Assembly (NCBI GenBank): GCA_965207065.1 | Contig: OZ242260.1 | Location: 3,936,001 to 4,000,000 of the forward strand | DNA from: a bacterium | Lineage (GTDB): Bacteria > UBA8248 | Direction: 5' to 3' | DNA: 64,000 nucleotides | In this document: in pieces, positions 1-64,000 of the stretch | Position numbering within the stretch: the stretch's first letter is position 1 | How the letters are laid out: each line of letters begins with the position of its first letter | Notes under the pieces: generated by a model | The model's database searches: none | The model's input: only the letters and a program-made list of their open reading frames with translations | Told to the model about the DNA's origin: nothing | Translations under genes and position numbers: made by a program

Positions 1-405
1 GTCGTCCAGCCGGCCCACGAAGGGACTCACGAACGATGCGCCCGCCTTGGCGGCCAGCATGGCCTGGGCGGGGCTGAAGATGAGCGTGACGTTCGTGTTG
101 ATGTTCTCCTCGCGCATGGCCTTGACGGCGCGCAGACCCTCGACGCCCACCGGAACCTTCACCACCACGTTCTCATGAATCGCGGCCAGTTCGCGGCCTT
201 CCTCGACCATTTCCTTCCATTCGGTGGCGATGACCTCCGCGCTCACCGGTCCGTCGACCACCTCGCATATCTCCTTGATTCTCATATGGTGGTCGGCGCC
301 CTCTTTCGCGATGAGCGAGGGGTTCGTCGTCACGCCGTCCAGAATGCCCGTGGACGCCGCTTCGGTGATTTCCTCGAGGTTCGCCGTATCGATGAATATC
401 TTCAT
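1..405 (-). CDS. tal: Transaldolase / fructose-6-phosphate aldolase (partial, runs off window)
   Basis: Minus-strand translation reads [13 protein letters not shown]...GVTTNPSL...VVVKVP...[37 protein letters not shown] upstream. Not in the ORF track. Confidence 0.92.
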
Positions 406-534
406 TCATATCTCCTGCCGGACGTGTTCAATCCACCCTGCGGAGCCGCGCCCCGCTACTTCGAACATGACGCCACAGCGCCCAAATGTCAACATGTCGG
501 GGGATGAGGACTTGCGGGAAAATGCGCCGAGGCG

Positions 535-790
535 CGCTCAACTCACCGGATTTGCGGGCAAATGCGTCGGCTAAAAAAATTTCCTGGGCCTTTATCTGAG
601 TGACCCGGACTCATATATTTCATAAAATCCTTGTTTTTCAACATCTTACAAGAGTTCTTCACGAGATGTATTTTCAGCAATTTATCGAATAACCCCGTGA
701 ATTTATCGATATTTATCGAATTGTCCGGAATTTCCGGGCAGGGCCTGTGGAATGGCCGAACCATGAGATCAATCGCGCCTGATGAGCGGG
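535..790. repeat. Dispersed AT-rich non-coding element, copy 1 (copy 2 near 48.3-48.5 kb)
   Basis: AATTTATCGAATAACCCCGTGAATTTATC (679-707) matches 48426-48454 at 28/29; shared flanking GCGGGCAAATGCG and CCATGAGA motifs. Confidence 0.65.
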
Positions 791-1099
791 CGTTTGCTTC
801 CCGCGCCTTCCCGAAGAAGAACCGCGCGCCCCTGATGCTGACTTCACGTTTCATGCTCTCCCCTCCTCGAATCGACGGGAACGCTCTCTTCTCCCGTGCA
901 AGCTTCTTCCGGTCCTCCCGCGTTCAGGAGCCGGCTCGCACCGCGAGCATACCGAAACCCGAAAAGTGCGCGACAGCCGCAAATGCGGGGAAATGCCGGT
1001 TCAGGGAGGAGCCTGGCCGGCCAGGAACGGACGAACCGGGCGCCCGCAACGAGGGGCGTTCCCATCCGGAAAGGAGGAGCTTCGCAAAGAACGGCGAAG

Positions 1100-1380
1100 C
1101 GACAGCTGCCGCTCTACGCCCATGCTTTTATGCCGGATGCGGATGATCTCCACGGCATTCGGTTGCATACGAAAACATCACGCGCGAGCCGGCCGCGACC
1201 TCGCGCCGCCCCGCCCGGACTCCCCGGCCGGCCATCGCCCCTTCGCACAGGGCCTCGCACGCAGCCCGGATATTCCGCGAATAAACCTCGGCTTGCGGCT
1301 CGAACCGATGCGTGACGGCATGCTCCCGGATGCTTTCCAGATCGGCCCGGGCCTGCCGGTTACAGCCTGTAGCCACCCAT
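1100..1380 (-). pseudogene. parE: Frameshifted ParE-family toxin
   Basis: Three segments separated by frameshifts: MGGYRL / RQARADLESI...QAEVY...GSRVMF / VEIIRIRHKSM. These match the ParE layout and lie directly downstream of parD. Confidence 0.75.
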
Positions 1381-1385
1381 CCCGT

Positions 1386-1628
1386 TCAGGAGGATTTCTT
1401 GTGTGCGATGAGCGCGTCGGAATCAGACGGCTTCGCCCGGCCGGAACCCTCTCCTTCGATGAACCCCTCGCGCAGGGCTTCTACCCTGACTTCGTGCTCT
1501 TCGAGCAGGCGCAGTCCGGCCCGCACCACGTCGCTGGCCGAATTGTATCGTCCCGATGCAACCTGCTCCTCGATGAAACCCGTAAAATGCTCTCCAAGCG
1601 AAACCGACGTATTGCGTGGCATGTGCAT
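1386..1628 (-). CDS. parD: ParD-family (CC2985-like) RHH antitoxin
   Basis: NTSVSLGEHFTGFIEEQVASGRYNSASDVVRAGLRLLE signature. Confidence 0.92.
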   Translation of the reverse strand: MHMPRNTSVSLGEHFTGFIEEQVASGRYNSASDVVRAGLRLLEEHEVRVEALREGFIEGEGSGRAKPSDSDALIAHKKSS

Positions 1629-1828
1629 TCCTCCTTAATACTTATATTACCATATATCGGTATATATGCAACTGGCGCGATCACGATATCGCTCGCTTGT
1701 ATACGCCGGATAGGCGGCTGTTGAGATCACTGTCAAGTGGGTTGACAGGGTTTCGCAGCCGGAAAGGCGCAGGGGCCTGTCCCTACGGTAAGCGGCGGTT
1801 CTCCCGCAACCTCCCAGGCCCGAAAACC

Positions 1829-1956
1829 ACCCCCCCCTACCCCCCCTGACAGGGGGGTAAAGGCGTTCGCTGCCCCGGCGAGGGGTGAAAGAAAAGCCCC
1901 CCTGACAAGGGGGGTTGGGGGGTTGCTCCTTTGGCAAAGGCTTTTTCAACAGCCCC
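1829..1956. repeat. CCCCCCTACCCCCCTGACAGGGGGG palindromic repeats plus a CTTTTTCAACAGCCCC end
   Basis: 1897-1956 is an inverted near-copy of 10643-10703; the same family occurs at ~30655 and ~48640. Confidence 0.8.
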
Positions 1957-1959
1957 AAG

Positions 1960-2400
1960 GAGGGAACGATTGCGGAAGGCAGATCAAATGATATGGACGC
2001 CGCCCCGGTTTGAGATCACAATTTGTGATCTCAAGTCGTCGAATTCGGGTTTCGTGAGCTGAAACATGAAATGCGCCAGATGATATTGCTCGTCATTCCG
2101 GAGAAAGCCGGAATCCAGAACCAAGGAGAATGACTATCTTTGGGTATTTCATTCCCCCATTGATTAGGGGCGCAGGCAGGAAAAAGCAAAAGACGAAAAT
2201 ACAAATTCCCTGGATTCCGGCATTCGCCGGAATAACGGCTGTCAGCGTTCTATATTGAAAGAGCAAGTAAGATTTTGTAGCCCTGTGCCTGCCCGAACGC
2301 CCCTTTGCCTTGGTGGCTGGGTCTGTGATGGCGTCCTCGGCCAGTTGTGAGAGATGACGGCGAAGCGATTCCGGCGCATCGAAGGTTTGGAACCGCCCTG
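1960..2400. repeat. Segmental duplication copy A (ORF6N fragment, CGTC-REP doublet, parD-like fragment)
   Basis: Collinear with 3165-3625, e.g. CTCAAGTCGTCGAATTCGGGTTTCGT..AAACATGAAATGCGCCAGATGATATTGCTCGTCATTCCGG and GAAGCGATTCCGGCGCATC. Confidence 0.85.
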
Positions 2401-2488
2401 CAAGAGAAACGCGCCGCAGGGGCCGGGGACGGGGAGTTCGAGTGCGCCTGCCAGTCGTTCGTGAAGGGCCCTTTGCCCCAACGCTATC

Positions 2489-2794
2489 CTACGCCGCCGT
2501 TTGCCGGGGCTTCACCCGTTTGGATATCTCGCGGCCTTGGGCGATCTCGGCCCGGCGAAGCTCCCAGGTCTTCTGCAGGTTCATCCAGAGCTCTGGCGTG
2601 GTTCCGAAATAACGCGCCAGGCGCAGCGCCGAGTCCGCGCTCACGCCCCGCTGGCCGTTCAGTATCGTCGTGATCCGGTTCACCGGCACGCCGAGCGCCT
2701 TCGAGAGCGCATTGGCCGAGAGACCCAGCGCGTCCAGTTCCTCGCGCAGTATCTCGCCCGGATGCACCGGTCTCATGGCGTTTTTCACGTTCAT
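2489..2794 (-). CDS. higA: HigA-family antitoxin
   Basis: MRPVHPGEILREEL...ALRLARYFGTTPELWMNLQ. Confidence 0.95.
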   Translation of the reverse strand: MNVKNAMRPVHPGEILREELDALGLSANALSKALGVPVNRITTILNGQRGVSADSALRLARYFGTTPELWMNLQKTWELRRAEIAQGREISKRVKPRQTAA

Positions 2795-2806
2795 ACGACC
2801 ATCCTT

Positions 2807-3085
2807 TCAATGGTAGTCCACAATTTCCACGTCATAGGGGCCGTCGTCTTCCCAGTAAAAACAGATGCGCCATTGCGCGTTGATCCGAATGCTGTACTGA
2901 CCGGCCCGATCGCCCCGTAACGCTTCGAGTCGGTTGCTTCGCAGAGCCGCCAAGTCCTGGAGCATCTCCGCGTTGTCCAACAAAGTCAGACGACGCACCG
3001 CCTGTTCAGCGAACCCTTGAAACGCCGCAACGCGATGCCCTTCGAAGAATCGTCTCATATCCCGGTTCCTGAAACTTCGGATCAT
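2807..3085 (-). CDS. higB: HigB/RelE-family toxin
   Basis: MIRSF...NRLEALRGDRAGQYSIRINAQWRICF...VEIVDYH; toxin-first gene order. Confidence 0.95.
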   Translation of the reverse strand: MIRSFRNRDMRRFFEGHRVAAFQGFAEQAVRRLTLLDNAEMLQDLAALRSNRLEALRGDRAGQYSIRINAQWRICFYWEDDGPYDVEIVDYH

Positions 3086-3164
3086 GCGATGAAACTATAT
3101 CGGGTTTTACGCGATGCGTAAATAGGCATTCTTGCAATCGATCTTGTCAATTGCGAACAAGGAG

Positions 3165-3625
3165 GAAACGATTGCGGAATCCGGAGCAGAAGAAGTTGAT
3201 ACCGCCTGCCGCCCCAACTTGAGGTCACAAATTGTGACCTCAAGTCGTCGAATTCGGGTTTCGTAAGCCGAAACATGAAATGCGCCAGATGATATTGCTC
3301 GTCATTCCGGCGAAAGCCGGAATCCAGAACCGATTGGAGTAAATATCCCGGAAATTACATTCTCACATTAACAAGGGGTCGGCGGGAAAAAGCAAAAAGA
3401 CGAATATACAAATTCCCTGGATTCCGGCTTTATCCGGAATGACGTTCGTCTGCTACCGATTCTGATCAGGTAGGCGGAATTTCGTAGGGGCAGGCCCCCG
3501 TGCCTGCCCACATTTCGTGATCGTCCTTACATCTCGGCGGCGGGGTCAGATACGGCATTCTCGGCCAGTTGCGATAGATGCCCACGAAGCGATTCCGGCG
3601 CATCAATGGTTTGGAACCGCCCCGC
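3165..3625. repeat. Segmental duplication copy B
   Basis: Collinear with 1960-2400. Confidence 0.85.
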
Positions 3626-3718
3626 CTCGATGTCGGCGATCCCGACGTCGGCTGCCTCGCGCAGGGCTTGCAGCCGAGCCTCGTCCTCCGCCGTCAGGTC
3701 GACTTTGAGCTTTAGCAT
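3527..3718 (-). pseudogene. C-terminal half of a ParD-like antitoxin
   Basis: EDEARLQALREAADVGIADIEAGRF resembles the ParD C-terminus; the RHH N-terminus is absent. Confidence 0.65.
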
Positions 3719-3801
3719 GAGAGGCTCCTTTTGCGGATTGGGCGCAATCAGGTAATGCGAATCGCCTCCGGGGAACAAGCACGATTTTCCCGCAAGCCGT
3801 T

Positions 3802-4212
3802 TCATTTTCGTTCGCCGCCCTCGGGCGAAAACCCGATTCTACGCTTTTCCCCAGGATCCGGCGGGGCCATCAGTTCCCGGATGGCGTCGAAGACCACCTT
3901 GAACTGCTCGTCGTATTTCTTCTCCAGTTCGGAGAGCTTGCGCGCGAGATCGGCATGGCTTGCAGGCATCCGGCGCAACTCCACGAAGGCGCGCATGATC
4001 TCGATATTGACCCGAATCGCCCGTTCGCTGCGCAGTACGCTTGAGAGCATGGCGACGCCCTGCTCGGTGAACGCATAAGGGGGATACCGCCTGCCACCCC
4101 AACTTGAGGTCACAAATTGTGACCTCAAGTCGTCGAATTCCCGTTTCGTAAGCTGAAACATGAAGTCCGCCGGGAAGCGTTCGATGTTCCTCCTGACGGC
4201 CTGTACGAGGAC
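3802..4212 (-). pseudogene. ORF6N/KilA-N-like DNA-binding protein, 5'-truncated
   Basis: [21 protein letters not shown]...LRSQFVTS...[18 protein letters not shown]...RRIGF; the usual N-terminal residues are missing and the upstream ORF extension is repeat-derived. Confidence 0.8.
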
Positions 4213-4298
4213 TGTATCGGAGTCACAATCCTTCCCGCACTGGTCGGGATAGGCCCCTTGAGGTCGGGCTTCCCCGAAGAGAAGAAGGAGGCTCCAAA

Positions 4299-4449
4299 CC
4301 ACTCCCCCCTTGAGGGGGAGTCGAAGAGGCCGAGCGATTTGTGCGAAGGCCGATTCGGTGGGGGGACATGCCACGGATAAAAGCTCCCCCCACCAACGCG
4401 GCTGCGGACATTGTCCTTGCCGCGTTGACTCCCCCTCAAGGGGAGAGTG
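4299..4449. repeat. ACTCCCCCCTTGAGGGGGAGT-bounded MITE-like palindromic element
   Basis: Terminal hairpins in inverted orientation with an internal GGTGGGGGG/CCCCCCACC pair; relatives at 49289 and 58021. Confidence 0.8.
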
Positions 4450-4656
4450 TTTAGGTGGCACTCTGCAAGGGTGGAATGAAGTCATCACTCTTCTAGGCCA
4501 GCTACATACGACGGAGCACGAAAGCAGGGCTTTTTCAACAACACCGAATAGGAGCAGTTCGAATGTGGCCCCGCCTTGGCATGGCCGACCCTGTTGTCAT
4601 TCCTAATACTGCGTACTTTTGAATTAGAATTCCTATGCAGGAAGGTGGTTTTTGCT

Positions 4657-4684
4657 CGTCATTCCGGCTTTCGCCGGAATGACG
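4657..4684. repeat. CGTC-tagged palindrome CGTCATTCCGGCTTTCGCCGGAATGACG
   Basis: Identical copy at 38827; variants at 2091, 2210, 3300, 3417 and 5945. Confidence 0.85.
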
Positions 4685-4917
4685 GCTCTAAGCAATCAGT
4701 TCTGAATGAAAATGAGGAATTGTGTAGCGGACAGGCCTCAGCGTCTGTCCGAGGCCTCCGTGCCTGCCCGCCATCGGAAAACGGCCCTGATTATGTTTTC
4801 AGCGGGCGATTCTCGAATAGTGGGGCAGTCCTGAGGAAGGGCGGCCCCTTTGGACTATCGCCTTCGTTGAGAGCCTCGCACAGTACTTCTGCGCTGGCTT
4901 TGTGTTCTCCACTTAAA

Positions 4918-5880
4918 CTAAAGCCTGAGTGGTATTCCTGTGACCCAAACACGGTCTGCAGGATCTTCCACTCCAGCATCGGCAAGCAAGGTTACGAACG
5001 CCTCCCGAATTGCAGCAGGATATTCTGTTGGTCCAATTATAATTCGATCCAAAATCTCTGGAATCTCCATCCCAATTAGACCCTCTTCAGGAATGTTTTG
5101 AAGAGGAATTTTATATACGGGTTGTGGTGTCCCTCGGAGCACCTCAATTTCTTTTTTCATTCGAACCGGCTCTTCTATTGTGGGAGTGTATATGAGTCGC
5201 CATTCATTTTCTTCAAGAAATCCTGGATGTTTAGTGCACAATACGGCAAACTTAAAAGTATTGAACAAATGAAAAATCACCATTTCCCGACCAAGTGAGC
5301 GGAGAAAATCTATGTTTTCTTCAATCTTGTTGACCACTCTCTCGAACTCCATTCGGAAATTTACATCGTTCAAATATGCTACGGGACTGGAATAAACTTG
5401 CATTGGTGCAAAACCGTCTAAAAATGGCCCATTGTTAAAGACGAGTGCAACACCCGTCGATTCACTATATGCCCTCCACATAGATAAGCGTCCATTCATG
5501 TCCTCTGTATTGGGATGTTCGGAAAAGCACGTGATATATGCATTAGTCTGGAGAACAGGATCCCAGGTACGGAACAGATTTTCGATTTGATCGGTAATCC
5601 CCACGAAAATACTGTTCAGAGTCGCTTGTAGTTTCTGGCCGATATCTCCACGATATGCCTCATAAAAACAATCCAGCCCTTGCTTTATTTCCATGAAGTC
5701 GTTCATGCAGGAAGTTTTTCGCATCCAGAATGTCTTGGTATTTATTATTTCCATCGCAACGCTTGCACTAGTATAGTGAACTAAGCGCGTTTTGTTTTCT
5801 TGCAGTTCATTCATCTTGTCCATCGCGTATGGATGAAAGATATTCAGTAGTTTGTCGTGCTCAAAATCAATATCGGTCAT
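4918..5880 (-). CDS. DUF2971-domain protein
   Basis: HYTS, MNDFMEI, YITCFSE..LSMWRAYS and KHPGFLEENEWR motifs; visibly lower GC than the backbone. Confidence 0.8.
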   Translation of the reverse strand: MTDIDFEHDKLLNIFHPYAMDKMNELQENKTRLVHYTSASVAMEIINTKTFWMRKTSCMNDFMEIKQGLDCFYEAYRGDIGQKLQATLNSIFVGITDQIENLFRTWDPVLQTNAYITCFSEHPNTEDMNGRLSMWRAYSESTGVALVFNNGPFLDGFAPMQVYSSPVAYLNDVNFRMEFERVVNKIEENIDFLRSLGREMVIFHLFNTFKFAVLCTKHPGFLEENEWRLIYTPTIEEPVRMKKEIEVLRGTPQPVYKIPLQNIPEEGLIGMEIPEILDRIIIGPTEYPAAIREAFVTLLADAGVEDPADRVWVTGIPLRL

Positions 5881-6127
5881 ATATGCGCCTTTTTTATTTC
5901 TATATATGAATTGGAAGGCGTTTTTGATTTTCATTTCAGAAGAACGTCACTCCGGCGCATGCCGGAATCCAGGCAGATAAGAATCGTATCTGCTTTGGAT
6001 CCCAGATCAAACCATTCCGGAATGACGAACAAAAACAATATCGGGCGGACACGGTGGTCCGCCCCTACAAAACCTTCTCGCCTGCCAAATGGGTTAGTCT
6101 CGCAAACCCTCCTTCACCAGTCGGAAT

Positions 6128-6862
6128 TCACCCCCCCAACCGCTTGAACGCCTCCGTCCCTCTGAACGAGGAATCGGGCTTGACGCCCTCTACGGGGGTT
6201 TTGCCTTGGGAATCTTTTGCGGCGGGGTCGGCGCCGGCGTCGAGGAGGGCTTCGATCACCGCGAGGATGACGCCGTCTTTCGCCGCCGCGTAGTGGAGCG
6301 GCGTCCGCACACGGTTGTCCCGCACGTCGGGGTTGGCGCCCGCCGCGAGCAGGGCCTTCACGATGGCGGGGGCCGAAGTGCGCATCCCCGCCCAGTGCAG
6401 GGGCGCCAGGCCCTTCCTGTCCGGCGTGTTCACCCGGGCGCCCGCACGCACGAGGATCTCCACGATGTCCGAGGCTTCGCCGAACGCAGCCGCCGCGTGC
6501 AGGGGCGTCCACCCGTATATGCCCTCCGCGTTCAGGTCGGCCCCGACGTCCAGCAGAGTCGTCACGACCTCGGGAGCCGCGTTGAACGCCACCGCCGCGT
6601 GCAGGGGCGTCGCGCCTCTTTCATCCGGCGCGTCCGCGTCGGCCCCCGCCCGTAACAGGACGGTCAACACCGCCGGGTTCTCGGCGTAGCACGCCGCCCA
6701 GTGCAGGGGCGTCCATCCCTTATTGTCCTGCACGTCCACATCGGCCCCGGCCTCGAGCAGGCTTCTCACGGCTTCCAGGGCGTCGTTGCCCATCACCGCA
6801 TGGTGTAAGGCCGTGGCTCCGTCTTTATCGCGAGCGTTCGGGTCGGTAGGTCCCGCAGACAT
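6128..6862 (-). CDS. Ankyrin-repeat protein
   Basis: About six G.TPLH.AA...LL.AGAD.N repeats. Confidence 0.95.
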   Translation of the reverse strand: MSAGPTDPNARDKDGATALHHAVMGNDALEAVRSLLEAGADVDVQDNKGWTPLHWAACYAENPAVLTVLLRAGADADAPDERGATPLHAAVAFNAAPEVVTTLLDVGADLNAEGIYGWTPLHAAAAFGEASDIVEILVRAGARVNTPDRKGLAPLHWAGMRTSAPAIVKALLAAGANPDVRDNRVRTPLHYAAAKDGVILAVIEALLDAGADPAAKDSQGKTPVEGVKPDSSFRGTEAFKRLGG

Positions 6863-6891
6863 CGCGTTTCTCCTGTCCTTGCCTCATCCGT

Positions 6892-7173
6892 TCAGGCTTG
6901 CTCATCGCCCGTTTCGGGCGGACCGCCTCTCTCGGCGAATTTCTCCGCGCACGAGACGCTGCAGAAAGAATGCCTGCCGCCGCCCGCGCGCTTCGTAATC
7001 CCGATGCGAGACGGGAAGAACGTCTCGCATTCCGGGCAGTTGAGCATCTCATCGTCGAGGCCGTCTTCGGCCTCGCGATTCTTCTGGGCTGCACGCCCAA
7101 ACCCGCTAAAAAGACTACGGATAAGATAATATATCAGCCAGGACAAAACCAGATAAAAAATGAATCGAAACAT
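6892..7173 (-). CDS. Small membrane-anchored Zn-ribbon/TRASH protein (PP0621-like)
   Basis: N-terminal hydrophobic helix, CPEC and FCSVSC motifs. Confidence 0.75.
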   Translation of the reverse strand: MFRFIFYLVLSWLIYYLIRSLFSGFGRAAQKNREAEDGLDDEMLNCPECETFFPSRIGITKRAGGGRHSFCSVSCAEKFAERGGPPETGDEQA

Positions 7174-7246
7174 GAGCCGGGGCCTCACGAAAATCGAGTA
7201 GATCCAGAAACGCTACTCTACACCCTGAACCGCCGGATGGGAACGG

Positions 7247-10498
<3,252 letters not shown>

Positions 10499-10642
10499 GT
10501 ATCAGGCCACTCGCTCTAAAAAGGTGAATACAGGGAATTACATATTCGAGTTGACGACTTTTTCTTGGTGTTCAATTCATCATTCCCTCTCCAAAACCAC
10601 TCTCTGATGCTTGCGTTTTTCTCACTCCCCCCTTGAGGGGTC

Positions 10643-10896
10643 GGGGCTGTTGAAAAAGCCCTTACCAAAGGAGCAACCCCCCCTACCCCCCCTTGTCAGG
10701 GGGGCAAGAAAAAACAAAAGCCCCTCTACCGGTGGCGGACGTCGCCTTTTCATACCCCCCCTCGTCAGGGGGGCTTTTCTTCCAGCCCATCGTCGGGGGC
10801 GTCGCCTTTTCATACCCCCCTGACAAGGGGGGGTAGGGGGGGTTGCTTTTCAAGGCGAGAGGGTGCTGCCCTCTACCCCCTGTTTTCAACAACCCC
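10643..10896. mobile_element. MITE-like element with GGGGCTGTTGAAAA/TTTTCAACAACCCC ends, between carA and carB
   Basis: Imperfect terminal inverted repeats enclose CCCCCC..GGGGGG hairpins and two CGTCGCCTTTTCATACCCCCC direct repeats 60 bp apart. Confidence 0.65.
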
Positions 10897-10916
10897 TCCT
10901 CGCTCGCGTTTGCCAC

Positions 10917-12008
10917 CTACTCCCCCACGCAGAAGCTGAAGAACTCATCGAACAGCGCGCCCGCATCGTGCGGGCCGGGGCAGGCCTCGGGGTGGTACTG
11001 CACGCTGAATACTTTGGGCGATTCGGACTTGAGTCCCTCACAGGTCCGGTCGTTCAGGGATGAATGCGTGACAGCCACGCCAGCGGGCAGGCTCTCCGGA
11101 TCCACGGCGAACGAGTGGTTCTGCGAGGTGATGTCCACCTTTTTGGTGCTCAAATCCTGCACCGGGTGGTTCGCCCCGTGGTGGCCGAACTTGAGCTTGT
11201 ACGTCCGCCCGCCCAGGGCCTGCGCGAGTATCTGGTGGCCCAGGCAGATGCCAACGACGGGAACCCGGCCCATGATGTTTTTCACATTCTCGACGACGTA
11301 GCCGAGCGCCGCCGGGTCGCCCGGGCCGTTCGAGAGGAACACGGCGGCGGGCTTTCTCGCCAGCACGCTCTCGGCGGATTCGGATGCCGGCACGATTTCC
11401 AGATCGAACCTTTGGCCCAGCTCGCGGAATATGTTGTCCTTGGCCCCCAGGTCGTAGGCCACGCAGAGCGGACGGCCCGCGCGCTCGCCCCAGGTGTGCG
11501 CGGCCTCGCAGGTGACGCCTTGCACCATGTCGCGGCCGTCCAGCCCCGGACTCGCCTTCGCGCGCGCGATAAGATTTTCTTCATCCAGATCGGTGGAGGA
11601 GAGTATCGCCCGCAGCGCGCCCGCCTCCCGGATGTGGCGCGTGAGCGCGCGCGTGTCGACGCCCTCTATGCCGGGTATGCCCTGTTTCTTGAGATAGGTG
11701 CCCAGGTCCTCGTTCGCGCGGAAGTTGCTGTGGCGCCTGCAGACTTCCTTCACGATAAACGCCTCGACCCAGACGCGCCGGGATTCCTCATCGCCCGGGA
11801 TGACGCCGTAGTTCCCGATGTGGGGATAGGTCATCACCACCATCTGGCCGCGGTAGGAGGGGTCGGTGAGCACCTCCTGGTAGCCCGTCATCGCCGTGTT
11901 GAAGACGAGTTCGCCCTCCGCGTCCGCGTCCGCCCCGAAACTCGCGCCCCGGAAGACTCTGCCGTCCTCCAGGGCCAGGAGCGCCGGTTTGATTTTTCGT
12001 CCCTTCAT
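10917..12008 (-). CDS. carA: Carbamoyl-phosphate synthase small subunit
   Basis: FNTAMTGYQE, LSNGPGDP, GICLGHQ and QYHPEA. Confidence 0.99.
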   Translation of the reverse strand: MKGRKIKPALLALEDGRVFRGASFGADADAEGELVFNTAMTGYQEVLTDPSYRGQMVVMTYPHIGNYGVIPGDEESRRVWVEAFIVKEVCRRHSNFRANEDLGTYLKKQGIPGIEGVDTRALTRHIREAGALRAILSSTDLDEENLIARAKASPGLDGRDMVQGVTCEAAHTWGERAGRPLCVAYDLGAKDNIFRELGQRFDLEIVPASESAESVLARKPAAVFLSNGPGDPAALGYVVENVKNIMGRVPVVGICLGHQILAQALGGRTYKLKFGHHGANHPVQDLSTKKVDITSQNHSFAVDPESLPAGVAVTHSSLNDRTCEGLKSESPKVFSVQYHPEACPGPHDAGALFDEFFSFCVGE

Positions 12009-13310
12009 GGGGTGAGCGCCTCCTGTGCCGAGATTTTCATTTCACCCTCTAACCTGCTCATCCGCACGTCCCCTCCGACGACGGTGGCGACGGCGCAGCC
12101 CTTGAGCTTCCAGCCCGCGAAGGGCGTGTTCCTGCCGTTGCTCTCGAAGGCGTCGGGGTCGACGGTGATCTCGCGCTCCGGGTCGAGAATCGTCACGTCC
12201 CCGGGAGCGCCCTCTTTCAGCGTGCCGTAAGGCAGGCCCAGCACCTCGCACGGCCCCGCCGTGAACTTCGCGATCATCTCGGGCAACGTGAGCACGCCCC
12301 CGCCCACGAGCCTGTCCAGCGCGAGGGATACGGCCGTCTCGAGCCCCACGATCCCGAACGGCACGGCGTCGAACTCCCTCTGGGTCTCGGCCTCGTAGTG
12401 CGGCGCGTGGTCAGAGGCGATGGCCGAAATCGTGCCGTCTCTTAAGCCTTCGAGCAGCGCCAGCCTGTTCGCCTCGTCGCGCAGCGGCGGCGCCATCTTG
12501 GCGGAGGAGTCGAAGCCGTGAATCACCTCGTCCGTAAGCGCGAAATGGTGCGGCGTCACCTCCGCCGTCACGCGGACCCCGCGCGCCCGCGCCTCCCGGA
12601 CCAGGTCCACCGCGCCCGCGGAGGAGACGTGCAGGATGTGGAGCCTGGCCCCCGTCAGTTCCGCCAGGCGGATGTCGCGGTAGACGCAGATGTCCTCGCT
12701 CGCCGCCGGGTTCCCCGACAGGCCGAGCAGGGTGGATACCGCGCCCTCGTTCATCACCTTGGCGCCCGAGAGCGTCATATCCTCCGCGTGGTCGAGAACG
12801 CTCACCCCCAGCATGCCGGCGTATTCGAGGGCTGCGCGCATCAGGGCGGCCGTCTTCACGGGCACGCCATCGTCGCTGAAGGCCACGGCGCCCGCCTCTA
12901 TCTGCTCGGCCATCTCGCTCAACTCCTCGCCCTTGAGACCCACCGAAACCGAACCGATGGGGAACACGCGGCAGGCGCCCACCTCCCGCGCGCGCTTGAG
13001 TATCCGCTCGGTGATGGAACTCGTATCGTTCACCGGGTCGGTGTTCGCCATGCAGGCCACGCCGGTGAAGCCGCCTGCGGCGGCGGCGCGGGTTCCGCTT
13101 TCGATGTCTTCCTTGTATTCCTGCCCCGGCTCGCGGAAGTGGACGTGCATGTCGATGAACCCGGGCGCGACGACGAGCCCCGCCGCGTCGATGATCTCAT
13201 CCCCGCCGCGCGGCAGGATGTTCTTCTTTCTGTGCGCGACCTTCCCCTCCTCAATCAGGATGTCGCATTTCTCATCGACGCCGTCTGCGGGGTCGATGAG
13301 GCGGCCTCCC

Positions 13311-13327
<17 letters not shown>
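12005..13327 (-). CDS. pyrC: Dihydroorotase
   Basis: DMHVHFREPG and ASDHAPH; operon context. Confidence 0.97.
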
Positions 13328-14327
<1,000 letters not shown>

Positions 14328-14366
14328 AATCTTTCCCCCCTGTAACGCCCCGGCCTGCGGGCTCGT

Positions 14367-14891
14367 TTATCGTTTGAAAACGGCGTCCTGGCCGTCGGTT
14401 TCCTCCAGATGCACCCGCACCTCCTCGGGATGGACCGCCTCGATATTCTTCCCCACGAAATCGGCGCGGATCGGCAGCTCCCGCCCCCCCCTGTCCACCA
14501 GGATGGCGAGCCGCACCCTGCGGGGCCGGCCGAAGCCCACGAGCGCGGCCAGGGCGGCGCGCGCCGTGCGGCCCGTGTAGAGCACGTCGTCGACCAGAAC
14601 CACGTCCTTGCCCTCGCACGAGAAGGGGAGATCCGTTTTCTTGAGGCCGGTCCTCACCCCGCCGGCCTGATTCAGGTCGTCGCGGTAGAGCGTCACGTCG
14701 AGCGCGCCCACGAGCGGATGCACGCCCACCAGAGACTGAAGCTCCCGGGCCAGCCTTTCCGCGAGAGGCGCTCCCCTCGTGCGGACCCCGATGAACACAA
14801 GGTCCGACAGATCGGCCGTTCTCTCGATAATTTCATGCGAGAGGCGCCTCAGGGTGCGCCTTAGCTGCTCGGCGTCGAGTTGTTTCATCAT
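14367..14891 (-). CDS. pyrR: Pyrimidine operon attenuation protein / uracil phosphoribosyltransferase
   Basis: RTRG, LDVTLYRDD, VLVDDVLYTGRT and DRGGRELPIRADFVG. Confidence 0.97.
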   Translation of the reverse strand: MMKQLDAEQLRRTLRRLSHEIIERTADLSDLVFIGVRTRGAPLAERLARELQSLVGVHPLVGALDVTLYRDDLNQAGGVRTGLKKTDLPFSCEGKDVVLVDDVLYTGRTARAALAALVGFGRPRRVRLAILVDRGGRELPIRADFVGKNIEAVHPEEVRVHLEETDGQDAVFKR

Positions 14892-14937
14892 CAGGACGAA
14901 ATCCGGCCTTCGGGCGGTTTCAGGTCAAAAAAGGGCG

Positions 14938-14971
14938 CAAAAAAAACTCCATGCCCAAAGGGCATGGAGTT
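14938..14971 (-). terminator. pyr leader attenuator terminator
   Basis: AACTCCATGCCC-TTT-GGGCATGGAGTT hairpin followed by a U-run on the minus strand. Confidence 0.9.
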
Positions 14972-15011
14972 CGAAGAAAAGACGAGGTAATGACAAGCAT
15001 CCGCGCTTCCT

Positions 15012-15042
15012 CCTTCGCCGCCTCACGGGACGACATTAAAGG
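15012..15042 (-). promoter_or_regulatory. PyrR-binding RNA loop
   Basis: Minus RNA CCUUUAAUGUCGUCCCGUGAGGCGGCGAAGG fits the CUUUAA..GUCCNGNGAGGC..GAAGG PyrR-site pattern. Confidence 0.9.
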
Positions 15043-15140
15043 GGAATTTCTCTATCACCAGTTTGTTTCCACCCGGTAAAGATCCGACCGGGCCATTTCG
15101 TGAAAACTAGCAGTCTTTGCAGGAAAGGGCAAGAGGAAAT

Positions 15141-15455
15141 TCAGGAACGCTTCAAAAAGTCCAGCGGCGCGCCCGAAAGGCTTTCATTCTCATCGGGGAC
15201 GTGAGCGGACTCCCCCAGAATCTCGAAAAGGGCGGATGCGTCTTTTTTCGACAGATTGCGCTTCGCCTCCCCGATGATGCGGATACGCAGGGTCTTGTTT
15301 TCAAGCCTGAGGCTCAGCACGTCCCCGATTTTCACCTGGGAGGAGGCTTTGGCCGTTTTCCCCCCGATATCCACCGCACCCCCGTCCGCCATGCTCTTGG
15401 CGAGGGGACGGCGCTTGACCAGGCGGCTAAGGCGCAAAAACTGGTCGAGGCGCAT
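15141..15455 (-). CDS. S4-domain RNA-binding protein (Hsp15/RqcP-like)
   Basis: MRLDQFLRLSRLVKRR..AK..ADGGAV...KASSQVKIGD. Confidence 0.9.
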   Translation of the reverse strand: MRLDQFLRLSRLVKRRPLAKSMADGGAVDIGGKTAKASSQVKIGDVLSLRLENKTLRIRIIGEAKRNLSKKDASALFEILGESAHVPDENESLSGAPLDFLKRS

Positions 15456-15464
15456 TTCAGGTCA

Positions 15465-16970
15465 TCATTGGGTGATTTCTTTGGGATCCGCCACGATGCT
15501 GCGCGTCTTCTGGACTTCCACCTCGAACTCGATCTGTGCGGCCTTGTTCTCCGTTTCGAAGGACATTTTTTTCGCTTCGGGAGTTTTCCCCTTGTCCTCA
15601 CCCTTCGACTGGGCCGAGTACGCCTTGAGCATATCCGCAAATCTGATTTCGCCGATATACGAGTCGGGCAGCAGGTACACGTAGCGGAACAGATAGATGT
15701 TCGCCGAAGGGTCGGGGTTCACGAACAACCGGTGACCCGCCTCCAGGGCGTCGATGGCGTCTTTCCCCACACTCGCGCCCTCGCCCAACTTCACTTTGTC
15801 CGATTTCCAGCGGGGCTTGTCCCTGTTCGCGCCGTAGGCCCACAAAATTCTGCTCTGCCCGAACAGCCCGCCGCCTTGTTTGAGCTTGATGCCGACCAGC
15901 TTGAAGCTGATCTGCTCGCGAACATCACTGAACACGGAAGACAAGCCGGCGCGCGAAGCGACGGGGTCATAGCTGATTTCCAGAAAAGCGGCTCTTTTCA
16001 GCTCCGTTACCCATTCGCGGCGCCTTTTGGTGAATTTTTCCTGGAAGAGTTTGTTGCGGATTTTGCCGGACACCCTGTCGAGGGTAATCACTTTCCCCGG
16101 CGTCACGTCATCGACATGGATGACATGGAAGCCCAGCCTGGTTCTCGTCGGCTTGCTCGTCTCGCCCTTCGCCGTCGAGAAAATGAGTTCTTCGAGTTCG
16201 GGAAAGACCTCTCCTTTCTTCACGGAGCCCAACGAGCCGCCCCGGCTTTGGGCGGGGCCTTCGGAATGCTTCTCGGCCACTTTGGCGAAATCAGCGCCGG
16301 GCTTCGTGGCTTCCTCATAAGCGAGGCCCGCTTTCTTGCGCTTCGCTTCGACTTCCGAAGCGGATGCGCCCTTGTCTACGGGCAGGAAAATCTGTCGCAC
16401 CGTCCGCTTCTCGGCTTCGCGGTAGTCATCCAGATGCGCGTCGTAATAATCCGCAATTTCCTGCTCAATCACCGAGACGCGCCCGCCGACTTCCATGTTC
16501 TCCACTTTTCGCGACAGCAACCGCTTGCGAAGCTCGTCGCGATATTTTTCCATCGTCATTCCCTGCGACGATAAAAATTCGCGCAACCCGGCCGTCGTCG
16601 TCTTGTTCTCGCGCAGTATGCCCGCGATCGCATTTTCAATTTCTTTTTCGCTGACTTTCAACTCGAGGGCGGAGGCGCGCTTCACGATGAGTTTGCTCTG
16701 GATCATGGCGTCGAGCGCCTGGAGTTCGAGTTCGCGAATCCGCTGATTCAATTGTTCGCCCTTGTAACGACTCCTCATTTTCTCGACGTTCGGCTTCACG
16801 AAATCCTGGAGTTCGGAAAGCATGATGATGTCATCGTCAATCTTCGCGATGATCCTCTCGATCGTCACCGCGGAGGCGGCGGCCGGGACGGTGGTAGCCG
16901 GGGTGGACACGCCGGCGAGGGCGCAAATCACAATCGCCAGAATGAAACGGCACCTAGCCCGATACGACAT
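15465..16970 (-). CDS. surA: SurA-like periplasmic chaperone/PPIase with extra C-terminal domain
   Basis: Signal peptide, IERIIAKIDDDIIMLSEL, parvulin motifs GGSLG and GFHVI. Confidence 0.85.
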   Translation of the reverse strand: MSYRARCRFILAIVICALAGVSTPATTVPAAASAVTIERIIAKIDDDIIMLSELQDFVKPNVEKMRSRYKGEQLNQRIRELELQALDAMIQSKLIVKRASALELKVSEKEIENAIAGILRENKTTTAGLREFLSSQGMTMEKYRDELRKRLLSRKVENMEVGGRVSVIEQEIADYYDAHLDDYREAEKRTVRQIFLPVDKGASASEVEAKRKKAGLAYEEATKPGADFAKVAEKHSEGPAQSRGGSLGSVKKGEVFPELEELIFSTAKGETSKPTRTRLGFHVIHVDDVTPGKVITLDRVSGKIRNKLFQEKFTKRRREWVTELKRAAFLEISYDPVASRAGLSSVFSDVREQISFKLVGIKLKQGGGLFGQSRILWAYGANRDKPRWKSDKVKLGEGASVGKDAIDALEAGHRLFVNPDPSANIYLFRYVYLLPDSYIGEIRFADMLKAYSAQSKGEDKGKTPEAKKMSFETENKAAQIEFEVEVQKTRSIVADPKEITQ

Positions 16971-17928
16971 TTTCAAGATTTTCCAAATAGTATGTGATCT
17001 TCGCATTTCGCTTGAGTTCTCCGAGCCAGCGCTCGAGTCTCGCTCTCCCCTTGTCGGCCAACAGGCGCTTTTTGATGTCATCCCTCACGGAGGCCAGAGT
17101 TTTCTGGAAAGGCAGCCTCCTCTCCGGGACCTCCAGGAGGTGGAAGCCCGCCGGACTCTTGACGACCCGGCTCACCTCTCCCAACTTCAGGGATTCCACC
17201 ACATTCTCGATGTTTTCGGGCAATTCACCCTGCTGAAAGTAACCCAAATCGCCGCCTTCGCCGCTCTCGGGACCGATGGAATGTTCCTGCGCAAGCGCCG
17301 CGAACGATTTCCCCTCGAGAACGAACTTCCTCAACTGCTCGGCCATTTTAGCCGAAGAGACAACGATTTGGCGAACCCGCCAGCGTCTGCCAACCCGGAA
17401 ATTCTCCTTATTGCGGTGATAATAATCTTCAATCTCAGAATCCGAAACCTTCAGCTTCGCATACACCTCCTTTTCCAGCAGGTGTTCAATCTCGAGCGTC
17501 TCGCGCATCGTTTTTCGCCACAACTCCTCGTCGATCCCCTGATCTTCCATGATGACCTTCAAATCCTGATCGCCGTACTGGCGGCGGATGAATTCAATGA
17601 AACGCCTCACCCTGCTCTCGCTTACATATCCGCCCGTCTCCCGGAAACGCTGAAGCAAGAGGCGTCTTTCCACGAGTTGATCCAGCAGGACCCTGGGTAT
17701 GGATTTTTCGGCCTTGCGGGGCGACTCCTGATTCCCGCTCGCCATGAAATGCGCGCGCACGTCCTCACGGGTAATCGGTTCGCCGTTGACCTGCGCCAGC
17801 AAGCGGTTCTTTTCCCCGCTTTTCGTCTGAAGCGAAGAATCACAACCCGCCGCGACGAGCAGCACCAGCCAACAAACCCACGCCCACCGGGTCAGTCCGC
17901 TCCGAATCAGACGCCGCGCACTCCTCAT
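16954..17928 (-). CDS. PpiC-type peptidyl-prolyl isomerase lipoprotein
   Basis: VAAGC lipobox; LAQVNGEPIT; GGDLGYF; GFHLL. Confidence 0.88.
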   Translation of the reverse strand: MRSARRLIRSGLTRWAWVCWLVLLVAAGCDSSLQTKSGEKNRLLAQVNGEPITREDVRAHFMASGNQESPRKAEKSIPRVLLDQLVERRLLLQRFRETGGYVSESRVRRFIEFIRRQYGDQDLKVIMEDQGIDEELWRKTMRETLEIEHLLEKEVYAKLKVSDSEIEDYYHRNKENFRVGRRWRVRQIVVSSAKMAEQLRKFVLEGKSFAALAQEHSIGPESGEGGDLGYFQQGELPENIENVVESLKLGEVSRVVKSPAGFHLLEVPERRLPFQKTLASVRDDIKKRLLADKGRARLERWLGELKRNAKITYYLENLENVVSG

Positions 17929-17947
17929 ATTCCCCACGATGAGAACC

Positions 17948-20900
17948 TCATGCTTCTCTCGACGCCAACTCGCCTTCCGTGACCTTGCACACTTCCAAAG
18001 CATCCAGCAGTTGCACGAGAAAGTCAAAATCCTCCGGCCAACGCCCGCTGACGCCTGCGCGAAATTCATGGGCGTCTGTGAACACCATGCCCGGCATGTC
18101 GAGAAAGGCGGCCGTCAGCTCATAGTCGCCCGGGAAAACTTCCAGCCGCGCCTCCTTGCCGCGCACGTGGAGAGACTTGATTCCGCAAAGGCGGGCGCGC
18201 AGGCGGATTTCTCCGAGTTGCAGAAGGTGGAGAGCCCGCGCCGGAATCGTTCCGTATTTATCCTGCAGTTCCACGCCCAGTTCGCGCAATTCGGCCGGCT
18301 CCTGCGCCGATGCGATTCGGCGATATACGTCCAGGCGCTCGGCCTGGGCCGGAATCCACGAAGGGGGCAGCGTACCCGCCACCGGCGCGAGGATCTCGGG
18401 TTCGCTGCGATCGACCGTCTCGCCCTTGACCTCCTGCACGACTTCTTCCAGCAGGCGGCAGTACATGTCGAACCCAACGGACGAGATCTGTCCCGATTGG
18501 CGATGCCCGAGCAAATGCCCTGCGCCGCGGATTTCCAGATCGCGCATGGCCAGCTTGAAGCCGGCCCCCAGCTCGCTCAACTCCTCGAGCGCCTGGAGCC
18601 GCTCTCTGGCCTGCTTCGTCATGGAGCCTGCGCCCGAGACCAGAAGGTAGGCGTGCGCCTGGAACCTGTCGCGCCCTACCCGGCCGCGCAACTGGTATAG
18701 CTGCGCCATGCCGAACATGTCCGCGCGGTTGATGACAATCGTGTTGACCGAGGGAATGTCGAGACCGCTTTCGATGATCGTGGTGCACAGCAGCACGTCG
18801 GCCCTCCGGGTCACGAACTGCTCCATCACGTCTTCGAGTTCTCTCTCTTTCATCTGACCGTGACCCACAAGGATGCGCGCGTCGGGCGCGAGTTTCTGCA
18901 AAAGCCGCTTCATGGCGGGGAGGCTCTGCACCCGGTTGTGCACGAAAAACACCTGGCCGCCCCGGTCGATTTCCTTGGTGATGGCGTCTTTGATGAGTTT
19001 TTCGCTGAAGCGCGAGATATACGTGCGCGGCGCGACCCGGTGGCGCGGAGGCGTTTCGATGACGCTCAAATCGCGCGTGCCCGAGAGCGCCATCTCCAGG
19101 GTACGGGGAATGGGCGTGGCGGTGAGCGTCAGTACGTCCACGTCAATACGGATTTTCTTGAGCTTCTCCTTGTGGGATACGCCGAAACGATGCTCTTCGT
19201 CGATGACCAATAGCCCCAAATCACGGAACAACACGTCTTTTTGAAGCAGTCGATGGGTGCCGATGACGATGTCCACGCTTCCGTCTGAGAGTCCTTCCAC
19301 CACCTTGCCCTGCTCTTTTCTGCTCTTGAAGCGCGAGAGCATCTCTACGTGAGCCGCCAGCGATTCGAAGCGATTGCGGAAGGTATCCCAGTGCTGGTGC
19401 GCGAGCAGCGTCGTCGGCACGATGACGGCCACCTGCTTGCCCGCCGAAATGGCCCGGGCGGCGGCCCTGAGCGCCACTTCCGTCTTTCCGTAGCCGACGT
19501 CCCCGCAGATGAGGCGATCCATCGGCCGGGTGCGCTCCATATCCTCCAGCACGGTGCGAATCGCCTGTTCCTGATCGGGCGTCTCTTCGAAACCGAAGCC
19601 GGCCGATATTTCATGATCGAATGCGCCTTCCGCCGAAAAGGCATGCCCCTGGGCAGCGCTCCGCTCCGAATACAGGCGCACCAGATCTCGGGCAATCCCC
19701 TGGAGCGATTTCTTGACGTTGTTCTTCGTCTTGCTCCACCGGTTCCCCCCCAACCTGTCGAGCGGCGGCGCGACTCCCCCTCCACGATATTTGTGGATGC
19801 GCTCGACGTCGTCCATCGGAACGTAGAGCTTGTCGCCTCCCGAATACAGGAGGGTGAGAAATTCGCTCTCCCCGTCGCGGTGTTCGATAACGCGCGTGCC
19901 CATGTAACGGCCGACGCCGTGCTCCACATGCACCACGAGGTCGTTTTCGCTCAAATCCTTGAAGCCCTCTCCGGGCTTCGACTGGGGGAGACGTCGCGAA
20001 TCCCGACCCAAAGCGCCGACGAGCAGGTCCTGCGCGCGGAAGAACACCCTGCGCTCATCGGGCAGCCGGAAACAGGCGCTGAGTTTCCCTTCCACCAGAA
20101 CGACGTCGTAACGCCCATCCATGAGCGAGGCGCCCTTGGGCAATATTTCCACACCCACCTCATGCTCGCGCAAAAGCGCCTGTATCCTGAGCGCGAGGGT
20201 CTTCTCCTCCGCCACGATGACGACGCTCTCATCTTCCCGGCGCCATGCGCGCAATTGGCCCATGAACGCCTCCACCCGCCCCCGGAAAGGGTTGATGCTT
20301 TCCGCGCGCAAGTCCTCGAAGCCCTCTTCGGAATCCTCGGCGCCGAGCCCCAGCGAATGGAACGCCAGGCGCGGCCAGATAGAGAGTTCCTCGCAAACCT
20401 CCTTGGGCGCGAGCCACAAACGCTCGGGCGCGAAGGATACGAGGCCCCTCTCGGGCGCGAGACGAGCCTCCTCGTTCACATCGTCCCACAGCTTCTCAAG
20501 CGCCTCGTCGAAGTTTTCCGCTTCGTTCACAATCCAGAGCGCGCTCCCGGGCGCCACGTCGAACAAAGTTGGCATATCGGACAGGAACATGGGCGCGAGA
20601 CACTCCATGCCCGAAAAATGCCCGTCCGCGTCGAGGTACTCGAGAAGTCGCTCGACTCTTTCGCTCGTATCCGGCGTGGCGGCTTCCATCAGCGCGCGGC
20701 GGCCCCTCTCCACTTCCTCGGGCGAGAAAACGAACTCTTTCGATGGAAAAACGTCTACGCTTTGCAGTGTGTCCTGATTGCGCTGCGTCTGGGGATGGAA
20801 GTTTCGCAAGGAATCTATCTCATCTCCGCGAAGCTCCAGGCGCGTCGGATATGCGTGCTGGGGGGAGAAGAAGTCCAGAATGCCGCCCCTTACGGCGTAT

Positions 20901-21400
20901 TCGCCCGGGGATTCGACCACAGACCTCCTGTGGTACATCAGTGATTCGAGCGAACCGATGAACAGATCGCGCTCAATCTCCATCCCTTCGCGCAAGTGAA
21001 TCATGGCGGCGTTCAAACGCTCGGGCGGAGACATCCGCGTCGCCATGGCCGATGCGCTCACCAGAACGACGCCCCCCTCCCCGCTGCGCAAAAGGCGCAG
21101 CGCGGACATCCGCTCACCGACGATTTCACTGGATGGAGAAAGCCGGGAGAAGGGGTACACGTCCCACGCCGGAAAAGACAGCACCGGAAAATTCCGCGCT
21201 CCTGAAGCGCCCATGAACAGCTTGACGTTTGTTTTGAGCACTTCGAGTCGACGCTGGTCGGCTTCGACGAAAATAACGGGTCCGCCGTGTTCGCGCGCTA
21301 TTCTGGCCAGCCACCAGGCGGTCGAAGCATCGTTCGCGCCGCGCAAGTGAACCCGCTTGACCCCATCGAGGTCCCGAAGCGATGAAAAGAATTCATTCAT
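17948..21400 (-). CDS. mfd: Transcription-repair coupling factor
   Basis: VVHVEHGVGRY, GDVGYGKTE, IDEEHRFG, QLRGRVGR and a C-terminal TRCF domain. Confidence 0.98.
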   Translation of the reverse strand: MNEFFSSLRDLDGVKRVHLRGANDASTAWWLARIAREHGGPVIFVEADQRRLEVLKTNVKLFMGASGARNFPVLSFPAWDVYPFSRLSPSSEIVGERMSALRLLRSGEGGVVLVSASAMATRMSPPERLNAAMIHLREGMEIERDLFIGSLESLMYHRRSVVESPGEYAVRGGILDFFSPQHAYPTRLELRGDEIDSLRNFHPQTQRNQDTLQSVDVFPSKEFVFSPEEVERGRRALMEAATPDTSERVERLLEYLDADGHFSGMECLAPMFLSDMPTLFDVAPGSALWIVNEAENFDEALEKLWDDVNEEARLAPERGLVSFAPERLWLAPKEVCEELSIWPRLAFHSLGLGAEDSEEGFEDLRAESINPFRGRVEAFMGQLRAWRREDESVVIVAEEKTLALRIQALLREHEVGVEILPKGASLMDGRYDVVLVEGKLSACFRLPDERRVFFRAQDLLVGALGRDSRRLPQSKPGEGFKDLSENDLVVHVEHGVGRYMGTRVIEHRDGESEFLTLLYSGGDKLYVPMDDVERIHKYRGGGVAPPLDRLGGNRWSKTKNNVKKSLQGIARDLVRLYSERSAAQGHAFSAEGAFDHEISAGFGFEETPDQEQAIRTVLEDMERTRPMDRLICGDVGYGKTEVALRAAARAISAGKQVAVIVPTTLLAHQHWDTFRNRFESLAAHVEMLSRFKSRKEQGKVVEGLSDGSVDIVIGTHRLLQKDVLFRDLGLLVIDEEHRFGVSHKEKLKKIRIDVDVLTLTATPIPRTLEMALSGTRDLSVIETPPRHRVAPRTYISRFSEKLIKDAITKEIDRGGQVFFVHNRVQSLPAMKRLLQKLAPDARILVGHGQMKERELEDVMEQFVTRRADVLLCTTIIESGLDIPSVNTIVINRADMFGMAQLYQLRGRVGRDRFQAHAYLLVSGAGSMTKQARERLQALEELSELGAGFKLAMRDLEIRGAGHLLGHRQSGQISSVGFDMYCRLLEEVVQEVKGETVDRSEPEILAPVAGTLPPSWIPAQAERLDVYRRIASAQEPAELRELGVELQDKYGTIPARALHLLQLGEIRLRARLCGIKSLHVRGKEARLEVFPGDYELTAAFLDMPGMVFTDAHEFRAGVSGRWPEDFDFLVQLLDALEVCKVTEGELASREA

Positions 21401-21489
21401 GACGTGAATTTTCTGGTTTCAACTCGAAGCGCATCAGGCGACAAAGTGTGTCGGAGCATACCGCACAGCATGAATAATTTCTGAAATCC

Positions 21490-22746
21490 TTAGTTCAAAG
21501 ACTTCTTGGGGATGACGAAATCCCGGAGCACGTTGGAGGAATTCTTGGGCAACGCGACCTCCGAGCCGTTCAGGGATATCTGCGTTCCCGCCACGTTTCC
21601 TACCGTCAGGACGAACTGATCCGACGCCTTCCAGTTTTTCTCATTGCCGGCCAGCAGGAGAAGTTCTTCCGTGATATTAGAATCGACCACGATCCGAAGC
21701 CACGTGTCTTCGGTCGCAAAAATCTTCAAATCCAGCGGCAACTCTTCGGAGTCGGCCGGGGTCTGCGGCTTTTGTGGCGGGGATTGTTGATTATTCGGCG
21801 CCGTGTTGAGGGCGGTCTGGGTGCTTGCCGGAGCCGATGGATTTTGCAGAGGCGAAGGATTCTCCTCAGGCTGGGCGCTCACTTGAGCCGGCGGGTTTTC
21901 TTGCGTCAGACCCGGTGGACTCTCTTGGGCCTGAACCGGTGGGCTTTCCTGGGCCTGAGCCGGTGGGCTTTCCTGGGCGGGGACAGGCTGCTCGGCCACA
22001 GAATTCTGCCGGGCAGGGACACTTGCTTGAAGCGGAGGCTTCTCCTCTGCCGGAGAGGGTTTTTCTGCCTTTTGAGGGGCCACGGGCTCCTTTAGATTCT
22101 CGTCCGGGACGACAGGACGCTCCTGCTCAGGAACCTTCTTCTCGACTACGTCGGTTCCTCTCTCCGCTTCATCCACATTTTTCGCTTTTTCATTAACGTT
22201 ATTCAGCTGCGGGAGCTTCTCCACAACGGGGTCAACCACGGTTTTGATCCTGTCGACTATCGACCCGATTGGGACGAACTGATCCGTTCGCCCTTTCATG
22301 AACCACAGAATTCCACCGCCGGCGAGAAGAAAAATCAACACAAATGCAAAAGTCGCAACGGAGGAGAATCGATTCACCCGGGAAACGGGGCTGTACAAGG
22401 TGCGGCTCTCGGGCTCCAAGCCAAACGGCTCTAACGGAACCTCGCCTGACGTTTCGCGTTTATAGTTCGCGGCGACGACATTGCTGTCCACGTCGACCGC
22501 ATCCGCAAAAGCGCGAATGAATCCCAGGCCGACAGGACCGGCCGGCAATCTATCGAAATCACCGCGTTCGATACTTTCCAGGTAGTATGTTCGGATTCGT
22601 GTGTGGTCGGAGATCGAGCGCAGGGATACGTCTTTTTCCTCGCGCATACGACGCAGGAAAGGTCCCACACCCTCTTTCTCTATTCGCGCCATCAGAGTCG
22701 GGTCGAAATTTTCCATCCTGCGCCTCATTTCGCCAATATTCAACAA
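21490..22746 (-). CDS. rodZ: RodZ-like HTH/TM/DUF4115 protein (start may be 22716)
   Basis: N-terminal HTH, one TM helix, Pro/Gln linker with QESPP repeats, C-terminal TWLRI..D...GNVAG. Confidence 0.85.
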   Translation of the reverse strand: MLNIGEMRRRMENFDPTLMARIEKEGVGPFLRRMREEKDVSLRSISDHTRIRTYYLESIERGDFDRLPAGPVGLGFIRAFADAVDVDSNVVAANYKRETSGEVPLEPFGLEPESRTLYSPVSRVNRFSSVATFAFVLIFLLAGGGILWFMKGRTDQFVPIGSIVDRIKTVVDPVVEKLPQLNNVNEKAKNVDEAERGTDVVEKKVPEQERPVVPDENLKEPVAPQKAEKPSPAEEKPPLQASVPARQNSVAEQPVPAQESPPAQAQESPPVQAQESPPGLTQENPPAQVSAQPEENPSPLQNPSAPASTQTALNTAPNNQQSPPQKPQTPADSEELPLDLKIFATEDTWLRIVVDSNITEELLLLAGNEKNWKASDQFVLTVGNVAGTQISLNGSEVALPKNSSNVLRDFVIPKKSLN

Positions 22747-22845
22747 AAACGACCCGAAATATGTCGATCCAGTCTATTTCATTACCAGGTCGAAAGTCAA
22801 TGTTGGAGCAATCAGAACCGTCTTAATCCGTCCAAATGAAGTACG

Positions 22846-23748
22846 TCAACAACGCATCAGGTAATCTTTAAGTAATCTTGATGAGGTGATGGACAGAATC
22901 AGGGGTGTTACGTGGCAAATGTTCGGGCGTGAAACGTCCGCGAGCAAAGTGTCCGCGCCTTTGCCGTAGAGCAGGATAGGAACGGGGTTCGTTGTGTGCG
23001 CAGACGTTTCCATGTCCTCCACGTTGCCGTGGTCACTGCTCAGAATGAACGTATCCACATCGGGGTCGATATGCCGGAGCGCGGCCTGCAGGAACCGGTT
23101 CAAATCCGCCAGGACCTCAAGGGCATCCTCGGTGGTTCCGCGGTGTCCGGTGTGATCGGTCTGAAAAAACTCATAGATAAGCAGATCCTTTGTACGCGCC
23201 AGCTTTCCGAGGCGCCCGCCCGCCTCCTCGGCGTCGAGCCTCGCCACGTCATGGCCCTGCTCGAGGATGAGCCCGTTCGTGTAGTCGCGATAAACGGCCC
23301 TGCCCGCGATGAGGTCTTCCAGGCGGTTCAGACGAAGGCCCGCGCTCTCGGCCATCACCGTGGTCACCGAGCGGATGCGGTTTCTGCCGCGCTTGAAAAA
23401 AGGAGGCGTATACGTGTTGGCGAATCCGACGGCTGCGCCCTTCTCACGAGCGCGCCTCAAGAGTCCGTTGCGAGAGATGATGCGGCGCAACTGCGTATTC
23501 GGCAGAGCCTGGACATGCCTGCCCACCGCTTTGGGCGCGTTCACGCCCGTGAACAAAGCGGTTCCGCCCGTCGCGCTCTGGGGGACGCCCTCGACACCGA
23601 GGCAGGCGTCCGCCTCGATGAGGCGGAAACCGGGCGCCTCGTTCCCGCACAAAAGCCCCAGCGGAGGCTCCTTCACGCGGGAGAGCGGGTTGCCCGGCCC
23701 CTGCGGGGCGATTCCCAGGCCGTCCACGAACACGAAAAGGACGGACAT
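22846..23748 (-). CDS. Metalloenzyme (phosphoglycerate mutase / alkaline phosphatase superfamily)
   Basis: VDGLG, PQSATG, DHTGH and SDHGN. Confidence 0.8.
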   Translation of the reverse strand: MSVLFVFVDGLGIAPQGPGNPLSRVKEPPLGLLCGNEAPGFRLIEADACLGVEGVPQSATGGTALFTGVNAPKAVGRHVQALPNTQLRRIISRNGLLRRAREKGAAVGFANTYTPPFFKRGRNRIRSVTTVMAESAGLRLNRLEDLIAGRAVYRDYTNGLILEQGHDVARLDAEEAGGRLGKLARTKDLLIYEFFQTDHTGHRGTTEDALEVLADLNRFLQAALRHIDPDVDTFILSSDHGNVEDMETSAHTTNPVPILLYGKGADTLLADVSRPNICHVTPLILSITSSRLLKDYLMRC

Positions 23749-23749
23749 G

Positions 23750-24769
23750 CTATAGCGTTCTTCCGACGGCCTCTGCGAAAACCTTGAGTTCCTCGACCAG
23801 GGTGACGAATTTACCGGGTTTGAGCGACTGTGGTCCGTCGCTCATCGCCCTTTCGGGTTCGGGGTGCATCTCGAGCATCAGGCCGTCCGCCCCGACGGCC
23901 ACCGCCGCTTTCGCCAGGGGCGCGACGTATCGCCAGGCGCCCGCCGCATGGCTCGGGTCCACCACGACCGGCAAGTGCGTCTGGTCCTTGAGCACGGGCA
24001 CGGCGGTGATGTCCAGCGTGTTGCGCGTGGCCGTCTCGAAGGTGCGTATCCCCCGCTCGCACAGCACGACGTTCGGGTTCCCCTGGCTCATGATGTATTC
24101 GGCCGACATCAGTAACTCATCAATCGTCGTGGACATGCCGCGCTTCAGGAATATCGTCTTGTTCGTCATGCCGACTTTCTTGAGCAGCGAGAAATTCTGA
24201 ACGTTGCGCGCGCCGATCTGCAGCACGTCCGCATACTCGCAGCACACATCGATGTCTTCAGAATCCATCACTTCCGTCTGAATGGGAAGCCCCGTCCTGT
24301 CGCGCGCCTCGGCGAGGAGTTTCAGGCCTTCCTCCGCCATGCCCTGGAAGCTGTACGGCGAAGTGCGCGGCTTATAAGCGCCGCCCCTCAGGACGTGGCC
24401 GCCGCCTGCTTTGACCACATCGGCGGATTCCATGATCTGCTCCCTGCTCTCGACCGAGCACGGCCCGCCGACGATGATGATTTGCTCACCGCCGATCTCC
24501 ACTCCCTCGCCCATCGGCAGCTTGCTGCGCTCGGGCCTTCCTTCCGAACTCGCCAGTTTGAAGGGCTTGAGTATGGGCATCGCTTTTTCCACTCCATTCA
24601 ACGAAACGAGTGATTCCAACATGTATTTCCCCCGTTCATCCCCGATGGCTCCGATTACCGTACGCTCCACACCTCTGATGACGTGCTCCTGGTAACCGAG
24701 TTCGTTGATCCTGTTGATGGCGTTTTGAATTTCTTCATCCGTCGCGCCCAGTTTCATCACGATAATCAA
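23750..24769 (-). CDS. aroF: DAHP synthase (type I-beta, N-terminal regulatory domain)
   Basis: [24 protein letters not shown] and VDPSH; TTG start after AAGGAG. Confidence 0.95.
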
Positions 24770-25082
24770 AACAAATCTCCTTTTCCCGCTCGGAATTTTC
24801 AGCGTAATTATCAAAAAAATCGCCGTGAGGCTGTCCCACGGCGAATGTTTCTCTATTGTCCGTGGCGACCGGGCTGTCCACCCGCCCGCCGTTCGTTCTT
24901 ACATATCGGCGCGCGGACGGACGGTGATAAAGCCGAAAAAAGTATATCCGCCATAAGATCTCTTCATCGTCCGCATGGTGACCGCCCTTGAAATTTCAAA
25001 CATTTTAATTCTCTGAAAAACAAGGCCGTAAAATAGTCCTGCTAAAGCAGGTAGTCAACCCCCTGCTTCGGAAATTTACAGA

Positions 25083-26255
25083 TTATTCCGGTTTTCCCGC
25101 CACCTCGGTGAGCTTGCGCCGCCCCGCCCCCGATGGCCTGAGAAGCCTGCCTCCCAGGACCACGTGCGTCGCCTCGAGCATCCGGCTCCCCTTGCGCCGC
25201 GCGCCCATGGAATCCTCGAAAACGAACCGGCCTTCCTTCATCCGGAACACGGCGACGTCGCCTCTCGCGCCTTTTTTGAGCGTCCCCACCTTGCCTTTGA
25301 GGCCAATCCACTCGGCGGCCGTCTGCGTGCTGAGGCGGACCACTTCCGCGAGAGGAAAGCCCAGGGCCAGAAACTTGCTCATGAGGCTGGGAAAATCATA
25401 CACCGGCCCGTGGATGCAGTGCGTATGGAGGTCGGTGCTCAGGTTGCCCGGCATCAGGCCCTGCGCCATGGCGCGCTCCATAATCTCGAAGCTGAAGCTC
25501 GAGCGCCCATGAGCGACGTCGAGCAGCACGCCCGAATCCCTCGCCTCCCACACCGCGCGGCGCACCCTGCCTCTCCCGTCGAGAATGTTCTCCCGCCTGC
25601 CGTGGAACGCGTGCGTGAGCACGTCGCCCGGGCGGAGGCGCTTCAGGATGCTCGGCAAAGAAGAAGGCGTATCGCCCACGTGCACCATCAGGGGAACCTT
25701 CAGGAATTCCGAGGCCTCGAGCGCCGCATCCAGGGGCTTCGAGCCGCTGCGCTCCACCACATTGTCACTCAGACGCACCTTCATGCCGATCAAGTATTTC
25801 CGGTGCGTCTCGTAGCACGCCACCGCCCTGTCCACGCGCAGCGCACGCATGTCGATGTTCTCGCCGAGGCCGTCTATCAGTAGCCCGCCTTCGGAGATGT
25901 TGAGATACGCGCGCACCGTCGGGCGGGCCTTCTCCAGGAACCATTCCTGAAAACTCGGGTACGTTTGCGCGCCTGCGCTGCCCGTATCGACTGCCGTCGT
26001 CACGCCGCGCGATAGCATCGTCGCATCCAGATTCACGCCGTAGTGCGTGAAACCCTCATAGAAATGGCAGTGGAGGTCGACCAGGCCGGGGGTGACGATT
26101 TTCCCCCGCGCGTTCAATGTCTGCCTGCCCTCCGGCTCGATGTGGGGCGCCACCCGCCTCACGCGGCCGCGCGCGATCTCGACGTCCATCGTCCCTTCGA
26201 GTTCCTGGGAAGGGTCGATCACGTATCCGCCGCGTATGACGATGTCCATGCGCAT
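25083..26255 (-). CDS. Amidohydrolase/deacetylase-family metallohydrolase
   Basis: PGLVDLHCH, GVTTAVDTGSAG, DVAHG and STDLH. Confidence 0.88.
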   Translation of the reverse strand: MRMDIVIRGGYVIDPSQELEGTMDVEIARGRVRRVAPHIEPEGRQTLNARGKIVTPGLVDLHCHFYEGFTHYGVNLDATMLSRGVTTAVDTGSAGAQTYPSFQEWFLEKARPTVRAYLNISEGGLLIDGLGENIDMRALRVDRAVACYETHRKYLIGMKVRLSDNVVERSGSKPLDAALEASEFLKVPLMVHVGDTPSSLPSILKRLRPGDVLTHAFHGRRENILDGRGRVRRAVWEARDSGVLLDVAHGRSSFSFEIMERAMAQGLMPGNLSTDLHTHCIHGPVYDFPSLMSKFLALGFPLAEVVRLSTQTAAEWIGLKGKVGTLKKGARGDVAVFRMKEGRFVFEDSMGARRKGSRMLEATHVVLGGRLLRPSGAGRRKLTEVAGKPE

Positions 26256-26432
26256 GACTCCTTGGTTGAAACGAGGCGCAAGCCGCGAGAAACTGCGAGC
26301 GCCTAGACGGATAAATAGCGGATTCGGATCATTATTCCCCCCGAAGCGTTGACATGCAATCGCCGCGAGGTGGATTATGAAAGCATAAACCCTAGCGCTT
26401 TCTCAAAATAATCAAACCGCTGGAGCCATGAA

Positions 26433-27605
26433 ATGAGCCTGCAAACGGAATCCACGCTGCAATTCGATTTAGACGAAACGCAAAAGATGCTCCGCCAGAC
26501 GGTGCGCGAACTCTCGGAGCGCTACATCGCCCCGCGCGCCGCCGACATCGACGAGAACGAGGAGTACCCCGAAGACATCTTCCAGCTCCAGAAAGAACAC
26601 GGCCTGCTCGGCATTTTCTTCCCCGAGGAATACGGGGGCGGCGGCATGGGCTTTCTGGGCGGGTGCGTCGCCATCGAGGAGATAGCGCGCGTCTGCTCGA
26701 ACTCCCCGCTCTTCATCGTGCTCAACATGCTCTCGAGCCGCGTCATCGACCTGAGCGGCACGCAGGAGCAGAAAGACCACTACATGACGGGCCTCGCGAA
26801 AGGCGAACTCAGAGGCTCCTACGCCCTCACCGAACCCCACGCGGGTTCTGACGCGGGCAACATCCGCACGCGCGCCGTCAAGGAGGGTGACGAGTGGGTC
26901 ATCAACGGCACCAAGTGCTTCTGCACCGGGCCCGACAAGGCGGACTTCATCACCGTCGCCGCCAAGACCGACCCCCACGCCGGCACGCGCGGCATCACCT
27001 ACTACATCGTGCCCACCGACGCGCCGGGCTTCAGCATCGCCAAGCACGAGCGCAAGATGGGCATGCGCGGCATCTCGACCTGCATGCTCAACCTCGACAA
27101 CGTGGCCGTTCCGCTCGAGAACCAGGTGGGCGAGCTGAACCAGGGCTTCAAGACCGCGATGGTCGGCTTCAACCAGATGCGGCCCGCCATCGGCTCGCGC
27201 GCCGTGGGCCTGGCCCAGGGCTGTCTCGACTACGCGGCCAACTACGCCAAGGAGCGTGAGGCGTTCGGAAAGCCCATCGCCCAGCACCAGGCCGTGCAGT
27301 TCATGCTCGCCGACATGTTCATGGACATCGAGGCGGCGCGATTGCTCGTCTACCGCGCGGCCGCCATGGTGGATGCGGGCCAGATCGGCAAGGAGAACGC
27401 CAGGTACTTCTCGACGGCCAAGACATACGCGGCCGACATGGCCATGAAGTGCGCGATAGACGGCATCCAGGTCTTGGGTGGAGCGGGCTACATGAAGGAC
27501 CACCCGCTCGAACGCTTCATGCGCGACGCCAAGCAGATCCAGATCGTCGAGGGAACGAGCCAGATACAGCGGATGATCATCGCCCGGAACCTGCTCGGCC
27601 TCTAG
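26433..27605 (+). CDS. Acyl-CoA dehydrogenase
   Basis: ALTEPHAGSD, NGTKCF, GGAGY...ERFMRDAK..QIVEGT. Confidence 0.95.
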   Translation: MSLQTESTLQFDLDETQKMLRQTVRELSERYIAPRAADIDENEEYPEDIFQLQKEHGLLGIFFPEEYGGGGMGFLGGCVAIEEIARVCSNSPLFIVLNMLSSRVIDLSGTQEQKDHYMTGLAKGELRGSYALTEPHAGSDAGNIRTRAVKEGDEWVINGTKCFCTGPDKADFITVAAKTDPHAGTRGITYYIVPTDAPGFSIAKHERKMGMRGISTCMLNLDNVAVPLENQVGELNQGFKTAMVGFNQMRPAIGSRAVGLAQGCLDYAANYAKEREAFGKPIAQHQAVQFMLADMFMDIEAARLLVYRAAAMVDAGQIGKENARYFSTAKTYAADMAMKCAIDGIQVLGGAGYMKDHPLERFMRDAKQIQIVEGTSQIQRMIIARNLLGL

Positions 27606-27617
27606 GAGCATGCCGAG

Positions 27618-28784
27618 GTGACGGGAAGTCCGGGTTCCGGGGGCGCGTTCGAACTCAATCCGGCCCAGCGGATGCTGGCCGAGACGGTGTATGAACTGAG
27701 CCGCCGCCACGTCGCGCCGCGCGCCGCCGAGATCGACGAGAACGACGAATACCCCGAAGACGTATTTCAGCTCTTGAAATCCCACGATCTGCTCGGTCTC
27801 TACGTGCCGGAAGCCTACGGCGGGTCGGGTCTCGGTATTCTCGAAACCTGCATCGCCATCGAGCAGATGGCGCGCTTCTGCTCGAACTCCCCCCTCTTCT
27901 TCTCCGTCCACCTCCTCGCCACGCGGCCCGTCGCCATCGGGGGAAGCGAGGCGCAAAAGCGAACCTATCTCGCCGGCGTCGCGCGGGGTGAGTTGCGGCC
28001 CGCCTTCGCGCTCACTGAGCCGCACGCGGGTACTGACGCCGCGAACATTTCTACGCGCGCCGTACGCGACGGGGATTCATGGGTGATCAACGGCCAGAAG
28101 TGCTTCTGCACGGGTTCGAGCGTGGCCGATTTCATCACCGTGGCGGCCAAGACCGAACCCGGCAAGGGGGCGAAGGGCATCTCTTTCTTCATCGTACCCA
28201 GGGGCGAATTCCGCGTGGGGCGCCATGAGCGGAAGATGGGGATGCGGGGAATCCCGACCTGCGAGGTGTTTCTGGAAAACACGCGCGTGCCCCTGGAGAA
28301 CATGATTGGCGAGCCAGGCCTTGGCTTCAAGACCGCCATGCTCGGCTTCAACCAGGCGCGGCCCGGCATCGGCGCGCGGGGCGTGGGTCTGGCGCAGGGG
28401 TGCCTCGACTATGCGGCCAATTACGCCAGGGAGCGCGAGGCATTCGGCAAGCCCATCGCGCAGCACCAAGCGGTGCAGTTCATGCTCGCCGACATGTTCA
28501 TGGAAACCGAAGCGGCACGCATGCTCGTTTACCGCGCCGCCTCGATGGTGGATAATGGGCGCTACCAAAAAGAAGACGTGCATTTCATCTGCGCCGCGAA
28601 GTGCTACGCCACCGACGCCGCCATGAAGGCCGCCGTGGACGGCGTTCAGGTGCTCGGCGGCGCGGGCTACATGAAGGACCATCCGCTCGAGCGGTTCATG
28701 AGAGACGCGAAGCAACTGCAGATCATCGAGGGGACCAACCAGATTCAGCGCATGGTCATCGCCCAGAATTTATTGAGTTTATAG
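27618..28784 (+). CDS. Acyl-CoA dehydrogenase (tandem paralog)
   Basis: Same motifs, with long stretches identical to the upstream gene. Confidence 0.95.
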   Translation: MTGSPGSGGAFELNPAQRMLAETVYELSRRHVAPRAAEIDENDEYPEDVFQLLKSHDLLGLYVPEAYGGSGLGILETCIAIEQMARFCSNSPLFFSVHLLATRPVAIGGSEAQKRTYLAGVARGELRPAFALTEPHAGTDAANISTRAVRDGDSWVINGQKCFCTGSSVADFITVAAKTEPGKGAKGISFFIVPRGEFRVGRHERKMGMRGIPTCEVFLENTRVPLENMIGEPGLGFKTAMLGFNQARPGIGARGVGLAQGCLDYAANYAREREAFGKPIAQHQAVQFMLADMFMETEAARMLVYRAASMVDNGRYQKEDVHFICAAKCYATDAAMKAAVDGVQVLGGAGYMKDHPLERFMRDAKQLQIIEGTNQIQRMVIAQNLLSL

Positions 28785-28806
28785 TTCCCCATTACGGAGA
28801 TTCGAG

Positions 28807-29415
28807 ATGAGCCAGATGATTGAAATCTTGAAACCCACCTCTTTCGTCCGTGCGGGCGACCACCCGCTGGCGGAACGGCCCGAAGATATCGGGGGTCTCA
28901 GAATCGGCTTCTTCCACAACAACAAGCCGAACGCCGACGTCCTCTTGGAGCGGATCGAAGAACTTCTCGCGCAGGAGGACGAGACCCTGCGCATCGTCCG
29001 CTGGGGAAAGCCGAACCCCACCCTGCCGGAGGACCGCCTGGAGGAATTCCTCGAACAGGTCGACCTGGCCGTCTGCGCCGTGGGCGACTGAGGGAGTTGC
29101 ACGTCATGGAGTATCCATGACTCGGTGGAGATGGAAAAAGCGGGCGTTCCGACGGCCACGTTCTGCTCGAGTGAATTCTCGGCCCTGGGCGCGAACGAGA
29201 GAACGGCGCTGGGGATGCCCGGCCTGCCGATAGTCGTCGTTGCGCATCCGGTGGGGGGAATCGCACCGGAACAGGCGCGCGCGCTGGGAGACGGTGCGGT
29301 GGAGGAGGTGCGGCGCATCCTCACGAGCGATGCCGAATCGCTCAGGCGAGAGTACCGGGAGCGCGAATACGTGCCGCCCCGCAAAACCGTGCGCCACAAG
29401 GCGCTCTTCGCATAG
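28807..29415 (+). CDS. UGSC-family selenoprotein (Sec at TGA 29089-29091), 202 aa
   Basis: ORFs 28807..29091 and 29125..29415 are in frame; the junction reads GD-U-GSCTSWS (UxxC). Confidence 0.9.
29103..29121 (+). promoter_or_regulatory. Candidate bacterial SECIS hairpin
   Basis: GTCATGGA-GTA-TCCATGAC perfect 8-bp stem starting 11 nt after the UGA. Confidence 0.75.
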
Positions 29416-29428
29416 GCGGGCGCACGAA

Positions 29429-30508
29429 ATGAACGACCACTCTCAGGAAGATATTGCGTTCGAGAGCGAGCGCGTGAAGGTTCGCGACACGCCCGAGGCG
29501 ATGGCGCGCCTGCTCGAAGCCCGGGGCTGGGGCGACGGCCTCCCCGTCGTTCCCCCGACGCCCGAGCGGGTCGCCAGAATGGTCGAAGGCTCAGGCCTCG
29601 CTCCCGATGTGGAAATCGGCCTCCTGGCGCCCCGCCAGGGAGTCATCACGGTCGAGGCCCTCGCCGTGAACGCCGTGATGGCCGGCTGTCATCCTGCGTA
29701 CATGCCCGTTCTGGTCGCTGCAGTCCGGGCGGTGCTGACGCCCGAGTTCTCGCTCCACGCCATTCAGGCGACGACCCACCCGGTGGCGCCCCTCATCATC
29801 GTGAACGGCCCTATCGTCGAGGAAATCGGCCTGAATGCCGAGTATGGATGCTTCGCCCCCGGCAACCGGGCGAACGCGACGATTGGCCGCGCGATGCGCC
29901 TGACGCTCCTGAACGTGGGCGGCGCGAGCCCCGGCGTTCTGGACCGCGCCACGCAGGGATCGCCCGCGAAATACGCGTTCTGTATCGCCGAGAACGAGGC
30001 GGCCTCCCCCTGGGAGCCATTGCACGTGGAGCGCGGCTTTGCGCCCGAGGAGAGCGCGGTGACGCTCGTGGGCTGCGAGGGACCCCACAATATCAACGAT
30101 CACGTGAGCCACACGGCGGAGGGAATTCTCGCCACCGCCGCCGACACGATGTCCATCATGGGGAGCAACAACTTCTATCTGCGCGGAGAACCCGTTCTCG
30201 CCCTCGGCCCCGAGCACGCGGCCACCATCGCGGGGGACGGCCTGACGAAAGCGGATGTGAAGGGGAGAATTTTCGAGCTCGCCCGCAAGCCCGTGCGCCA
30301 GCTGAAGCGCGGCGCCATGTGGGGGATGCAGACCTGGGGCGAGGAAATAGCCGAACACGAAGACGACGATGATTTCGAGATTCCCCTGCTCGACGGTCCG
30401 GAGGATTTACTCCTCATCGTCACGGGCGGCGCCGGCAAGCACTCGTGCTACATGCCCACCTTCGGCCCCACGCGCTCGGTGACGCGGAAGATCGACACCG
30501 GCAAATAA
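29429..30508 (+). CDS. Conserved partner protein of UGSC selenoproteins (function unknown)
   Basis: GWGDGLPVVPPT.ERV, AVNAVMAGC, RANATIGRA and ENE..SPW motifs. Confidence 0.8.
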   Translation: MNDHSQEDIAFESERVKVRDTPEAMARLLEARGWGDGLPVVPPTPERVARMVEGSGLAPDVEIGLLAPRQGVITVEALAVNAVMAGCHPAYMPVLVAAVRAVLTPEFSLHAIQATTHPVAPLIIVNGPIVEEIGLNAEYGCFAPGNRANATIGRAMRLTLLNVGGASPGVLDRATQGSPAKYAFCIAENEAASPWEPLHVERGFAPEESAVTLVGCEGPHNINDHVSHTAEGILATAADTMSIMGSNNFYLRGEPVLALGPEHAATIAGDGLTKADVKGRIFELARKPVRQLKRGAMWGMQTWGEEIAEHEDDDDFEIPLLDGPEDLLLIVTGGAGKHSCYMPTFGPTRSVTRKIDTGK

Positions 30509-30531
30509 GGTTGTAATCACCGACCAGAGTT

Positions 30532-30875
30532 GTAGGGACAGGCCCCCGTGCCTGTCCGAGGTCGCGACCTGTCCCCACGAAACTCTCGCAGAACGTCAGG
30601 CAAACACTCCCCACTTGAGGGGTCGGGCATCCCGAGGGGAATGCCCGATGAAAAAGGCCCCCTGACAAGGGGGGTAGGGGGGGGTTGCTTCTGACGAGGA
30701 GAGTCAGCGGTTCGTGCGGAAGCGGCCTTCCCGCTAGAGGCGATGTCCCCCGATAAGGACTTTTCACCAACCCCGGTGAGGGAGGTTTTGAAGCGAAAGG
30801 TGAGGTCAGTTCCGACTGATGAAGGAGGAACTGAATTTGCGCTCGATTTCAGGGCCGGGATATTCAACAACGCCT
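30532..30875. repeat. Composite REP/MITE cluster
   Basis: GTAG-REP, a CTCCCC.CTTGAGGGG half-site, a CCCCCTGACAAGGGGGG hairpin and TGAAAA/TTCAAC ends. Confidence 0.7.
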
Positions 30876-30886
30876 TTTCGCGAAAC

Positions 30887-31477
30887 TTAGGCAGGCGACG
30901 GCAAGAGCGCCTCGGCCTGCCCCAAGACGGATTCCAGAAAACTCTCATCAGGGGAGACGCGCGACAGCACCCTGAGGCCCAGGAAGAGACCAAGCAAAGA
31001 TTTTGCAGTCAGCTCCGGATCGACTTCCGTGGAAATCTCACCATTGGCCTGGCCTCGCCTGATGGAAGCGTGAAGAAACTCCGTCATTCCAGTGAACGCG
31101 CCGGTCAATATCGAAGCCACCTCCAGATCGTGCGCGCCAAGCTCCAATGCGATGTTTACCTCGAGGCAGCCGTCGCTCGAACCGTTTTCCATCACTTCCG
31201 AAGCGGCGGCCTCGAACACGGCCAGCACCGCCTGTCGTGGCGATGAATGTTTTTCGAGTTCCTTAATCGGAGCCTCGCGGTAGAGTTGATCGTAACGGTG
31301 AAGCGCCCGCATGAACATCTCGCGCTTGTCGCCGAAGGCGTGGTACAAGCTTCCTCTGAAAAGGCCTGTTGCGTTCTCGATATCGCGAATCGACGTTGCC
31401 GAATAGCCGTGACGCCAGAACTGCCTCATGATTTTCGTTAAAACTTCGTCCATCTCGTACTTTGGCATTTTTCCCAC
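30887..31477 (-). CDS. TetR/AcrR-family regulator (NemR-like)
   Basis: FWRHGYSATSIRDI..ATGL.RGSLYHAFGDK; GCLEVN. Confidence 0.93.
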   Translation of the reverse strand: MGKMPKYEMDEVLTKIMRQFWRHGYSATSIRDIENATGLFRGSLYHAFGDKREMFMRALHRYDQLYREAPIKELEKHSSPRQAVLAVFEAAASEVMENGSSDGCLEVNIALELGAHDLEVASILTGAFTGMTEFLHASIRRGQANGEISTEVDPELTAKSLLGLFLGLRVLSRVSPDESFLESVLGQAEALLPSPA

Positions 31478-31971
31478 GGGTCCTCTCCTCGTCCGCTCTG
31501 TAAAGCATGGAATTCATTCGCATGCCAGCGGTTTGGCGGTTCCAATCATCATTACGAGTCAAAAACTTATCACACGAAAAATTCGATTTCACGAAAATTC
31601 GCACCCTGTCGGCGCAGTTGAAAACCCCCTGCCCCCTTTTTCGAGGGGGTAAAGGCAAAGTTTCCCGCCGTCGAGGGGTGTGGGAAGAAAAAACCTTCCT
31701 GAGGAGGGGGTGGGAGTCGAACCCGACTGAGGAATGAGGTCGAACCCGATTGAGAAATGAGGGTTCGACGGGACCGGCGAGGGGGTTTTCGACAGTACCT
31801 TCACCGGATGGCCACCAAGGGTGCCATCAGCCTCCATGCAAGGTATTTCTTGCCCGGCGCCGCGCGACAAATCCACTCGTTTGCGTTGCCTCGGGTTCGG
31901 CCCCCGTGCTAGATTCTCGTTTCCGGGGAAGATGACCTTTCTTTTCTGATGAGATGGGGGAGAAACAATCC

Positions 31972-32364
31972 ATGGCGAAACAACAAATCAACTCCGATAA
32001 GGTGAAACCGGTCGCCGCGTATTCCACGGGCTGGAAGGTATCGAACGGACATCTCATCATGCTGGCGGGCCAGGTGGCAGTCGACGTGGACGGCAACACG
32101 GTCGGTGGGGACGACATCAGGGCGCAGACCCGGCAGGTGTACGAGAACATCAAGGCCGCGCTCGAGGCGGCAGGCGCCGGGATGGCGGACATCATCCGCC
32201 TTACGGTCTATATCACCGACGCTGCGAATGTCCCGGGATGCATGGAGGTGCGGCAGACATACTTCAGCGAACCCTACCCGGCAAGCACGCTCCTGATCGT
32301 GAGCGGCCTGGCGAAACCCGAATGGCTCATCGAGATCGACGCGATCGCCTTCGTGGAAGATTAG
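31972..32364 (+). CDS. RidA/YjgF-family protein
   Basis: AYS, LAGQV, PASTL...LIEIDAIA. Confidence 0.92.
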   Translation: MAKQQINSDKVKPVAAYSTGWKVSNGHLIMLAGQVAVDVDGNTVGGDDIRAQTRQVYENIKAALEAAGAGMADIIRLTVYITDAANVPGCMEVRQTYFSEPYPASTLLIVSGLAKPEWLIEIDAIAFVED

Positions 32365-32369
32365 GCGCA

Positions 32370-33224
32370 ATGAGCAACCGCAGGGCCATCGCAGATACGC
32401 TCGTGCTCGTGAAAGGAGGCGGCGACCTCGCCACAGGCGTGGCTCACCGACTTCACCGCGCGGGCTTTCCGGTCGTGATCACTGAAATCGAAAACCCCAC
32501 CATGGTAAGGCGCACAGTTTCATTCGCCGAATGCCTGTATGCGGATGAGTGGAGAGTGGAGGGAATTACCTCCATCAAGGCGGACGGGGAGACGCCCGAA
32601 GAGAAAGCGGAGAACGCGCGCGCCATCCTGGAGACGGGTTCGATTCCGGTGATGGTGGATCCGCAAGCAGAGGTGATCGCCCACCTCCGGCCCGCCGTCG
32701 TGGTGGATGCGATTCTGGCGAAGCGAAACCTCGGCACCCGCATCGAGGACGCGGAGGTCGTTGTCGGCCTGGGGCCTGGCTTCACCGCAGGTATGGATTG
32801 CCACGCCGTGGTCGAGACCTCCCGGGGACACGACCTGGGGCGGGTGATTCTCGAAGGCGCCGCGAAGCCCGACACGGGCGTTCCGGGCCCCATCGGCGGC
32901 TACACCACCGAGCGGCTGCTGCGCGCTCCTCAAGCCGGCGCCTTCACCTCCATCGCCGGAATCGGCGACGTGGTGCGTGCCGGAGAGGCCGTCGCCCATG
33001 TGGACGGCGCGGAGGTACGCTCCGCCATCGACGGCGTATTGCGCGGTCTTCTGAGAGACGGCATCAAGGTGAGCACCGGCTTCAAGGTGGGCGACGTCGA
33101 CCCGAGGGCCGAGCCCGCCCATTGCCACACGATATCCGATAAATCGCGCGCCATCGGCGGCGGCGCGCTCGAGGCCATCATGATGTTCCTGTTCGGCGTA
33201 TCAGCCATGGAGTATGCGAATTGA
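32370..33224 (+). CDS. yqeB: Selenium-dependent molybdenum hydroxylase accessory protein YqeB
   Basis: KGGGDLATGVA.RL, RRTVSF, DAILAKRNLGT, GLGPGF, ET.RGH.LG, KVGDVDPR and ISDKSRAIGGG. Confidence 0.93.
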   Translation: MSNRRAIADTLVLVKGGGDLATGVAHRLHRAGFPVVITEIENPTMVRRTVSFAECLYADEWRVEGITSIKADGETPEEKAENARAILETGSIPVMVDPQAEVIAHLRPAVVVDAILAKRNLGTRIEDAEVVVGLGPGFTAGMDCHAVVETSRGHDLGRVILEGAAKPDTGVPGPIGGYTTERLLRAPQAGAFTSIAGIGDVVRAGEAVAHVDGAEVRSAIDGVLRGLLRDGIKVSTGFKVGDVDPRAEPAHCHTISDKSRAIGGGALEAIMMFLFGVSAMEYAN

Positions 33225-34105
33225 GTACCGAAATTTTGAGTGAAACCGTGGAAAACGGCGCCTACAGGATCGGGCGCAGCGAAATCCCGATCAACGAGAT
33301 GAACGGGAACTCCTTCGTTCCTCCGGCGCAATTCTATCTCGCGGCGGGTGATGGGCTCGAGCGCATCGCGTGGGCGGTGAGCAAGAACCTGCCCGTCCTC
33401 CTCGTGGGGGAGACCGGCGTCGGCAAGACCCTCTCGGTGCGCCACCTCGCCCACATGACGAACAACGGATTCCGTCGCGTGAACCTGAACGGCATGACCA
33501 CGGTCGATGAGTTCGTGGGCAAGCTGATGATCAACGAACAGGGCACCTACTGGGTAAACGGCATCCTGGTTGACGCCATGCAGTCCGGCGACTGGCTGCT
33601 CATCGACGAGATCAACGCCTGTCTGCCCGAAATCGCCTTTTGCCTGCACAGCCTGCTCGACGACGACCGCATGATCGTCTTATCCGAATACGACGGCCGC
33701 ATCGTCAAGCCTCATCCGAATTTCAGGCTTTTCGCCAGCATGAACCCGCATGAGGACCGCAGGTACGGCGGGACCAAGCCCCTGAACGAGGCGCTTCTGG
33801 ACCGCTTCCCGGTCACCGTGAAGATGGACTACCTGCCCTTCGACGCGGAAGTCGAGGTCATCATGCAGCAGAGCGGGAACCGCGACGAGGAGCTCATCAA
33901 GCGCATGGTGCGCGTGGGCCACGACGTGCGCGAGGCCATGCTGAACGAGAAGGTGTTCTGCACGTTCAGCACCCGGCGCCTCATCGACTGGGCGCGCATG
34001 GCGGCGCAGTTCGACCCCATGGAAGCCGCCGTCTCGACCATCTTCAGCAAGGTCAACTCTTTCGACGCCAAAGTGCTCGAGGACATCGTAGACAACCACT
34101 TCTAG
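33221..34105 (+). CDS. MoxR AAA+ ATPase, CbbQ/NirQ/NorQ-like
   Basis: Walker A GETGVGKT, Walker B LLIDEIN, ALLDRF and FSTRRLIDW. Confidence 0.9.
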   Translation: MSTEILSETVENGAYRIGRSEIPINEMNGNSFVPPAQFYLAAGDGLERIAWAVSKNLPVLLVGETGVGKTLSVRHLAHMTNNGFRRVNLNGMTTVDEFVGKLMINEQGTYWVNGILVDAMQSGDWLLIDEINACLPEIAFCLHSLLDDDRMIVLSEYDGRIVKPHPNFRLFASMNPHEDRRYGGTKPLNEALLDRFPVTVKMDYLPFDAEVEVIMQQSGNRDEELIKRMVRVGHDVREAMLNEKVFCTFSTRRLIDWARMAAQFDPMEAAVSTIFSKVNSFDAKVLEDIVDNHF

Positions 34106-34119
34106 CCGGGAGATGAGGC

Positions 34120-35892
34120 ATGGAGCGCCGACGCGCCCGTCTCGAAGCGCTCGCGCAGGTGACAGCACACGATTACGAGCTCGCCCTGAACTTCGGCCCG
34201 AAGGCGAAGAACGGCGATGACGCCATTCACGTCGAAGACCCCGAACAAACCCTGGCGCGCCTGGGCGGCGACCTGAACGACGAGCACGTCCTCAGGTTCC
34301 AGAAGGGCATGACGCTCATCGAGGTGGCCCACAAAATCCAGGGGACGTTCCGCTGGGCGGGCCGCGCCGCGCTCGCAAACCGCGAGAGACCGGGACTTTT
34401 CCACATATGGCACACGCTCGAGGACGCGCGGTGCGAAAACCGCCTCGCCGAATCGCTGCCCGGCACCAAGAAGAATTTCCGCGCCTTCATCCTCCCGGCC
34501 ATCGAGGCGGCAGAGCGCAACCACATGAGTGGACAACTGCCGCTGTTTCTTCAGATCCAGTGGGGGATCTACCTCGCCGGAATCGGGCAGACGCCCGGCG
34601 TCCCTTCCGCGCGCCCCGGGGATTTGCCCGCGGCCTGGTTCGATACCGCCGTCGTTCAGATTTTTCACAGGCTCATCCCGCTGGTAGACCGCGCCTGCGC
34701 CGCCGATGACCCCAAAACCGCCTTCGATTGCGCCAACGAGATTTACGACGCCATCCAGCGCTATCTCACCGAAGAGCAGCTCTCCCGGATGGGCGAGGAT
34801 CAGGACCTCTCTGAGGTTCCTGAAGAGATTCTGCAGAAAATCGAAAGCCAGAACCTGGAGGGCGACGATGATGAAGCCCTCGATATGCTTCACCCCGAAG
34901 CGGCCGAGGAAATCGACGAAGAAGACGTGGGCGAGCAGGTCGAGCTGAGTCCGGAGGAACTCGCGGCGCTCGGGCACTGGGCCGCTCCCTGGTTCGAACT
35001 CGAGGGGAACAAAAAGGAAATCCACCCCACCGCAGATCATCCCGACGAGAGAACCATCGTACTGCCGCCCGAGGGCAAGGCCGAAGAATACGCGGCCGTC
35101 ATCGACAATGCTGGGAGCCACATCAAGGTGCTGGTGTGGAAGCTCATGCAGATCATCCAGGAGAGAACCTACACACGCTTCAGCGGCTCGCACCGTTCGG
35201 GCAAGCTGAACCTCCCGAAACTGTGGAAGCAAAGGCTGGGAAAATTCCATCTCTTCCACCGAAAAGAAGAGCCCGACAAGCTCGACGTGTGCTTTACGCT
35301 GCTCGTGGACGAGAGCGGCAGTATGAACCGCGAGTCGAAGTACATGGCCGCCAGGGAGGCGACCATCTTCTTCGCCGAAGCGCTCGACCGCCTCGACGTA
35401 CCCTTCGAGGTCATCGGTTACTCCACCGAGAGTTCTGAAGCCGCCATGGCGGCGGCCCTGGGACACATCCCGGCGTTCAAGTTCCGCCACATCCGGCACT
35501 CGCCGCTCCAGCACCGCATATACAAGGGTTTCGAAGATCACTTCGCCCAGGTCAAGAACAGGCTCGTCAACATCTACCCGCGCTTCAACAACTGGGACGA
35601 GGAACACCTGCTCTTCGCCTACCGCAGGCTCATCCAGCGGCCCGAGGAGGAGAAGATCATCATCATCACCTCGGACGGCCAGCCCAACGGGGATGCGACC
35701 CACCTCGTGAACACGGTGAACCGGCTGCAGAAACTCGGCGTCCGCGTCATCGGCGTCGGCGTGGTGGACCCCTTCGTCGAGCAAATCTACCCCAACCACA
35801 TCGTGGTGCAGGACCTCTCCCAGCTTTCCACCGAACTCGTGAACATCCTGAGGCGAGAGTTGCTCGGCGGCCTGGAGAGCCGCACTTGGTAG
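34120..35892 (+). CDS. VWA-domain partner (NorD/CbbO/CobT-like)
   Basis: LEDARCE in the N-domain, acidic linker, SGKL, MIDAS DESGS and ITSDG.P. Confidence 0.88.
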   Translation: MERRRARLEALAQVTAHDYELALNFGPKAKNGDDAIHVEDPEQTLARLGGDLNDEHVLRFQKGMTLIEVAHKIQGTFRWAGRAALANRERPGLFHIWHTLEDARCENRLAESLPGTKKNFRAFILPAIEAAERNHMSGQLPLFLQIQWGIYLAGIGQTPGVPSARPGDLPAAWFDTAVVQIFHRLIPLVDRACAADDPKTAFDCANEIYDAIQRYLTEEQLSRMGEDQDLSEVPEEILQKIESQNLEGDDDEALDMLHPEAAEEIDEEDVGEQVELSPEELAALGHWAAPWFELEGNKKEIHPTADHPDERTIVLPPEGKAEEYAAVIDNAGSHIKVLVWKLMQIIQERTYTRFSGSHRSGKLNLPKLWKQRLGKFHLFHRKEEPDKLDVCFTLLVDESGSMNRESKYMAAREATIFFAEALDRLDVPFEVIGYSTESSEAAMAAALGHIPAFKFRHIRHSPLQHRIYKGFEDHFAQVKNRLVNIYPRFNNWDEEHLLFAYRRLIQRPEEEKIIIITSDGQPNGDATHLVNTVNRLQKLGVRVIGVGVVDPFVEQIYPNHIVVQDLSQLSTELVNILRRELLGGLESRTW

Positions 35893-36713
35893 CGGAAGAA
35901 GACATCGTCCGCTCCCTCGGGGTCGAACCGGGCCAGAGCGTCGCGGCGGTCGGCGGAGGCGGCAAAACAAGCCTGCTGACGGCGATCGCCAGGCAGTTTC
36001 ATGCGCAAACCGGAAAGCCTGCGATTCTCACGACGACAACGAAGATTTTCGCGCCCCTTCCCGAAGAAGGGCTCGGGCTCGCCCTGGGTGACGCCGAGAC
36101 CCTCTCAATCAACCTCAAGTCCTTTATGAACGCATGCGGCATATCCTGGTTCGCTCGCCGCCGCAAGGGGATAGCCCCGGTTCCGGGCCATGAGAGCGAG
36201 CAGCGAATGAAGCTGAGCGGTTTTATGCCTTCTGAAATCTCCCACTTCACGCTGGGTAATGCCCTCACACTCATCGAAGCGGACGGAGCCAGAAGACTGC
36301 CCATCAAGGCGCCGGGTCCCGATGAACCCGTATTGCCGGAGAATCTCGACATTGTATTGGGCGTCGTGGGGCTGGACGCGCTGGGCGCGCCTCTCAACGA
36401 GGCGCACGTCTTTCGTCCCGGGGCTCTCGCGCGGATCTGCGACCTTCAAATCGGTGAAGAAATAACGGCTGCGGCGATCGGGAGATTATGCGCGCATCCC
36501 GATGGTCTCTTTCACAAGGCAGAGGCCGACGCGTGCAAGTGGATCGTCGTGAACAAGGCCGATCTGGAGACCTCACTGGAAAAATTGCGAGAAATCGCAT
36601 ATATTGTATGGAAGTTGGCCGGTAAGCCTCATGGCCCGGCGGACGGCATCCTCTTCACGTCTTGTATGAACAACGAATGTGAAGTATTCATACGTATCAT
36701 ACAAGATGCGTAA
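35886..36713 (+). CDS. yqeC: Selenium cofactor biosynthesis protein YqeC
   Basis: VGGGGKTS, LTTTTKI, IEADGARRLPIKAP..DEPV and VVNKAD. Confidence 0.92.
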   Translation: MVAEEDIVRSLGVEPGQSVAAVGGGGKTSLLTAIARQFHAQTGKPAILTTTTKIFAPLPEEGLGLALGDAETLSINLKSFMNACGISWFARRRKGIAPVPGHESEQRMKLSGFMPSEISHFTLGNALTLIEADGARRLPIKAPGPDEPVLPENLDIVLGVVGLDALGAPLNEAHVFRPGALARICDLQIGEEITAAAIGRLCAHPDGLFHKAEADACKWIVVNKADLETSLEKLREIAYIVWKLAGKPHGPADGILFTSCMNNECEVFIRIIQDA

Positions 36714-36744
36714 TGACTGCAATTTCATGTAGGTGGAGCAAGGA

Positions 36745-37890
36745 ATGAGCAAGGACGTATTCAGGGAAATGGCGAAACTCAAGGAAGACGGCCAGAGCGG
36801 CGCGCTCGCCACGGTCGTTGCCCGCAAGGGTTCCGCGCCCATGAGCGGCGATGCGAAGATGCTCGTGCGCGAGGACGGCAGCACGGAGGGCACGGTCGGG
36901 GGCGGTTGTCTCGAGGCCGAAGTCTGGGAAACGGCCATGAGCGTCCTCGAGTCGGGCGAACCCGAAAAGCTCCGTTTCGACCTCACCCAACAGGAAGCCG
37001 AAGACAGCGGACACATCTGCGGCGGCGTGGTGGAGATACTCGTGGAACCCTTCCGGGCGTTCCAGGAAGAGTTGCTCGATGAGATCAACCGCATCAGAAC
37101 CGAGGGAGGCAGCGCGGCGCTGGCGACCATCGTTCAGCCGGGCGATATCGAGGCGCCGAATGCGGAGAGCAGAAAGATGCTCTTCAGGCGCGACGGCAGC
37201 GCCGTGGGCGAGATTCCCGACTATTCCACGGAAATCTGGGCCGAGAGCACCCAGATCATCCGAAACGGCAGTCCCACTCTCCTGCAGTTCAACACGGACG
37301 CAGCGCGCACCGGCGAAAAAAGACCCACGCTCGAGGGAGCGACCGAAATTTTTGTCGAACCCATATCCGGCCAGCCGCTCGTATATATCTTCGGCGGCGG
37401 GCATGTTTCTTTTTGCGTCGCGCAGGCGGCCTACCTTGCCGGTTTCCGGGTTTCGGTTGTCGAGGACAGGCCCTCGTTCGCCAACAAGGAGCGCTTCCCG
37501 ATGGCGGAATCGTTCTTCGTCGGGGAATTCCCTGAAATTTTCGAGAAAATTCAGGTCGACGAATCCGACTACATGGCCATCATCACCCGGGGCCACTCGA
37601 ACGACGAGGTCGTCCTCGAATGGGCGATGAAGACACCCGCGCGCTATATCGGGATGATTGGCTCCAAAAGCAAGGTGCTGCTCACCTATCGTCATCTTCA
37701 GGACAGGGGCTACGGCAGAGGCGAACTCATCGAGCGCGTCCATGCGCCCATCGGACTGGACATCGGCGCCGATACGCCGGGTGAAATCGGGGTCGCCATC
37801 GTCGCCGAACTCATCCGTCACCGCCGCAAGGGCGGCGCGCAGAGCGAGGGCGCAGGCAGCAAAAGGGTGCAACTCAAAAGAAAATCCTAA
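36745..37890 (+). CDS. xdhC: XdhC/CoxF molybdoenzyme maturation factor
   Basis: GSAP, GTVGGGCLE, ICGG, FGGGHV, YIGMIGS and APIGLDIGA.TP.EI. Confidence 0.93.
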   Translation: MSKDVFREMAKLKEDGQSGALATVVARKGSAPMSGDAKMLVREDGSTEGTVGGGCLEAEVWETAMSVLESGEPEKLRFDLTQQEAEDSGHICGGVVEILVEPFRAFQEELLDEINRIRTEGGSAALATIVQPGDIEAPNAESRKMLFRRDGSAVGEIPDYSTEIWAESTQIIRNGSPTLLQFNTDAARTGEKRPTLEGATEIFVEPISGQPLVYIFGGGHVSFCVAQAAYLAGFRVSVVEDRPSFANKERFPMAESFFVGEFPEIFEKIQVDESDYMAIITRGHSNDEVVLEWAMKTPARYIGMIGSKSKVLLTYRHLQDRGYGRGELIERVHAPIGLDIGADTPGEIGVAIVAELIRHRRKGGAQSEGAGSKRVQLKRKS

Positions 37891-37969
37891 AGTTTCTCGC
37901 CGCAAACGGCCCGTGCGAGGGGGCCGAATTCCTTAACACCCATGACCCGAAGCGAGCGCTTTCAGGACC

Positions 37970-38725
37970 ATGGGTTACCTCGGCAGGATCATCGGCGCAG
38001 CAATTGATTTCCTCATCCCCCCGAAATGCCTCTTGTGTTCGGCTTCCATGAAAATCGGCGATCCGCAGGCGATATGCACGCCATGCACGGATGCCTTCGA
38101 ACGCTTCGAGCCGCCCTGGTGTCCTCGTTGCGGCAATCCATTCGGCTCCCTGAGCACCCTCGCCCATTCACCGGCCCACGTCTGCGCGGAATGCCTGGAA
38201 AACGGGCATCACTACGACATGGCCCGCGCCATCGGCGCGTATGAGGACTCGCTGCGGGAATCGGTCCACCTCTTCAAGTTCCAGGGCTTCACGAAACTCG
38301 CGCGCGAGTTCGCTCCCCATCTCGCCAGGCTCGCGACGGACGAATTCGGCGTGGATGAAGAAGCCCGGAACGTGGTGGTGACGCACGTGCCCATCGACCC
38401 CGCCCGCTGGAAGACGAGAGGCTTCGATCAGGCGATGCTGCTCGCCCTCATGACGGCGGAATGCCTGGGCAAACCCCACGCGGACCTACTCGAGCGCGCG
38501 AAGGAGACCCGCTCGCAGACCGGCCTCTCCGCCAGGGAGCGGCGCCGGAACATGCGGGGCGTCTTCCGGATTCGACCCAAAGTAGCGCGCGAAAAGCTCA
38601 AGGCGGCCACGTGCATCCTGGTAGACGACGTCGTCACGACCGGATCGACCGCATCGGCCTGCGCCCGTGAACTCAAAAAAGCGGGCGCCGAAGCGGTGCA
38701 TCTGCTTACGATTTGCCGATCTTGA
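37970..38725 (+). CDS. comF: ComF-family protein
   Basis: Double Zn-ribbon, RGFDQA and LVDDVVTTGST. Confidence 0.92.
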   Translation: MGYLGRIIGAAIDFLIPPKCLLCSASMKIGDPQAICTPCTDAFERFEPPWCPRCGNPFGSLSTLAHSPAHVCAECLENGHHYDMARAIGAYEDSLRESVHLFKFQGFTKLAREFAPHLARLATDEFGVDEEARNVVVTHVPIDPARWKTRGFDQAMLLALMTAECLGKPHADLLERAKETRSQTGLSARERRRNMRGVFRIRPKVAREKLKAATCILVDDVVTTGSTASACARELKKAGAEAVHLLTICRS

Positions 38726-38786
38726 GGGCGGGCGCTTTGGCAGGGACAGGCCGCAATTTGCGCCCTACAAACAAATAAATTGTGGG

Positions 38787-38959
38787 ATTGTTGAAAAAAA
38801 CCTCCTTGATCGGAATTGACCACCGACGTCATTCCGGCTTTCGCCGGAATGACGAAGAAAAACGCACCGACTCATAAGGATAGGTCGCAACCTATCCCTA
38901 CAGCCATTCTCCCTGGCTCAATACCCTGACTCACACAATCAGGACTATTTCAACAACTC
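38787..38959. repeat. TTGTTGAAA/TTTCAACAA-bounded element carrying CGTC and GTAG-type REPs
   Basis: Inverted ends enclose the 38827 palindrome and a GGATAGGTCGCAACCTATCCCTAC variant. Confidence 0.6.
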
Positions 38960-39078
38960 AGTTGTCAACAATATTGTTGTCATTGAAGTTGTTATTTGGT
39001 TTGCGTAACGTAGAGGCTGGCCGCGATTTATGTCCTATATACTATATCATCTTTCGACAAGAGGTCTGCGTAATCCCC

Positions 39079-40107
39079 TCACCCATCCCCAACCATCCTC
39101 GCCGCCAGGATGAGCGCATCGACCATGCTGGAGGGGTCGGCAATACCTTGGCCTGCGATGGGGAATCCCGTTCCGTGCTCCACCGAAGTTCTGATGATGG
39201 GCAGTCCCAGCGTCACGTTCACGCCGCGAACGCTCGCCTGCCCCTGGGAGTCGAAGCGGAAACACATCAATTTGCCCGGAATATGGCCCTGATCGTGGTA
39301 CATCGCCACAACACCGCTGTAATACCCGCCGCGCAACTTGCCGAAAATCGTATCCGGCGGCTCGGGGCCGTGCGCGTCGACGCCCATCTCCCGTAAATCT
39401 GCGACCGCAGGCGCAATTTCCTCCACCTCTTCCCTGCCGAACAAACCGCCCTCGCCCGCATGGGGATTGAGGCCCGCAAGGCCGATTCTGGGCGTTTTGC
39501 GATCAAGCCGACGCAGGGCGTCGTCCAGTACGCGCGCCACGTAAACGATTCTCTTTCTCTTGACGCGCCTGAGAGCAACTCGCAAGGGACAGTGGGTGGA
39601 GAGGTGCGCAATGCGTAACTTTCGGTGCGCCAGCATCATGACGGGCTGCCCCTCCCCGCACAGATCGGCGAGCATTTCAGTATGACCGGGGTAGTCATAA
39701 CCCCCGGCTTGCAGGGATTCCTTGTTGATCGGCGCAGTGGCTATGGCGTCCACCTTGCCTATGCGCGCCATCGAGACGGCCTTTTCGATGTACCGGCCCG
39801 CCGCCACGCCCAATTCGGGGAGGACCTTTCCGAAAACGCGGTGCTCGGAGGCCACGTTTTTGAGATCGATCACGGGCGTAATCTCAGTGTCCCTATCTTG
39901 TGCGAGCTTTGCCTCGTCCGCCACCCGTTTCAGACGCGCCGGAATCTTCATCCTTCGGGCGTGTTTCCTGAGCACGGCCATATCGCCCACGATGAGTGGC
40001 GCACATTTTTTCTGAACGCTCGCCTCCTGTGCGGCTTTGAGGCATACCTCGGGCCCCACCCCAGCCGGGTCTCCCATGGTCATCGCGATTACAGGTCTTC
40101 GTTTCAA
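39079..40107 (-). CDS. pdxA: 4-hydroxythreonine-4-phosphate dehydrogenase (PdxA or PdxA2)
   Basis: MGDPAGVGPE, PGHTE, GLNPHAGE, MYHDQG and NVTLGLP. Confidence 0.93.
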   Translation of the reverse strand: MKRRPVIAMTMGDPAGVGPEVCLKAAQEASVQKKCAPLIVGDMAVLRKHARRMKIPARLKRVADEAKLAQDRDTEITPVIDLKNVASEHRVFGKVLPELGVAAGRYIEKAVSMARIGKVDAIATAPINKESLQAGGYDYPGHTEMLADLCGEGQPVMMLAHRKLRIAHLSTHCPLRVALRRVKRKRIVYVARVLDDALRRLDRKTPRIGLAGLNPHAGEGGLFGREEVEEIAPAVADLREMGVDAHGPEPPDTIFGKLRGGYYSGVVAMYHDQGHIPGKLMCFRFDSQGQASVRGVNVTLGLPIIRTSVEHGTGFPIAGQGIADPSSMVDALILAARMVGDG

Positions 40108-40290
40108 CGCGGCTCCCTTTTTTTCTCAGCGCGCCATGTGCGGATATCTCTTCGCGTTCAGGCAAATCCGAGCATATCACTTAGAGCAGGTTATCGTATT
40201 CCCGCATCATCGATTCCCGGAATATTTCACCTGGAACTCTTGACTTGGGCCTTATGCGGCGCGGAAGATGGCTCCATTAAATGAAAGAAT

Positions 40291-40827
40291 ATGCAACTAT
40301 CACCGAGAGGAATTTCCTTGAGCGAAAAGGGCGCAAGCGCAGGCAAAACAGTCCGGAAACTTCATGAACTCGGATTCACGCACGTTCTCATGATCCCGGA
40401 CAGTGAGAGTCGCCTCCTATACGAAGCACTGGATAACGACACCAAAATCGACCTGATCACCCCCTGCCGGGAGGGAGAATCCGTCGCCATCGCGGCCGGG
40501 CTCTGGACGGGCGGCCTCAAGCCGTTGCTCGTGATTCAGAACACGGGACTGATGGAAGCGGGAGATTCCCTGAGAGGCTGCGGCGTCGGCCCCAATGTGC
40601 CCTTGCGCATGATGGTCGGTTGGCGGGGGTACGGCGGCGCCATGGCCGGTAAGCTGCCGATCGACTCGGCCTATACCTACACGGAACCGCTGCTTCAGGC
40701 GTGGAGAATCCCGACCTGGCACCTCATGTCGGACGATGATCTAGGAACGCTCAAAATGATGGACCAGACGGCGGCGGAAACTTCTTATCCGGCGGCCGTC
40801 ATCACCGGCTACGGGTTCAAACCTTAG
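40291..40827 (+). CDS. TPP-dependent decarboxylase alpha subunit (ComD / phosphonopyruvate decarboxylase-like); start may be TTG 40318
   Basis: IPDS, REGESVAIAAG and IQNTG. Confidence 0.8.
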   Translation: MQLSPRGISLSEKGASAGKTVRKLHELGFTHVLMIPDSESRLLYEALDNDTKIDLITPCREGESVAIAAGLWTGGLKPLLVIQNTGLMEAGDSLRGCGVGPNVPLRMMVGWRGYGGAMAGKLPIDSAYTYTEPLLQAWRIPTWHLMSDDDLGTLKMMDQTAAETSYPAAVITGYGFKP

Positions 40828-40841
40828 AAGGCGGACCACCC

Positions 40842-41429
40842 TTGATAGAACGCATGGAACTGTTCCAGGCAGTGGCGGAGCAAAGAACAAACGAGATTGT
40901 GGTCATGACCATGACGGCCACGCTTCAATGGCCGCTGGTCTCAGAGAGTGATCTCGATTTCGATTTTCTCGCCTTCGGCATGGGGCACGCCGCCGATTTC
41001 GGCTTAGGCCTCGCCATCGCCCGGCCCGAGCGAAAAACCATCGTCTGGAAAGGCGACGGGGGTATGCTGATGAGCCTGGGCTCGCTGGTGACGCTGGCCA
41101 AGTATGCGCCCGAAAACATGGTGGTCTTCCTGCTCGAGAACAGGAGCTACGAGATGGTGGGCGGGCAGGAGCTTCCCCCGCGGGCCGATTTCATCGAACT
41201 GGCGCGCGCCTCAGGCTTTGAGGGCGGCGGCGCGTCGTCCAAAGGCAAGGTGGAGCGCATAGATTCACTCGAAGCGTTTCAGGAAGCCCTGCCCCGCATA
41301 CTTACCGAAGCGGGCCCTCATTTCATCGTTTTGCCGGTCACGAACAGAGAAAAACTACCGCCGGTGAACCATTCGGATCATGCAGGGAGAATCCAGACTT
41401 TAAGAAAGGCGCTGAACGTCTCTGAATAG
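40842..41429 (+). CDS. TPP-dependent decarboxylase beta subunit (ComE-like)
   Basis: GDGGMLMSLGSL...ENRSY TPP-binding motif. Confidence 0.82.
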   Translation: MIERMELFQAVAEQRTNEIVVMTMTATLQWPLVSESDLDFDFLAFGMGHAADFGLGLAIARPERKTIVWKGDGGMLMSLGSLVTLAKYAPENMVVFLLENRSYEMVGGQELPPRADFIELARASGFEGGGASSKGKVERIDSLEAFQEALPRILTEAGPHFIVLPVTNREKLPPVNHSDHAGRIQTLRKALNVSE

Positions 41430-41440
41430 ACCAAGGACCT

Positions 41441-42130
41441 TTATCTGTATACCAGCACGCTCTCCAGTTCATCGAGCGAGGTGATTTCCGCGTTGATTTC
41501 GTGCGGGACGCGTTCTTTTTTCTGCCCGAACCGATTCACCCATACGACGCGGTATCCGAAATGAGAGGCGCCCGCGATATCCCAGCCGTTGGACGAGAAA
41601 AAGCAGATTCTATTCGCAGGAACGCCGAGCCGATCCACTGCAAGTTGATAGACCGATGCGTGCACCTTGAATATCCCCACGCTCTCCACGGATAAAATCT
41701 CTTCCAGATATTCCTCGATTCCGGCGTTCTTTACCGCGCTGTCAAGCATTTCAGGAGAGCCGTTCGAGAGAATCGCGGCCCGCGCGCCGTCTGCACGCAA
41801 CTTCGAGAGCACGCCTTTCACCTCGGGATACGCACTCAGTTGCTTGTAGAGCATCATGAGATCTTCGCGAAGGTCCTGATTCTCCATCCCCAGCGTATCC
41901 ATGGCGAAATCGAGCGCATCGCCCGTTACCTGCCAGAAATCCGCGTGAGAGCCCATCAGGCTTCTCAGCCAGGTGTATTCAATCTGCTTGGTCCGCCAGA
42001 GCGAGGAGAGCGCCTGCCACTGATCGCCGATTTCTGATTGTTTTTTCGCCGCCGCCGCGGTCACGTCGAACAGCGTGCCGTAGGCATCGAACAGACACAG
42101 GTCGATTTCATGATCACCCAGCCGGAGCAT
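41441..42130 (-). CDS. Haloacid dehalogenase type II
   Basis: FDAYGTLFDV, WRTKQIEYTW, LSNG and SSNGWDIAGA. Confidence 0.92.
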   Translation of the reverse strand: MLRLGDHEIDLCLFDAYGTLFDVTAAAAKKQSEIGDQWQALSSLWRTKQIEYTWLRSLMGSHADFWQVTGDALDFAMDTLGMENQDLREDLMMLYKQLSAYPEVKGVLSKLRADGARAAILSNGSPEMLDSAVKNAGIEEYLEEILSVESVGIFKVHASVYQLAVDRLGVPANRICFFSSNGWDIAGASHFGYRVVWVNRFGQKKERVPHEINAEITSLDELESVLVYR

Positions 42131-42165
42131 ATCTCTTTTCACCTCCTCAAAATGCGATTGTTCTC

Positions 42166-43140
42166 TTAGGGAGTCAAATTTATCTTGCCCAGGAATTTTC
42201 CGCTCAGAAGGACCTCATGCGATTCATTCGCCTGCTCCAGCGGAAGCTCCCGTCCGATATGAGGCTTGATGGCTCCACTCTCCAGCAAAGGCTCCAGACG
42301 CTTCAGGATACCCGGAACGAGAGGATTCAGATTGCCTGATGAGAGCGCCAGAATCCTGGCGTCCCGGCCCATGGCCGCAGGCAGCGGGATCGTCACCTCC
42401 GGCCCTTTGCCGGTTCCCGTTCCGACGACGACGATTCGGCCGTTGATGGCGTTGAGCTTGAGGTCCGAACCCAGATTGTCACAACCAACTGTTTCGACGA
42501 CGACATCGACGCCTCTACCGTTCGTTAGATCCATCATGCGTTCAGGCACGTCTGCTTCCCTGTAGTTAATGGCCGCTTCGGCGCCCGCCGCAAGGCAAAA
42601 ATCCGCCTTTTCCTTTGAACTTACGGTCGTGAACACCCGGCAGCCTATCGTGCGGGCAAGCTGGATGGAGAGATACCCCACGCCACCGGCTCCCCCCTGC
42701 ACAAGCACGCAATCGCCCGGAGCCGCTTCCCCCTTCACGACCAGGGCGTTCCAGGCAGTAAGGAGCGGGATGGGCAGTGCGGCCCCTTCCGCAAAGGAGG
42801 TCGAATCCGGCAACTTGCCCGTCGAGTCTGCGGGCAGCAGTCCTTTTTCGGCATACGCCCCGGTGGAGGCGCGGCCCCACACCCGGTCCCCCGGCGCAAA
42901 CGCCTCGACACCATCGCCAATCGCCTCCACTTCGCCGGCGACGTCCGTCCCACACGTATAGGGCAGCGTCATCGCCCTTGCGCGCGGATGATTCCCCGAG
43001 CGGATGGCGACTTCCAGGGGGTTCACTCCCGCAGCCGCAATTCGCACCAGCATCTCGCCCGGCCCGGGCTTCGGCTCCGCCACCTCCTCCAGCTCCATGG
43101 GGTGCTCGAGCCCGAACCGCGTCACTCGTACAGCTTTCAT
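42166..43140 (-). CDS. NADPH:quinone oxidoreductase (MDR family)
   Basis: AAGVNP, GAYAE and QGGAGGVG. Confidence 0.9.
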   Translation of the reverse strand: MKAVRVTRFGLEHPMELEEVAEPKPGPGEMLVRIAAAGVNPLEVAIRSGNHPRARAMTLPYTCGTDVAGEVEAIGDGVEAFAPGDRVWGRASTGAYAEKGLLPADSTGKLPDSTSFAEGAALPIPLLTAWNALVVKGEAAPGDCVLVQGGAGGVGYLSIQLARTIGCRVFTTVSSKEKADFCLAAGAEAAINYREADVPERMMDLTNGRGVDVVVETVGCDNLGSDLKLNAINGRIVVVGTGTGKGPEVTIPLPAAMGRDARILALSSGNLNPLVPGILKRLEPLLESGAIKPHIGRELPLEQANESHEVLLSGKFLGKINLTP

Positions 43141-43170
43141 CGTATTCTCCTTTTGCGCCTCGTCTCTCGG

Positions 43171-44145
43171 CTACGGGACCAGAACGACCTTGCCCAGGAA
43201 CTGACCCTCCAGCACGTAATCGTGCGCTTCGTTTGCATCCTCGAAACTCGACGCCTTATCGACGTTGACCCGGAACGCGCCCTCTCGCAGCAGGGGCGTG
43301 AAACGGCGCACCAGCTCCGGCATTTTCGGGAACAGATTCACCACGGCCAGCCCCAGCACCACGGCGTCTTTCGTCATGACCGCAGGCACCCGGAATTCCG
43401 CGCCCGGGCCTTTGCCCGTGCCTGTGCCGATGACGATGATTTTCCCGTCCACGCGGATGGCGTCCAAATCCTTGTCGAAGTTATCGCAGGCGCAAAGCTC
43501 GACGACGACGTCGACGCCGCGCCCGCCGGTGAGCTCCATGCAACGCTCGGCGAAATCCTCCTCGCGGTAGTTGATCGTCTCGTCAGCGCCCATCTCCTTG
43601 CAGAATTTCGCCTTCGCATCGGAACTCACCGTTGCGAAAACGCGGCAACCCAGCCGCTTGGCGAGTTGAACCGCCGCCATACCCACGCCACCGGCGCCGC
43701 CCTGCACCAGCACCGTCTCGCCGGGGCCCGCCTGCGCCTTGATGACGAGCGCGTTCCACGCCGTATAGAACGCCACCGTGATGCACGCCCCTTCCTCATA
43801 GGAGTAGGCTTCGGGCAACTCGGCCATCGCGCCTGCCACGAGCCGCACGTTTTCTGAGTAGCCTCCGCCCATGGCGCGGCCATACACCCGCTGCCCGATC
43901 CGCCAGCCTTCCACGCCATCGCCCAGGGCGATGATTTCTCCGGCCGCCTCCGCGCCCGGAATATAAGGGGGCGTCACCAGCTTGGCGTAAGGGTGCTTGG
44001 CGGCCCGTATCGCCAGGTCGACCGGGTTCACGCCGACTGCGCCGGCTTTTATCAACACCTCGCCGGTTTCCGGCTTCGCGTCCTCCACTTCGTCCACCCG
44101 CATGGGGACATCCATGTTGAATTGATGTACGCGCACAGCTTTCAT
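43171..44145 (-). CDS. NADPH:quinone oxidoreductase (tandem paralog)
   Basis: Same motifs; both paralogs share GTGTGKGP. Confidence 0.9.
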   Translation of the reverse strand: MKAVRVHQFNMDVPMRVDEVEDAKPETGEVLIKAGAVGVNPVDLAIRAAKHPYAKLVTPPYIPGAEAAGEIIALGDGVEGWRIGQRVYGRAMGGGYSENVRLVAGAMAELPEAYSYEEGACITVAFYTAWNALVIKAQAGPGETVLVQGGAGGVGMAAVQLAKRLGCRVFATVSSDAKAKFCKEMGADETINYREEDFAERCMELTGGRGVDVVVELCACDNFDKDLDAIRVDGKIIVIGTGTGKGPGAEFRVPAVMTKDAVVLGLAVVNLFPKMPELVRRFTPLLREGAFRVNVDKASSFEDANEAHDYVLEGQFLGKVVLVP

Positions 44146-44246
44146 CAGAATTTTCACCCCTTAGTTGTGAGTAATAGTCCGAAAGTTATCGAACGAAATA
44201 AGAAATCCGCCTCTTGTCTCATCACATTACGACGAACGAGAAATCC

Positions 44247-45098
44247 CTAATACTCATCCGTCCAGCTTCTGCGGCGTCTTTCGCCGGCGTCACACGGCGG
44301 AGCCGCCCTCGATACCAGAACAGGGCTTCCCTTCGGGTCCGGCGGATCACCCGCCTCATGCCTTTCCGTTCCAGGCAAGCCGACGATCTCCAGAATCAGT
44401 TTTCTCCTGATGGCGCGTCCGAAAGACTTGAAATCATTCGCGACCACCAGGAAAGAGCGCCTGCCCCCGATGACGCAATTTCTGTAATACAAATCCAGGT
44501 TCGGCATCGGCATTCTTCCCCAGGGACTCGGCCGGTTGTTCACGATGGGAAGCCCGTTTATCGTCACGCCGGCACGTATGGCCCTGTCCCGCGCATTCGT
44601 CACATAGTCTCCGCTGTTGTTCGGTCCATCCCCGGAAATGTCGATCGTGCGGCGCTCGCTCGTAATACCGTTGTTCTCGAACAGCGGTAGCGCGAATTCT
44701 ATCGCGCCGCTTATCGACGTATAGGGCCCTACCCCTATCGGCGCCTGAGAGAGCAGGTAAGCGAACTCCTCGGCGCTCGCGCCGTCATGAATCCGCTTCC
44801 AGCCCACGACGACTCTCTGAAAATCGAAGCCCGCCCACTCCATGTAGGTGACCGCGATGCTTTTGTGCCTTCCCGATTGAATGGCGCGCAAAACAGACGG
44901 AGAGCGAAAAGCGTTCACATACCCCATCCGCTGGAGCTTGCCCTCCACCTCGTCCACGCTCCCGGAAACATCGACGGCCAGGACGAGTTCCAGATCCACG
45001 CTGACCGGGGCGGACCACGCGAAACTCACACCCAGGGAAATCGCTAAAATGGTCAGAAAACCCACCAGGCCGCCCCGCACGCTCGAATAGCGCATCAT
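44247..45098 (-). CDS. DUF1194 (VWA-like) exported protein
   Basis: VDLELVLAVDVSGS, IDISGDGPNN and YYRNCVIGG. Confidence 0.88.
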   Translation of the reverse strand: MMRYSSVRGGLVGFLTILAISLGVSFAWSAPVSVDLELVLAVDVSGSVDEVEGKLQRMGYVNAFRSPSVLRAIQSGRHKSIAVTYMEWAGFDFQRVVVGWKRIHDGASAEEFAYLLSQAPIGVGPYTSISGAIEFALPLFENNGITSERRTIDISGDGPNNSGDYVTNARDRAIRAGVTINGLPIVNNRPSPWGRMPMPNLDLYYRNCVIGGRRSFLVVANDFKSFGRAIRRKLILEIVGLPGTERHEAGDPPDPKGSPVLVSRAAPPCDAGERRRRSWTDEY

Positions 45099-46108
45099 TT
45101 CTCTTTCAAGACACCGGCTGCGGATTCCAGTTCCAGGCGAATCTGCTCCATCAGGGAGGAATACATGTGTTTTTCGGTGAGTAATTCTCTGGCTTCCTCC
45201 TCCACATCTTCTCGCTTGCCCAGGGCGTAATCACAGCGGACCACCCGCCATTTTGAAAATTCGCGGTACAAGCTCGAAATCTCGTCTTTCGACAGTTTCA
45301 GGCGAGACTGTAATTTCACATATTCCGCCCGTGCACGCGAGTAATCCTCGGCGATGAAAAAGCTTTCCGCATAGGCGACCTCGTACAAGACGTTCTTCGG
45401 ATAGCGCGCGCGCAGGTACGCGACGTCTTTTCGCGCCTCTTTGAATTTTTCCGCCCGGTACAGCGCCCAGATGAGGGCCAACCGCGCCGAGTTGGAGATC
45501 CAGCCGTTCCCGTCGACCGCACGCCGCAGATAGGCTCTGCCCTTCCCGCTCGTATCGCCGATGAAAAACCGGAACATCCTGACCCAGTTCTCGGTGCTTC
45601 CCCGGATGTGATAAATCCCCAGCCCGTAGTAGGCGTCGTGAACTTTCGCGTCGAGTTCGAGCGCCTTTTCGAGATGATTCTGCATCGCGCCGGCCCGCAG
45701 GAACGCGGTGAGATAGCTGCTGCTATCGAGCGCATCGACGATGCGCATGCCCTCCGTCAGCCCCGCGAGGAGGAGCGCTCTCGTGTCTTCCGGGTTTTTC
45801 TCCAGCAATGCCTCCGAGAGGGCCAGCGCCTTTTCGGCATTTTCGCGCCAGGTCTCAGAATACGCCTTGCGCCGGATATGCCCTTTCAGGATGTGGAAAA
45901 CGGACGCCTTGAAGAAATACCCCTCGGGACGTTCGGGCGCGGACGCTATCACCCGGTCGAACGAATCAGACGCGGCGGAATAGTCGCCCGCGGCAACCTG
46001 CTCGAGCCCGAGATCGATCGATTTCTCATCCAGAGACGCGCCATGAGAGAAGTTCGCGGACATCAAGGCGACGAAGAAAATGAATGCTCTCGCGTATCGG
46101 AATGCCAT
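45095..46108 (-). CDS. Exported TPR-like protein
   Basis: Signal peptide; ALELD...DAYYGLG helical repeats. Confidence 0.75.
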   Translation of the reverse strand: MAFRYARAFIFFVALMSANFSHGASLDEKSIDLGLEQVAAGDYSAASDSFDRVIASAPERPEGYFFKASVFHILKGHIRRKAYSETWRENAEKALALSEALLEKNPEDTRALLLAGLTEGMRIVDALDSSSYLTAFLRAGAMQNHLEKALELDAKVHDAYYGLGIYHIRGSTENWVRMFRFFIGDTSGKGRAYLRRAVDGNGWISNSARLALIWALYRAEKFKEARKDVAYLRARYPKNVLYEVAYAESFFIAEDYSRARAEYVKLQSRLKLSKDEISSLYREFSKWRVVRCDYALGKREDVEEEARELLTEKHMYSSLMEQIRLELESAAGVLKEK

Positions 46109-46247
46109 GTACCCTCCGGTAATCCATGCACGGGCGGCAGGCTCTGGAACCGGGCGTGTATCCACATCAATCACGATTTGCCCGCACCCGGAATTGGGCC
46201 TATCGTAGTATCGTTGGTTCGGGCATTTCAACCACAGTGAGACGAGA

Positions 46248-47573
46248 ATGTTGAACATAAAACCTCCTGATGCGGCGATTCGAATCATCCAGACCCTGGA
46301 AGCCTCGGGGCACCGGGCGCTTCTGGCGGGCGGGTGCGTGCGGGACGCACTGCTCGGCTTTGAGCCGAAAGACTGGGATATCGCCACGGACGCGGCGCCG
46401 GAGGCCGTGCAGGGCCGCTTTGAGAAAACCGTCGCGGTGGGAGCGCAGTTCGGCGTGGTGCGCGTGCGGGTGGGGGACCAGGAATTCGAGGTGGCGCAAT
46501 TCCGCGAAGACGGCCCCTACAGCGACGGAAGACACCCCGACGCCGTTCGTTCCTCCGATGAGAAAGGCGACGCGAATCGGCGCGATTTCACCATCAACGG
46601 CATGTTTTACGACGTATCGAACCATGAACTCCTCGATTATGTGGGCGGCAGGCGCGACCTCGACGAGGGCGTCATCCGGGCCATCGGCGAGCCGGGCCTG
46701 AGATTCTGTGAAGACCACCTGCGGATGATGCGGGCGGTTCGCTTCTCGGCGAGATTCGGCTTTTCTCTCGACCCGGCGACCGCCGCCGCAATCGAAGCCA
46801 ACGCCGGGCGCATCGGGAAAATCAGCCCCGAGAGAATCCGCGATGAACTGACGACGATACTGACCCAGAACAACGCCGACGCCGCCTTCGCCATGCTCGA
46901 TTCCTCGGGCCTCCTGGAACACGTGCTGCCCGAAGTCGCCGCCATGCGCGGGGTGGCGCAGCCGCCGGAATTTCACCCCGAGGGCGACGTGTGGACGCAC
47001 GTCCTCGCCATGCTGCGCATCGAGCGCTCCGCCTCGCCGACGCTCGCCTGGGGCATACTGCTCCACGACGCCGGCAAACCGGCCACATACGCCGTAACGG
47101 ACAGGATCCGCTTCAACGGACACGACAAGGTCGGCGCGCAGATGAGCGCGGACATCTGCGAGAGGCTCCGCATGCCCAGGGCGCAGGCGTCGAGAATCCA
47201 CGAGCTGGTCGCGAACCACATGCGCTTCATGCACGTCGAGAAGATGCGGGAGGCCCGCTTGAAGCGCTTCCTGCGCGAGCCGTATTTCGAGGAATTGCTC
47301 GAACTCCACCGAATCGATTGCCTCGCCAGCCACGGGAACCTGAGGACCCATGAGTTCTGCGCGCGGAAGCTCGGCGAGCTTCACGAGGAGGCCCTGCGCC
47401 CGCCGCGCCTGCTCGACGGCCACGGGCTCATGGCGATGGGCTATCCGCCGGGGCCCGGGCTGGGCGAAATCCTCGCTGCGATAGAAGACGAACAGCTCGA
47501 GGGGCGTATCTCCACCAGCGAGGAGGCCCGCGAATTCGCCCGGCGGAATTTTCCGCCGCAGCAGGATGGCTGA
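46248..47573 (+). CDS. cca: CCA tRNA nucleotidyltransferase with HD domain
   Basis: GGCVRD, KDWDI, RRDFTING, EDHLRMMRAVRF and LLHDAGK. Confidence 0.9.
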   Translation: MLNIKPPDAAIRIIQTLEASGHRALLAGGCVRDALLGFEPKDWDIATDAAPEAVQGRFEKTVAVGAQFGVVRVRVGDQEFEVAQFREDGPYSDGRHPDAVRSSDEKGDANRRDFTINGMFYDVSNHELLDYVGGRRDLDEGVIRAIGEPGLRFCEDHLRMMRAVRFSARFGFSLDPATAAAIEANAGRIGKISPERIRDELTTILTQNNADAAFAMLDSSGLLEHVLPEVAAMRGVAQPPEFHPEGDVWTHVLAMLRIERSASPTLAWGILLHDAGKPATYAVTDRIRFNGHDKVGAQMSADICERLRMPRAQASRIHELVANHMRFMHVEKMREARLKRFLREPYFEELLELHRIDCLASHGNLRTHEFCARKLGELHEEALRPPRLLDGHGLMAMGYPPGPGLGEILAAIEDEQLEGRISTSEEAREFARRNFPPQQDG

Positions 47574-47643
47574 ACCGTTGATCCGCGGCCCCATACGCAC
47601 TAGGATGGCTTTCATTCGTTTCCGCCGACTCCGGGTACCACCT

Positions 47644-48177
47644 ATGGCTCCGATATCCATCATGACGGCGACAGAACTCGCACTCTCGCTCAGGAGAATC
47701 GCCTCCGAGATGGTGGAGGCGTGCGCGGCGGAGGGGAACGTCGCGCTCATCGGCGTGCTCACCCGGGGCGAGCCGCTCGCGCGGCGCCTGGCGGGGCACA
47801 TCGAGGAGATGGAAGGCATCTCGCCCCCCCTGGGCGCGCTGGACATCGGCGTCCACCGGGACGACGGCGGCCACCCGGCCGAGCGGCCCGGCTCCGCGCC
47901 CACCCTCGTCGATTTCGACCTGACGGGCCGGGGCGTGTTCCTCGTCGACGACGTCTTCTTCACGGGCCGGACCGCCCGCGCGGCCATCGACGCCCTGATG
48001 GAGCTCGGCCGCCCGCGCAAGATATGGCTCGCCGCCCTCATCGACCGCGGCCACCGGGAGCTCCCCTTCCGCCCCGACTTCATCGGCAAGAACGTGCCCA
48101 CCGCGCTCGCCGAGCGCATCCGGGTGCGGGTGCGCGAGGTCGACGGCGAGGACGGCGTCTGGCTGGAGAAGGAGTGA
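47644..48177 (+). CDS. pyrR: Second PyrR-like phosphoribosyltransferase
   Basis: TRG, LVDDVFFTGRTARAA and DRGHRELP. Confidence 0.88.
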   Translation: MAPISIMTATELALSLRRIASEMVEACAAEGNVALIGVLTRGEPLARRLAGHIEEMEGISPPLGALDIGVHRDDGGHPAERPGSAPTLVDFDLTGRGVFLVDDVFFTGRTARAAIDALMELGRPRKIWLAALIDRGHRELPFRPDFIGKNVPTALAERIRVRVREVDGEDGVWLEKE

Positions 48178-48264
48178 GGACGATGCGGGCGATTGCGGGT
48201 CAGGCGCGCGTGAGGAGCGAGCGTCCGCCGGCCGGGGCGGGCGGGTTCGCCGGCATGATGTGGT

Positions 48265-48510
48265 GCGGGCAAATGCGGGCGGTTGCGGGGAAATGCGGTG
48301 GTCTGAAAAAACTTTTTAATCCGGTAAATTTCGATAAAATGTTCACAACCTTCTTTATGATATCTCCATAACCATCTGAATTCATATCGATTGATTCCCT
48401 TGCTCCCCGCTCGTCCGTTTTCGGGAATTTATCGAAAAACCCCGTGAATTTATCTGAATTTACGGAAAATACCACTATTTTCATTTTCTCCGCCGCATCC
48501 ATGAGACCCC
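48265..48510. repeat. Dispersed AT-rich non-coding element, copy 2
   Basis: Matches 535-790 (see that entry). Confidence 0.65.
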
Positions 48511-48979
48511 CTCCCCAGGCCGGCGCGGCCTGCCCCGCCATGTGCGCGGGATAAAACCCGACCGCAGCGGGCAGGTTTGACGCGGCCGGTGCGGGCGGGC
48601 TTAATCCCCAATCCCCCTCGCGGGCGGCATCGCTTTTATACCCCCCTGACAAGGGGGGGTAGGGGGGGTTGCTTTTGGGGCAGGCCTCCCCTCTCGGGCT
48701 CACTGTATATACGTCAGACATATATGTCCGGCCTGCCATTTCACATCCCTCGAACCGAATCACGAAATCAGGACATTGCACCAGCTCCGCAGCGGGCGGG
48801 TTCGACCCGGCCGGGGCGGGCTTTTTCAGCATTCCCCGAGGCGGGAGCGTCCGCCGTATTCACTCTTGCAGATTCCACGAACAAGCCTCCTCTCCCTTCG
48901 ATCGATTCCGACCGGGGCGGGCTGACCTTACCGGAATCCGCGATCGCGCGGTGCACGGCAAATGCGGGCTATTGCGGGG

Positions 48980-49173
48980 CAAACGCTCGCTCCTCGGGGT
49001 TGTTGAAAAAGGCCTCGTTGGGGGTGTGATGGTTTTGTAGGGGCCGCATATTATGCGGCCCGTGTGCCCCTAACGGGGAGGGTCGCATAATATGCGACCC
49101 CTACAACTTCACATCCGTCGAACCGAACCGCAGAGTCGGGACTTTTTCAACAACCCCGAGGAGCGAGCGTTTG
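48980..49173. mobile_element. MITE with perfect 32-bp terminal inverted repeats enclosing a REP doublet
   Basis: CAAACGCTCGCTCCTCGGGGTTGTTGAAAAAG (48980-49011) is the exact reverse complement of 49142-49173. Confidence 0.8.
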
Positions 49174-49189
49174 GAATCAACAGATTAGA

Positions 49190-49471
49190 GAGAAGAACCA
49201 CTACCCCCCTTGAGGGTCGTGGCCGACACATGAGAGAGGAAAATCACTCCCCCCTTGAGGGTCGTGGCCGACTTACGAGGGAGAAGAATCACTCCCCCCT
49301 TGAGGGGGAGTCGAAGAGCTGAGGGCGTTAGCCCGAAAGCGATTCGGTGGGGGGTATAACTCGGAGTGGCGATAAAACGCATTTTACCCCCCACCGATTC
49401 AGCCTTCGCAAATATCGCTCGGCTTCATCGTCGGCTTTCCCCTCGGGAAGCCGACCCTCAAGGGGGGAGTG
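49190..49471. repeat. Tandem ~45-bp units followed by a full ACTCCCCCCTTGAGGG element
   Basis: CCCCCTTGAGGGTCGTGGCCGAC occurs twice, then TCACTCCCCCCTTGAGGG...CCCTCAAGGGGGGAGTGA (49289-49471). Confidence 0.8.
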
Positions 49472-49537
49472 AATTCCCTCTCTCGTCGGACGACAAGAAC
49501 TTTCAAGGGGGGGGTTGCCTTTCCAGGCGGGCGGCGT

Positions 49538-49567
49538 TTGACGAAGCCCGCGTACCCTTTTTATACT
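49538..49567 (+). promoter_or_regulatory. Sigma70-like promoter of small coiled-coil gene 1
   Basis: TTGACG-N18-TATACT; conserved at 50208-50237 and, as TTGACG-N18-TATAGT, at 59936-59965 on the minus strand. Confidence 0.7.
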
Positions 49568-49616
49568 CGTTATCGAACACGAGGGTTCCGATCGGCCCCA
49601 CTCCGGGGAGCAAAGC

Positions 49617-49916
49617 ATGACGACGTACGAATACCTCAACCTCATCGCCTCCTATGGCGGTCTCGCGCTCATCTACCACGGCATCCGCGTCATGTCGAAG
49701 AACGCCGACATGCGCTCCGCCGACTCCGAGCGCAAGCATGACGAGTTCATGGCCGAATCCAAACGCAAGCATGACGAGGCGATGGCCGAATCCCGCCGCA
49801 GGGAGGTGGAGGGCGTCCGCAGGCACGAGGAGTCCATGGCCGCCCTGCGCGAACTCATCGACGGACAGGCGGAGAGCCGCATGGCCCTGCGCGAACTCAT
49901 CGAACGAACCAGATAA
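49617..49916 (+). CDS. Small TM-anchored coiled-coil repeat protein, copy 1
   Basis: MTTYEYLNLIASYGGLALIYHGIR, (D/E)S.RKHDE.MA repeats, ALRELI twice; three paralogs in the window. Confidence 0.8.
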   Translation: MTTYEYLNLIASYGGLALIYHGIRVMSKNADMRSADSERKHDEFMAESKRKHDEAMAESRRREVEGVRRHEESMAALRELIDGQAESRMALRELIERTR

Positions 49917-50287
49917 CCCGAACCGAGCGCCACGGTCGAAATTCCCGAAGAGGGAAATTCGACGCCCCTACGGGCCACCGCGCCTGTACGCCACGCGGCG
50001 GGATGATATCCCCACATCGCCAGAACGTATCTGTAGGGACAGGCCCCCGTGCCTGTCCGAGGCCACCGTGCCTGCACGCCACGCGGCGGGATGATATTCC
50101 CACATCGGCAGGACGTATCTTTGGTAGGGACAGGTCGCGACCTGTCCCTACGGGGTCGGTGGCCGGAATGACGGCCCAAGGCGCGCGCGGGAGGGCCACG
50201 GCAGCGTTTGACGAAGCCCGCGCGCCCTTTTTATACTCATACACCCACACGAGGGTTCCGATCGGCCCCACTCCGGGGAAAGAACGC

Positions 50288-50539
50288 GTGACGGCGTACG
50301 AATACCTCAGCATCATCGCCACCTACGGCTACCTGGCCCTCATCTACCACGGCATCCGCACGATGGAGCGAACCTGCGAGAAGAACTACGGGGACTCCGA
50401 GCGCAAGCACAATGAAACGATGGCCGAATCCGAGCGCAGACATGACGAGTTCATGACCGAATCCGCGCGCAGGCATGACGAAGCGATGGCCGATATCCGG
50501 CGCAGGGAAGAGGAAGCGATGTCCAGGCGTTTGTTGTAG
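50288..50539 (+). CDS. Small coiled-coil repeat protein, copy 2 (C-terminus cut by a REP)
   Basis: GTG start, TAYEYLSIIATYGYLALIYHGIR; the stop TAG is part of the GTAG of a REP. Confidence 0.72.
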   Translation: MTAYEYLSIIATYGYLALIYHGIRTMERTCEKNYGDSERKHNETMAESERRHDEFMTESARRHDEAMADIRRREEEAMSRRLL

Positions 50540-50813
50540 CGGACAGCCCCGTGGAGGGGCTGTCCGACGCCACCGCGCCTGTACGCCACGCGGCGGGATG
50601 ATATCCCCATATCGGCAGGACATATTTGTGGTAGGGACAGGCCCCTGTGCCTGTCCGTGGTCGCGACCTGTCCCTACGGGGTACGGGGTCGGTGGCCGAA
50701 ATGATTACGGGGTCGGTGGCCGGGATGACGAAGGACGACCACGGGGGGCCGGAGAATCCAATGGGCTGGTCCCCACGAAATCTTCCGTGGAATGAAAACC
50801 GGGGTCCCTGGAG

Positions 50814-51434
50814 ATGAAGGACAGGAAAGCGAACAGGTTGGAGGGATACGATTATTCGGAAGACGGGTGTTATTTCGTGACGATTTGCGTGCAAGGCAGA
50901 GAAGAATTGTTCGGTGAAATCATCGGCGGTGAGATGGTTTTGAGCGAGGCGGGAGAAATCGTAACAGCGCGATGGCAATGGTTGTCCGAGCGATATGATT
51001 ATGTCGAATTGGATGAATACGTCATGATGCCGAATCATTTCCACGGCATATTGATCATCCAATCCCGCCGTAGGGACAGGTCGCGACCTGTCCGGGGTTC
51101 CCGCGCCTGTCCAACGCCCCCGCGCATGCACGCCACGCGGCGGGATGATGTTACCACATCGCCAGGACATATCTGTGGTAGGGACAGGTCGCGACCTGTC
51201 CCTACGGATACGTTGAAAATCAAATCATTGTCGGAATTGATAGGCGCGTTCAAAACCACGTCGTCGAAACGTATACGCGAAAACGGCTTCGCTTCCTTCA
51301 AATGGCAACGATCGTTCTACGATCACGTGATCCGGGATGATCTGGACCTGAACCGCATCCGGGAATACATCCGGGACAATCCGTTGAAATGGGCGCTCGA
51401 TGAATACAACCCGGCAAACCACGCGGCGGGATGA
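50814..51434 (+). mobile_element. REP-associated tyrosine transposase (RAYT, Y1 HUH family)
   Basis: RL.GYDYS..G.YFVTIC, MPNHFHG, WQRSFYDHVIR and EYIRDNP..W. Confidence 0.93.
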
Positions 51435-51732
51435 TATTCCCACATCGGTAGAACGTAACTGTAGGGACAGGTCGCGACCTGTCCCTACGCGGCCGGTGGC
51501 CGGAATGACGAAGGGCGACCACGGGGATAGGCGCCTTCGAGGCGGGCGGCTACAGGTCGAACTTCCCGAAGAGGGGAGTTCGACGCCCCTACGGGTCCAC
51601 CGCGCCTGCACAACCCGCGGCGGGATGATATCCCCACATCGGTAGAACGTAACTGTAGGGACAGGTCGCGACCTGTCCCTACGGAATCGGTGGCCGGAAT
51701 GACGAAAGACAACCACAGAAGCGTCCACACAC

Positions 51733-51767
51733 AAAAAAAGCGGCCCCTCATCCGGGGCCGCCTCTTT
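51733..51767 (-). terminator. Rho-independent terminator of the lipoprotein operon
   Basis: GCGGCCCC/GGGGCCGC stem with a 7-nt U tract on the minus strand. Confidence 0.8.
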
Positions 51768-52022
51768 GAATCCATCCCTCGGCGGGGTTGCCAAGCGAGT
51801 CCAAACCAGCTATAGAAACTGCTGGGGGTTACTCATTATTCCCTGCCCACGCTGAGAGGACTCAAACTCTGTCGCATGGGCCGGTACAATTTGCTCCCGA
51901 CGATGTAGAGCAACCAATGAGTAACCCCCAAAAGAAGTCACCCCCTCTTTCCCGGCAACCTGCCCTTTCTTCCGTCTAGTTTTCATCAGGCCCGGCCCGC
52001 AGGCCAAAGGCGTCCTGCGCTC

Positions 52023-53702
52023 TTACCTGTGCGCCCCGAACGACCCGATGAAGGCGGTGCTTCCCGCCGGATTGCTTTGCTGTTTTACGTAAAAGGTTCC
52101 CGCAACCGAACCGGGAGCCTGAGGCGAGTACGTTGTTGTTATCGTGGTTTGTATGTTGGTCGGGTCCGTTCTATCCGTGTTTGTTGTTTGGGACCTTGTG
52201 ACCCTATGCCCAAAAAACTGGCCCTTCCAATCGCCACCGTAGGATTTTCCGTCAACCACGCCGACGGCCGTGCCAGCCGCAAAAGCGGGGTTTATATCAT
52301 CAACGAGGTTCTGTTTCTGCAGTTCGATGCTGCCATCGATTGATTGTCCGCCGGCGGTGATGTTCGTTACTTCGCCCTGAATGCTGCCCGTGTTCGTAGC
52401 TGTACCGGTTGGATTCCGGAACTCGGCGTTGAGCGTAACGTCCGCCGTGAAATAGCTTGTATCTCCACCCGCGAGGTAAGCGCCGTTCGCATTCCCGCTG
52501 TAGGTGGCCTTTACGTCTTTACCGTCGTCCACAATTGCGTCGATGGTGTTCACAGTAGTGGTTGCACAATTTCTTGTAGTACTTCCGTTCGCACCAGATG
52601 CTTCAATACCACTGCAGAAAGTCTGAGCAGTTGTTGCGATGGGCTGGCTCCCGTATGCGAATGCCGAAATCGTGGAAGCTCCAAAATTGGCGCCCACAGT
52701 AAGCCAGATGCCGGCGAGCAGGTAGTCGGTGTCGCGAAAATCCATTTCTGTGTACCGGTCATCGCCATCACTTAGATCAGTGTCTTCCACGACGTTTGTT
52801 CTTGTTCTTACATTGAGTCTCGTTTGCGTAATGTCAGTGTAGGCGTTGACGAAGGTGGAGCCGTCAGCGTTTTTCAGATCGAAGCCATGGGGGAGGCGGC
52901 CCGTTCCGGTGAGGGAGGGCGTCGTGCTGTCCGATGTAAGACCCTGTACCACAACCGTTCGCTGTCCGGTCACCCTGTCAGCGCCGGTCCCTGTATTCCC
53001 GGGGAATGTGGCGCAAGGCGCAGTACAAGTCTCGGTCTTATCATTGTTTATAGTCGTGACCATGGCCGAGCCAACGACAATGCTATCGGCTGTCACCGCG
53101 CCCAAAACAGCGTCTGCGAGGAGTTTGTTTTCTCTCACGTGCTTGATGAGCGAGGAGTTGTTCGTCAAGGCGATCACGTCCGCTTCCCGTTGTCTGCGAG
53201 CTTCCGCAACCGCGTTTACGGCGCTTTGGACCGCCGCCACAGCCGATTGTGCGCTTCTCAGGCGGGAAAGCGCCGCGTTCGCATCCGCGACCGCCATTTC
53301 CGCCGCCGCAGGCGTGGTGGCCGCATTCCCGGCGCTGCTCGCGCCTTCGACGCCCGCCAGGGCTGCCTGCGCGTCGCCGGCATGAGCGAGAGCGCTTGCT
53401 ATCTGATCCGCCGTAGCGTCTTCGTGAGTCTGCACCGCCGCCGCCGTCGAACTCGCCGTTTGCGCCAGATTACGGGCGTTAGAGACGATGCCTGCGAGCG
53501 TATTTCTCGCCTCGGCTATCCTTTCCTCATCCGTCGGCCCCGGCTCCATGCAGTCCGGGTACGTCCCGACTTGCTCCTGCGGGCATTCCATCACCGGCGT
53601 CGTCGCTGAGCCGCCGCCCCCGCCACCGCCGCAACCGGAGGCAAATGCCGCAATGCACACGACAAGTACCGCCAATCCAAAATATCTGAGCATTTTCATC
53701 AC
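52023..53702 (-). CDS. TbpB-like surface lipoprotein
   Basis: Lipobox ASGC followed by a Gly run, Ala-rich helices, and a C-terminal barrel ATYSG.A.G.Y...WKGQFFG...AGTF...GSFGAHR. Confidence 0.8.
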   Translation of the reverse strand: MMKMLRYFGLAVLVVCIAAFASGCGGGGGGGSATTPVMECPQEQVGTYPDCMEPGPTDEERIAEARNTLAGIVSNARNLAQTASSTAAAVQTHEDATADQIASALAHAGDAQAALAGVEGASSAGNAATTPAAAEMAVADANAALSRLRSAQSAVAAVQSAVNAVAEARRQREADVIALTNNSSLIKHVRENKLLADAVLGAVTADSIVVGSAMVTTINNDKTETCTAPCATFPGNTGTGADRVTGQRTVVVQGLTSDSTTPSLTGTGRLPHGFDLKNADGSTFVNAYTDITQTRLNVRTRTNVVEDTDLSDGDDRYTEMDFRDTDYLLAGIWLTVGANFGASTISAFAYGSQPIATTAQTFCSGIEASGANGSTTRNCATTTVNTIDAIVDDGKDVKATYSGNANGAYLAGGDTSYFTADVTLNAEFRNPTGTATNTGSIQGEVTNITAGGQSIDGSIELQKQNLVDDINPAFAAGTAVGVVDGKSYGGDWKGQFFGHRVTRSQTTNTDRTDPTNIQTTITTTYSPQAPGSVAGTFYVKQQSNPAGSTAFIGSFGAHR

Positions 53703-53837
53703 TTGCCCCCTGAGGGTTACGTCCCCTTCCGGGAAAGAAGGGGGCGGGCGGTTGAAACCAGGTCCAATGAATCGTTTGCTTTGAGAACCCCCGGCCCCGG
53801 GCTCAGAGAGCCCGAGGCCGAAGGGAGTCGTGCGTTG

Positions 53838-55574
53838 TTACTGCCTGTGTGCGCCGAACGCGCCGATCAGGCCCATCTTGTTGTCCCGGCTGGCCGCGCC
53901 GAATGTTCCGGCAACACCCGTCGGGTGCGTGGTGGCCGTGCCGTTCGGACCGTATAGCTGACCGCCCCAGTTGCCCCTGAGACCGGCTCCACCGAGAACG
54001 CCGTCTGTAGCGCCTGTGAACCTTCCAGCTGCGCCATCTGTCTCAGTCAATTCGGCTTTCACCAGATTCAGGGAGCCGTCAACAGCTTGTCCGGCGGCCT
54101 TGACGTTCGTAATGCTTCCCGAGACCGTCGCCAGAAGAGCGGTGTTCGTTGCGCCGCCGAAGTTGACCTCGAGCGAGGCGTCCGCGTCGAAGTACTGGAC
54201 CATGCCGCCCGCTGTATAGAGGCCGGTGGCACTTCCTGCATACGAGGCTTTACCCGTGATAGATGCAGTAACCTCATACGGCTCATTGCCGTACACGAAG
54301 GCGCCTGCCTCGGCGGGATCGATTGGGATGGCATCGCCATTATCAGCTATCAGGGAGTCCCTGCTGGAAGCGGTTACCCACATACCCCAGGCCATGTAGT
54401 CTTCGTCGTGACCGGGATCTTTTCCTGTGGCGGTTCGGTATGTGTATCCAGTATTCTCTACAATTTTCCCGTCTTCACCCACGCTTATGGCACATGGGGT
54501 AGTGGCGGGATCTGCACAGTAAATTTGAGCCGTAACCGCGACATTGTTGTCAGTGGGATCCAAGTTGAGCAACACTTCAAAATTGCTGCCATCGCTCGGT
54601 ATATCACCCGTCAATACAGCAGTTCCTTCTAGATCTGCTGTTATTTCAGTTCCTGCTCCCGTATATATGTTCTTTTCAACCGACGCTTCGATGTCCGTGG
54701 TGACGACGAGATGAGATTTCGTATTGTCGCTTGTTGTGCGTACCAGATCTGCGGCTTCGTTTCCTTTGATATGGAAACGTGAAGGCTCTTCACCCGTCCG
54801 CATTCGATTTACCGCATCAGTACCGCCATGGTCAATCGTGAATGTTGATCCACCATCCTTATGCACCACGAATGAGACTCCATCTACTGCGCTTACATCA
54901 GTCGTAGACGTATAATTGGGAGGGGTACTGGTTGCGCGCTGGTTTAGCATACCTAAAGTAGTACCAGCAGTACCATGGGTAGGAGTACCAAATCCTCCGG
55001 CAACCGCTACCGCCAACCCTGCGGTAGCCGAATTTGTCATTGCCTTTGGCGGAGTCGAACCTTCCAGCTCGGCATTTTCGATGTCGTCGCCGTTGAGCAG
55101 CTTGTTCGACAGGTTGACAAGTACCAGGCTGCTCATGCCGGACGCCATCTCCGCGCTGGCTTGGGCCGTCTCGGCCGCCGTCTTATATTCCCCGGCCATC
55201 GCCGCAGTTTCGGCCATCGCCGCCGCGTCGGACGCCTCCTTGGCCGCGTCCGCATACATCTGCGCGTTGCCGGCCGCCACGGGGTCCACCGCGCCGCCCA
55301 CGGCAGCCATCGCCGCCATGTAGGCCGCCATGGCGGCTTCCTGCGCGCCGCTCAGGGCCATTTCTTCGTCAAGGTCCGCGGCGGAGGTGCAGGAACCGTC
55401 CGCGTTATACCGGCCGCCGTCACCTTCGCACATTTCCTGCGGGGTCGGGTCCGGCATGGCGGGCGGGTCCGGCGTCGCAGCCGTTCCCCCGCCGCCGCCG
55501 CAGCCGGCCAGCGTCAGCGCGAAGGCCGCCGCCAGCATGAATGAAAAGATTCTGTTTCCGTCAAATTTCATCAC
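53838..55574 (-). CDS. TbpB-like surface lipoprotein
   Basis: Lipobox LAGC-GGGGG; ASYAGSATGLY...WGGQLYG...AGTF...GAFGAHRQ. Confidence 0.8.
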   Translation of the reverse strand: MMKFDGNRIFSFMLAAAFALTLAGCGGGGGTAATPDPPAMPDPTPQEMCEGDGGRYNADGSCTSAADLDEEMALSGAQEAAMAAYMAAMAAVGGAVDPVAAGNAQMYADAAKEASDAAAMAETAAMAGEYKTAAETAQASAEMASGMSSLVLVNLSNKLLNGDDIENAELEGSTPPKAMTNSATAGLAVAVAGGFGTPTHGTAGTTLGMLNQRATSTPPNYTSTTDVSAVDGVSFVVHKDGGSTFTIDHGGTDAVNRMRTGEEPSRFHIKGNEAADLVRTTSDNTKSHLVVTTDIEASVEKNIYTGAGTEITADLEGTAVLTGDIPSDGSNFEVLLNLDPTDNNVAVTAQIYCADPATTPCAISVGEDGKIVENTGYTYRTATGKDPGHDEDYMAWGMWVTASSRDSLIADNGDAIPIDPAEAGAFVYGNEPYEVTASITGKASYAGSATGLYTAGGMVQYFDADASLEVNFGGATNTALLATVSGSITNVKAAGQAVDGSLNLVKAELTETDGAAGRFTGATDGVLGGAGLRGNWGGQLYGPNGTATTHPTGVAGTFGAASRDNKMGLIGAFGAHRQ

Positions 55575-56205
55575 TTTTGAGTCCTCCTAGTCTCGTGACA
55601 TTAAAGAGCTTTGCAACACAAAAAATCTGAAGTGTTTGGATTCGACCTCCTTTCCTTGACTTTCCGACTTTCCTTGAATCCTTCGTTATCGGGCTTCTTT
55701 CGTTTCGTCGTGTTTCAATTCATCGGAGCGGGGCCGGTTCGCGCGGCCGCCGGCCCGGACATCTGAGTCCGGGCCGATGGCCGGCTTATCCACGAGACTG
55801 GTGTGGGATGCGTTGCGAGTTTCATGATGGATTGAGTCCTCCCGCCTCGTGATATGAACCTTCTCCGGCCCGCGCCGGAATTCTCAAGTCTCCTTCTTCA
55901 GGCGCCTTCCGGCTTGCGTGCTTCCCTGGCCGGAGCGCCGCCCCGGCGAACGAAGCGCCGGGCGTCTTTCTGACAGGTTCACGAGACGGGAGAGGGTTTT
56001 GTGGCGTGCTGCATCATGGGTTGAGTCCTCTTAGCCTCGTGAGTTGCTGCTTCCCCGGCTCCCGCCGGGCTTTCCGTCTTTCTTCAGGACCGGAGCCGCC
56101 GCTTGCGCGAACGCGAAGCTCAGGGCCTGTGCCTGAATCGATTCACGAGACTGGAGAGGGTTTTGTGGCGTGCTGCATCCTGGGTTGAGTCCTCTAGCCT
56201 CGTGA
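55566..56205 (-). promoter_or_regulatory. Tandem leader array: three hairpin-enclosed micro-ORF units plus the homologous lipoprotein RBS
   Basis: TCACGAG(G/A)C..GAGGACTCAA..ATG motif at 56143-56205, 55979-56042, 55791-55852 and 55566-55598. Confidence 0.75.
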
Positions 56206-56509
56206 TTTCGTACTGCATCCGACCGGAATCTTTCTGGGTCATCGTCTTCCGGTCTGTCAAGCCATGCGCAAGTGCGGGCTTAGGGTTCCCGGCTCATCCA
56301 GCTTTCGCGGCGTGATCCGCGTCGTGTCGAGCGGGCGGCCCTGATAGCGACTACTCTCGCGTATTGCTTGACATATATGATAGTGTGGCAAGTATTCCGC
56401 TCTTGTCAACCCTTTAATTGAACTTGCGCGCAACTTTCAATCCGTCCGCTTCCGCAGGGTGACGGATCGAGTATGAACCAACGGGGTTTGATGATCAAAC
56501 GGGAGGGGG

Positions 56510-56900
56510 CGTAGCCGGACAGCCCCCAGGAGGGGTTGTCCGGGGCCTCCGTGGTTGTCCTGAATGACAGAGGGGTTGTCCCTGCAATAAATGCGGTTTC
56601 GTTCATCATCGATCCCGTAGGGACAGGCCTCCGTGCCTGTCCTCATGGCAACCATCCTGAAAAAGGACAGGCACGGAGGCCTGTCCCTACGGTCGAAACC
56701 CAACCGACGAGGGAGGAACCGTGTTACTACAATCCCATCGCGGCGTGCGTGGGTGTGATGGTTTTGTAGGGGTCGCATATATGCGACCCGCATTGTGACG
56801 GCGAAAAAGCACGGGACGCATAATATGTCGGACATATATGTCCGACCTACACATGGGCGGCGGTCCAACCATCTCCCCCCAAAACCCCCCCTACCCCCCC
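56510..56900. repeat. Mixed GTAG-REP cluster
   Basis: GTAGGGACAGGCCTCCGTGCCTGTCC inverted doublet, GGGTCGCATATATGCGACCC and GTCGGACATATATGTCCGAC. Confidence 0.8.
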
Positions 56901-57013
56901 GCCCCGCGCATGTTGTAAGATGTCCCTCCCGGCCGAGGGACGGCGCGGGCCTTTTCCGCATGGTTGTATGCCGCCGCTCCCGAGGCCGGGCTTTCTGAAC
57001 GGGAGATACCCCG

Positions 57014-57982
57014 ATGCCCGCCCCGCCCGGCCTTCCCGACCGCCTGCTCGTCGCCGTGGGCGGCAACGCGACCCACCCGCCCGAGATACGCGGCACCGCA
57101 GCCGAACAGGCCGCCATCGCCGCCGCCACGGGCCGCGCGCTGCTCCCGCTGCTCCAGCTCGAGAACGAACTCATCGTCACACACGGGAACGGCCCCGTGG
57201 TCGGCAAGATACTCATGCGCCAGGCGGTGTCGAGCGAGCAGGTGACGCCCATGACGCTCGACATCTGCGTCGCCCACAGCCAGGGCGGCATCGCCTACCT
57301 CCTGATGCAGGCGTTCGAGAACGCGCTCAGGCGCGCGGGGAACCCCCGCCACGTGGTCTGCCTCCTGACGCAGGTCGAGGTCGACCCGGCGGACCCGGCC
57401 TTCGACGCGCCCACCAAGTTCGTGGGCTACACCTACACCGAAGAGGAGGCCAGAAGATACGAGCGCGAGATGGGCTGGACGTTCCGGGAGGATTCAGGAC
57501 GCGGCTGGCGGCACGTGGTCGCATCGCCCATGCCGAAGCACATCGTGGACATCTCGCTCATCGAGACGATCGCCAGGAGCGGCGCGGTGGTGATCGCGGG
57601 CGGAGGAGGCGGCATCCCCGTCGTGCGGGAAGCCGACGGCGCGCGCCGCGGGCGCGCCGCGGTCATCGACAAGGATTTGACGTCGGCCTTGATGGCGAAC
57701 GTGCTCGGCGTCGAGACGATGATGATATTAACGGCCGTGCCGCACGTTTCGATCCACTTCGGGACGCCTGAGCAGCAGGATTTGGAGAGAGTCTCCCTTG
57801 CAGACCTCAGGAAATACCACGCCCAGGGCCACTTCCCGCCCGGCAGCATGGGCCCCAAGATCGAGGCGGCCGTCCGCTTTCTGGAGGGCGGCGGGCGGCG
57901 CGTCCACATCGCCGCGCTCGAGGACGCCGTCCCCGCCCTGAGAGGCGATGCGGGGACTTGTATTTATAAAGAGGAGGGGTGA
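57014..57982 (+). CDS. arcC: Carbamate kinase
   Basis: VAVGGNA, THGNGP.VG, PTKFVG, GGGGIPV, AVIDKD and GSMGPK. Confidence 0.93.
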   Translation: MPAPPGLPDRLLVAVGGNATHPPEIRGTAAEQAAIAAATGRALLPLLQLENELIVTHGNGPVVGKILMRQAVSSEQVTPMTLDICVAHSQGGIAYLLMQAFENALRRAGNPRHVVCLLTQVEVDPADPAFDAPTKFVGYTYTEEEARRYEREMGWTFREDSGRGWRHVVASPMPKHIVDISLIETIARSGAVVIAGGGGGIPVVREADGARRGRAAVIDKDLTSALMANVLGVETMMILTAVPHVSIHFGTPEQQDLERVSLADLRKYHAQGHFPPGSMGPKIEAAVRFLEGGGRRVHIAALEDAVPALRGDAGTCIYKEEG

Positions 57983-58020
57983 CCGTAGCCGGACAGGCCC
58001 CGATGACGAGAGAGGAAAAA

Positions 58021-58165
58021 TCACTCCCCCCTTGAGGGGGAGTCGAAGAGCTGAGGGCGTAAGCCCGAAAGCGATTCGGTGGGGGGTAAAACTCGGAGTG
58101 GCGATCAAACGCGATTCACCCCCCACCACATCGACCTTCGCACAAACCGCCAGGCTTCATCCCCG
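58021..58165. repeat. ACTCCCCCCTTGAGGGGGAGT element, 3'-degenerate copy
   Basis: First ~110 bp nearly identical to the sequence from 49289. Confidence 0.85.
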
Positions 58166-58269
58166 CCACTTTGGACAGCCTCGCGCGGTGGTGCTACGTT
58201 TTCCACCTCACGACGATTCCCGTATCCACCCGCGCCCGAGGGCGCGCACAAGGCGAAGGAGGGTTCAAG

Positions 58270-59373
58270 ATGCAGGCCGACCTGTTCCGCGTGGCGATGG
58301 ACTCGCCCGACGACATCTCAGGCGTCGCCGCTCTCATCGAGGAGGGCCGCTGCCGGGCGGAAGACGTCGTCGGCATCATGGGCAAGACCGAGGGCAACGG
58401 CTGCGTGAACGATTTCTCGCGCGGGTTCAGCAACTTCGTCCTGCTCGATTATTTCTCACGCTCCATGGGCAAGCCGCGAGAAGAGGTGGAGGCGCAGATC
58501 GCCCTCATCATGTCCGGCGGCGCCGAGGGGGTCATGTGTCCGCATTTTTCGGTGTTCACGAGGTCGGAGCGCGGCTCGGCCGGCGGGAGCGCCAAGCGCC
58601 TGGCCATCGCCTCGGGCCACACGGCGGATTTTCCGCCCGAGGAGATGGGCCGGATGGCGCAGGTCCGCGCGACGGCGGACCTCGTCCGCAAGCTCATGGC
58701 GGAAGCGCATATCGAGAGCGCCGAAGATCTGCACTTCGTGCAGGTGAAGTGCCCCCTCCTGACGGGCGACCGCATGGCGGACGCCGCGGCGCGCGGGAAG
58801 AGCGTCTGCACCGAGGACACGTATAAGTCGATGGGCTACTCGCGCGGCGCATCGGCGCTGGGCGTGGCCCTGGCGGCCGGCGAGGTGGATGAGAGCGACC
58901 TGGGCGATGAGGTGATCTGCAAGGACTGGTCGCTGCAATCGGGCGTCGCTTCAACTTCGGCGGGGATAGAGCTCATGTGCAACGAGGCGATGGTCATCGG
59001 CAACAGCGCGGCCTGGGGCGGGGAGCTCGTCGTCGGCCACAGCGTCATGCGCGACGCCATCGATCGCGACGCGGTGAAGGAGGCCATCGTGAACGCGGGC
59101 GTCGGCTTCGAGTGGTCGCTCACGCCGGAGCAGCAAGGGCGCATCGTGAACGTCTTCGCCAAGTGCGAGGCCTCCCCCGACGGCCTGGTGCGCGGCCGCC
59201 GCCACACCATGCTAGACGACTCGGACATCAACAACACGCGCCACGCCCGCTCGGTGGTGAACGCCGTGGTCTCCTCCGTCGTGGGCGACACGATGATGTA
59301 CGTCTCCGGCGGCGCGGAGCACCAGGGTCCTCCCGGCGGCGGTCCCGTCGCGGCGGTCGTGCGTGTGGCGTAG
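58270..59373 (+). CDS. atzD: Ring-opening amidohydrolase, cyanuric acid hydrolase (AtzD)-like
   Basis: GKTEGNGCVND, MSGG, QVKCPLL, SMGYSRGASALG and YVSGGAEHQGP.GGGP. Confidence 0.88.
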   Translation: MQADLFRVAMDSPDDISGVAALIEEGRCRAEDVVGIMGKTEGNGCVNDFSRGFSNFVLLDYFSRSMGKPREEVEAQIALIMSGGAEGVMCPHFSVFTRSERGSAGGSAKRLAIASGHTADFPPEEMGRMAQVRATADLVRKLMAEAHIESAEDLHFVQVKCPLLTGDRMADAAARGKSVCTEDTYKSMGYSRGASALGVALAAGEVDESDLGDEVICKDWSLQSGVASTSAGIELMCNEAMVIGNSAAWGGELVVGHSVMRDAIDRDAVKEAIVNAGVGFEWSLTPEQQGRIVNVFAKCEASPDGLVRGRRHTMLDDSDINNTRHARSVVNAVVSSVVGDTMMYVSGGAEHQGPPGGGPVAAVVRVA

Positions 59374-59582
59374 GGCCTTTGCACAGGCGCGGGGGTCTCG
59401 GACAGGCGCGGGGGCCTGTCCCTACGGGCGGAGCAGGCCTTCATTTGTCATTGCGGCCTACGGCCCTGTAGGGGCCGGCCATCCCGAGGGGAATGCCCGT
59501 TGAAAAAGACTTCGCCAAGGGGGGTGGGGGGGTTGCTACTCCGACGAGGGGTTTTCAACACCCCCGCCTTGGCCGGGTCGGA

Positions 59583-59891
59583 TTACCCGGTTCGCTCGAT
59601 GAGCGCGCGCAGGGCCATGCGGCTCTCGGACTGCTCGGCGATGAGTTCGCGCAGGGCCGCCATGGACTCCTCGTGCTTCGCCATCGTCTCCTCGTGCCTT
59701 CGTTCGGAGTCGACCATCGACTTGTCGTGCCTGGCCATCGCCTCATCGTGCTTGCGCTGGGAATCGGCGGAGCGCCTGTCGGAACCCCTGGCCATCTCGC
59801 GGATGCCGTAGTAGATGAGCGCGAGGCCGCCGTAGGAGGCGACGAGGTTCAGGTAGGCGGCGATGAGATTGAGGTATTCGTACGTCGTCAT
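59583..59891 (-). CDS. Small coiled-coil repeat protein, copy 3
   Basis: MTTYEYLNLIAAYLNLVASYGGLALIYYGIR...ALRALIERTG; same promoter motif as copies 1 and 2. Confidence 0.8.
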   Translation of the reverse strand: MTTYEYLNLIAAYLNLVASYGGLALIYYGIREMARGSDRRSADSQRKHDEAMARHDKSMVDSERRHEETMAKHEESMAALRELIAEQSESRMALRALIERTG

Positions 59892-60217
59892 GCTCTTGCT
59901 CCGGGGTGGGCCACGCATAACTCTCGTGGATTGCTACTATAAAAAGAGAAAATGCGCTTCGTCAAACGCTCGTTTCCCGGTCGCTTCTTCCCGTCGTGGC
60001 GGTCGTGCGCGCGTGGTAGGGCGTTCCTCGATACGGCGATGGAGAATTCCGGCCCGTAGCCGGACAGGCGCAGGAGCCTGTCCGGGGTCGCGACCTGTCC
60101 TTATCAAAAACGCGACGGAATTGTAGGGGCGGGCCCCTGTGCCCACCCGCCCCACATGGTTGTCCTTCGTAAAACGGCGGTATCGGACAGATTGCGACAC
60201 TTCCTTATGACCCCCCC

Positions 60218-61288
60218 CTACCCCGCCTTGACGTTGCGCCGCGCCTGCACGAACACCACCGTGAGCACGATGATGGCCTGGAAGACGAACACCGCCGCCC
60301 CCGGCAGTCCGATGCTGCGCTGGAGCGAATCCGAACCCGACACCAGCACCGCGAACACCGCGGCGGCTATCGTGACGCCCAGGGGGTTGTTGCGCCCGAT
60401 GACGGCTATCAGGATGGCCATCGCCCCGTAGTTGGGCGCGCCCTCCGCCCCGCTGATGCCGAGCAGGAGGCTCTGGTGGAATCCCGATACCTCGATGGCC
60501 CCGGCCAGTCCCGAGAGCGCGCCGCAGGTCGGCATGATGATGAGCGTGACGCGCGCGACGTTGATGCCGCCGAAGCGCGCGGCGCGCGGGTTGTCCCCCA
60601 CCGCGCGAATCTCGTAGCCGGCGATGGTGCGCGTCATGAAGTAGTACATGCCGACCGCCGCCGCCAGCGCGATGATGAAGCCTGCGTGCGCGCCCGCCCT
60701 CGGCATCACCTGGGGCAGCACGGAGGCGTCCGGGATCGGGAGCGATATGGCCTCTCCCGCCAGCGGGTCGTTCCAGGGGCCGTTCGCGAGGTAGTCCACG
60801 AGGTAGAGCGCGACGAAATTCAGCATCACCGTCACGAAAATCTCGCTCACCTGGAAGCGCACGCGCAGGATGCCGGGGATGAATCCCCAGAACCACCCAC
60901 CCAGGATGCCGCCCAGAAGCCCCAGCGGCACGAAGACCGGCCAGGGGAGGTTCATGCCTTCCAGGGCAAAGGCCGTGCCCGTCATCCCGATCGCGCCCGC
61001 GTATATCTGCCCGTCCACGCCGATGTTGAAGTGCCCGCCCCGCATCCCGAAGGCCACCGCGAGCGAGGCGAGCAGGAGCGGGGAGAACTTATTGAGCGTC
61101 TGCGCGAACCCGCCCCACGTGCCGAGCGAGGAGCGAAGGACGGTCCCGAGCGCGACGAGCACGTCGCCGCCGAAGGCCACGATGAAGACGGCCCCGCACG
61201 CCAGCGCCAGCGCGCCCGCCGCCGCGTAGGTGACGGCGAATTCCATCGCCATCTTTTTCTTCTCGCTCACGCTCGCAGGCGCCGCCAT
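60218..61288 (-). CDS. Nucleoside-type ABC transporter permease
   Basis: FNIGVDGQ and GYEIRAVGDNPRAARFGGI. Confidence 0.93.
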   Translation of the reverse strand: MAAPASVSEKKKMAMEFAVTYAAAGALALACGAVFIVAFGGDVLVALGTVLRSSLGTWGGFAQTLNKFSPLLLASLAVAFGMRGGHFNIGVDGQIYAGAIGMTGTAFALEGMNLPWPVFVPLGLLGGILGGWFWGFIPGILRVRFQVSEIFVTVMLNFVALYLVDYLANGPWNDPLAGEAISLPIPDASVLPQVMPRAGAHAGFIIALAAAVGMYYFMTRTIAGYEIRAVGDNPRAARFGGINVARVTLIIMPTCGALSGLAGAIEVSGFHQSLLLGISGAEGAPNYGAMAILIAVIGRNNPLGVTIAAAVFAVLVSGSDSLQRSIGLPGAAVFVFQAIIVLTVVFVQARRNVKAG

Positions 61289-61289
61289 A

Positions 61290-62849
61290 TCAGGAAACCT
61301 CTCCTTCTTTCTGCCCCGCCATCAGGGCGCCTATCTGGTAGATGTCGTATTCGGGGCCGTCGAAGGTGCCCAGAATCTCGCCCGCGTAGATGACGACGAT
61401 GCGGTCGCTCATCTGGCAGAGTTCGTCCAGGTCTTCTGAAATCAGCAGGACGCCCGCGCCGCCCGCGCGAAGCTCCCGCAGCCGGCCGTGCACGAACGAG
61501 GCGGCCATGACGTCGAGACCGCGCGTTGGGTTGTTGGCGATCATCGCCTTCCCACCCGTCCTGTGGGCGAGCATGACCGCGCGCGCCACGATGGTCTTCT
61601 GGATGTTCCCGCCAGAGAGGTGCGCGGCGGGCACGTGCTCGTTCCGCGCCAGGATGTTGAACTCCGCGATGGCGTTCCTGCCCAACTCATGCGCGGCCTC
61701 GCGCTCGAACACGCCGCGCCGCTTGAAGATGTGCGGGTGGAGTCCCAGCACGAAATTCTCGGCCAGGCTCAGGCCCGGCAGAATCCCCTCCTCTATCCTG
61801 TCCTGCGGCAGGAGGCTCATCCCCCGCGCGATGCGTCCGGCCACCGAAAGGGCGGAGACCTCCTCGCCGCCCAGGTGGACTTCACCTTCTTCTATCTCGA
61901 TGAGTCCGGCCAGGGCTTCGGCCAGTTCCTTCTGGCCGTTTCCCGAGATTCCCGCCATGCCGACGATGAGTCCGCGGGGGACGTCGAAGGCGACGTCGGT
62001 GAGCGGAACCCCCGACTTCGCCGAGGTGCGCACCCCCCGTACGGAAAGGGCGGGGTCTCCCTCACGCGCCGCCGAGGGTCCGGTCGGCCGCTCGCCCACG
62101 GGCGGCATGCCGCGCTCGCCCATCATCATCTGCACGAGCCTGTCGCGGGTGGCCTCCTCGCGGGGGATGGTGTCGATCTTGCGGCCGCCGCGGAACACGG
62201 TAATCCTGTCGCAGTTGTCCAGGACCTCCTGGATCTTGTGCGTGATGAAGACCACCGTCAGCCCCCCCTTGGCGAAGGATTTCAGTATGGCGAACAGCCC
62301 GTCCACCTCGTGAGGGGTCAGCATGGTCGTCGGCTCATCCAGAATCAGGATGTCCGCGCCGTGGTAGAGCGCCTTCAGGATTTCGACCTTCTGCTGAATC
62401 CCTGCGGGAAGGGTTTTCACCTGCTCGTCGAGCGGGATGGAGAGGCCGTAATTCGCAGCCAGCTCTTCCACGGAGGCGCGCTGGGCGTCCACGTCGAGCC
62501 TCCAGCGCGAGCCTTCCCTGCCCAGCAGAATGTTCTCGAGCGCCGTGAAGTTGCCGATCAGCTCCACGTGCTGGTGAACCATCCCGACGCCGACCGCGAT
62601 CGCATCCTGCGGCGAGTGGATATCCACCTCACGCCGGTCGACCACTATCTGGCCCTCGTCCAAGCGGTAGAGGCCGCTCAGGATGTTCATGAGCGTGGTC
62701 TTGCCCGCGCCGTTCTCCCCCAGGAGGGCGTGAATCTCCCCCTTGGCGGCCTCGAAGTCCACGGCGTCCAATGCGCGGACTTCCCCGAAGGACTTGCTGA
62801 CACCGTACATTTCGACGCAAGGGACGTGTTTCGCCGTCATCGCTTTCAT
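61290..62849 (-). CDS. ABC transporter ATP-binding protein (double domain)
   Basis: GENGAGKT, ILDEPT and LSGGNIQK. Confidence 0.95.
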   Translation of the reverse strand: MKAMTAKHVPCVEMYGVSKSFGEVRALDAVDFEAAKGEIHALLGENGAGKTTLMNILSGLYRLDEGQIVVDRREVDIHSPQDAIAVGVGMVHQHVELIGNFTALENILLGREGSRWRLDVDAQRASVEELAANYGLSIPLDEQVKTLPAGIQQKVEILKALYHGADILILDEPTTMLTPHEVDGLFAILKSFAKGGLTVVFITHKIQEVLDNCDRITVFRGGRKIDTIPREEATRDRLVQMMMGERGMPPVGERPTGPSAAREGDPALSVRGVRTSAKSGVPLTDVAFDVPRGLIVGMAGISGNGQKELAEALAGLIEIEEGEVHLGGEEVSALSVAGRIARGMSLLPQDRIEEGILPGLSLAENFVLGLHPHIFKRRGVFEREAAHELGRNAIAEFNILARNEHVPAAHLSGGNIQKTIVARAVMLAHRTGGKAMIANNPTRGLDVMAASFVHGRLRELRAGGAGVLLISEDLDELCQMSDRIVVIYAGEILGTFDGPEYDIYQIGALMAGQKEGEVS

Positions 62850-62907
62850 CCATTCCAGGCGCCCCGCCCCGCTCGGAAAATCGGGGAGGGGCGCCCACGC
62901 CTTCTGT

Positions 62908-63909
62908 TTATTTCGCCAACATGACTTTCTTCATCACGAGCCTGGGCTTGATCGCTCCGGAGCGTATTTTCATATACGCCTCTTTCGTTCTCTTCATGGC
63001 CTCGGCCGATACGTTCCCCAGAGATTCGATCTCGAACCCGACGCCGGGGCGCATGGGCACGTATCCCCCGGGAGACCCCTTCAGGATTCCCGCCAGGGCT
63101 TTCTGGTAGGGTGGCCGGAAATCGATGATCAGCGTGCCGGCGAAGTGCTTGGGCGCCTTGTCCGTCTTGTCGGTGTAGAACGTGGTGACCAGCACCTTGC
63201 GCTTCGACTTCTTGGCGGCTTCGACGACGCCGTACACACCCAGGTTCACCATGTTGATGATGAAGTCGACGCCGCCGGCGATCATGGCGTCGGCGGTCTG
63301 GCGCGCCTTGACCGGATCGTTCTGGTTGCCGGTGAAGGCGTAGGTGAGTTGCGCCTTGGGGTTGGTCGCCTTGAGCGCATCGGAGATGGTGTTGATGGAA
63401 GCCTTGAAATCAGGAAGCGGTATTCCCGCGATGACGCTCACCTTGTTCGTCTTCGTCGCGAGGCCGGCCAGCACCCCGAAGGGATAGAAGGCCTCGTAAT
63501 AGTGGCGGTGAATGTTCCAGACGTTCTTGGGAACCTTGAACTTGCCCGAACTCTCCATGATGAAGGTCACCTCGGGAAATTTCGGCGCCAGCTTCTGTAC
63601 GAGCCTGACGTACTGCCCGCCGTGGAAGCCGATGATGGTGAAGCCCGAGGAGATGTACTCGCGCGCCACCCGCTCGGCGTCCGCAGGCGAGATGCGCTCG
63701 GAGTAGGAGGTTTCGATCTTGAACCTCTTCTTGATGTCCTGGGCGACCTCATAGCCCCTGAAGTTGTAGTCCGCATCCTCGATGGGTCCGGGCAGGATGA
63801 TGGCGAACTTGTGGGCCTTCGCGGCGAGCGCCGGGCCGGGCGCGATCAGGCCAAGGGCCGCGAGCGCGGCGGCGGCGAAGAACAATCGGCGTGTCCATTT
63901 GGTTTTCAT
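62908..63909 (-). CDS. BMP-family ABC substrate-binding protein
   Basis: RR-containing signal peptide, PGPIED..YN motif and operon context. Confidence 0.88.
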   Translation of the reverse strand: MKTKWTRRLFFAAAALAALGLIAPGPALAAKAHKFAIILPGPIEDADYNFRGYEVAQDIKKRFKIETSYSERISPADAERVAREYISSGFTIIGFHGGQYVRLVQKLAPKFPEVTFIMESSGKFKVPKNVWNIHRHYYEAFYPFGVLAGLATKTNKVSVIAGIPLPDFKASINTISDALKATNPKAQLTYAFTGNQNDPVKARQTADAMIAGGVDFIINMVNLGVYGVVEAAKKSKRKVLVTTFYTDKTDKAPKHFAGTLIIDFRPPYQKALAGILKGSPGGYVPMRPGVGFEIESLGNVSAEAMKRTKEAYMKIRSGAIKPRLVMKKVMLAK

Positions 63910-63954
63910 TTCACATTCCTCCTTGATGGGAAAGCACGATATCCCGGACATGGC

Positions 63955-64000
63955 TCAATCCCGGGCTTCACGGTCGTATGGCCTCGTGAGCGCGCGGGGG
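63955..64000 (-). CDS. C-terminus of a second ABC permease (partial)
   Basis: PRALTRPYDREARD* resembles the P.AL..PY.RE tail of these permeases. Confidence 0.6.
   Translation of the reverse strand, partial: PRALTRPYDREARD

Follow-up and report, generated by a model that had tools for sequence, protein, structure and literature searches.

An AAA+ ATPase and a VWA protein encoded between yqeB and yqeC: candidate machinery for finishing the active site of molybdenum hydroxylases

NorQ/NorD and CbbQ/CbbO share a common principle, in which an ATPase ring and a MIDAS adaptor act on a finished metalloenzyme; CbbQ/CbbO is a reactivase that acts on Rubisco. The motor of the cobaltochelatase CobNST is likewise made of two parts, the AAA_5 ATPase CobS and CobT, which has an acidic linker and a C-terminal VWA domain. 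Another relevant system is the selenium-cofactor trait, of which YqeB and YqeC are the markers. YqeB has genetic support, and for YqeC no phenotype was seen. According to the available text of PMC11448449, of all the ways in which selenium is incorporated, the delivery of the labile ligand to the molybdenum site is understood least, and its genes 'lack characterization'; the text also counts nicotinic acid hydroxylase among the selenium-dependent hydroxylases. An L-PSP gene, EF2574, is a listed member of the Se-trait locus of E. faecalis (PMC2432076, part available). In Oligotropha carboxidovorans, the AAA+ ATPase CoxD, the VWA protein CoxE and the XdhC-like protein CoxF are encoded together and, as described in the accessible part of PMC4240915, are required to sulfurate and complete (sulfuration, then Cu) the molybdenum site of folded CO dehydrogenase, an enzyme of the XDH family.

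We analysed a window of 64,000 nt (contig OZ242260.1, assembly GCA_965207065.1), in which ORFs and family scans revealed a head-to-tail row of six genes, ridA-yqeB-AAA-VWA-yqeC-xdhC, on the + strand from 31954 to 37890 (Table 1). The TTG start of the ATPase gene overlaps the TGA of yqeB (33222–33224), and the TTG start of yqeC overlaps the TAG of the VWA gene (35890–35892). These coordinates match the one-strand row with junctions at 33221/33224 and 35886/35892 given in a preliminary description of this DNA. The ORF list places the yqeB start at 32238; the likely start is the ATG, 5 nt past the ridA stop. The same description had put the client enzyme outside the window, in agreement with both the Pfam scans (88 + 17 ORFs), which found no XDH-family enzyme in the window, and the positions of the 10 PF02738 matches of the genome, none of which is within it.

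Table 1. Genes of the row that contains the ATPase and VWA genes (window positions; scores in bits)
Feature	Position	Strand	Evidence
RidA/L-PSP family gene	31954-32364	+	PF01042, 98; first gene of the row
YqeB, 284 aa from ATG	32370-33224	+	TIGR03309, 367 (cut-off 220)
AAA+ ATPase, AAA_5/CbbQ-NorQ-CobS kind, 294 aa	33221-34105	+	AAA_5, 101; CbbQ_C, 37
VWA/MIDAS adaptor protein, CobT-like, 590 aa	34120-35892	+	CobT_C, 68; VWA, 30
YqeC, P-loop protein	35886-36713	+	TIGR03172, 158 (cut-off 73); PF19842, 119
XdhC-family Moco insertion chaperone	36733-37890	+	XdhC_C, 127; XdhC_CoxI, 94

The genes around the pair carry the markers of the selenium-cofactor trait, with YqeB and YqeC both above their curated cut-offs. 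YqeB is present as a single copy in the genome. Its Cys252 is shared by all 25 sequences of an alignment, and in its predicted model (pLDDT 90) a Rossmann-like N-terminal domain is joined to a C-terminal domain of the barrel-sandwich type. YqeC carries a GGGGKT motif, as read from the DNA, and a second copy is located at genome position 1634410–1635198 (TIGR03172, 134 bits vs cut-off 73). The XdhC protein, in which both the XdhC_CoxI N-domain and the XdhC Rossmann domain were recognized, is the only one of the whole genome (one PF02625 match), and a single xdhC gene is the rule across the phylum; under the narrower equivalog NF045664, it scored 312 bits against a cut-off of 350. A RidA gene lies directly 5′ of yqeB in many related loci. 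A check of the genome for selD and XDH-family genes found both: a selD gene (334.5 bits vs cut-off 125) that contains one TGA in frame, and large subunits of the XDH family (PF02738), 10 in all and none of them split. The locus resembles the selenium-cofactor trait in having YqeB, YqeC, selD and XDH-family enzymes, and, like the E. faecalis locus, it has XdhC and L-PSP genes close by; it differs by the AAA+/VWA pair that stands between yqeB and yqeC.

The ATPase belongs to the AAA_5/CbbQ-NorQ-CobS group (MoxR class), since it exceeds the cut-offs of both AAA_5 (22 bits) and CbbQ_C (20.6 bits). In its translation, GETGVGKT and LLIDE are intact, and we take these to be the Walker A and Walker B motifs. 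Its best solved single-domain relative in the PDB is CobS (101 bits), above NorQ (82) and CbbQ (80). Domain scores, MIDAS residues and fold identify its partner as a VWA/MIDAS adaptor of the CobT_C type: a helical N-domain and an acidic disordered linker are followed by a C-terminal VWA domain, the residues D397, S399, S401, T436 and D519 of the MIDAS site are invariant in 22 sequences, and a profile comparison with the PDB gave CobT at 102 bits. Foldseek matched the predicted model of this protein (pLDDT 77) best to the MIDAS domains of MDN1/Rea1 and to the VWA domain of NorD in NorQD complexes. By sequence comparison, the pair is closer to CobS/CobT than to CbbQ/NorQ, and these closest relatives of both proteins have similar lengths and collinear matches. 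The pair had earlier been described as a CbbQ/NorQ-type ATPase with a VWA partner; the class, AAA_5/CbbQ_C plus VWA, held, and the Pfam families AAA_5 and CbbQ_C are indeed those of NorQ and CbbQ, but the nearest kin turned out to be CobS/CobT instead.

Neither protein could be assigned to the cobaltochelatase equivalogs, as the ATPase reached 91.6 bits on CobS (TIGR01650) against a cut-off of 558.55 and the VWA protein 58.2 bits on CobT (TIGR01651) against 759.05. CobN (PF02514) had no match in the single-contig, 96%-complete genome, and the gene context here is that of molybdenum hydroxylase maturation, not of cobalamin synthesis. The homologs are labelled 'cobaltochelatase CobS' or 'CobT-related' in some sources. 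No NOR or heme-copper oxidase families were present among the Pfam matches of the window or of the annotated related loci, and the Pfam scans of the window showed no Rubisco genes in the context.

The locus shares with CoxDEF the joint encoding of an ATPase of the AAA+ class, a VWA protein and a member of the XdhC family, and it would follow the same logic and serve the same class of enzyme. The protein families, however, are unlike. The VWA protein of the window matches CobT_C and not VWA_CoxE, and we rejected its identity with the CoxD/CoxE pair because it has no PF05762 match at E <= 0.001. A true PF05762 protein (205 bits) is encoded beside another ATPase at ∼3.451–3.452 Mb of the genome; this separate CoxD-like/CoxE-like pair adjoins coxM/coxS-like genes, and its proteins are 24% and 21% identical to those of the window pair. 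The locus also differs from CoxDEF in that its partners are YqeB and YqeC, without a copper step and, in the phylum, without adjacent enzyme genes.

We then compared the locus across a sample of 51 genomes of this small phylum, of which 48 have the VWA gene and 49 YqeB. In 45 of the 48 VWA-bearing genomes, the VWA gene and yqeB are on one contig and, by coordinates, 0.9–1.3 kb apart, a spacing that leaves room for the ATPase gene; the expected linkage of the pair to yqeB elsewhere was thus borne out in the gene-neighbourhood survey. The order yqeB-AAA-VWA was found in all 38 genome loci with upstream sequence and in 11 further loci on metagenome contigs, and yqeC lies downstream in 36 of the 41 genome loci with downstream sequence. 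As the order recurs in 38/38 related loci and the linkage in 45/48 genomes of the phylum, the gene order is not chance. In one family of the phylum (f4), yqeC and xdhC do not adjoin the AAA/VWA pair, and the link of the pair to yqeB is kept. No client enzyme was found within 10 kb in any phylum locus of families f1–f3. Only two phylum genomes, G309 and G310, both 95% complete, have neither the pair nor YqeB, and these have no PF02738 and no XdhC match, whereas 6 hydroxylases are encoded in each of two genomes that are just as small but carry the operon; another genome, G308, has 73.

A second, independent gene context is found in the Anaerolineae, where the orthologs of the ATPase are 63–68% identical to that of the window. 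There, hydroxylase genes in the order FAD-FeS-Mo(N)-Mo(C) lie directly upstream of AAA-VWA in 21 of 25 Anaerolineae-type genome loci (three of the other four lack upstream sequence), and the hydroxylase-then-AAA-VWA order was seen in 18 metagenome loci as well. The large subunit is split in all 18 Anaerolineae-type loci that show both halves (Pfam-checked also in locus L078). The two halves match NdhL and NdhM of Eubacterium barkeri over their whole length, with 239 and 228 bits against 189 and 175 for the next best matches, and the nicotinate dehydrogenase NdhF/S/L/M (PDB 3HRD), which has the same four genes and split Mo subunit, is the best solved match of this enzyme. The likeness concerns the Anaerolineae neighbour enzyme and not the window. 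The hydroxylases of the window genome include no clear ortholog of the Anaerolineae enzyme (identities of 30–40%), and 23 of the sampled genomes that lack the pair have split NdhM-like subunits with 47–64% identity.

YqeB is above its cut-off in 171 of 301 sampled Anaerolineae genomes, while the pair is found in 2 of the 301. YqeB therefore needs no pair in general, and clearly works without it in most lineages. In the pair-bearing Anaerolineae, yqeB and yqeC sit together elsewhere in the genome. The occurrence of YqeB in four of five pair-bearing genomes, with a fragment in the fifth, is not significant, because YqeB is common in the Anaerolineae anyway.

The preliminary description had the pair serving a molybdenum hydroxylase, and its link to the maturation of these enzymes is well supported by the adjacency to yqeB, by selD and 10 XDH-family enzymes in the genome, and by the hydroxylase neighbours in the Anaerolineae. 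We consider it somewhat more probable than not that the two proteins make up an AAA+/MIDAS motor, of the type of CobS/CobT and NorQ/NorD, that was recruited to mature XDH-family Mo hydroxylases, and the analogy to CoxD/E as a maturation motor we likewise judge to lie somewhat on the probable side. We infer the remaining parts, namely that the ATPase and its VWA partner bind each other, which enzyme is their client, that ATP drives an opening of this enzyme, that Se-Moco is loaded and that selenium is involved at all. A single operon, (ridA)-yqeB-AAA-VWA-yqeC-xdhC, would serve all hydroxylases of the genome. Most likely, the VWA protein would dock via its MIDAS site onto the client, either an apo-hydroxylase or an XdhC-Moco complex, and the hexameric ATPase would spend ATP to hold the cofactor site open, so that the terminal chalcogen ligand of molybdenum could be put in place, in parallel with the sulfuration of CO dehydrogenase by CoxD/CoxE/CoxF. 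YqeB, with SelD, would be the selenium supply. A selenium-specific role is only plausible, because in the Anaerolineae YqeB is common and the pair rare. Tentatively, the pair could supply an energy-driven step that is missing from the selenium-cofactor pathway: with YqeB as selenium carrier, and with YqeC and XdhC, it would make up an ATP-powered machine that installs the labile Mo=Se ligand, or restores it after loss, in hydroxylases that have already folded.

The same arrangement could result if the pair were a motor that serves Moco insertion or sulfuration in XDH-family enzymes at large, with selenium playing no part, and its adjacency to yqeB reflected only the gathering of all maturation genes of this lineage into one operon. 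The operon holds the only XdhC of the genome and must serve every hydroxylase, of which a genome has from 6 to 73; what is known of CoxD relates to sulfur and not to selenium (PMC4240915, in the part available), and the rarity of the pair relative to YqeB in the Anaerolineae fits as well. We nevertheless regard this explanation as doubtful, since it is yqeB and not xdhC to which the pair is linked most tightly and with most conservation (45/48 genomes, overlapping stop and start, kept in f4), the partner enzyme in the Anaerolineae is closest to the Se-dependent nicotinate dehydrogenase, and a separate CoxD/CoxE-like pair is already present beside the coxM/coxS-like genes.

A reactivase that repairs hydroxylases with a lost labile Se/S ligand or a damaged cofactor, with first assembly being independent of it, would agree with the AAA_5/CbbQ_C plus VWA class shared with CbbQO, with the lability of the selenium ligand (PMC11448449, accessible text) and with one module having many client enzymes; we find it improbable, as the sequences resemble CbbQ less than they do the insertion motor CobS/CobT. 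It is very improbable that the position of the pair is incidental and its function unrelated, either as a cobaltochelatase CobS/CobT motor or as a NorQ/NorD-type activator. CobS and CobT are the best family and PDB matches, and are the names given to homologs by some sources, but the scores (92 bits vs cut-off 559 and 58 vs 759) and the missing CobN argue against the former, conservation extends over two phyla in two gene contexts that differ but are related, and the genomes that lack the pair are exactly those that lack the hydroxylases.

The combination had been thought undescribed, and this holds within the literature searched: none of the words AAA, ATPase, MoxR or von Willebrand occurs in the available texts of PMC2276186, PMC2432076, PMC5322559, PMC11448449 and the preprint 10.1101/2025.04.24.650524, and in PMC5029168 AAA and ATPase occur for other things. 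We read the pair as a maturation motor for XDH-family hydroxylases. Its place in a conserved operon that otherwise encodes helpers of molybdenum (and probably selenium) enzymes makes it a new candidate for the machinery by which the active sites of these enzymes are completed. This compact and conserved set of six genes ties YqeB, YqeC and XdhC to an ATPase motor. In a second lineage, the Anaerolineae, this motor is encoded immediately downstream of a nicotinate-dehydrogenase-like enzyme, and the two arrangements together offer a defined client-plus-helper set that could be co-expressed and assayed. The rule that an AAA+ ATPase, a VWA protein and an XdhC-like protein finish a Mo hydroxylase, so far represented by CoxDEF, would be extended to a second, unrelated ATPase/VWA lineage. 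The phylum itself is flagged as one with very many XDH-family enzymes per single maturation operon. If the pair is indeed a selenium machine, sponge-associated and other non-clostridial lineages would run Se-dependent hydroxylases at scale, with up to dozens of paralogs per genome.

ORF analysis and family scans placed ridA, yqeB, the ATPase gene, the VWA gene, yqeC and xdhC head to tail on the + strand of a genome that is 4.48 Mb long, assembled as a single contig, 59.5% G+C and 96% complete by marker genes. The gap between the stop codon of ridA and the ATG of yqeB is 5 nt, the stop of yqeB is overlapped by the start of the ATPase gene, and that of the VWA gene by the start of yqeC. From the ORF coordinates and these two overlaps, we concluded that the gene limits and junctions of the preliminary description were correct. 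It had also placed the client enzyme outside the window, and the family scans indeed found no XDH-family enzyme gene among the ORFs of these 64 kb.

Genes of the six-gene row, with window coordinates and equivalog matches
Product	Position	Strand	Family match
RidA	31954-32364	+	
YqeB	32370-33224	+	TIGR03309, 367 bits (cut-off 220)
AAA_5/CbbQ_C ATPase	33221-34105	+	
VWA protein, 590 aa	34120-35892	+	C-terminal CobT_C/VWA domain
YqeC	35886-36713	+	TIGR03172, 158 bits (cut-off 73)
XdhC	36733-37890	+	

A promoter and terminator scan gave no signal exceeding shuffled controls. Short, low-depth pieces from RNA libraries (contigs X15, identical to X17, X16 and X18) map to ridA, yqeB, the ATPase gene, yqeC and xdhC, with none on 34350-36590, and they do not by themselves demonstrate transcription. 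The runs holding these pieces are labelled "sponge metagenome". By sequence search at E ≤ 0.01, neither YqeB nor YqeC has a PDB relative. The YqeB model (pLDDT 90) consists of a Rossmann-like N-domain resembling E1/TcdA-like and dehydrogenase NAD domains and a barrel-sandwich C-domain resembling biotinyl/lipoyl carriers; Cys252 is invariant in the alignment.

Walker A (GETGVGKT) and Walker B (LLIDE) are both intact in the ATPase, whose best single-domain relatives in the PDB are CobS (101 bits), NorQ (82) and CbbQ (80). Midasin outscores CobS in this search solely because it contains six such domains. The VWA protein and CobT (TIGR01651; PDB 9uka) are collinear, and all five MIDAS residues of the former are invariant across 22 homologs. 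In its model (pLDDT 77), a helical N-domain, for which there was no structural match, is joined by a disordered acidic linker to a VWA domain; the latter matches the VWA domain of NorD, as seen in NorQD complexes, and the MDN1/Rea1 MIDAS domains. Searching 1.84 billion representative proteins with the VWA profile returned 1358 matches at E ≤ 1e-30, among which only about 10 exceed 370 bits, the next scores being 320 and lower; the orthologous group is small. The distant matches in Eubacteriales and Bacillota (loci L087-L096) were treated as an unrelated group; one of them, L088, has PcfJ and PcfK genes and was therefore taken as a conjugative-element locus of different architecture. Locus L085 carries a distant archaeal pair.

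The likeness to CobS and CobT raises the reading of the pair as a cobaltochelatase, which we ruled out, the scores lying far under the equivalog cut-offs and the genome having no CobN. We also ruled out that the pair represents the genome's CoxD and CoxE, as the genome encodes, at about 3.451-3.455 Mb, a genuine VWA_CoxE protein and an accompanying ATPase beside coxM- and coxS-like genes, and these CoxD- and CoxE-like proteins are only 24% and 21% identical to the window pair. That row (G000:C1:3451351-3455038, or L113:6352-10038, - strand) has no adjoining large-subunit gene.

The preliminary description had proposed the pair as selenium-insertion machinery on the strength of its position between yqeB and yqeC. 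We surveyed this linkage by scanning one genome per species and analysing the best 80 of 129 relatives. Among these 80, 43 loci are of the window type; yqeB, ATPase and VWA genes follow in that order in all 38 with upstream sequence, and yqeC lies downstream, mostly followed by xdhC, in 36 of the 41 with downstream sequence. The five loci without downstream yqeC all belong to one family of the phylum, f4. The same yqeB-AAA-VWA order recurs in 11 further metagenome contigs. In whole-genome searches of the 51 species genomes of the phylum, the VWA gene was detected in 48 and YqeB in 49 (47 over the cut-off), and by coordinates the two genes share a contig, 0.9-1.3 kb apart, in 45/48. The remaining three genomes (G319, G348 and G313) have them on separate contigs, in assemblies of 260-490 contigs. 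The linkage to yqeBC is thus maintained outside the window, and the proposal was not refuted on this point.

The only two phylum genomes lacking both the pair and YqeB, G309 and G310 (both of one genus, 2.1 Mb in size and 95% complete), also lack XdhC and any XDH-family large subunit, whereas two operon-bearing genomes of equally small size have six hydroxylases each. A 5.2-Mb genome of the window genome's class (G308) has 73 matches to PF02738, the XDH-family large-subunit profile, which is an unusually large expansion of the hydroxylase family, versus a single XdhC gene, and the window's genome has one XdhC gene for 10 hydroxylases; this fits one maturation operon serving all hydroxylases of the cell. 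As the genomes are related to one another, few independent events underlie the pattern.

A second, independent gene context was observed in Chloroflexota (Anaerolineae), where 25 loci with the pair were found among the matches listed; their ATPases are 63-68% and their VWA proteins 34-38% identical to those of the window. Genes for FAD, 2Fe-2S and molybdenum subunits immediately precede the pair in 21 of these 25, an arrangement also seen in 18 metagenome contigs. Of the four remaining loci, three lack sequence upstream of the pair, and the 1.1 kb available upstream in L063 gave no match. The molybdenum subunit is split in two ORFs in all 18 loci showing both halves. These halves align end to end with the NdhL and NdhM subunits of Eubacterium barkeri nicotinate dehydrogenase (PDB 3HRD; 239 and 228 bits, the next PDB entry scoring 189 and 175). 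According to PMC11448449, which refers to Wagener et al. 2009, nicotinic acid hydroxylase is among the classical selenium-dependent hydroxylases. Purpose-built HMMs detected no YqeB or YqeC within the Anaerolineae pair loci; yqeB-yqeC lies elsewhere in the genome in all five pair-bearing Anaerolineae genomes examined, and XdhC is encoded 6-8 kb downstream of the pair in about half of the loci. From the two contexts, it follows that the same motor sits either behind an enzyme of selenium-dependent type or between two selenium-trait markers. In the ATPase tree, a single branch (support 94/100) parts the two phyla, which lie near each other relative to the outgroups. This topology would fit one transfer of the pair between the phyla, in either direction given the very long outgroup branches.

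How far does this extend to selenium itself? YqeB was detected in four of the five pair-bearing Anaerolineae genomes and is present as a fragment in the fifth. We rejected this co-occurrence as evidence: in an evenly drawn background sample of 301 Anaerolineae genomes, YqeB exceeds the cut-off in 171, the pair occurring in just 2, so that YqeB normally works without the pair and their joint presence there carries no weight. Of the sampled genomes, 23 without the pair encode split NdhM-like proteins of 47-64% identity, and only the NdhM-like subfamily of at least 85% identity accompanies it.

The window's genome encodes selD (G000:C1:543537-544499, locus L011; 334 bits) and 10 XDH-family large subunits, so the selenium proposal is not refuted here either. 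The selD gene contains one in-frame TGA, which suggests that SelD is probably itself a selenoprotein; a selenocysteine-containing SelD would in turn imply Sec machinery in this genome. All 10 large subunits stay under every NCBIfam equivalog cut-off, and none of the genome's hydroxylases is an ortholog of the pair-linked Anaerolineae molybdenum-subunit subfamily. A similarity search for the client in this genome, using Anaerolineae hydroxylase subunits and the large subunit of locus L056 as queries, was dropped, as the best matches were only 30-40% identical. In L054 and L056 (97% identical, one genus), hydroxylase genes do follow yqeB-AAA-VWA at a distance of 3-5 kb, and Fe-S and molybdenum subunit genes lie at a similar distance from the pair on metagenome contig L124; loci L055 and L058 have none there. 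We take these genes as weak support at most. Between the VWA and hydroxylase genes of L056 (13530-15876), a DMSO-reductase-family molybdoenzyme gene is spread over three ORFs (Molybdop_Fe4S4 and Molybdopterin, then Molydop_binding), which may reflect a frameshift or a stop codon in frame that is decoded as selenocysteine.

Several other genes were recorded alongside. Downstream of a second YqeC paralog (G000:C1:1634410-1635198; L100:6411-7202; 134 bits, over the cut-off) lies an M20 peptidase gene, an arrangement like that of ygeY in the E. coli selenium-trait locus table. About 6 kb separate this paralog from an XDH-family large-subunit gene without FAD or Fe-S subunit genes. Upstream of the row, a conserved 422-aa ORF (29240-30508, +) has no Pfam or NCBIfam match and 14 paralogs in the genome; members of its family in a tandem array of four (C1:1430095-1434255) adjoin the XDH-family large subunit at C1:1434424-1436787. 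Its Atlas neighbours carry the automatic name "thioredoxin family protein" (0.96), with the UGSC family as a faint lead (0.89). At 57014-59373 (+) and 60218-63951 (-), carbamate-kinase-like (AA_kinase) and barbiturase/cyanuric-acid-hydrolase family (Amido_AtzD_TrzD, 498 bits) genes adjoin a Bmp/PnrA-type ABC transporter. Together they could form an oxidative pyrimidine or ring-opening pathway; in known systems of this kind an XDH-family enzyme carries out the first step. The low-G+C stretch at 3802-6862 (-; 0.48 versus about 0.60), with ORF6N and DUF2971 genes and an adjoining ankyrin-repeat protein, may be a mobile or defence islet.

By analogy, the ATPase would act as a ring and the VWA protein as its adaptor, gripping the client through the MIDAS site, a principle established for NorQD, CbbQO and CobST. 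The two gene contexts point to a client that would be an XDH-family hydroxylase, or the XdhC-Moco complex feeding such an enzyme. The nearest functional precedent is CoxD/CoxE/CoxF: as described in PMC4240915, the AAA+ ATPase is needed for ATP-dependent sulfuration of the buried Mo site in folded CO dehydrogenase, and the VWA protein acts with an XdhC-like protein. We consider it likely that the pair has some role in the maturation or repair of hydroxylases, and lean slightly towards its acting jointly with YqeB, YqeC and XdhC at the step installing the terminal chalcogen ligand; that this step is specifically selenium insertion or re-insertion appears doubtful. The original proposal is thus supported in part: its link to hydroxylase maturation is strong, while selenium loading and the opening of the enzyme are candidate functions.

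The preliminary description knew of no account of this combination, and term searches agree. No AAA+/MoxR ATPase or von Willebrand protein is mentioned in connection with the selenium trait in the searched main texts of PMC2276186 (Haft and Self 2008), PMC2432076 (Zhang et al. 2008), PMC5322559 (Lin et al. 2015), PMC5029168 (Peng et al. 2016), PMC11448449 (Johnstone and Self 2024) and the 2025 preprint on purine, 10.1101/2025.04.24.650524; supplementary tables of comparative-genomics studies could list such neighbours. Across the open full-text literature, no paper joins selenium-dependent molybdenum with AAA+, and MoxR, von Willebrand and xanthine dehydrogenase meet only in the CoxDEF paper. 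As far as term matches reach in these texts, molybdenum hydroxylase with MoxR leads only to that paper and a chaperone review, XdhC with VWA to that paper and an unrelated genome paper, and CbbQ, NorQ and CoxD with molybdenum to a mycobacterial MoxR ATPase paper. We therefore class the pair as a new form of a known maturation principle: the AAA+/VWA/XdhC scheme of CoxDEF, here embodied in an unrelated CobS/CobT-like pair that is linked with selenium-trait markers.

Follow-up and report, generated by a model that had tools for sequence, protein, structure and literature searches.

Related RNA Systems

The small RNAs OppZ and CarZ of Vibrio cholerae are described as being cut from 3' UTRs and as repressing their own operons (PMC7398697). 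By position and by proposed logic, these are the closest counterparts of the element described below, which lies behind a lipoprotein operon in a 64,000-nt stretch of bacterial DNA (the whole of this stretch is referred to as the window). Like OppZ and CarZ, the window element is encoded in a 3' UTR on the mRNA strand, its 3' end would by position fall at the operon's intrinsic terminator, and it is complementary by sequence to the translation-initiation region (TIR) of its own operon, a predicted match kept in 11 of 11 orthologous loci. However, the two show no sequence or structural relation to the window RNA, which folds as a three-way junction and offers two loops as candidates for pairing. 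RNAs of the OppZ and CarZ kind are stable small RNAs, released by RNase E, that repress the translation of their targets; such processing, Hfq dependence and repression would be putative features of the window element. Finally, because the element occurs in many copies behind paralogous genes, and also in free-standing form, cross-regulation is implied rather than pure self-regulation.

By copy number and by the anti-Shine-Dalgarno-like character of their loops, the closest systems are instead CcsR and the other "cuckoo" RNAs of the Alphaproteobacteria, which are described as multi-copy, often tandem RNAs with anti-Shine-Dalgarno-like pyrimidine motifs in their hairpin loops (PMC8034643). In Rhodobacter, these RNAs derive from a 3' UTR via RNase E, and the cuckoo RNAs are described as two simple hairpins with CCUCCUCCC in each loop (PMC8034643). 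The element differs in both respects, as its loops read CCUCGUGAU or ACAUCGUCGG, and UUUGAGUCCUC, in place of CCUCCUCCC, and its fold is a three-way junction; it also belongs to a different phylum and has no Rfam match.

The Window Element and Its Fold

The lipoprotein operon is read from the minus strand, and the stop codon of its last ORF lies at 52023; the element begins 89 nt beyond this stop and is followed, 55 nt 3' of its outer helix (P1), by the terminator. The features of this part of the window are as follows.

53838-55574, minus strand: lipoprotein gene 1, 578 aa (ORF; orthologues in 10 genomes)
52023-53702, minus strand: lipoprotein gene 2, 559 aa, lipobox ...ASGC, C-terminus FIGSFGAHR (ORF)
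51820-51933, minus strand: three-way-junction RNA element, window subtype "W", member of a multi-copy family (nhmmer, covariance model, covariation, fold)
51916-51930, minus strand: P1, 5' arm, reading UGGGGGUUACUCAUU on the RNA (sequence read; covaries with the 3' arm across copies)
51891-51913, minus strand: P2 hairpin, with loop UACAUCGUCGG at 51897-51907 (fold, covariation)
51842-51884, minus strand: P3 arm, with apex GAG[UUUGAGUC]CUC at 51856-51869 (fold, covariation)
51823-51837, minus strand: P1, 3' arm (complement of the 5' arm, covariation)
~51733-51765, minus strand: intrinsic terminator of the operon, 8-11 bp G+C stem plus U7 (sequence, fold)

The original prediction had described a perfect 15-bp inverted repeat enclosing a loop motif between the last stop codon and a terminator, and each of these parts is present in the sequence. 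Specifically, TGGGGGTTACTCATT at 51823-51837 has its exact reverse complement, AATGAGTAACCCCCA, at 51916-51930, and the repeat encloses GCTGAGAGGACTCAAA on the plus strand at 51851-51866. The terminator at 51733-51765 on the minus strand is likewise borne out by sequence and fold, and is absent from the output of a consensus terminator scan. On the gene strand, the 118-nt stretch folds at -56.6 kcal/mol (z = -5.85), a value equalled by none of 200 shuffles, and the window copy scores 89.7 bits (E 1.8e-19) against the covariance model R1. The apex of P3 is complementary to GAGGACUCAAA.

A coding reading of the plus strand was dropped, since the start codon after GAGGACTCAAACTC varies among copies. 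A promoter scan of 51500-56600 returned 0 sigma-70-like sites. As a side observation, the P3 apex of the window subtype (51856-51872, minus strand) and the start of the genome's own 16S rRNA (L111:1508-1530) have AGAGTTTGA in common; with two small indels the likeness extends to the flanking TCCT and CTCAG, possibly by chance.

A Multi-Copy RNA Family Restricted to One Genus

The stem and loop of the window belong to a folded RNA that had not been described before, occurs in multiple copies and is restricted to one genus. A search of the whole genome with the stem arms located a second copy, with the same arms and a homologous interior in the opposite orientation, and the contexts of the loop motif yielded further copies with arms that differ but are still complementary to one another. 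In total, nhmmer identified 10 copies in the 4.48-Mb genome, all alignable over ~110 nt and all conforming to the three-way-junction fold: P1 is a helix of 15 bp, P2 a hairpin of 6-7 bp with a loop of 9-11 nt, and P3 an arm that is longer and interrupted, with GAG[UUUGAGUC]CUC at its apex.

Within a phylum sample of 51 genomes, searches with a covariance model built from the 10 copies identified 3-16 copies of the element in each of 16 genomes among the 22 others of the genus, and thus in 17 of 23 when its own genome is included. Outside the genus, neither the 19 genomes from elsewhere in the family nor the two of the order gave a match, and the seven genomes of another family returned one marginal match (E 8.7e-4). 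The matches per genome sum to 117, which, after removal of four weak opposite-strand echoes and the marginal match, leaves ~112 forward-strand copies. At E <= 1, Rfam 15 held no family for the window copy or for copies of subtypes A and B, and a search of the literature (main texts) on the apex motif and on small RNAs of this lineage gave no prior description.

Not all copies are associated with genes. The free-standing subtype B is a 108-nt element with apex GAGUUGGGUCCUC, found in intergenic sequence with no convincing ORFs or tRNAs nearby, and many genomes have it in tandem, with two or three copies spaced ~180 nt apart. Its sequence is nearly invariant, while its flanks average 57% identity. 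A free-standing copy appears to be present in all 17 element-bearing genomes; in 12 of these subtype B was verified by sequence, and in the other five its presence is deduced from match length and score. No promoter could be assigned to the free-standing copies. A conserved palindrome, ATGACCGTTTGGTCAAAT, preceded by TGCACTATAG, is seen ~100-290 nt upstream of subtype-B copies (L016:4700-5400, L049-L057), and may be a regulator site or a promoter for these RNAs.

Covariation and Strand of the Fold

The fold was assessed on 68 copies (63 of them distinct) aligned to the model; as the alignment was fitted to the model, the resulting pairing counts lean towards it. Standard pairs fill 95.9% of 2241 cells, relative to 88.8 +/- 0.3% in shuffles (none of 500 reaches the observed value), and both sides have changed at 27 of 36 pairs, relative to 13.3 in shuffles. 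In a control in which the 3' partners were slid by 1-3 columns, pairing falls to 38-60%. In P1, 98.9% of cells are paired and both sides have changed in 10 of the 15 pairs; for example, GGGGGUUGCCCGUUG in one arm is paired with CAACGGGCAGCCCC in the other among the copies. In an independent MAFFT alignment, P1, P2 and the base of P3 are still supported, and 13 of 23 predicted pairs are compensated. The stems covary, and the junctions and two loops are nearly invariant.

The same data indicate which strand carries the structure. G.U cells number 268 and A-C cells 34, the reverse complement would pair at 85.4%, and covariance-model scores are ~120 bits on the gene strand relative to ~30 on the other; taken together, these results identify the structured strand as that of the lipoprotein mRNA. 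In our view it is very probable that a structured RNA exists on the mRNA strand and that the elements form a new structured RNA family, which is strongly supported by the comparisons above. Whatever its function, a family of ~112 copies with clear covariation and no Rfam match is usable for deposition and annotation.

Genomic Setting and the Lipoprotein Genes

Typically, the element follows a lipoprotein gene. In its own genome, 8 of the 10 copies lie 57-132 nt 3' of the gene that closes a lipoprotein operon and share its strand, and among the non-free-standing copies whose loci were fetched, 38 of 46 lie 6-132 nt downstream of a same-strand ORF ending in ...GAFGA[HNKR]... This placement holds for both the first-gene and the second-gene lipoprotein types, and terminator-like hairpins with U-runs follow most copies by 60-100 nt. 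Of the remaining eight copies, one is truncated by the edge of its contig, and the other seven lack an ORF of this kind in the same range. An own-genome copy with a window-type P2 loop (C1:116750-116866, plus strand; L012:9751-9867) follows a PIN-like ORF and a small ORF, with no lipoprotein gene, and a similar copy is seen in genome G014 (L060:2745-2861).

Multiple copies per genome, terminal inverted repeats of 15 bp and near-identity of copies within a genome would equally be features of a MITE-like miniature mobile element that has spread in the genome. Such an origin is very improbable, given that 38 of the 46 copies occupy one position relative to one gene family and are always on its strand, and that the number of copies follows that of the lipoprotein genes. 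The two copies compared show no target-site duplication, copies at many unrelated sites with such duplications and empty sites in sister genomes were not seen, and the conserved interior and covarying stems are unlike those of decaying MITEs.

The lipoproteins themselves had no family or match in sequence searches of Pfam, NCBIfam and PDB. Atlas points to TbpB_B_D-like surface-lipoprotein clusters (score 0.88), which should be taken as a lead only. Among the orthologues of gene 1, known from 10 genomes, the N-terminus is conserved and the body of the protein variable. In the five element-less genomes of the genus compared, there is no close homologue of the lipoprotein, three giving no match and two only weak ones (best E-values 7.2e-4 in G007 and 5.0e-7 in G010). 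The lipoproteins form a fast-evolving family, unnamed in current protein libraries, and the element serves as a marker of the 3' ends of its genes.

Orthologous Loci, Leader Units and Inversion

Upstream of gene 1, the operon has a bipartite TIR, consisting of a box and an extended Shine-Dalgarno (SD) sequence, and three leader hairpin units.

56142-56205, minus strand: leader hairpin unit 1
55978-56042, minus strand: leader hairpin unit 2
55789-55852, minus strand: leader hairpin unit 3 (UCACGAGGCGGGAGGACUCA ... GUCUCGUGG)
55575-55598, minus strand: bipartite TIR of gene 1, UCACGAGACUAGGAGGACUCAAAAGUG (box and SD identical in 11/11 orthologous loci)

The layout of this operon has orthologues in 10 other genomes, giving 11 loci with its own, and the order of leader units, TIR, variable lipoprotein genes and 3' element is the same in all 11. 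Orthologous leaders are made up of units of the form UCACGAGGC[U/C][A/G]GAGGACUCA...GUCUCGUGA, one to four of them, the number ranging from 1 to 4 between genomes in loci L098-L107, and the TIR reads UCACGAGACUAGGAGGACUCAA(A)(A)GUGAUG. Downstream of the TIR come one or two lipoprotein genes, in which the signal peptide is conserved and the bodies, in proteins of 510-1353 aa, are very different. The element, of 104-106 nt, is near-identical in the 11 loci and lies ~100-200 nt past the stop codon in flanks that are unalignable; its apex, ACAGAGUUUGAGUCCUC, is unchanged in 11 of 11.

Conserved 5' ends (TIR and signal peptide) and conserved 3' ends (the element) around highly variable coding sequence, repeated in many paralogues, constitute the layout of cassette-exchanging families, and an inverted match of 11-15 nt flanks the operon. 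It could accordingly be proposed that the element works as DNA, either as a recombination anchor bounding variable lipoprotein cassettes during gene conversion between paralogues or as an inverted-repeat arm for inversion of the operon. In the pilin loci of Neisseria, for example, a conserved repeat downstream of variable surface-protein genes acts as DNA in recombination. The placement here is the same, 3' of variable surface-protein genes, but the covariation, like the G.U bias, is indicative of a fold in RNA. We consider a role at the DNA level unlikely, since the compensatory changes and the 8:1 excess of G.U over A-C indicate selection on the RNA fold of a single strand.

With regard to inversion in particular, the original prediction had offered an inverted DNA site flanking the operon as its alternative; inversion finds no support, and all 11 orthologous loci are in one orientation. 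The contigs of three sequencing runs are colinear and contain no joint between 51.85 kb and 56.0 kb, although rare variants could escape contigs. The inverted match is, moreover, very short, and no invertase was seen among the ORFs of the window, where the one neighbour tested against Pfam is a Y1-transposase-like ORF. The attC sites of integrons were considered as well. These are imperfect hairpins that end in an inverse core and a core site, vary in the centre, and form arrays beside an integrase. The comparison was rejected, since the ends of P1 depart (by eye) from the core consensus, the centre is conserved, and the copies are dispersed in the genome, where every one has a leader and a terminator to itself.

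Two observations concern sequences close to the conserved parts of these loci. In five genomes (L100, L101, L102, L104 and L105), a repeat of ~60 nt (GGGAGGGAATAAATCAAACGCTC...GACCCCCAGC) has been inserted at least once right after the element, re-using CCCCCAGC, the end of P1. The leader units of the window also carry mini-ORFs (MQHATKPSPVS, MMQHATKPSPVS, MKLATHPTPVSW...). These were rejected as conserved peptides, being unconserved in sequence; because several orthologous units have no AUG, it is the hairpin, rather than a peptide, that seems to be conserved.

Complementarity to Translation-Initiation Regions

The sequence GAGGACTCAAA, with at most one mismatch, occurs five times in the window, once on the plus strand (51856) and four times on the minus strand (55576, 55831, 56020 and 56184). 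Shuffles of the window lead to an expectation of 0.86, and one in 100 of them reached five. The original prediction had taken the four minus-strand occurrences for ribosome-binding sites (RBSs). One of them is indeed the TIR of gene 1 (55576-55598), but the other three are upstream leader hairpin units, and gene 2 has an RBS, upstream of 53702, that is without the motif. The proposed antisense match to the gene 1 TIR and to the leader units holds up, with duplex energies between -18 and -22 kcal/mol that 0 or 1 of 300 shuffles equalled. The exact 11-mer occurs 14 times in the genome; since nine of these are within element copies, the 11-mer is not a common word. Both partners, furthermore, are kept in the 10 orthologous loci examined, so that two of the conditions named in advance as refuting the original prediction, a common motif and a match absent from orthologues, do not apply. 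What could not be found is covariation between loop and TIR: the apex and the SD are both invariant across the 11 loci, so that there is conservation but no compensatory change for that pairing.

Two loops of the element are involved. The apical loop of P3, UUUGAGUCCUC, is complementary to the extended SD, GGAGGACUCA(AA), of gene 1 TIRs and to the leader units, and the loop of P2 is complementary to a box (UCACGAGG or CGACGAUG) situated 2-4 nt upstream of the SD. Since RNAduplex, when given the whole element against TIRs, returned long, spurious duplexes with huge internal loops, loop segments were used in its place; the shuffles for these duplex energies keep mononucleotide composition only. 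The apex and its own gene 1 TIR would form 11 Watson-Crick pairs and one G.U pair (by eye), at -19.3 kcal/mol, with 1 of 300 shuffles as good. For an 18-nt apex segment, energies in the same range of -18 to -22 kcal/mol are predicted against the TIR in the window, each of the three leader units, the type 2 TIRs described below and the first-gene TIR of other operons, whose first genes have a common RBS, CAGGAGGACUCACUAAAUG, in this and other genomes. The corresponding value for second-gene TIRs is -14.8 kcal/mol, with 15-22 of 300 shuffles as good. As the gene 1 TIRs are paralogous, the many matching TIRs amount to few independent events, and a further caveat is that the anti-SD look of CCUC-containing loops can arise from composition alone.

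The box that is matched differs with the loop. In subtype A, the common one, the P2 loop reads CCUCGUGAU and is exactly complementary to AUCACGAGG, a box that precedes GAGGACUCA by 3-4 nt in the window leader units, at -13.8 to -16.0 kcal/mol (1-4 of 300 shuffles as good). The W loop, ACAUCGUCGG, is complementary to CGACGAUG, found 2 nt upstream of GGAGGACUCA at the "type 2" lipoprotein locus of the same genome (C1:599417-599671, minus strand; L068), at -14.6 kcal/mol (5 of 300 as good). It has no match in the TIR of its own operon (-5.5 kcal/mol, 252 of 300 as good). At the type 2 locus the TIR occurs twice, as TCACGACGAT[G/A]AGGAGGACTCA, the copies 233 nt apart, and the pair is conserved in most genomes of the genus; the 529-aa lipoprotein of this locus is followed by a plain terminator, with no 3' element. 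Genome G004 offers a single further case, in which the window-subtype element is absent and UCACGAGGAUG, matching the subtype-A loop, is found at the second locus. The pairing of loop variants with box variants was assigned post hoc, and consists of two variants and this one anecdote.

Genome-wide counts of the bipartite site may be compared with controls. The pattern TCACGA-N1-9-GAGGACYCA occurs 10 times in the genome, as against 0 for each of two control patterns and 1 for the swapped order, and 70 times in 14 of the 23 genomes of the genus, as against one control match. Nearly all of these sites are at two loci, namely the window-type operon and the type 2 locus. A match at position 3606717 of the own genome appears to fall inside a recombinase-like reading frame and is probably due to chance.

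A structured 3' UTR RNA need not act by antisense, and it is quite possible that the element is real but serves as a protein platform, in protection or stability of the 3' end, or in localisation of mRNAs for exported lipoproteins, in which case the likeness of its loops to anti-TIR sequence would be incidental or a relic of the element's origin. Such a role is about as likely as the specific anti-TIR mechanism. Near-invariant loops and junctions on covarying stems are what one would expect of an RNA that binds a protein or ligand; the apex is unchanged behind genes with a different RBS of their own (AGGGAGGAAUUGUAAUG in L059); in the leader units, a CCUCU...CUCGUGA farther downstream is predicted to pair in cis with both boxes; and the apical loop of subtype B yielded no conserved target, a search with the 11-mer GAGGACCCAAC giving counts near the control level apart from self matches. 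Set against these points, the two loops each match one of two adjacent TIR boxes in the same gene family at a constant spacing of 2-4 nt, the controls for the bipartite pattern yield just 0, 0 and 1 matches, and the free-standing intergenic copies suit a trans-acting RNA better than a stability element working in cis.

Proposed Mechanism

The best reading of the complementarity, which we hold tentatively and with somewhat less than even confidence, is that the element may be a 3' UTR-borne, anti-TIR regulatory RNA resembling OppZ and CarZ. The RNA would act by antisense pairing to translation-initiation regions, either as part of the full-length mRNA or as a 3' UTR-derived small RNA excised together with the terminator hairpin. 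In such a mechanism, the apical loop of P3, UUUGAGUCCUC, would pair with GGAGGACUCA(AA), which is common to the first genes of the operons and to the decoy-like leader units, and the P2 loop would pair with the second box, which precedes the SD by 2-4 nt; the partners would be CCUCGUGAU and AUCACGAGG in one case, ACAUCGUCGG and CGACGAUG in the other. Because boxes and loops follow one another in the same order from 5' to 3', they could not join in one continuous linear duplex, and each loop would have to form a loop-strand helix of its own; the arms are of unequal length, ~7 bp for P2 and ~14 bp for P3. The predicted outcome is translational repression of the RNA's own and of paralogous lipoprotein operons, amounting to feedback together with cross-talk in the gene family, and the leader units might be sites that are sequestered in cis or that compete for the RNA.

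The original prediction had likewise envisaged a 3' UTR-derived small RNA, or long-range pairing, in feedback control. The location in the 3' UTR, the strand and the conserved antisense match are all in keeping with this, but self-feedback is not the sole reading; strict self-feedback sits uneasily with a loop that is kept behind genes with differing RBSs. If the RNA acts as proposed, 3' UTR feedback would be extended from single operons of model Proteobacteria to surface lipoproteins encoded by a whole family of paralogues, in a lineage that is unstudied, and would involve an unusual two-loop recognition of a bipartite ribosome-binding region.

It is tempting to take the anti-TIR mechanism one step further, to a network in which two-loop 3' RNAs recognise a bipartite "address" (box plus extended SD) in the TIRs of other members of the family, with variants setting the pattern of silencing. 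This is a speculative extension, and on the sequence comparisons given above we think it rather improbable. In such a network, the loop variants CCUCGUGAU and ACAUCGUCGG would decide which operon silences which, and the tandem leader hairpins, which copy the address, would be decoys or thresholds. If true, it would provide for hierarchical or mutually exclusive expression of surface antigens without any rearrangement of DNA.

Additional Repeats and Hairpins

A second form of RBS pairing was considered for the subtype-A operons. In 7 of 15 subtype-A first-gene leaders (e.g., L012:1285-1415), [A/U]GAGUCCUC is found ~57 nt upstream of the RBS, where it is predicted to sequester GGAGGACUC in a 9-bp hairpin; the anti-RBS word is the same as that of the 3' element. 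As a cis RBS-sequestering hairpin this candidate was set aside, for it folds as predicted but no better than shuffles (z = -1.29) and is present in those 7 of 15 leaders.

The window also contains palindromic repeats of other kinds. Near-perfect long hairpins at 56609-56696 and 49025-49113 gave sub-threshold matches to microRNA families of Rfam, and these matches were taken as chance ones to long palindromes, which look like another class of palindromic repeat rather than RNA genes. Finally, four exact copies of the palindrome GTAGGGACAGGTCGCGACCTGTCCCTAC lie in the 1.6 kb just beyond the operon terminator (50124-51682). One of these copies is within an ORF on the plus strand (50814-51434), the C-terminal part of which matches IS200-like Y1 transposases (Pfam Y1_Tnp, E 3e-5), and by its sequence this ORF looks like a REP-associated (RAYT-like) gene that has been invaded by its own repeats.

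Follow-up and report, generated by a model that had tools for sequence, protein, structure and literature searches.

Upstream of two lipoprotein genes in the window, by which we mean the whole 64,000-nucleotide stretch of DNA analysed here, three units of ~64 nt lie on the minus strand within 56205–55790, each reading 5′ arm, Shine–Dalgarno (SD)-like box, ATG, 3′ arm; the 5′ arm recurs a fourth time at the lipoprotein start. We propose, at a probability of about 0.45, that this array is a cis-acting translational control element in which the choice between two pairing registers determines whether the ribosome-binding site (RBS) is occluded. The units would be modules of one ~800-nt structured 5′ leader that extends from a promoter near 56400 to a two-gene lipoprotein operon. 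The 5′ arm, which closely copies the ribosome-binding region of the gene itself, is taken to be an RBS mimic, and the 3′ arm, being complementary to that region, an anti-RBS. In the local register, every module would be closed on itself and the true RBS would be free; in the shifted register, every 3′ arm would reach forward to pair with the following module's 5′ arm, the final one pairing with the gene-start arm as far as the initial G's of the SD. Which register forms would set access to the RBS, and translation of the upstream ORF (uORF) of the last module (33–46 codons) would help to decide the outcome, as suggested by the fact that it crosses both the last 3′ arm and a very stable GC hairpin. 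The upstream ORFs of 11–12 codons would be relics of the origin of the modules as copies of the gene start and individually not required. The repeats, their conservation, RNA pairing on the sense strand, the complementarity in two registers and the conserved frame of the uORF are directly supported by the comparisons described here. Co-transcription, translation of the uORF, the switching and the signal for it are what we infer from them.

The three hairpin-caged units had been noticed in a first-pass annotation of this DNA, and both the units and the coordinates that it gave for their micro-ORFs proved correct (Table 1). The SD-like box precedes the ATG by 8–11 nt. A pattern made of the 5′ arm and the box matched four times in the window and never in 100 shuffles; across the genome (4,476,866 bases) it gave four matches, all of them at the lipoprotein leader locus. 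In a repeat search the units were grouped as a three-copy, 54-nt family of 74–96% identity, and their arm pairs were recovered as inverted repeats. Tandem Repeats Finder reported no array over the units, which it missed because the spacers differ in length. The lipoprotein start was annotated as having the 5′ arm and no 3′ arm. The arm and box are indeed present, at 55598–55577, without a full 3′ arm; however, the first six letters of a 5′ arm find their complement in the start-codon letters.

The candidate leader promoter was not called by a consensus promoter scan, and the 16-nt palindrome upstream of its −35 box is, from its sequence, a candidate site for a transcription regulator. In most genomes, the loops of the spacer 1 hairpins have the sense-strand sequence G-purine-purine-A, and the stem changes in the GC-rich hairpin of the uORF are all one-sided and all remain G–U. 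A search with Rfam 15 (cmscan, E ≤ 10) over 53000–58000 returned nothing at 55566–56400, in keeping with the first-pass annotation, which did not recognise a described family here. The only matches in that interval were microRNA-like and fell on an unrelated palindrome at 56609–56696; at the gathering threshold, the whole window gave PyrR at 14938–15046 and nothing else. Both downstream ORFs begin with a hydrophobic N terminus or signal peptide followed by a lipobox cysteine (Table 1), and their assignment as lipoproteins holds. Lipoprotein gene 1 had no sequence match in Pfam, NCBIfam or the PDB. Its nearest ESM Atlas clusters carry TbpB_B_D (PF01298) in 10–66% of their members, with scores of 0.88–0.91, a link that we treat as a lead only.

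Table 1. Features of the leader, the lipoprotein operon and its surroundings (positions in the window)
Feature	Position	Strand	Description
16-nt palindrome	56421–56436	−	Upstream of −35 box; near-invariant in 12-genome alignment; duplicated in L016
Candidate leader promoter	56380–56409	−	TTGACA at 56409–56404, invariant in 12/12 aligned genomes; weak −10 ~18 nt downstream
5′ structured domain	56206–56373	−	Long closing helix, inner helices, hairpin with conserved loop
Unit 1 (A-type)	56143–56205	−	5′ arm and SD-like box; C-rich loop with 11-codon ORF 56178–56143; TGA stop inside 3′ arm
Spacer 1	56043–56142	−	GC-rich hairpins, one tetraloop hairpin directly upstream of unit 2
Unit 2 (A-type)	55979–56042	−	ORF 56017/56014–55979; 15 contiguous pairs between its 3′ arm and the unit 3 5′ arm
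Spacer 2	55853–55978	−	GC-rich hairpins
Unit 3 (B-type, last)	55790–55852	−	5′ arm and SD-like box, uORF start; 3′ arm ends in TGG, not TGA
Last-unit uORF	55715–55825	−	36 codons plus stop here; 33–46 codons in relatives
GC-rich hairpin inside uORF	55741–55785	−	Very stable; ~18 pairs, 6-nt variable loop
Purine-rich box, then U-rich/AT-rich conserved stretch	55599–55714	−	Second GGAGG in the box; just 5′ of the gene; conserved alignment blocks
True gene start	55569–55598	−	5′ arm (A replaces the G of the units), SD GGAGGA, GTG 55574 / ATG 55571
Lipoprotein gene 1	53838–55574	−	578 aa, lipobox LAGC; signal-peptide DNA conserved, mature part highly variable
Lipoprotein gene 2	52023–53702	−	559 aa, lipobox ASGC
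Element E copy	51815–51945	+	Structured ~110-nt repeat with the same GGACTCAA box; convergent to the operon, ~90 nt past the stop codon

A search of related genomes for the motif, as the first-pass annotation had suggested, recovered a homologous leader in 12 of the 23 genomes of the genus (E ≤ 1e−20) and in two metagenome contigs. These leaders are 0.6–0.95 kb long (~800 nt at this locus) and contain 2–4 units each, 44 units in total across the 14 leaders. A 21-nt anchor formed by the gene-start arm and the SD is present in 14/14 leaders, two of which were retrieved by means of that string, and the gene-start region is invariant in a 13-sequence alignment. Compared with the units and this anchor, the coding sequence for the mature lipoprotein diverges fast. 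Conservation is stated here from alignments (of units, of leaders and of 12–13 sequences) and not from identity values for individual segments.

The alignments point to pairing of the units as RNA. In the local hairpin, 97.2% of the 432 alignment cells pair, compared with 46–52% when the partners are slid. One-sided changes in the stems all lead to G–U, from A–U to G–U in 4 + 4 distinct rows and from U–A to U–G in nine, and one G–U pair of the stem is retained in 32 of 36 distinct rows. On the opposite strand, these G–U pairs of the sense strand would be A–C mismatches. Because the stems accept only changes that keep G–U pairing on the lipoprotein-sense strand, the units are RNA hairpins on that strand. 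A DNA-level operator or mobile element was rejected on the same ground, together with the restriction of the motif to this locus. Small RNAs with terminators on the opposite strand were likewise rejected. The two candidate sites there, each a hairpin plus T's on the plus strand, do not exceed shuffle expectation and have T-runs that relatives do not conserve, and the G–U pairs of the stems belong to the sense strand alone. Promoter-like or terminator-like sites for each unit, as tandem small RNA genes would have, were absent from the sense strand.

Covariation, which had been proposed as a check, gave a divided result. For the 5′ structured domain, RNAalifold predicted 26 pairs from 14 sequences, of which six show compensatory two-sided changes; in the arms, by contrast, a two-sided change was seen in 1 of 12 pairs, a result equalled in 49 of 500 shuffles. 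Covariation for either register is weak because nearly all arm positions are invariant.

Each 3′ arm is also complementary to the 5′ arm of the next unit and to the true ribosome-binding region. In the predicted minimum free energy (MFE) fold of the 861-nt leader in this window (−316.9 kcal/mol, z = −3.57), the 3′ arms of units 1 and 2 pair with the 5′ arms of units 2 and 3, respectively, and that of unit 3 with the gene-start arm; RNAalifold applied to 13 leaders joins the last 3′ arm to the gene-start arm over 13 pairs. The duplex with the next unit is calculated to be stabler than the unit's own duplex in 22 of 30 upstream units, with 14–16 contiguous pairs at most of the junctions into the last unit. 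The earlier proposal that an upstream 3′ arm could pair with the gene-start arm up to the SD agrees with the predictions of the MFE fold, of RNAalifold and of the duplex comparison. Of the 14 leaders, only 7 favour the gene-start duplex of the last unit over its own duplex, the pairing with the gene start reaches only the first G's of the SD, and the last anti-RBS arm lies 230–260 nt from the RBS. The two registers are near each other in energy, shifted minus local ranging from −11.5 to +14.3 kcal/mol with totals near −300; when the local register was forced, it was stabler in 8 of 14 leaders, approximately equal (0.1 kcal/mol) in two and less stable in four. Co-transcriptional folding should favour the local hairpins, against the shifted register. 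One double substitution bears on the choice. In L005, L037 and L038, the last 5′ arm has a G (U in ten others) and the preceding 3′ arm a C (A in the others), which keeps the inter-unit pair (U–A to G–C) and breaks both local pairs. This compensatory change is a single event in three close relatives, and unit 1 of L037 has the same C without a change in its partner.

The first-pass annotation had taken the micro-ORFs to be leader peptides under selection, a reading that differs from ours in making the peptides the functional part: translated products selected for M-x-x-A-T-x-P-[ST]-P-V-S, with ribosome behaviour, such as slow termination at the UGA within the 3′ arm, driving a multi-stage switch. 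An ATG-to-stop ORF of 11–12 codons that ends in the 3′ arm is intact in 22 of the 31 upstream units of the 14 leaders; the most divergent genome (L016) keeps both of its ORFs, one lengthened in frame by 3 nt and one ending in TAA instead of TGA; unit 1 of L038, having lost its ATG, has an in-frame upstream ATG instead; and the spacing of the SD-like box from the ATG would suit translation. However, the ORF is missing or frame-shifted in the other nine units, through at least four independent events, with arms and box intact: the ATG is absent from five orthologous first or second units, from unit 3 of L007 and from unit 2 of L015, and a +1 frameshift is common to L009 and L011. The 'coding' part shows length changes of 1 nt. 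In six of the seven units without ATG, its letters have been turned into a stronger inner stem (changes to GCG give a perfect four-pair stem), and the G of this codon never varies, whether or not the codon still reads ATG. The C-terminal PVS-stop is encoded, and thus dictated, by the 3′ arm itself, and the SD-like box and ATG are buried in both registers. Units 1 and 2 differ 'synonymously' by CCA/CCC, a change that had been offered as a codon-level signal; it is better accounted for by RNA pairing than by codon drift, because this base pairs with a changed base in the 5′ arm of unit 3. Selection on the peptides is therefore not upheld, the upstream peptides seem mostly dispensable, and we regard this reading as distinctly unlikely; apparent 'conserved micro-peptides' can arise as a by-product of RNA stems. 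Of the leader-peptide or translational switch first suggested, the conserved units, the sense-strand hairpins and the predicted anti-RBS pairing stand, whereas selection on the upstream peptides does not.

To Rho-dependent attenuation, in which the C-rich, G-poor unit interiors of a long untranslated leader would be loading sites for Rho, masked by the hairpins or by uORF translation so as to set the amount of transcription that arrives at the lipoprotein genes, we assign a small probability. The C/G ratio is 2.7–3.0 per 40-nt window in each unit interior, compared with ~1 or less in the spacers; the genome encodes Rho; the leader is long, with no intrinsic terminator detected on the sense (minus) strand in 53500–57000; and a conserved uORF lies downstream of the units. 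Each C-rich stretch, however, is only ~40–50 nt long and is half base-paired in either register, and both the RBS-copy 5′ arms and the 3′ arms that match the gene start are left unexplained. Rho attenuation is compatible with a register switch, the two not being mutually exclusive. An equally small probability attaches to decoy modules, whose copies of the RBS box would titrate a trans-acting factor, either a protein or an RNA such as element E. A GGACTCA box follows the SD at 7/7 paralogous lipoprotein starts of the genome, and the box is displayed in a hairpin of element E, which has nine genome copies with compensatory changes among them in 7 of 32 pairs; several copies, one of them in this window, lie within a few kb of lipoprotein paralog starts. 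An upstream 9-nt box is also predicted to pair with the same RBS at five of the seven paralogous starts, and an RNA of this kind could compete with it; this recurrence in the family counts in favour of the register switch as well. Yet a search for CsrA (PF02599) gave no matches in this genome (96% complete), the control search being positive in 3 of 14 named genomes, and a CsrA decoy was rejected on that account; the GGA letters are in stems, not loops; a U-run accompanies only seven of the nine element E copies and is missing from the one in this window; and the 3′ arms again go unexplained. Element E is only a possible member of the leader system. Its surroundings contain no consistent same-strand upstream gene, and the neighbouring ORF at 50814–51434 (plus strand) has a weak match to an IS200-like transposase. 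Least credible is that the units are decayed tandem duplications of the 5′ end of the gene with no present function. The 5′ arm, SD-like box and start codon do resemble copies of the gene start, copy number varies from two to four units per leader and some micro-ORFs are decaying. But the units are kept in 14 leaders of different species while spacers and mature coding sequence diverge, stem changes are limited to G–U substitutions that preserve the pair, and one position of the 5′ arm shows a fixed difference, G in 44/44 units and A at 14/14 gene starts. The 3′ arm has no counterpart in the gene and is therefore no by-product of duplication.

In the register-switch model that we prefer, the last unit stands apart. 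Judged from the alignment, only its uORF behaves like a conserved reading frame: it is intact in the same frame in 13/13 B-type units, in-frame upstream ATGs substitute for those that were lost, and the sole indel sits upstream of the ATG. This conservation cannot be separated cleanly from that of the hairpins encoded there. The uORF reads ...TPVSWIS... and later R-x-G-P in 11 of 13 units. None of the leader peptides examined repeats a codon for any single amino acid. Two further observations count for a leader that runs into the operon. One is the absence of a terminator-like site from the sense strand in 53500–57000; the other is a set of RNA-library contigs. These cover 56094–56382, 56001–56206 together with 56283–56356, 55830–56030 and 55566–55730, and bridge the unit-to-spacer and leader-to-start-codon junctions; they were assembled from four runs, two of which are only guessed to be RNA, carry no strand, ends or level, and leave nothing to be read from the uncovered parts. 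Some rows of small share in the RNA-run search are labelled sponge metagenome.

If the register switch is correct, the leader represents an architecture for bacterial translational control not described before, in which chained RBS-copy and antisense modules give two global folds that expose or hide the site. The attenuator principle of helices that exclude one another would thereby be carried over to an array of modules that varies in copy number and acts over hundreds of nucleotides, and the target would be a family of fast-evolving, probably surface-exposed lipoproteins in an uncultured lineage. A more far-reaching reading, which we consider unlikely as a whole, is that the leader is a natural RNA strand-exchange relay whose state is passed from module to module by register shift over ~600 nt. 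The state would originate in the covarying 5′ domain or from uORF-bound ribosomes, and the last anti-RBS arm would close or free the lipoprotein RBS, with the same logic at any copy number. On this broader reading, the variable surface lipoprotein family and element E may share one control language of RBS mimic and anti-RBS, and the last uORF may be a SecM-like arrest peptide.

In a full-text search of the literature, at the level of listings and abstracts, no account of such a leader was found. The SecM arrest peptide is reported to comprise 17 residues that include the parts TPVWIS and RAGP (PMC10192921). The last uORF resembles it in its TPVSWIS and R-x-G-P words and in lying upstream of a gene whose RBS is possibly hidden by structure. 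The spacing from W-I to G-P, however, is 13 or 20 residues here compared with 11 in SecM, the uORF (33–46 aa) has no signal peptide, and the downstream genes encode lipoproteins rather than secretion machinery. RNA constraints may explain the SecM-like residues, since their codons lie in the 3′ arm and the GC hairpin. Tandem hairpins also occur in guanidine-II riboswitches, an example of the SD-sequestering elements (PMC10351892). With RNA thermometers and translational riboswitches, the leader shares SD or SD-like letters in 5′ UTR hairpins and, in the proposed model, control through access to the RBS. It differs from these elements in that its modules are 64 nt long and combine an RBS copy with an anti-RBS rather than being small hairpins that bind a ligand, that no Rfam family matches it at E ≤ 10 and that no ligand pocket is evident.

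Decoy RNAs such as CsrB and RsmZ contain many RBS-like GGA repeats that titrate an RBS-binding factor. A repeated, RBS-like, GGA-containing motif with possible titration is found here as well; the differences are the lack of a detected CsrA gene, the position of the motif in stems and the location of the repeats in cis on the regulated mRNA. The trp and his attenuators combine a leader peptide with a series of helices (1:2, 2:3, 3:4) that exclude one another and shift register, and a leader ORF with a predicted register-shifting helix chain is present in this leader too. Here, however, there is no sense-strand terminator hairpin with a U-run and no run of regulatory codons, and the output helix overlaps the RBS and not a terminator. 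In the translational attenuation of ermC and cat, a short uORF lies within hairpins and alternative pairing decides access to the downstream RBS. This leader likewise has a short ORF inside a hairpin upstream of the gene, and an RBS-sequestering helix is predicted for it by the MFE fold and by RNAalifold, its pairs being invariant and the helix favoured in only 7 of 14 leaders. It differs from ermC and cat in that 9 of the 31 upstream units do without their ORF, that the anti-RBS arm acts from 230–260 nt away, and that the module is repeated two to four times and spread over 250–720 nt.

Three repeat units of ~64 nt were confirmed as hairpin-caged modules, as the first-pass annotation had proposed, in the leader of lipoprotein gene 1. 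Each unit opens with a 5′ arm and an SD-like box, continues through a C-rich loop containing an ATG, and ends in a 3′ arm that can pair with the 5′ arm, one of the pairs being G-U. Units 1 and 2 (A-type) carry a TGA within the 3′ arm that closes a micro-ORF of 11–12 codons, exactly where it had been annotated; in unit 3 (B-type), TGG replaces TGA and the frame continues for 36 codons. The 5′ arm recurs with its box at the lipoprotein start, also as claimed. The arm-plus-box pattern has four matches in the window versus none in 100 shuffles, and the same number genome-wide (4.48 Mb), every one at the leader locus. A repeat search likewise grouped the three units into one family and reported their arms as inverted repeats.

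Features of the leader, the operon and their surroundings (window positions)
Feature	Position	Strand	Remarks
PyrR binding-site RNA (RF00515)	14938-15046	minus	54.7 bits, barely over the gathering score of 54
ORF	50814-51434	plus	Weak IS200-like Y1 transposase match (E = 3e-05); adjoins element E downstream of the operon
Element E	51815-51945	plus	Repeated, ~110 nt; 8 other genome sites (L039-L047)
Lipoprotein gene 2	52023-53702	minus	Lipobox cysteine
Lipoprotein gene 1	53838-55574	minus	Lipobox cysteine
Gene-start arm with box	55598-55577	minus	GTG 55574 / ATG 55571
uORF of unit 3	55715-55825	minus	TPVSWIS at residues 8-14; R-x-G-P at 29-32
Units 1-3	56205-55790	minus
5′ domain	56206-56373	minus	First ~170 nt
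16-nt palindrome	56421-56436	minus	Immediately upstream of the candidate promoter's TTGACA; duplicated in one relative (L016); probably a regulator binding site
~88-nt hairpin	56609-56696		Near-perfect palindrome; spurious microRNA-family matches on both strands; probably a REP-like repeat

The genes upstream of the leader, encoding a carbamate kinase and an AtzD/TrzD-type amidohydrolase, lie on the opposite strand, so the lipoprotein operon forms its own unit. GC-rich repeats resembling the ~88-nt hairpin also occur upstream of the leader in relatives. Neither lipoprotein has a sequence match in Pfam, NCBIfam or PDB, and the nearest ESM Atlas clusters carry a TbpB beta-barrel domain (score 0.91); the label 'TbpB-like' is therefore a lead only.

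Homologous upstream regions, accepted at E<=1e-20, were found in 12 of the 23 genomes of the genus (source genome counted) and not in the remaining 11; of the 18 genomes searched outside the genus, 16 yielded none and the other two short weak matches only. Two further leaders on metagenome contigs were retrieved via the gene-start motif, giving a comparative set of 14 leaders whose genomes all come from one genus. These leaders share a common plan. A 16-nt palindrome, almost without variation, and a TTGACA box come first, followed by a domain of ~170–190 nt, one to three A-type units and, in 13 of 14 leaders, a B-type last unit with TGG; a GC hairpin of high stability and two boxes, one purine-rich and one U-rich, come next. 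The gene's 21-nt arm-plus-SD is present in 14 of 14, two of which had been retrieved by that motif. In the 12 genomes measured, 591–943 nt separate the TTGACA box from the gene-start arm.

Alignment and folding of 38 units, drawn from 12 genomes, yields the local hairpin, in which a unit closes on itself; pairing holds in 97.2% of 432 cells, versus 46–52% with partners slid. Stem variation is almost wholly one-sided and leaves a wobble pair, and one G-U is kept in 32 of 36 distinct unit rows. Read on the opposite strand, or in duplex DNA, such wobbles would be mismatches, which identifies lipoprotein-sense RNA as the selected structure; opposite-strand small RNAs and DNA-level sites were ruled out on these grounds. 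Two-sided covariation in the local hairpin is nearly nil (1 of 12 pairs, equalled by 49 of 500 shuffles), the near invariance of the arms preventing a covariation test. The 5′ domain, predicted to be a closed multi-helix structure in which 6 of 26 pairs show compensatory two-sided changes, also holds a hairpin with a conserved loop sequence. It independently supports a structured RNA on the sense strand and could be a sensor, either riboswitch-like or protein-binding.

Contigs from four RNA-library runs, two of which are only guessed to be RNA, cover 56094-56382, 56001-56206 with 56283-56356, 55830-56030 and 55566-55730, and span the junctions between 5′ domain and unit 1, unit 2 and unit 3, and leader and start codon. 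Although they carry neither strand, ends nor level, they are compatible with a single long transcript. On the sense strand, no terminator-like site was found from the promoter region to the genes. Comparison with Rfam gave no match over the units, the leader or the 5′ domain, which agrees with the earlier view that the leader was not recognisable as a described family.

Each module comprises an RBS mimic (the 5′ arm) and an anti-RBS (the 3′ arm), and two competing registers are possible: the local one, and a shifted one in which a 3′ arm pairs with the next 5′ arm or the gene-start arm. One arm position is fixed as G in 44 of 44 units versus A in 14 of 14 gene starts; 3′ arms therefore pair by Watson–Crick with the gene start and by wobble with unit arms. 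Taken as its reverse complement, the A-type 3′ arm matches the B-type 5′ arm apart from one wobble, matches the gene-start arm over ten Watson–Crick pairs, a one-base bulge and four pairs into the SD, and is a poorer match to A-type 5′ arms. The suggested pairing of an upstream arm with the gene start is borne out as complementarity and predicted in folds. For upstream units, the next-arm duplex beats the unit's own in 22 of 30 cases, and junctions into the last unit mostly have 14–16 contiguous pairs; for the last unit, the two duplexes are about equal, the gene start being stronger in 7 of 14 leaders. For the 861-nt leader in this window, the minimum-energy fold adopts the shifted register throughout (z = -3.57, 20 shuffles), ending with the 3′ arm of unit 3 on the gene-start arm, and RNAalifold on 13 leaders again places the last 3′ arm there. 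With each register forced in turn, energy totals near -300 kcal/mol differed by -11.5 to +14.3 kcal/mol (shifted minus local), the shifted being better in 4 of 14 leaders, equal in 2 and the local better in 8. The most telling single observation comes from three leaders (this window's L005, and L037 and L038), in which a B-type 5′ arm has G (U in ten others) and the preceding 3′ arm has C (A in the other leaders), a double change that preserves pairing between units but costs both local pairs. It is suggestive evidence for the shifted register and no proof, being one evolutionary event, and unit 1 of L037 bears the same C without a partner change.

Selection on the micro-peptide, as suggested in the first-pass annotation, was not supported in that form. 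In a census of 31 A-type and 13 B-type units from the 14 leaders, 22 A-type units retain an intact ORF (10–13 residues, stop within the arm) and nine do not. The losses, at least four of them independent, comprise five orthologous units without ATG, an ATG-to-AAG change in L007 unit 3 (its sister L008 retains ATG), L015 unit 2 with neither ATG nor stop, and a +1 frameshift common to L009 and L011; arms and box are kept in all nine. In six of the seven ATG-less units the letters read GCG, which completes an inner stem of four pairs; their folds are also more stable (-24 to -28 versus -15 to -24 kcal/mol). Whatever the codon, all 38 aligned units have the G of the ATG, and conservation of PVS-stop is that of the 3′ arm sequence itself. 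Two cases hint at frame constraint: L016 retains its two ORFs despite a 3-nt insertion in one and TAA as the stop of the other, and in L038 unit 1 an in-frame upstream ATG substitutes for a lost one. From these patterns we conclude that the A-type ORFs appear ancestral, individually dispensable and perhaps weakly maintained, and that their peptide motif probably mirrors, for the most part, constraints acting on the RNA.

All 13 B-type units keep their uORF intact (33–46 codons). The N-terminal part of this uORF falls into several diverged sequence families of equal length modulo 3, a lost ATG in L015 is replaced in frame, and the sole 1-nt length change sits in the spacer upstream of the ATG. 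R-x-G-P is found in 11 of 13 relatives. This conserved frame overlaps the last anti-RBS and extends across both that 3′ arm and the GC hairpin.

We propose, with a probability of roughly 0.45, that the leader acts in cis to switch access to the RBS. The true RBS would be open when the modules pair locally, and closed off by the last anti-RBS arm, paired with the gene-start arm, when the register is shifted. A ribosome translating the last uORF would open up the last anti-RBS arm together with the GC hairpin and thereby bias the choice of register, and the state of the first module, adjoining the covarying 5′ domain, could bias the entire chain. Rho-dependent attenuation, for which the unit interiors are suitably rich in C and poor in G (C/G up to 3.0) and the gene is present in the genome, may operate as well, but it leaves the arm design unexplained and we regard it as unlikely. 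Neutral decay of duplications would account for the origin of the units but not for their maintenance, and is the least probable of these readings.

About as improbable as Rho is that the units are decoys for a trans factor; no CsrA gene was found in the genome, although the RBS box is also displayed in a hairpin of the dispersed, clearly structured element E. This element folds into a long closing stem with two inner hairpins, one showing the GGACTCAA box found after the lipoprotein SD. Its nine copies have compensatory changes in 7 of 32 predicted pairs, seven end in a C-run plus U-run, and several, the window's included, are located on the opposite strand a few kb away from starts of lipoprotein paralogs, also in other genomes. 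No Rfam family matches element E, which may be a new small RNA or a structured terminator.

Seven paralogous gene starts in the source genome, near 43764(-), 61693(-), 96660(-), 108375(+), 121768(+), 4461216(-) and 4476767(+), all share an SD and a GGACTCA box, and at least six have near-identical signal-peptide DNA with diverged mature parts. In five of the seven, an upstream 9-nt RBS-complementary box is predicted to close a ~50-nt loop over the RBS, a hint, at the level of the gene family, in favour of RBS occlusion.

Compared with known systems, the proposed switch resembles leader-peptide attenuators in its chain of mutually exclusive helices, but has no terminator on the sense strand and no regulatory codon run in its peptides. 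In the last uORF, TPVSWIS and R-x-G-P are reminiscent of two stretches of the SecM arrest peptide (TPVWIS and RAGP; PMC10192921); however, the W-I/G-P spacing differs from that of SecM, a signal peptide is absent and the uORF words overlap RNA stems, so the likeness is treated with caution. Literature searches at the level of listings and abstracts found no similar leader. The logic is similar to that of ermC-type translational attenuation, and we file the leader as a new variant of RBS-occluding leader control, outside the described families.
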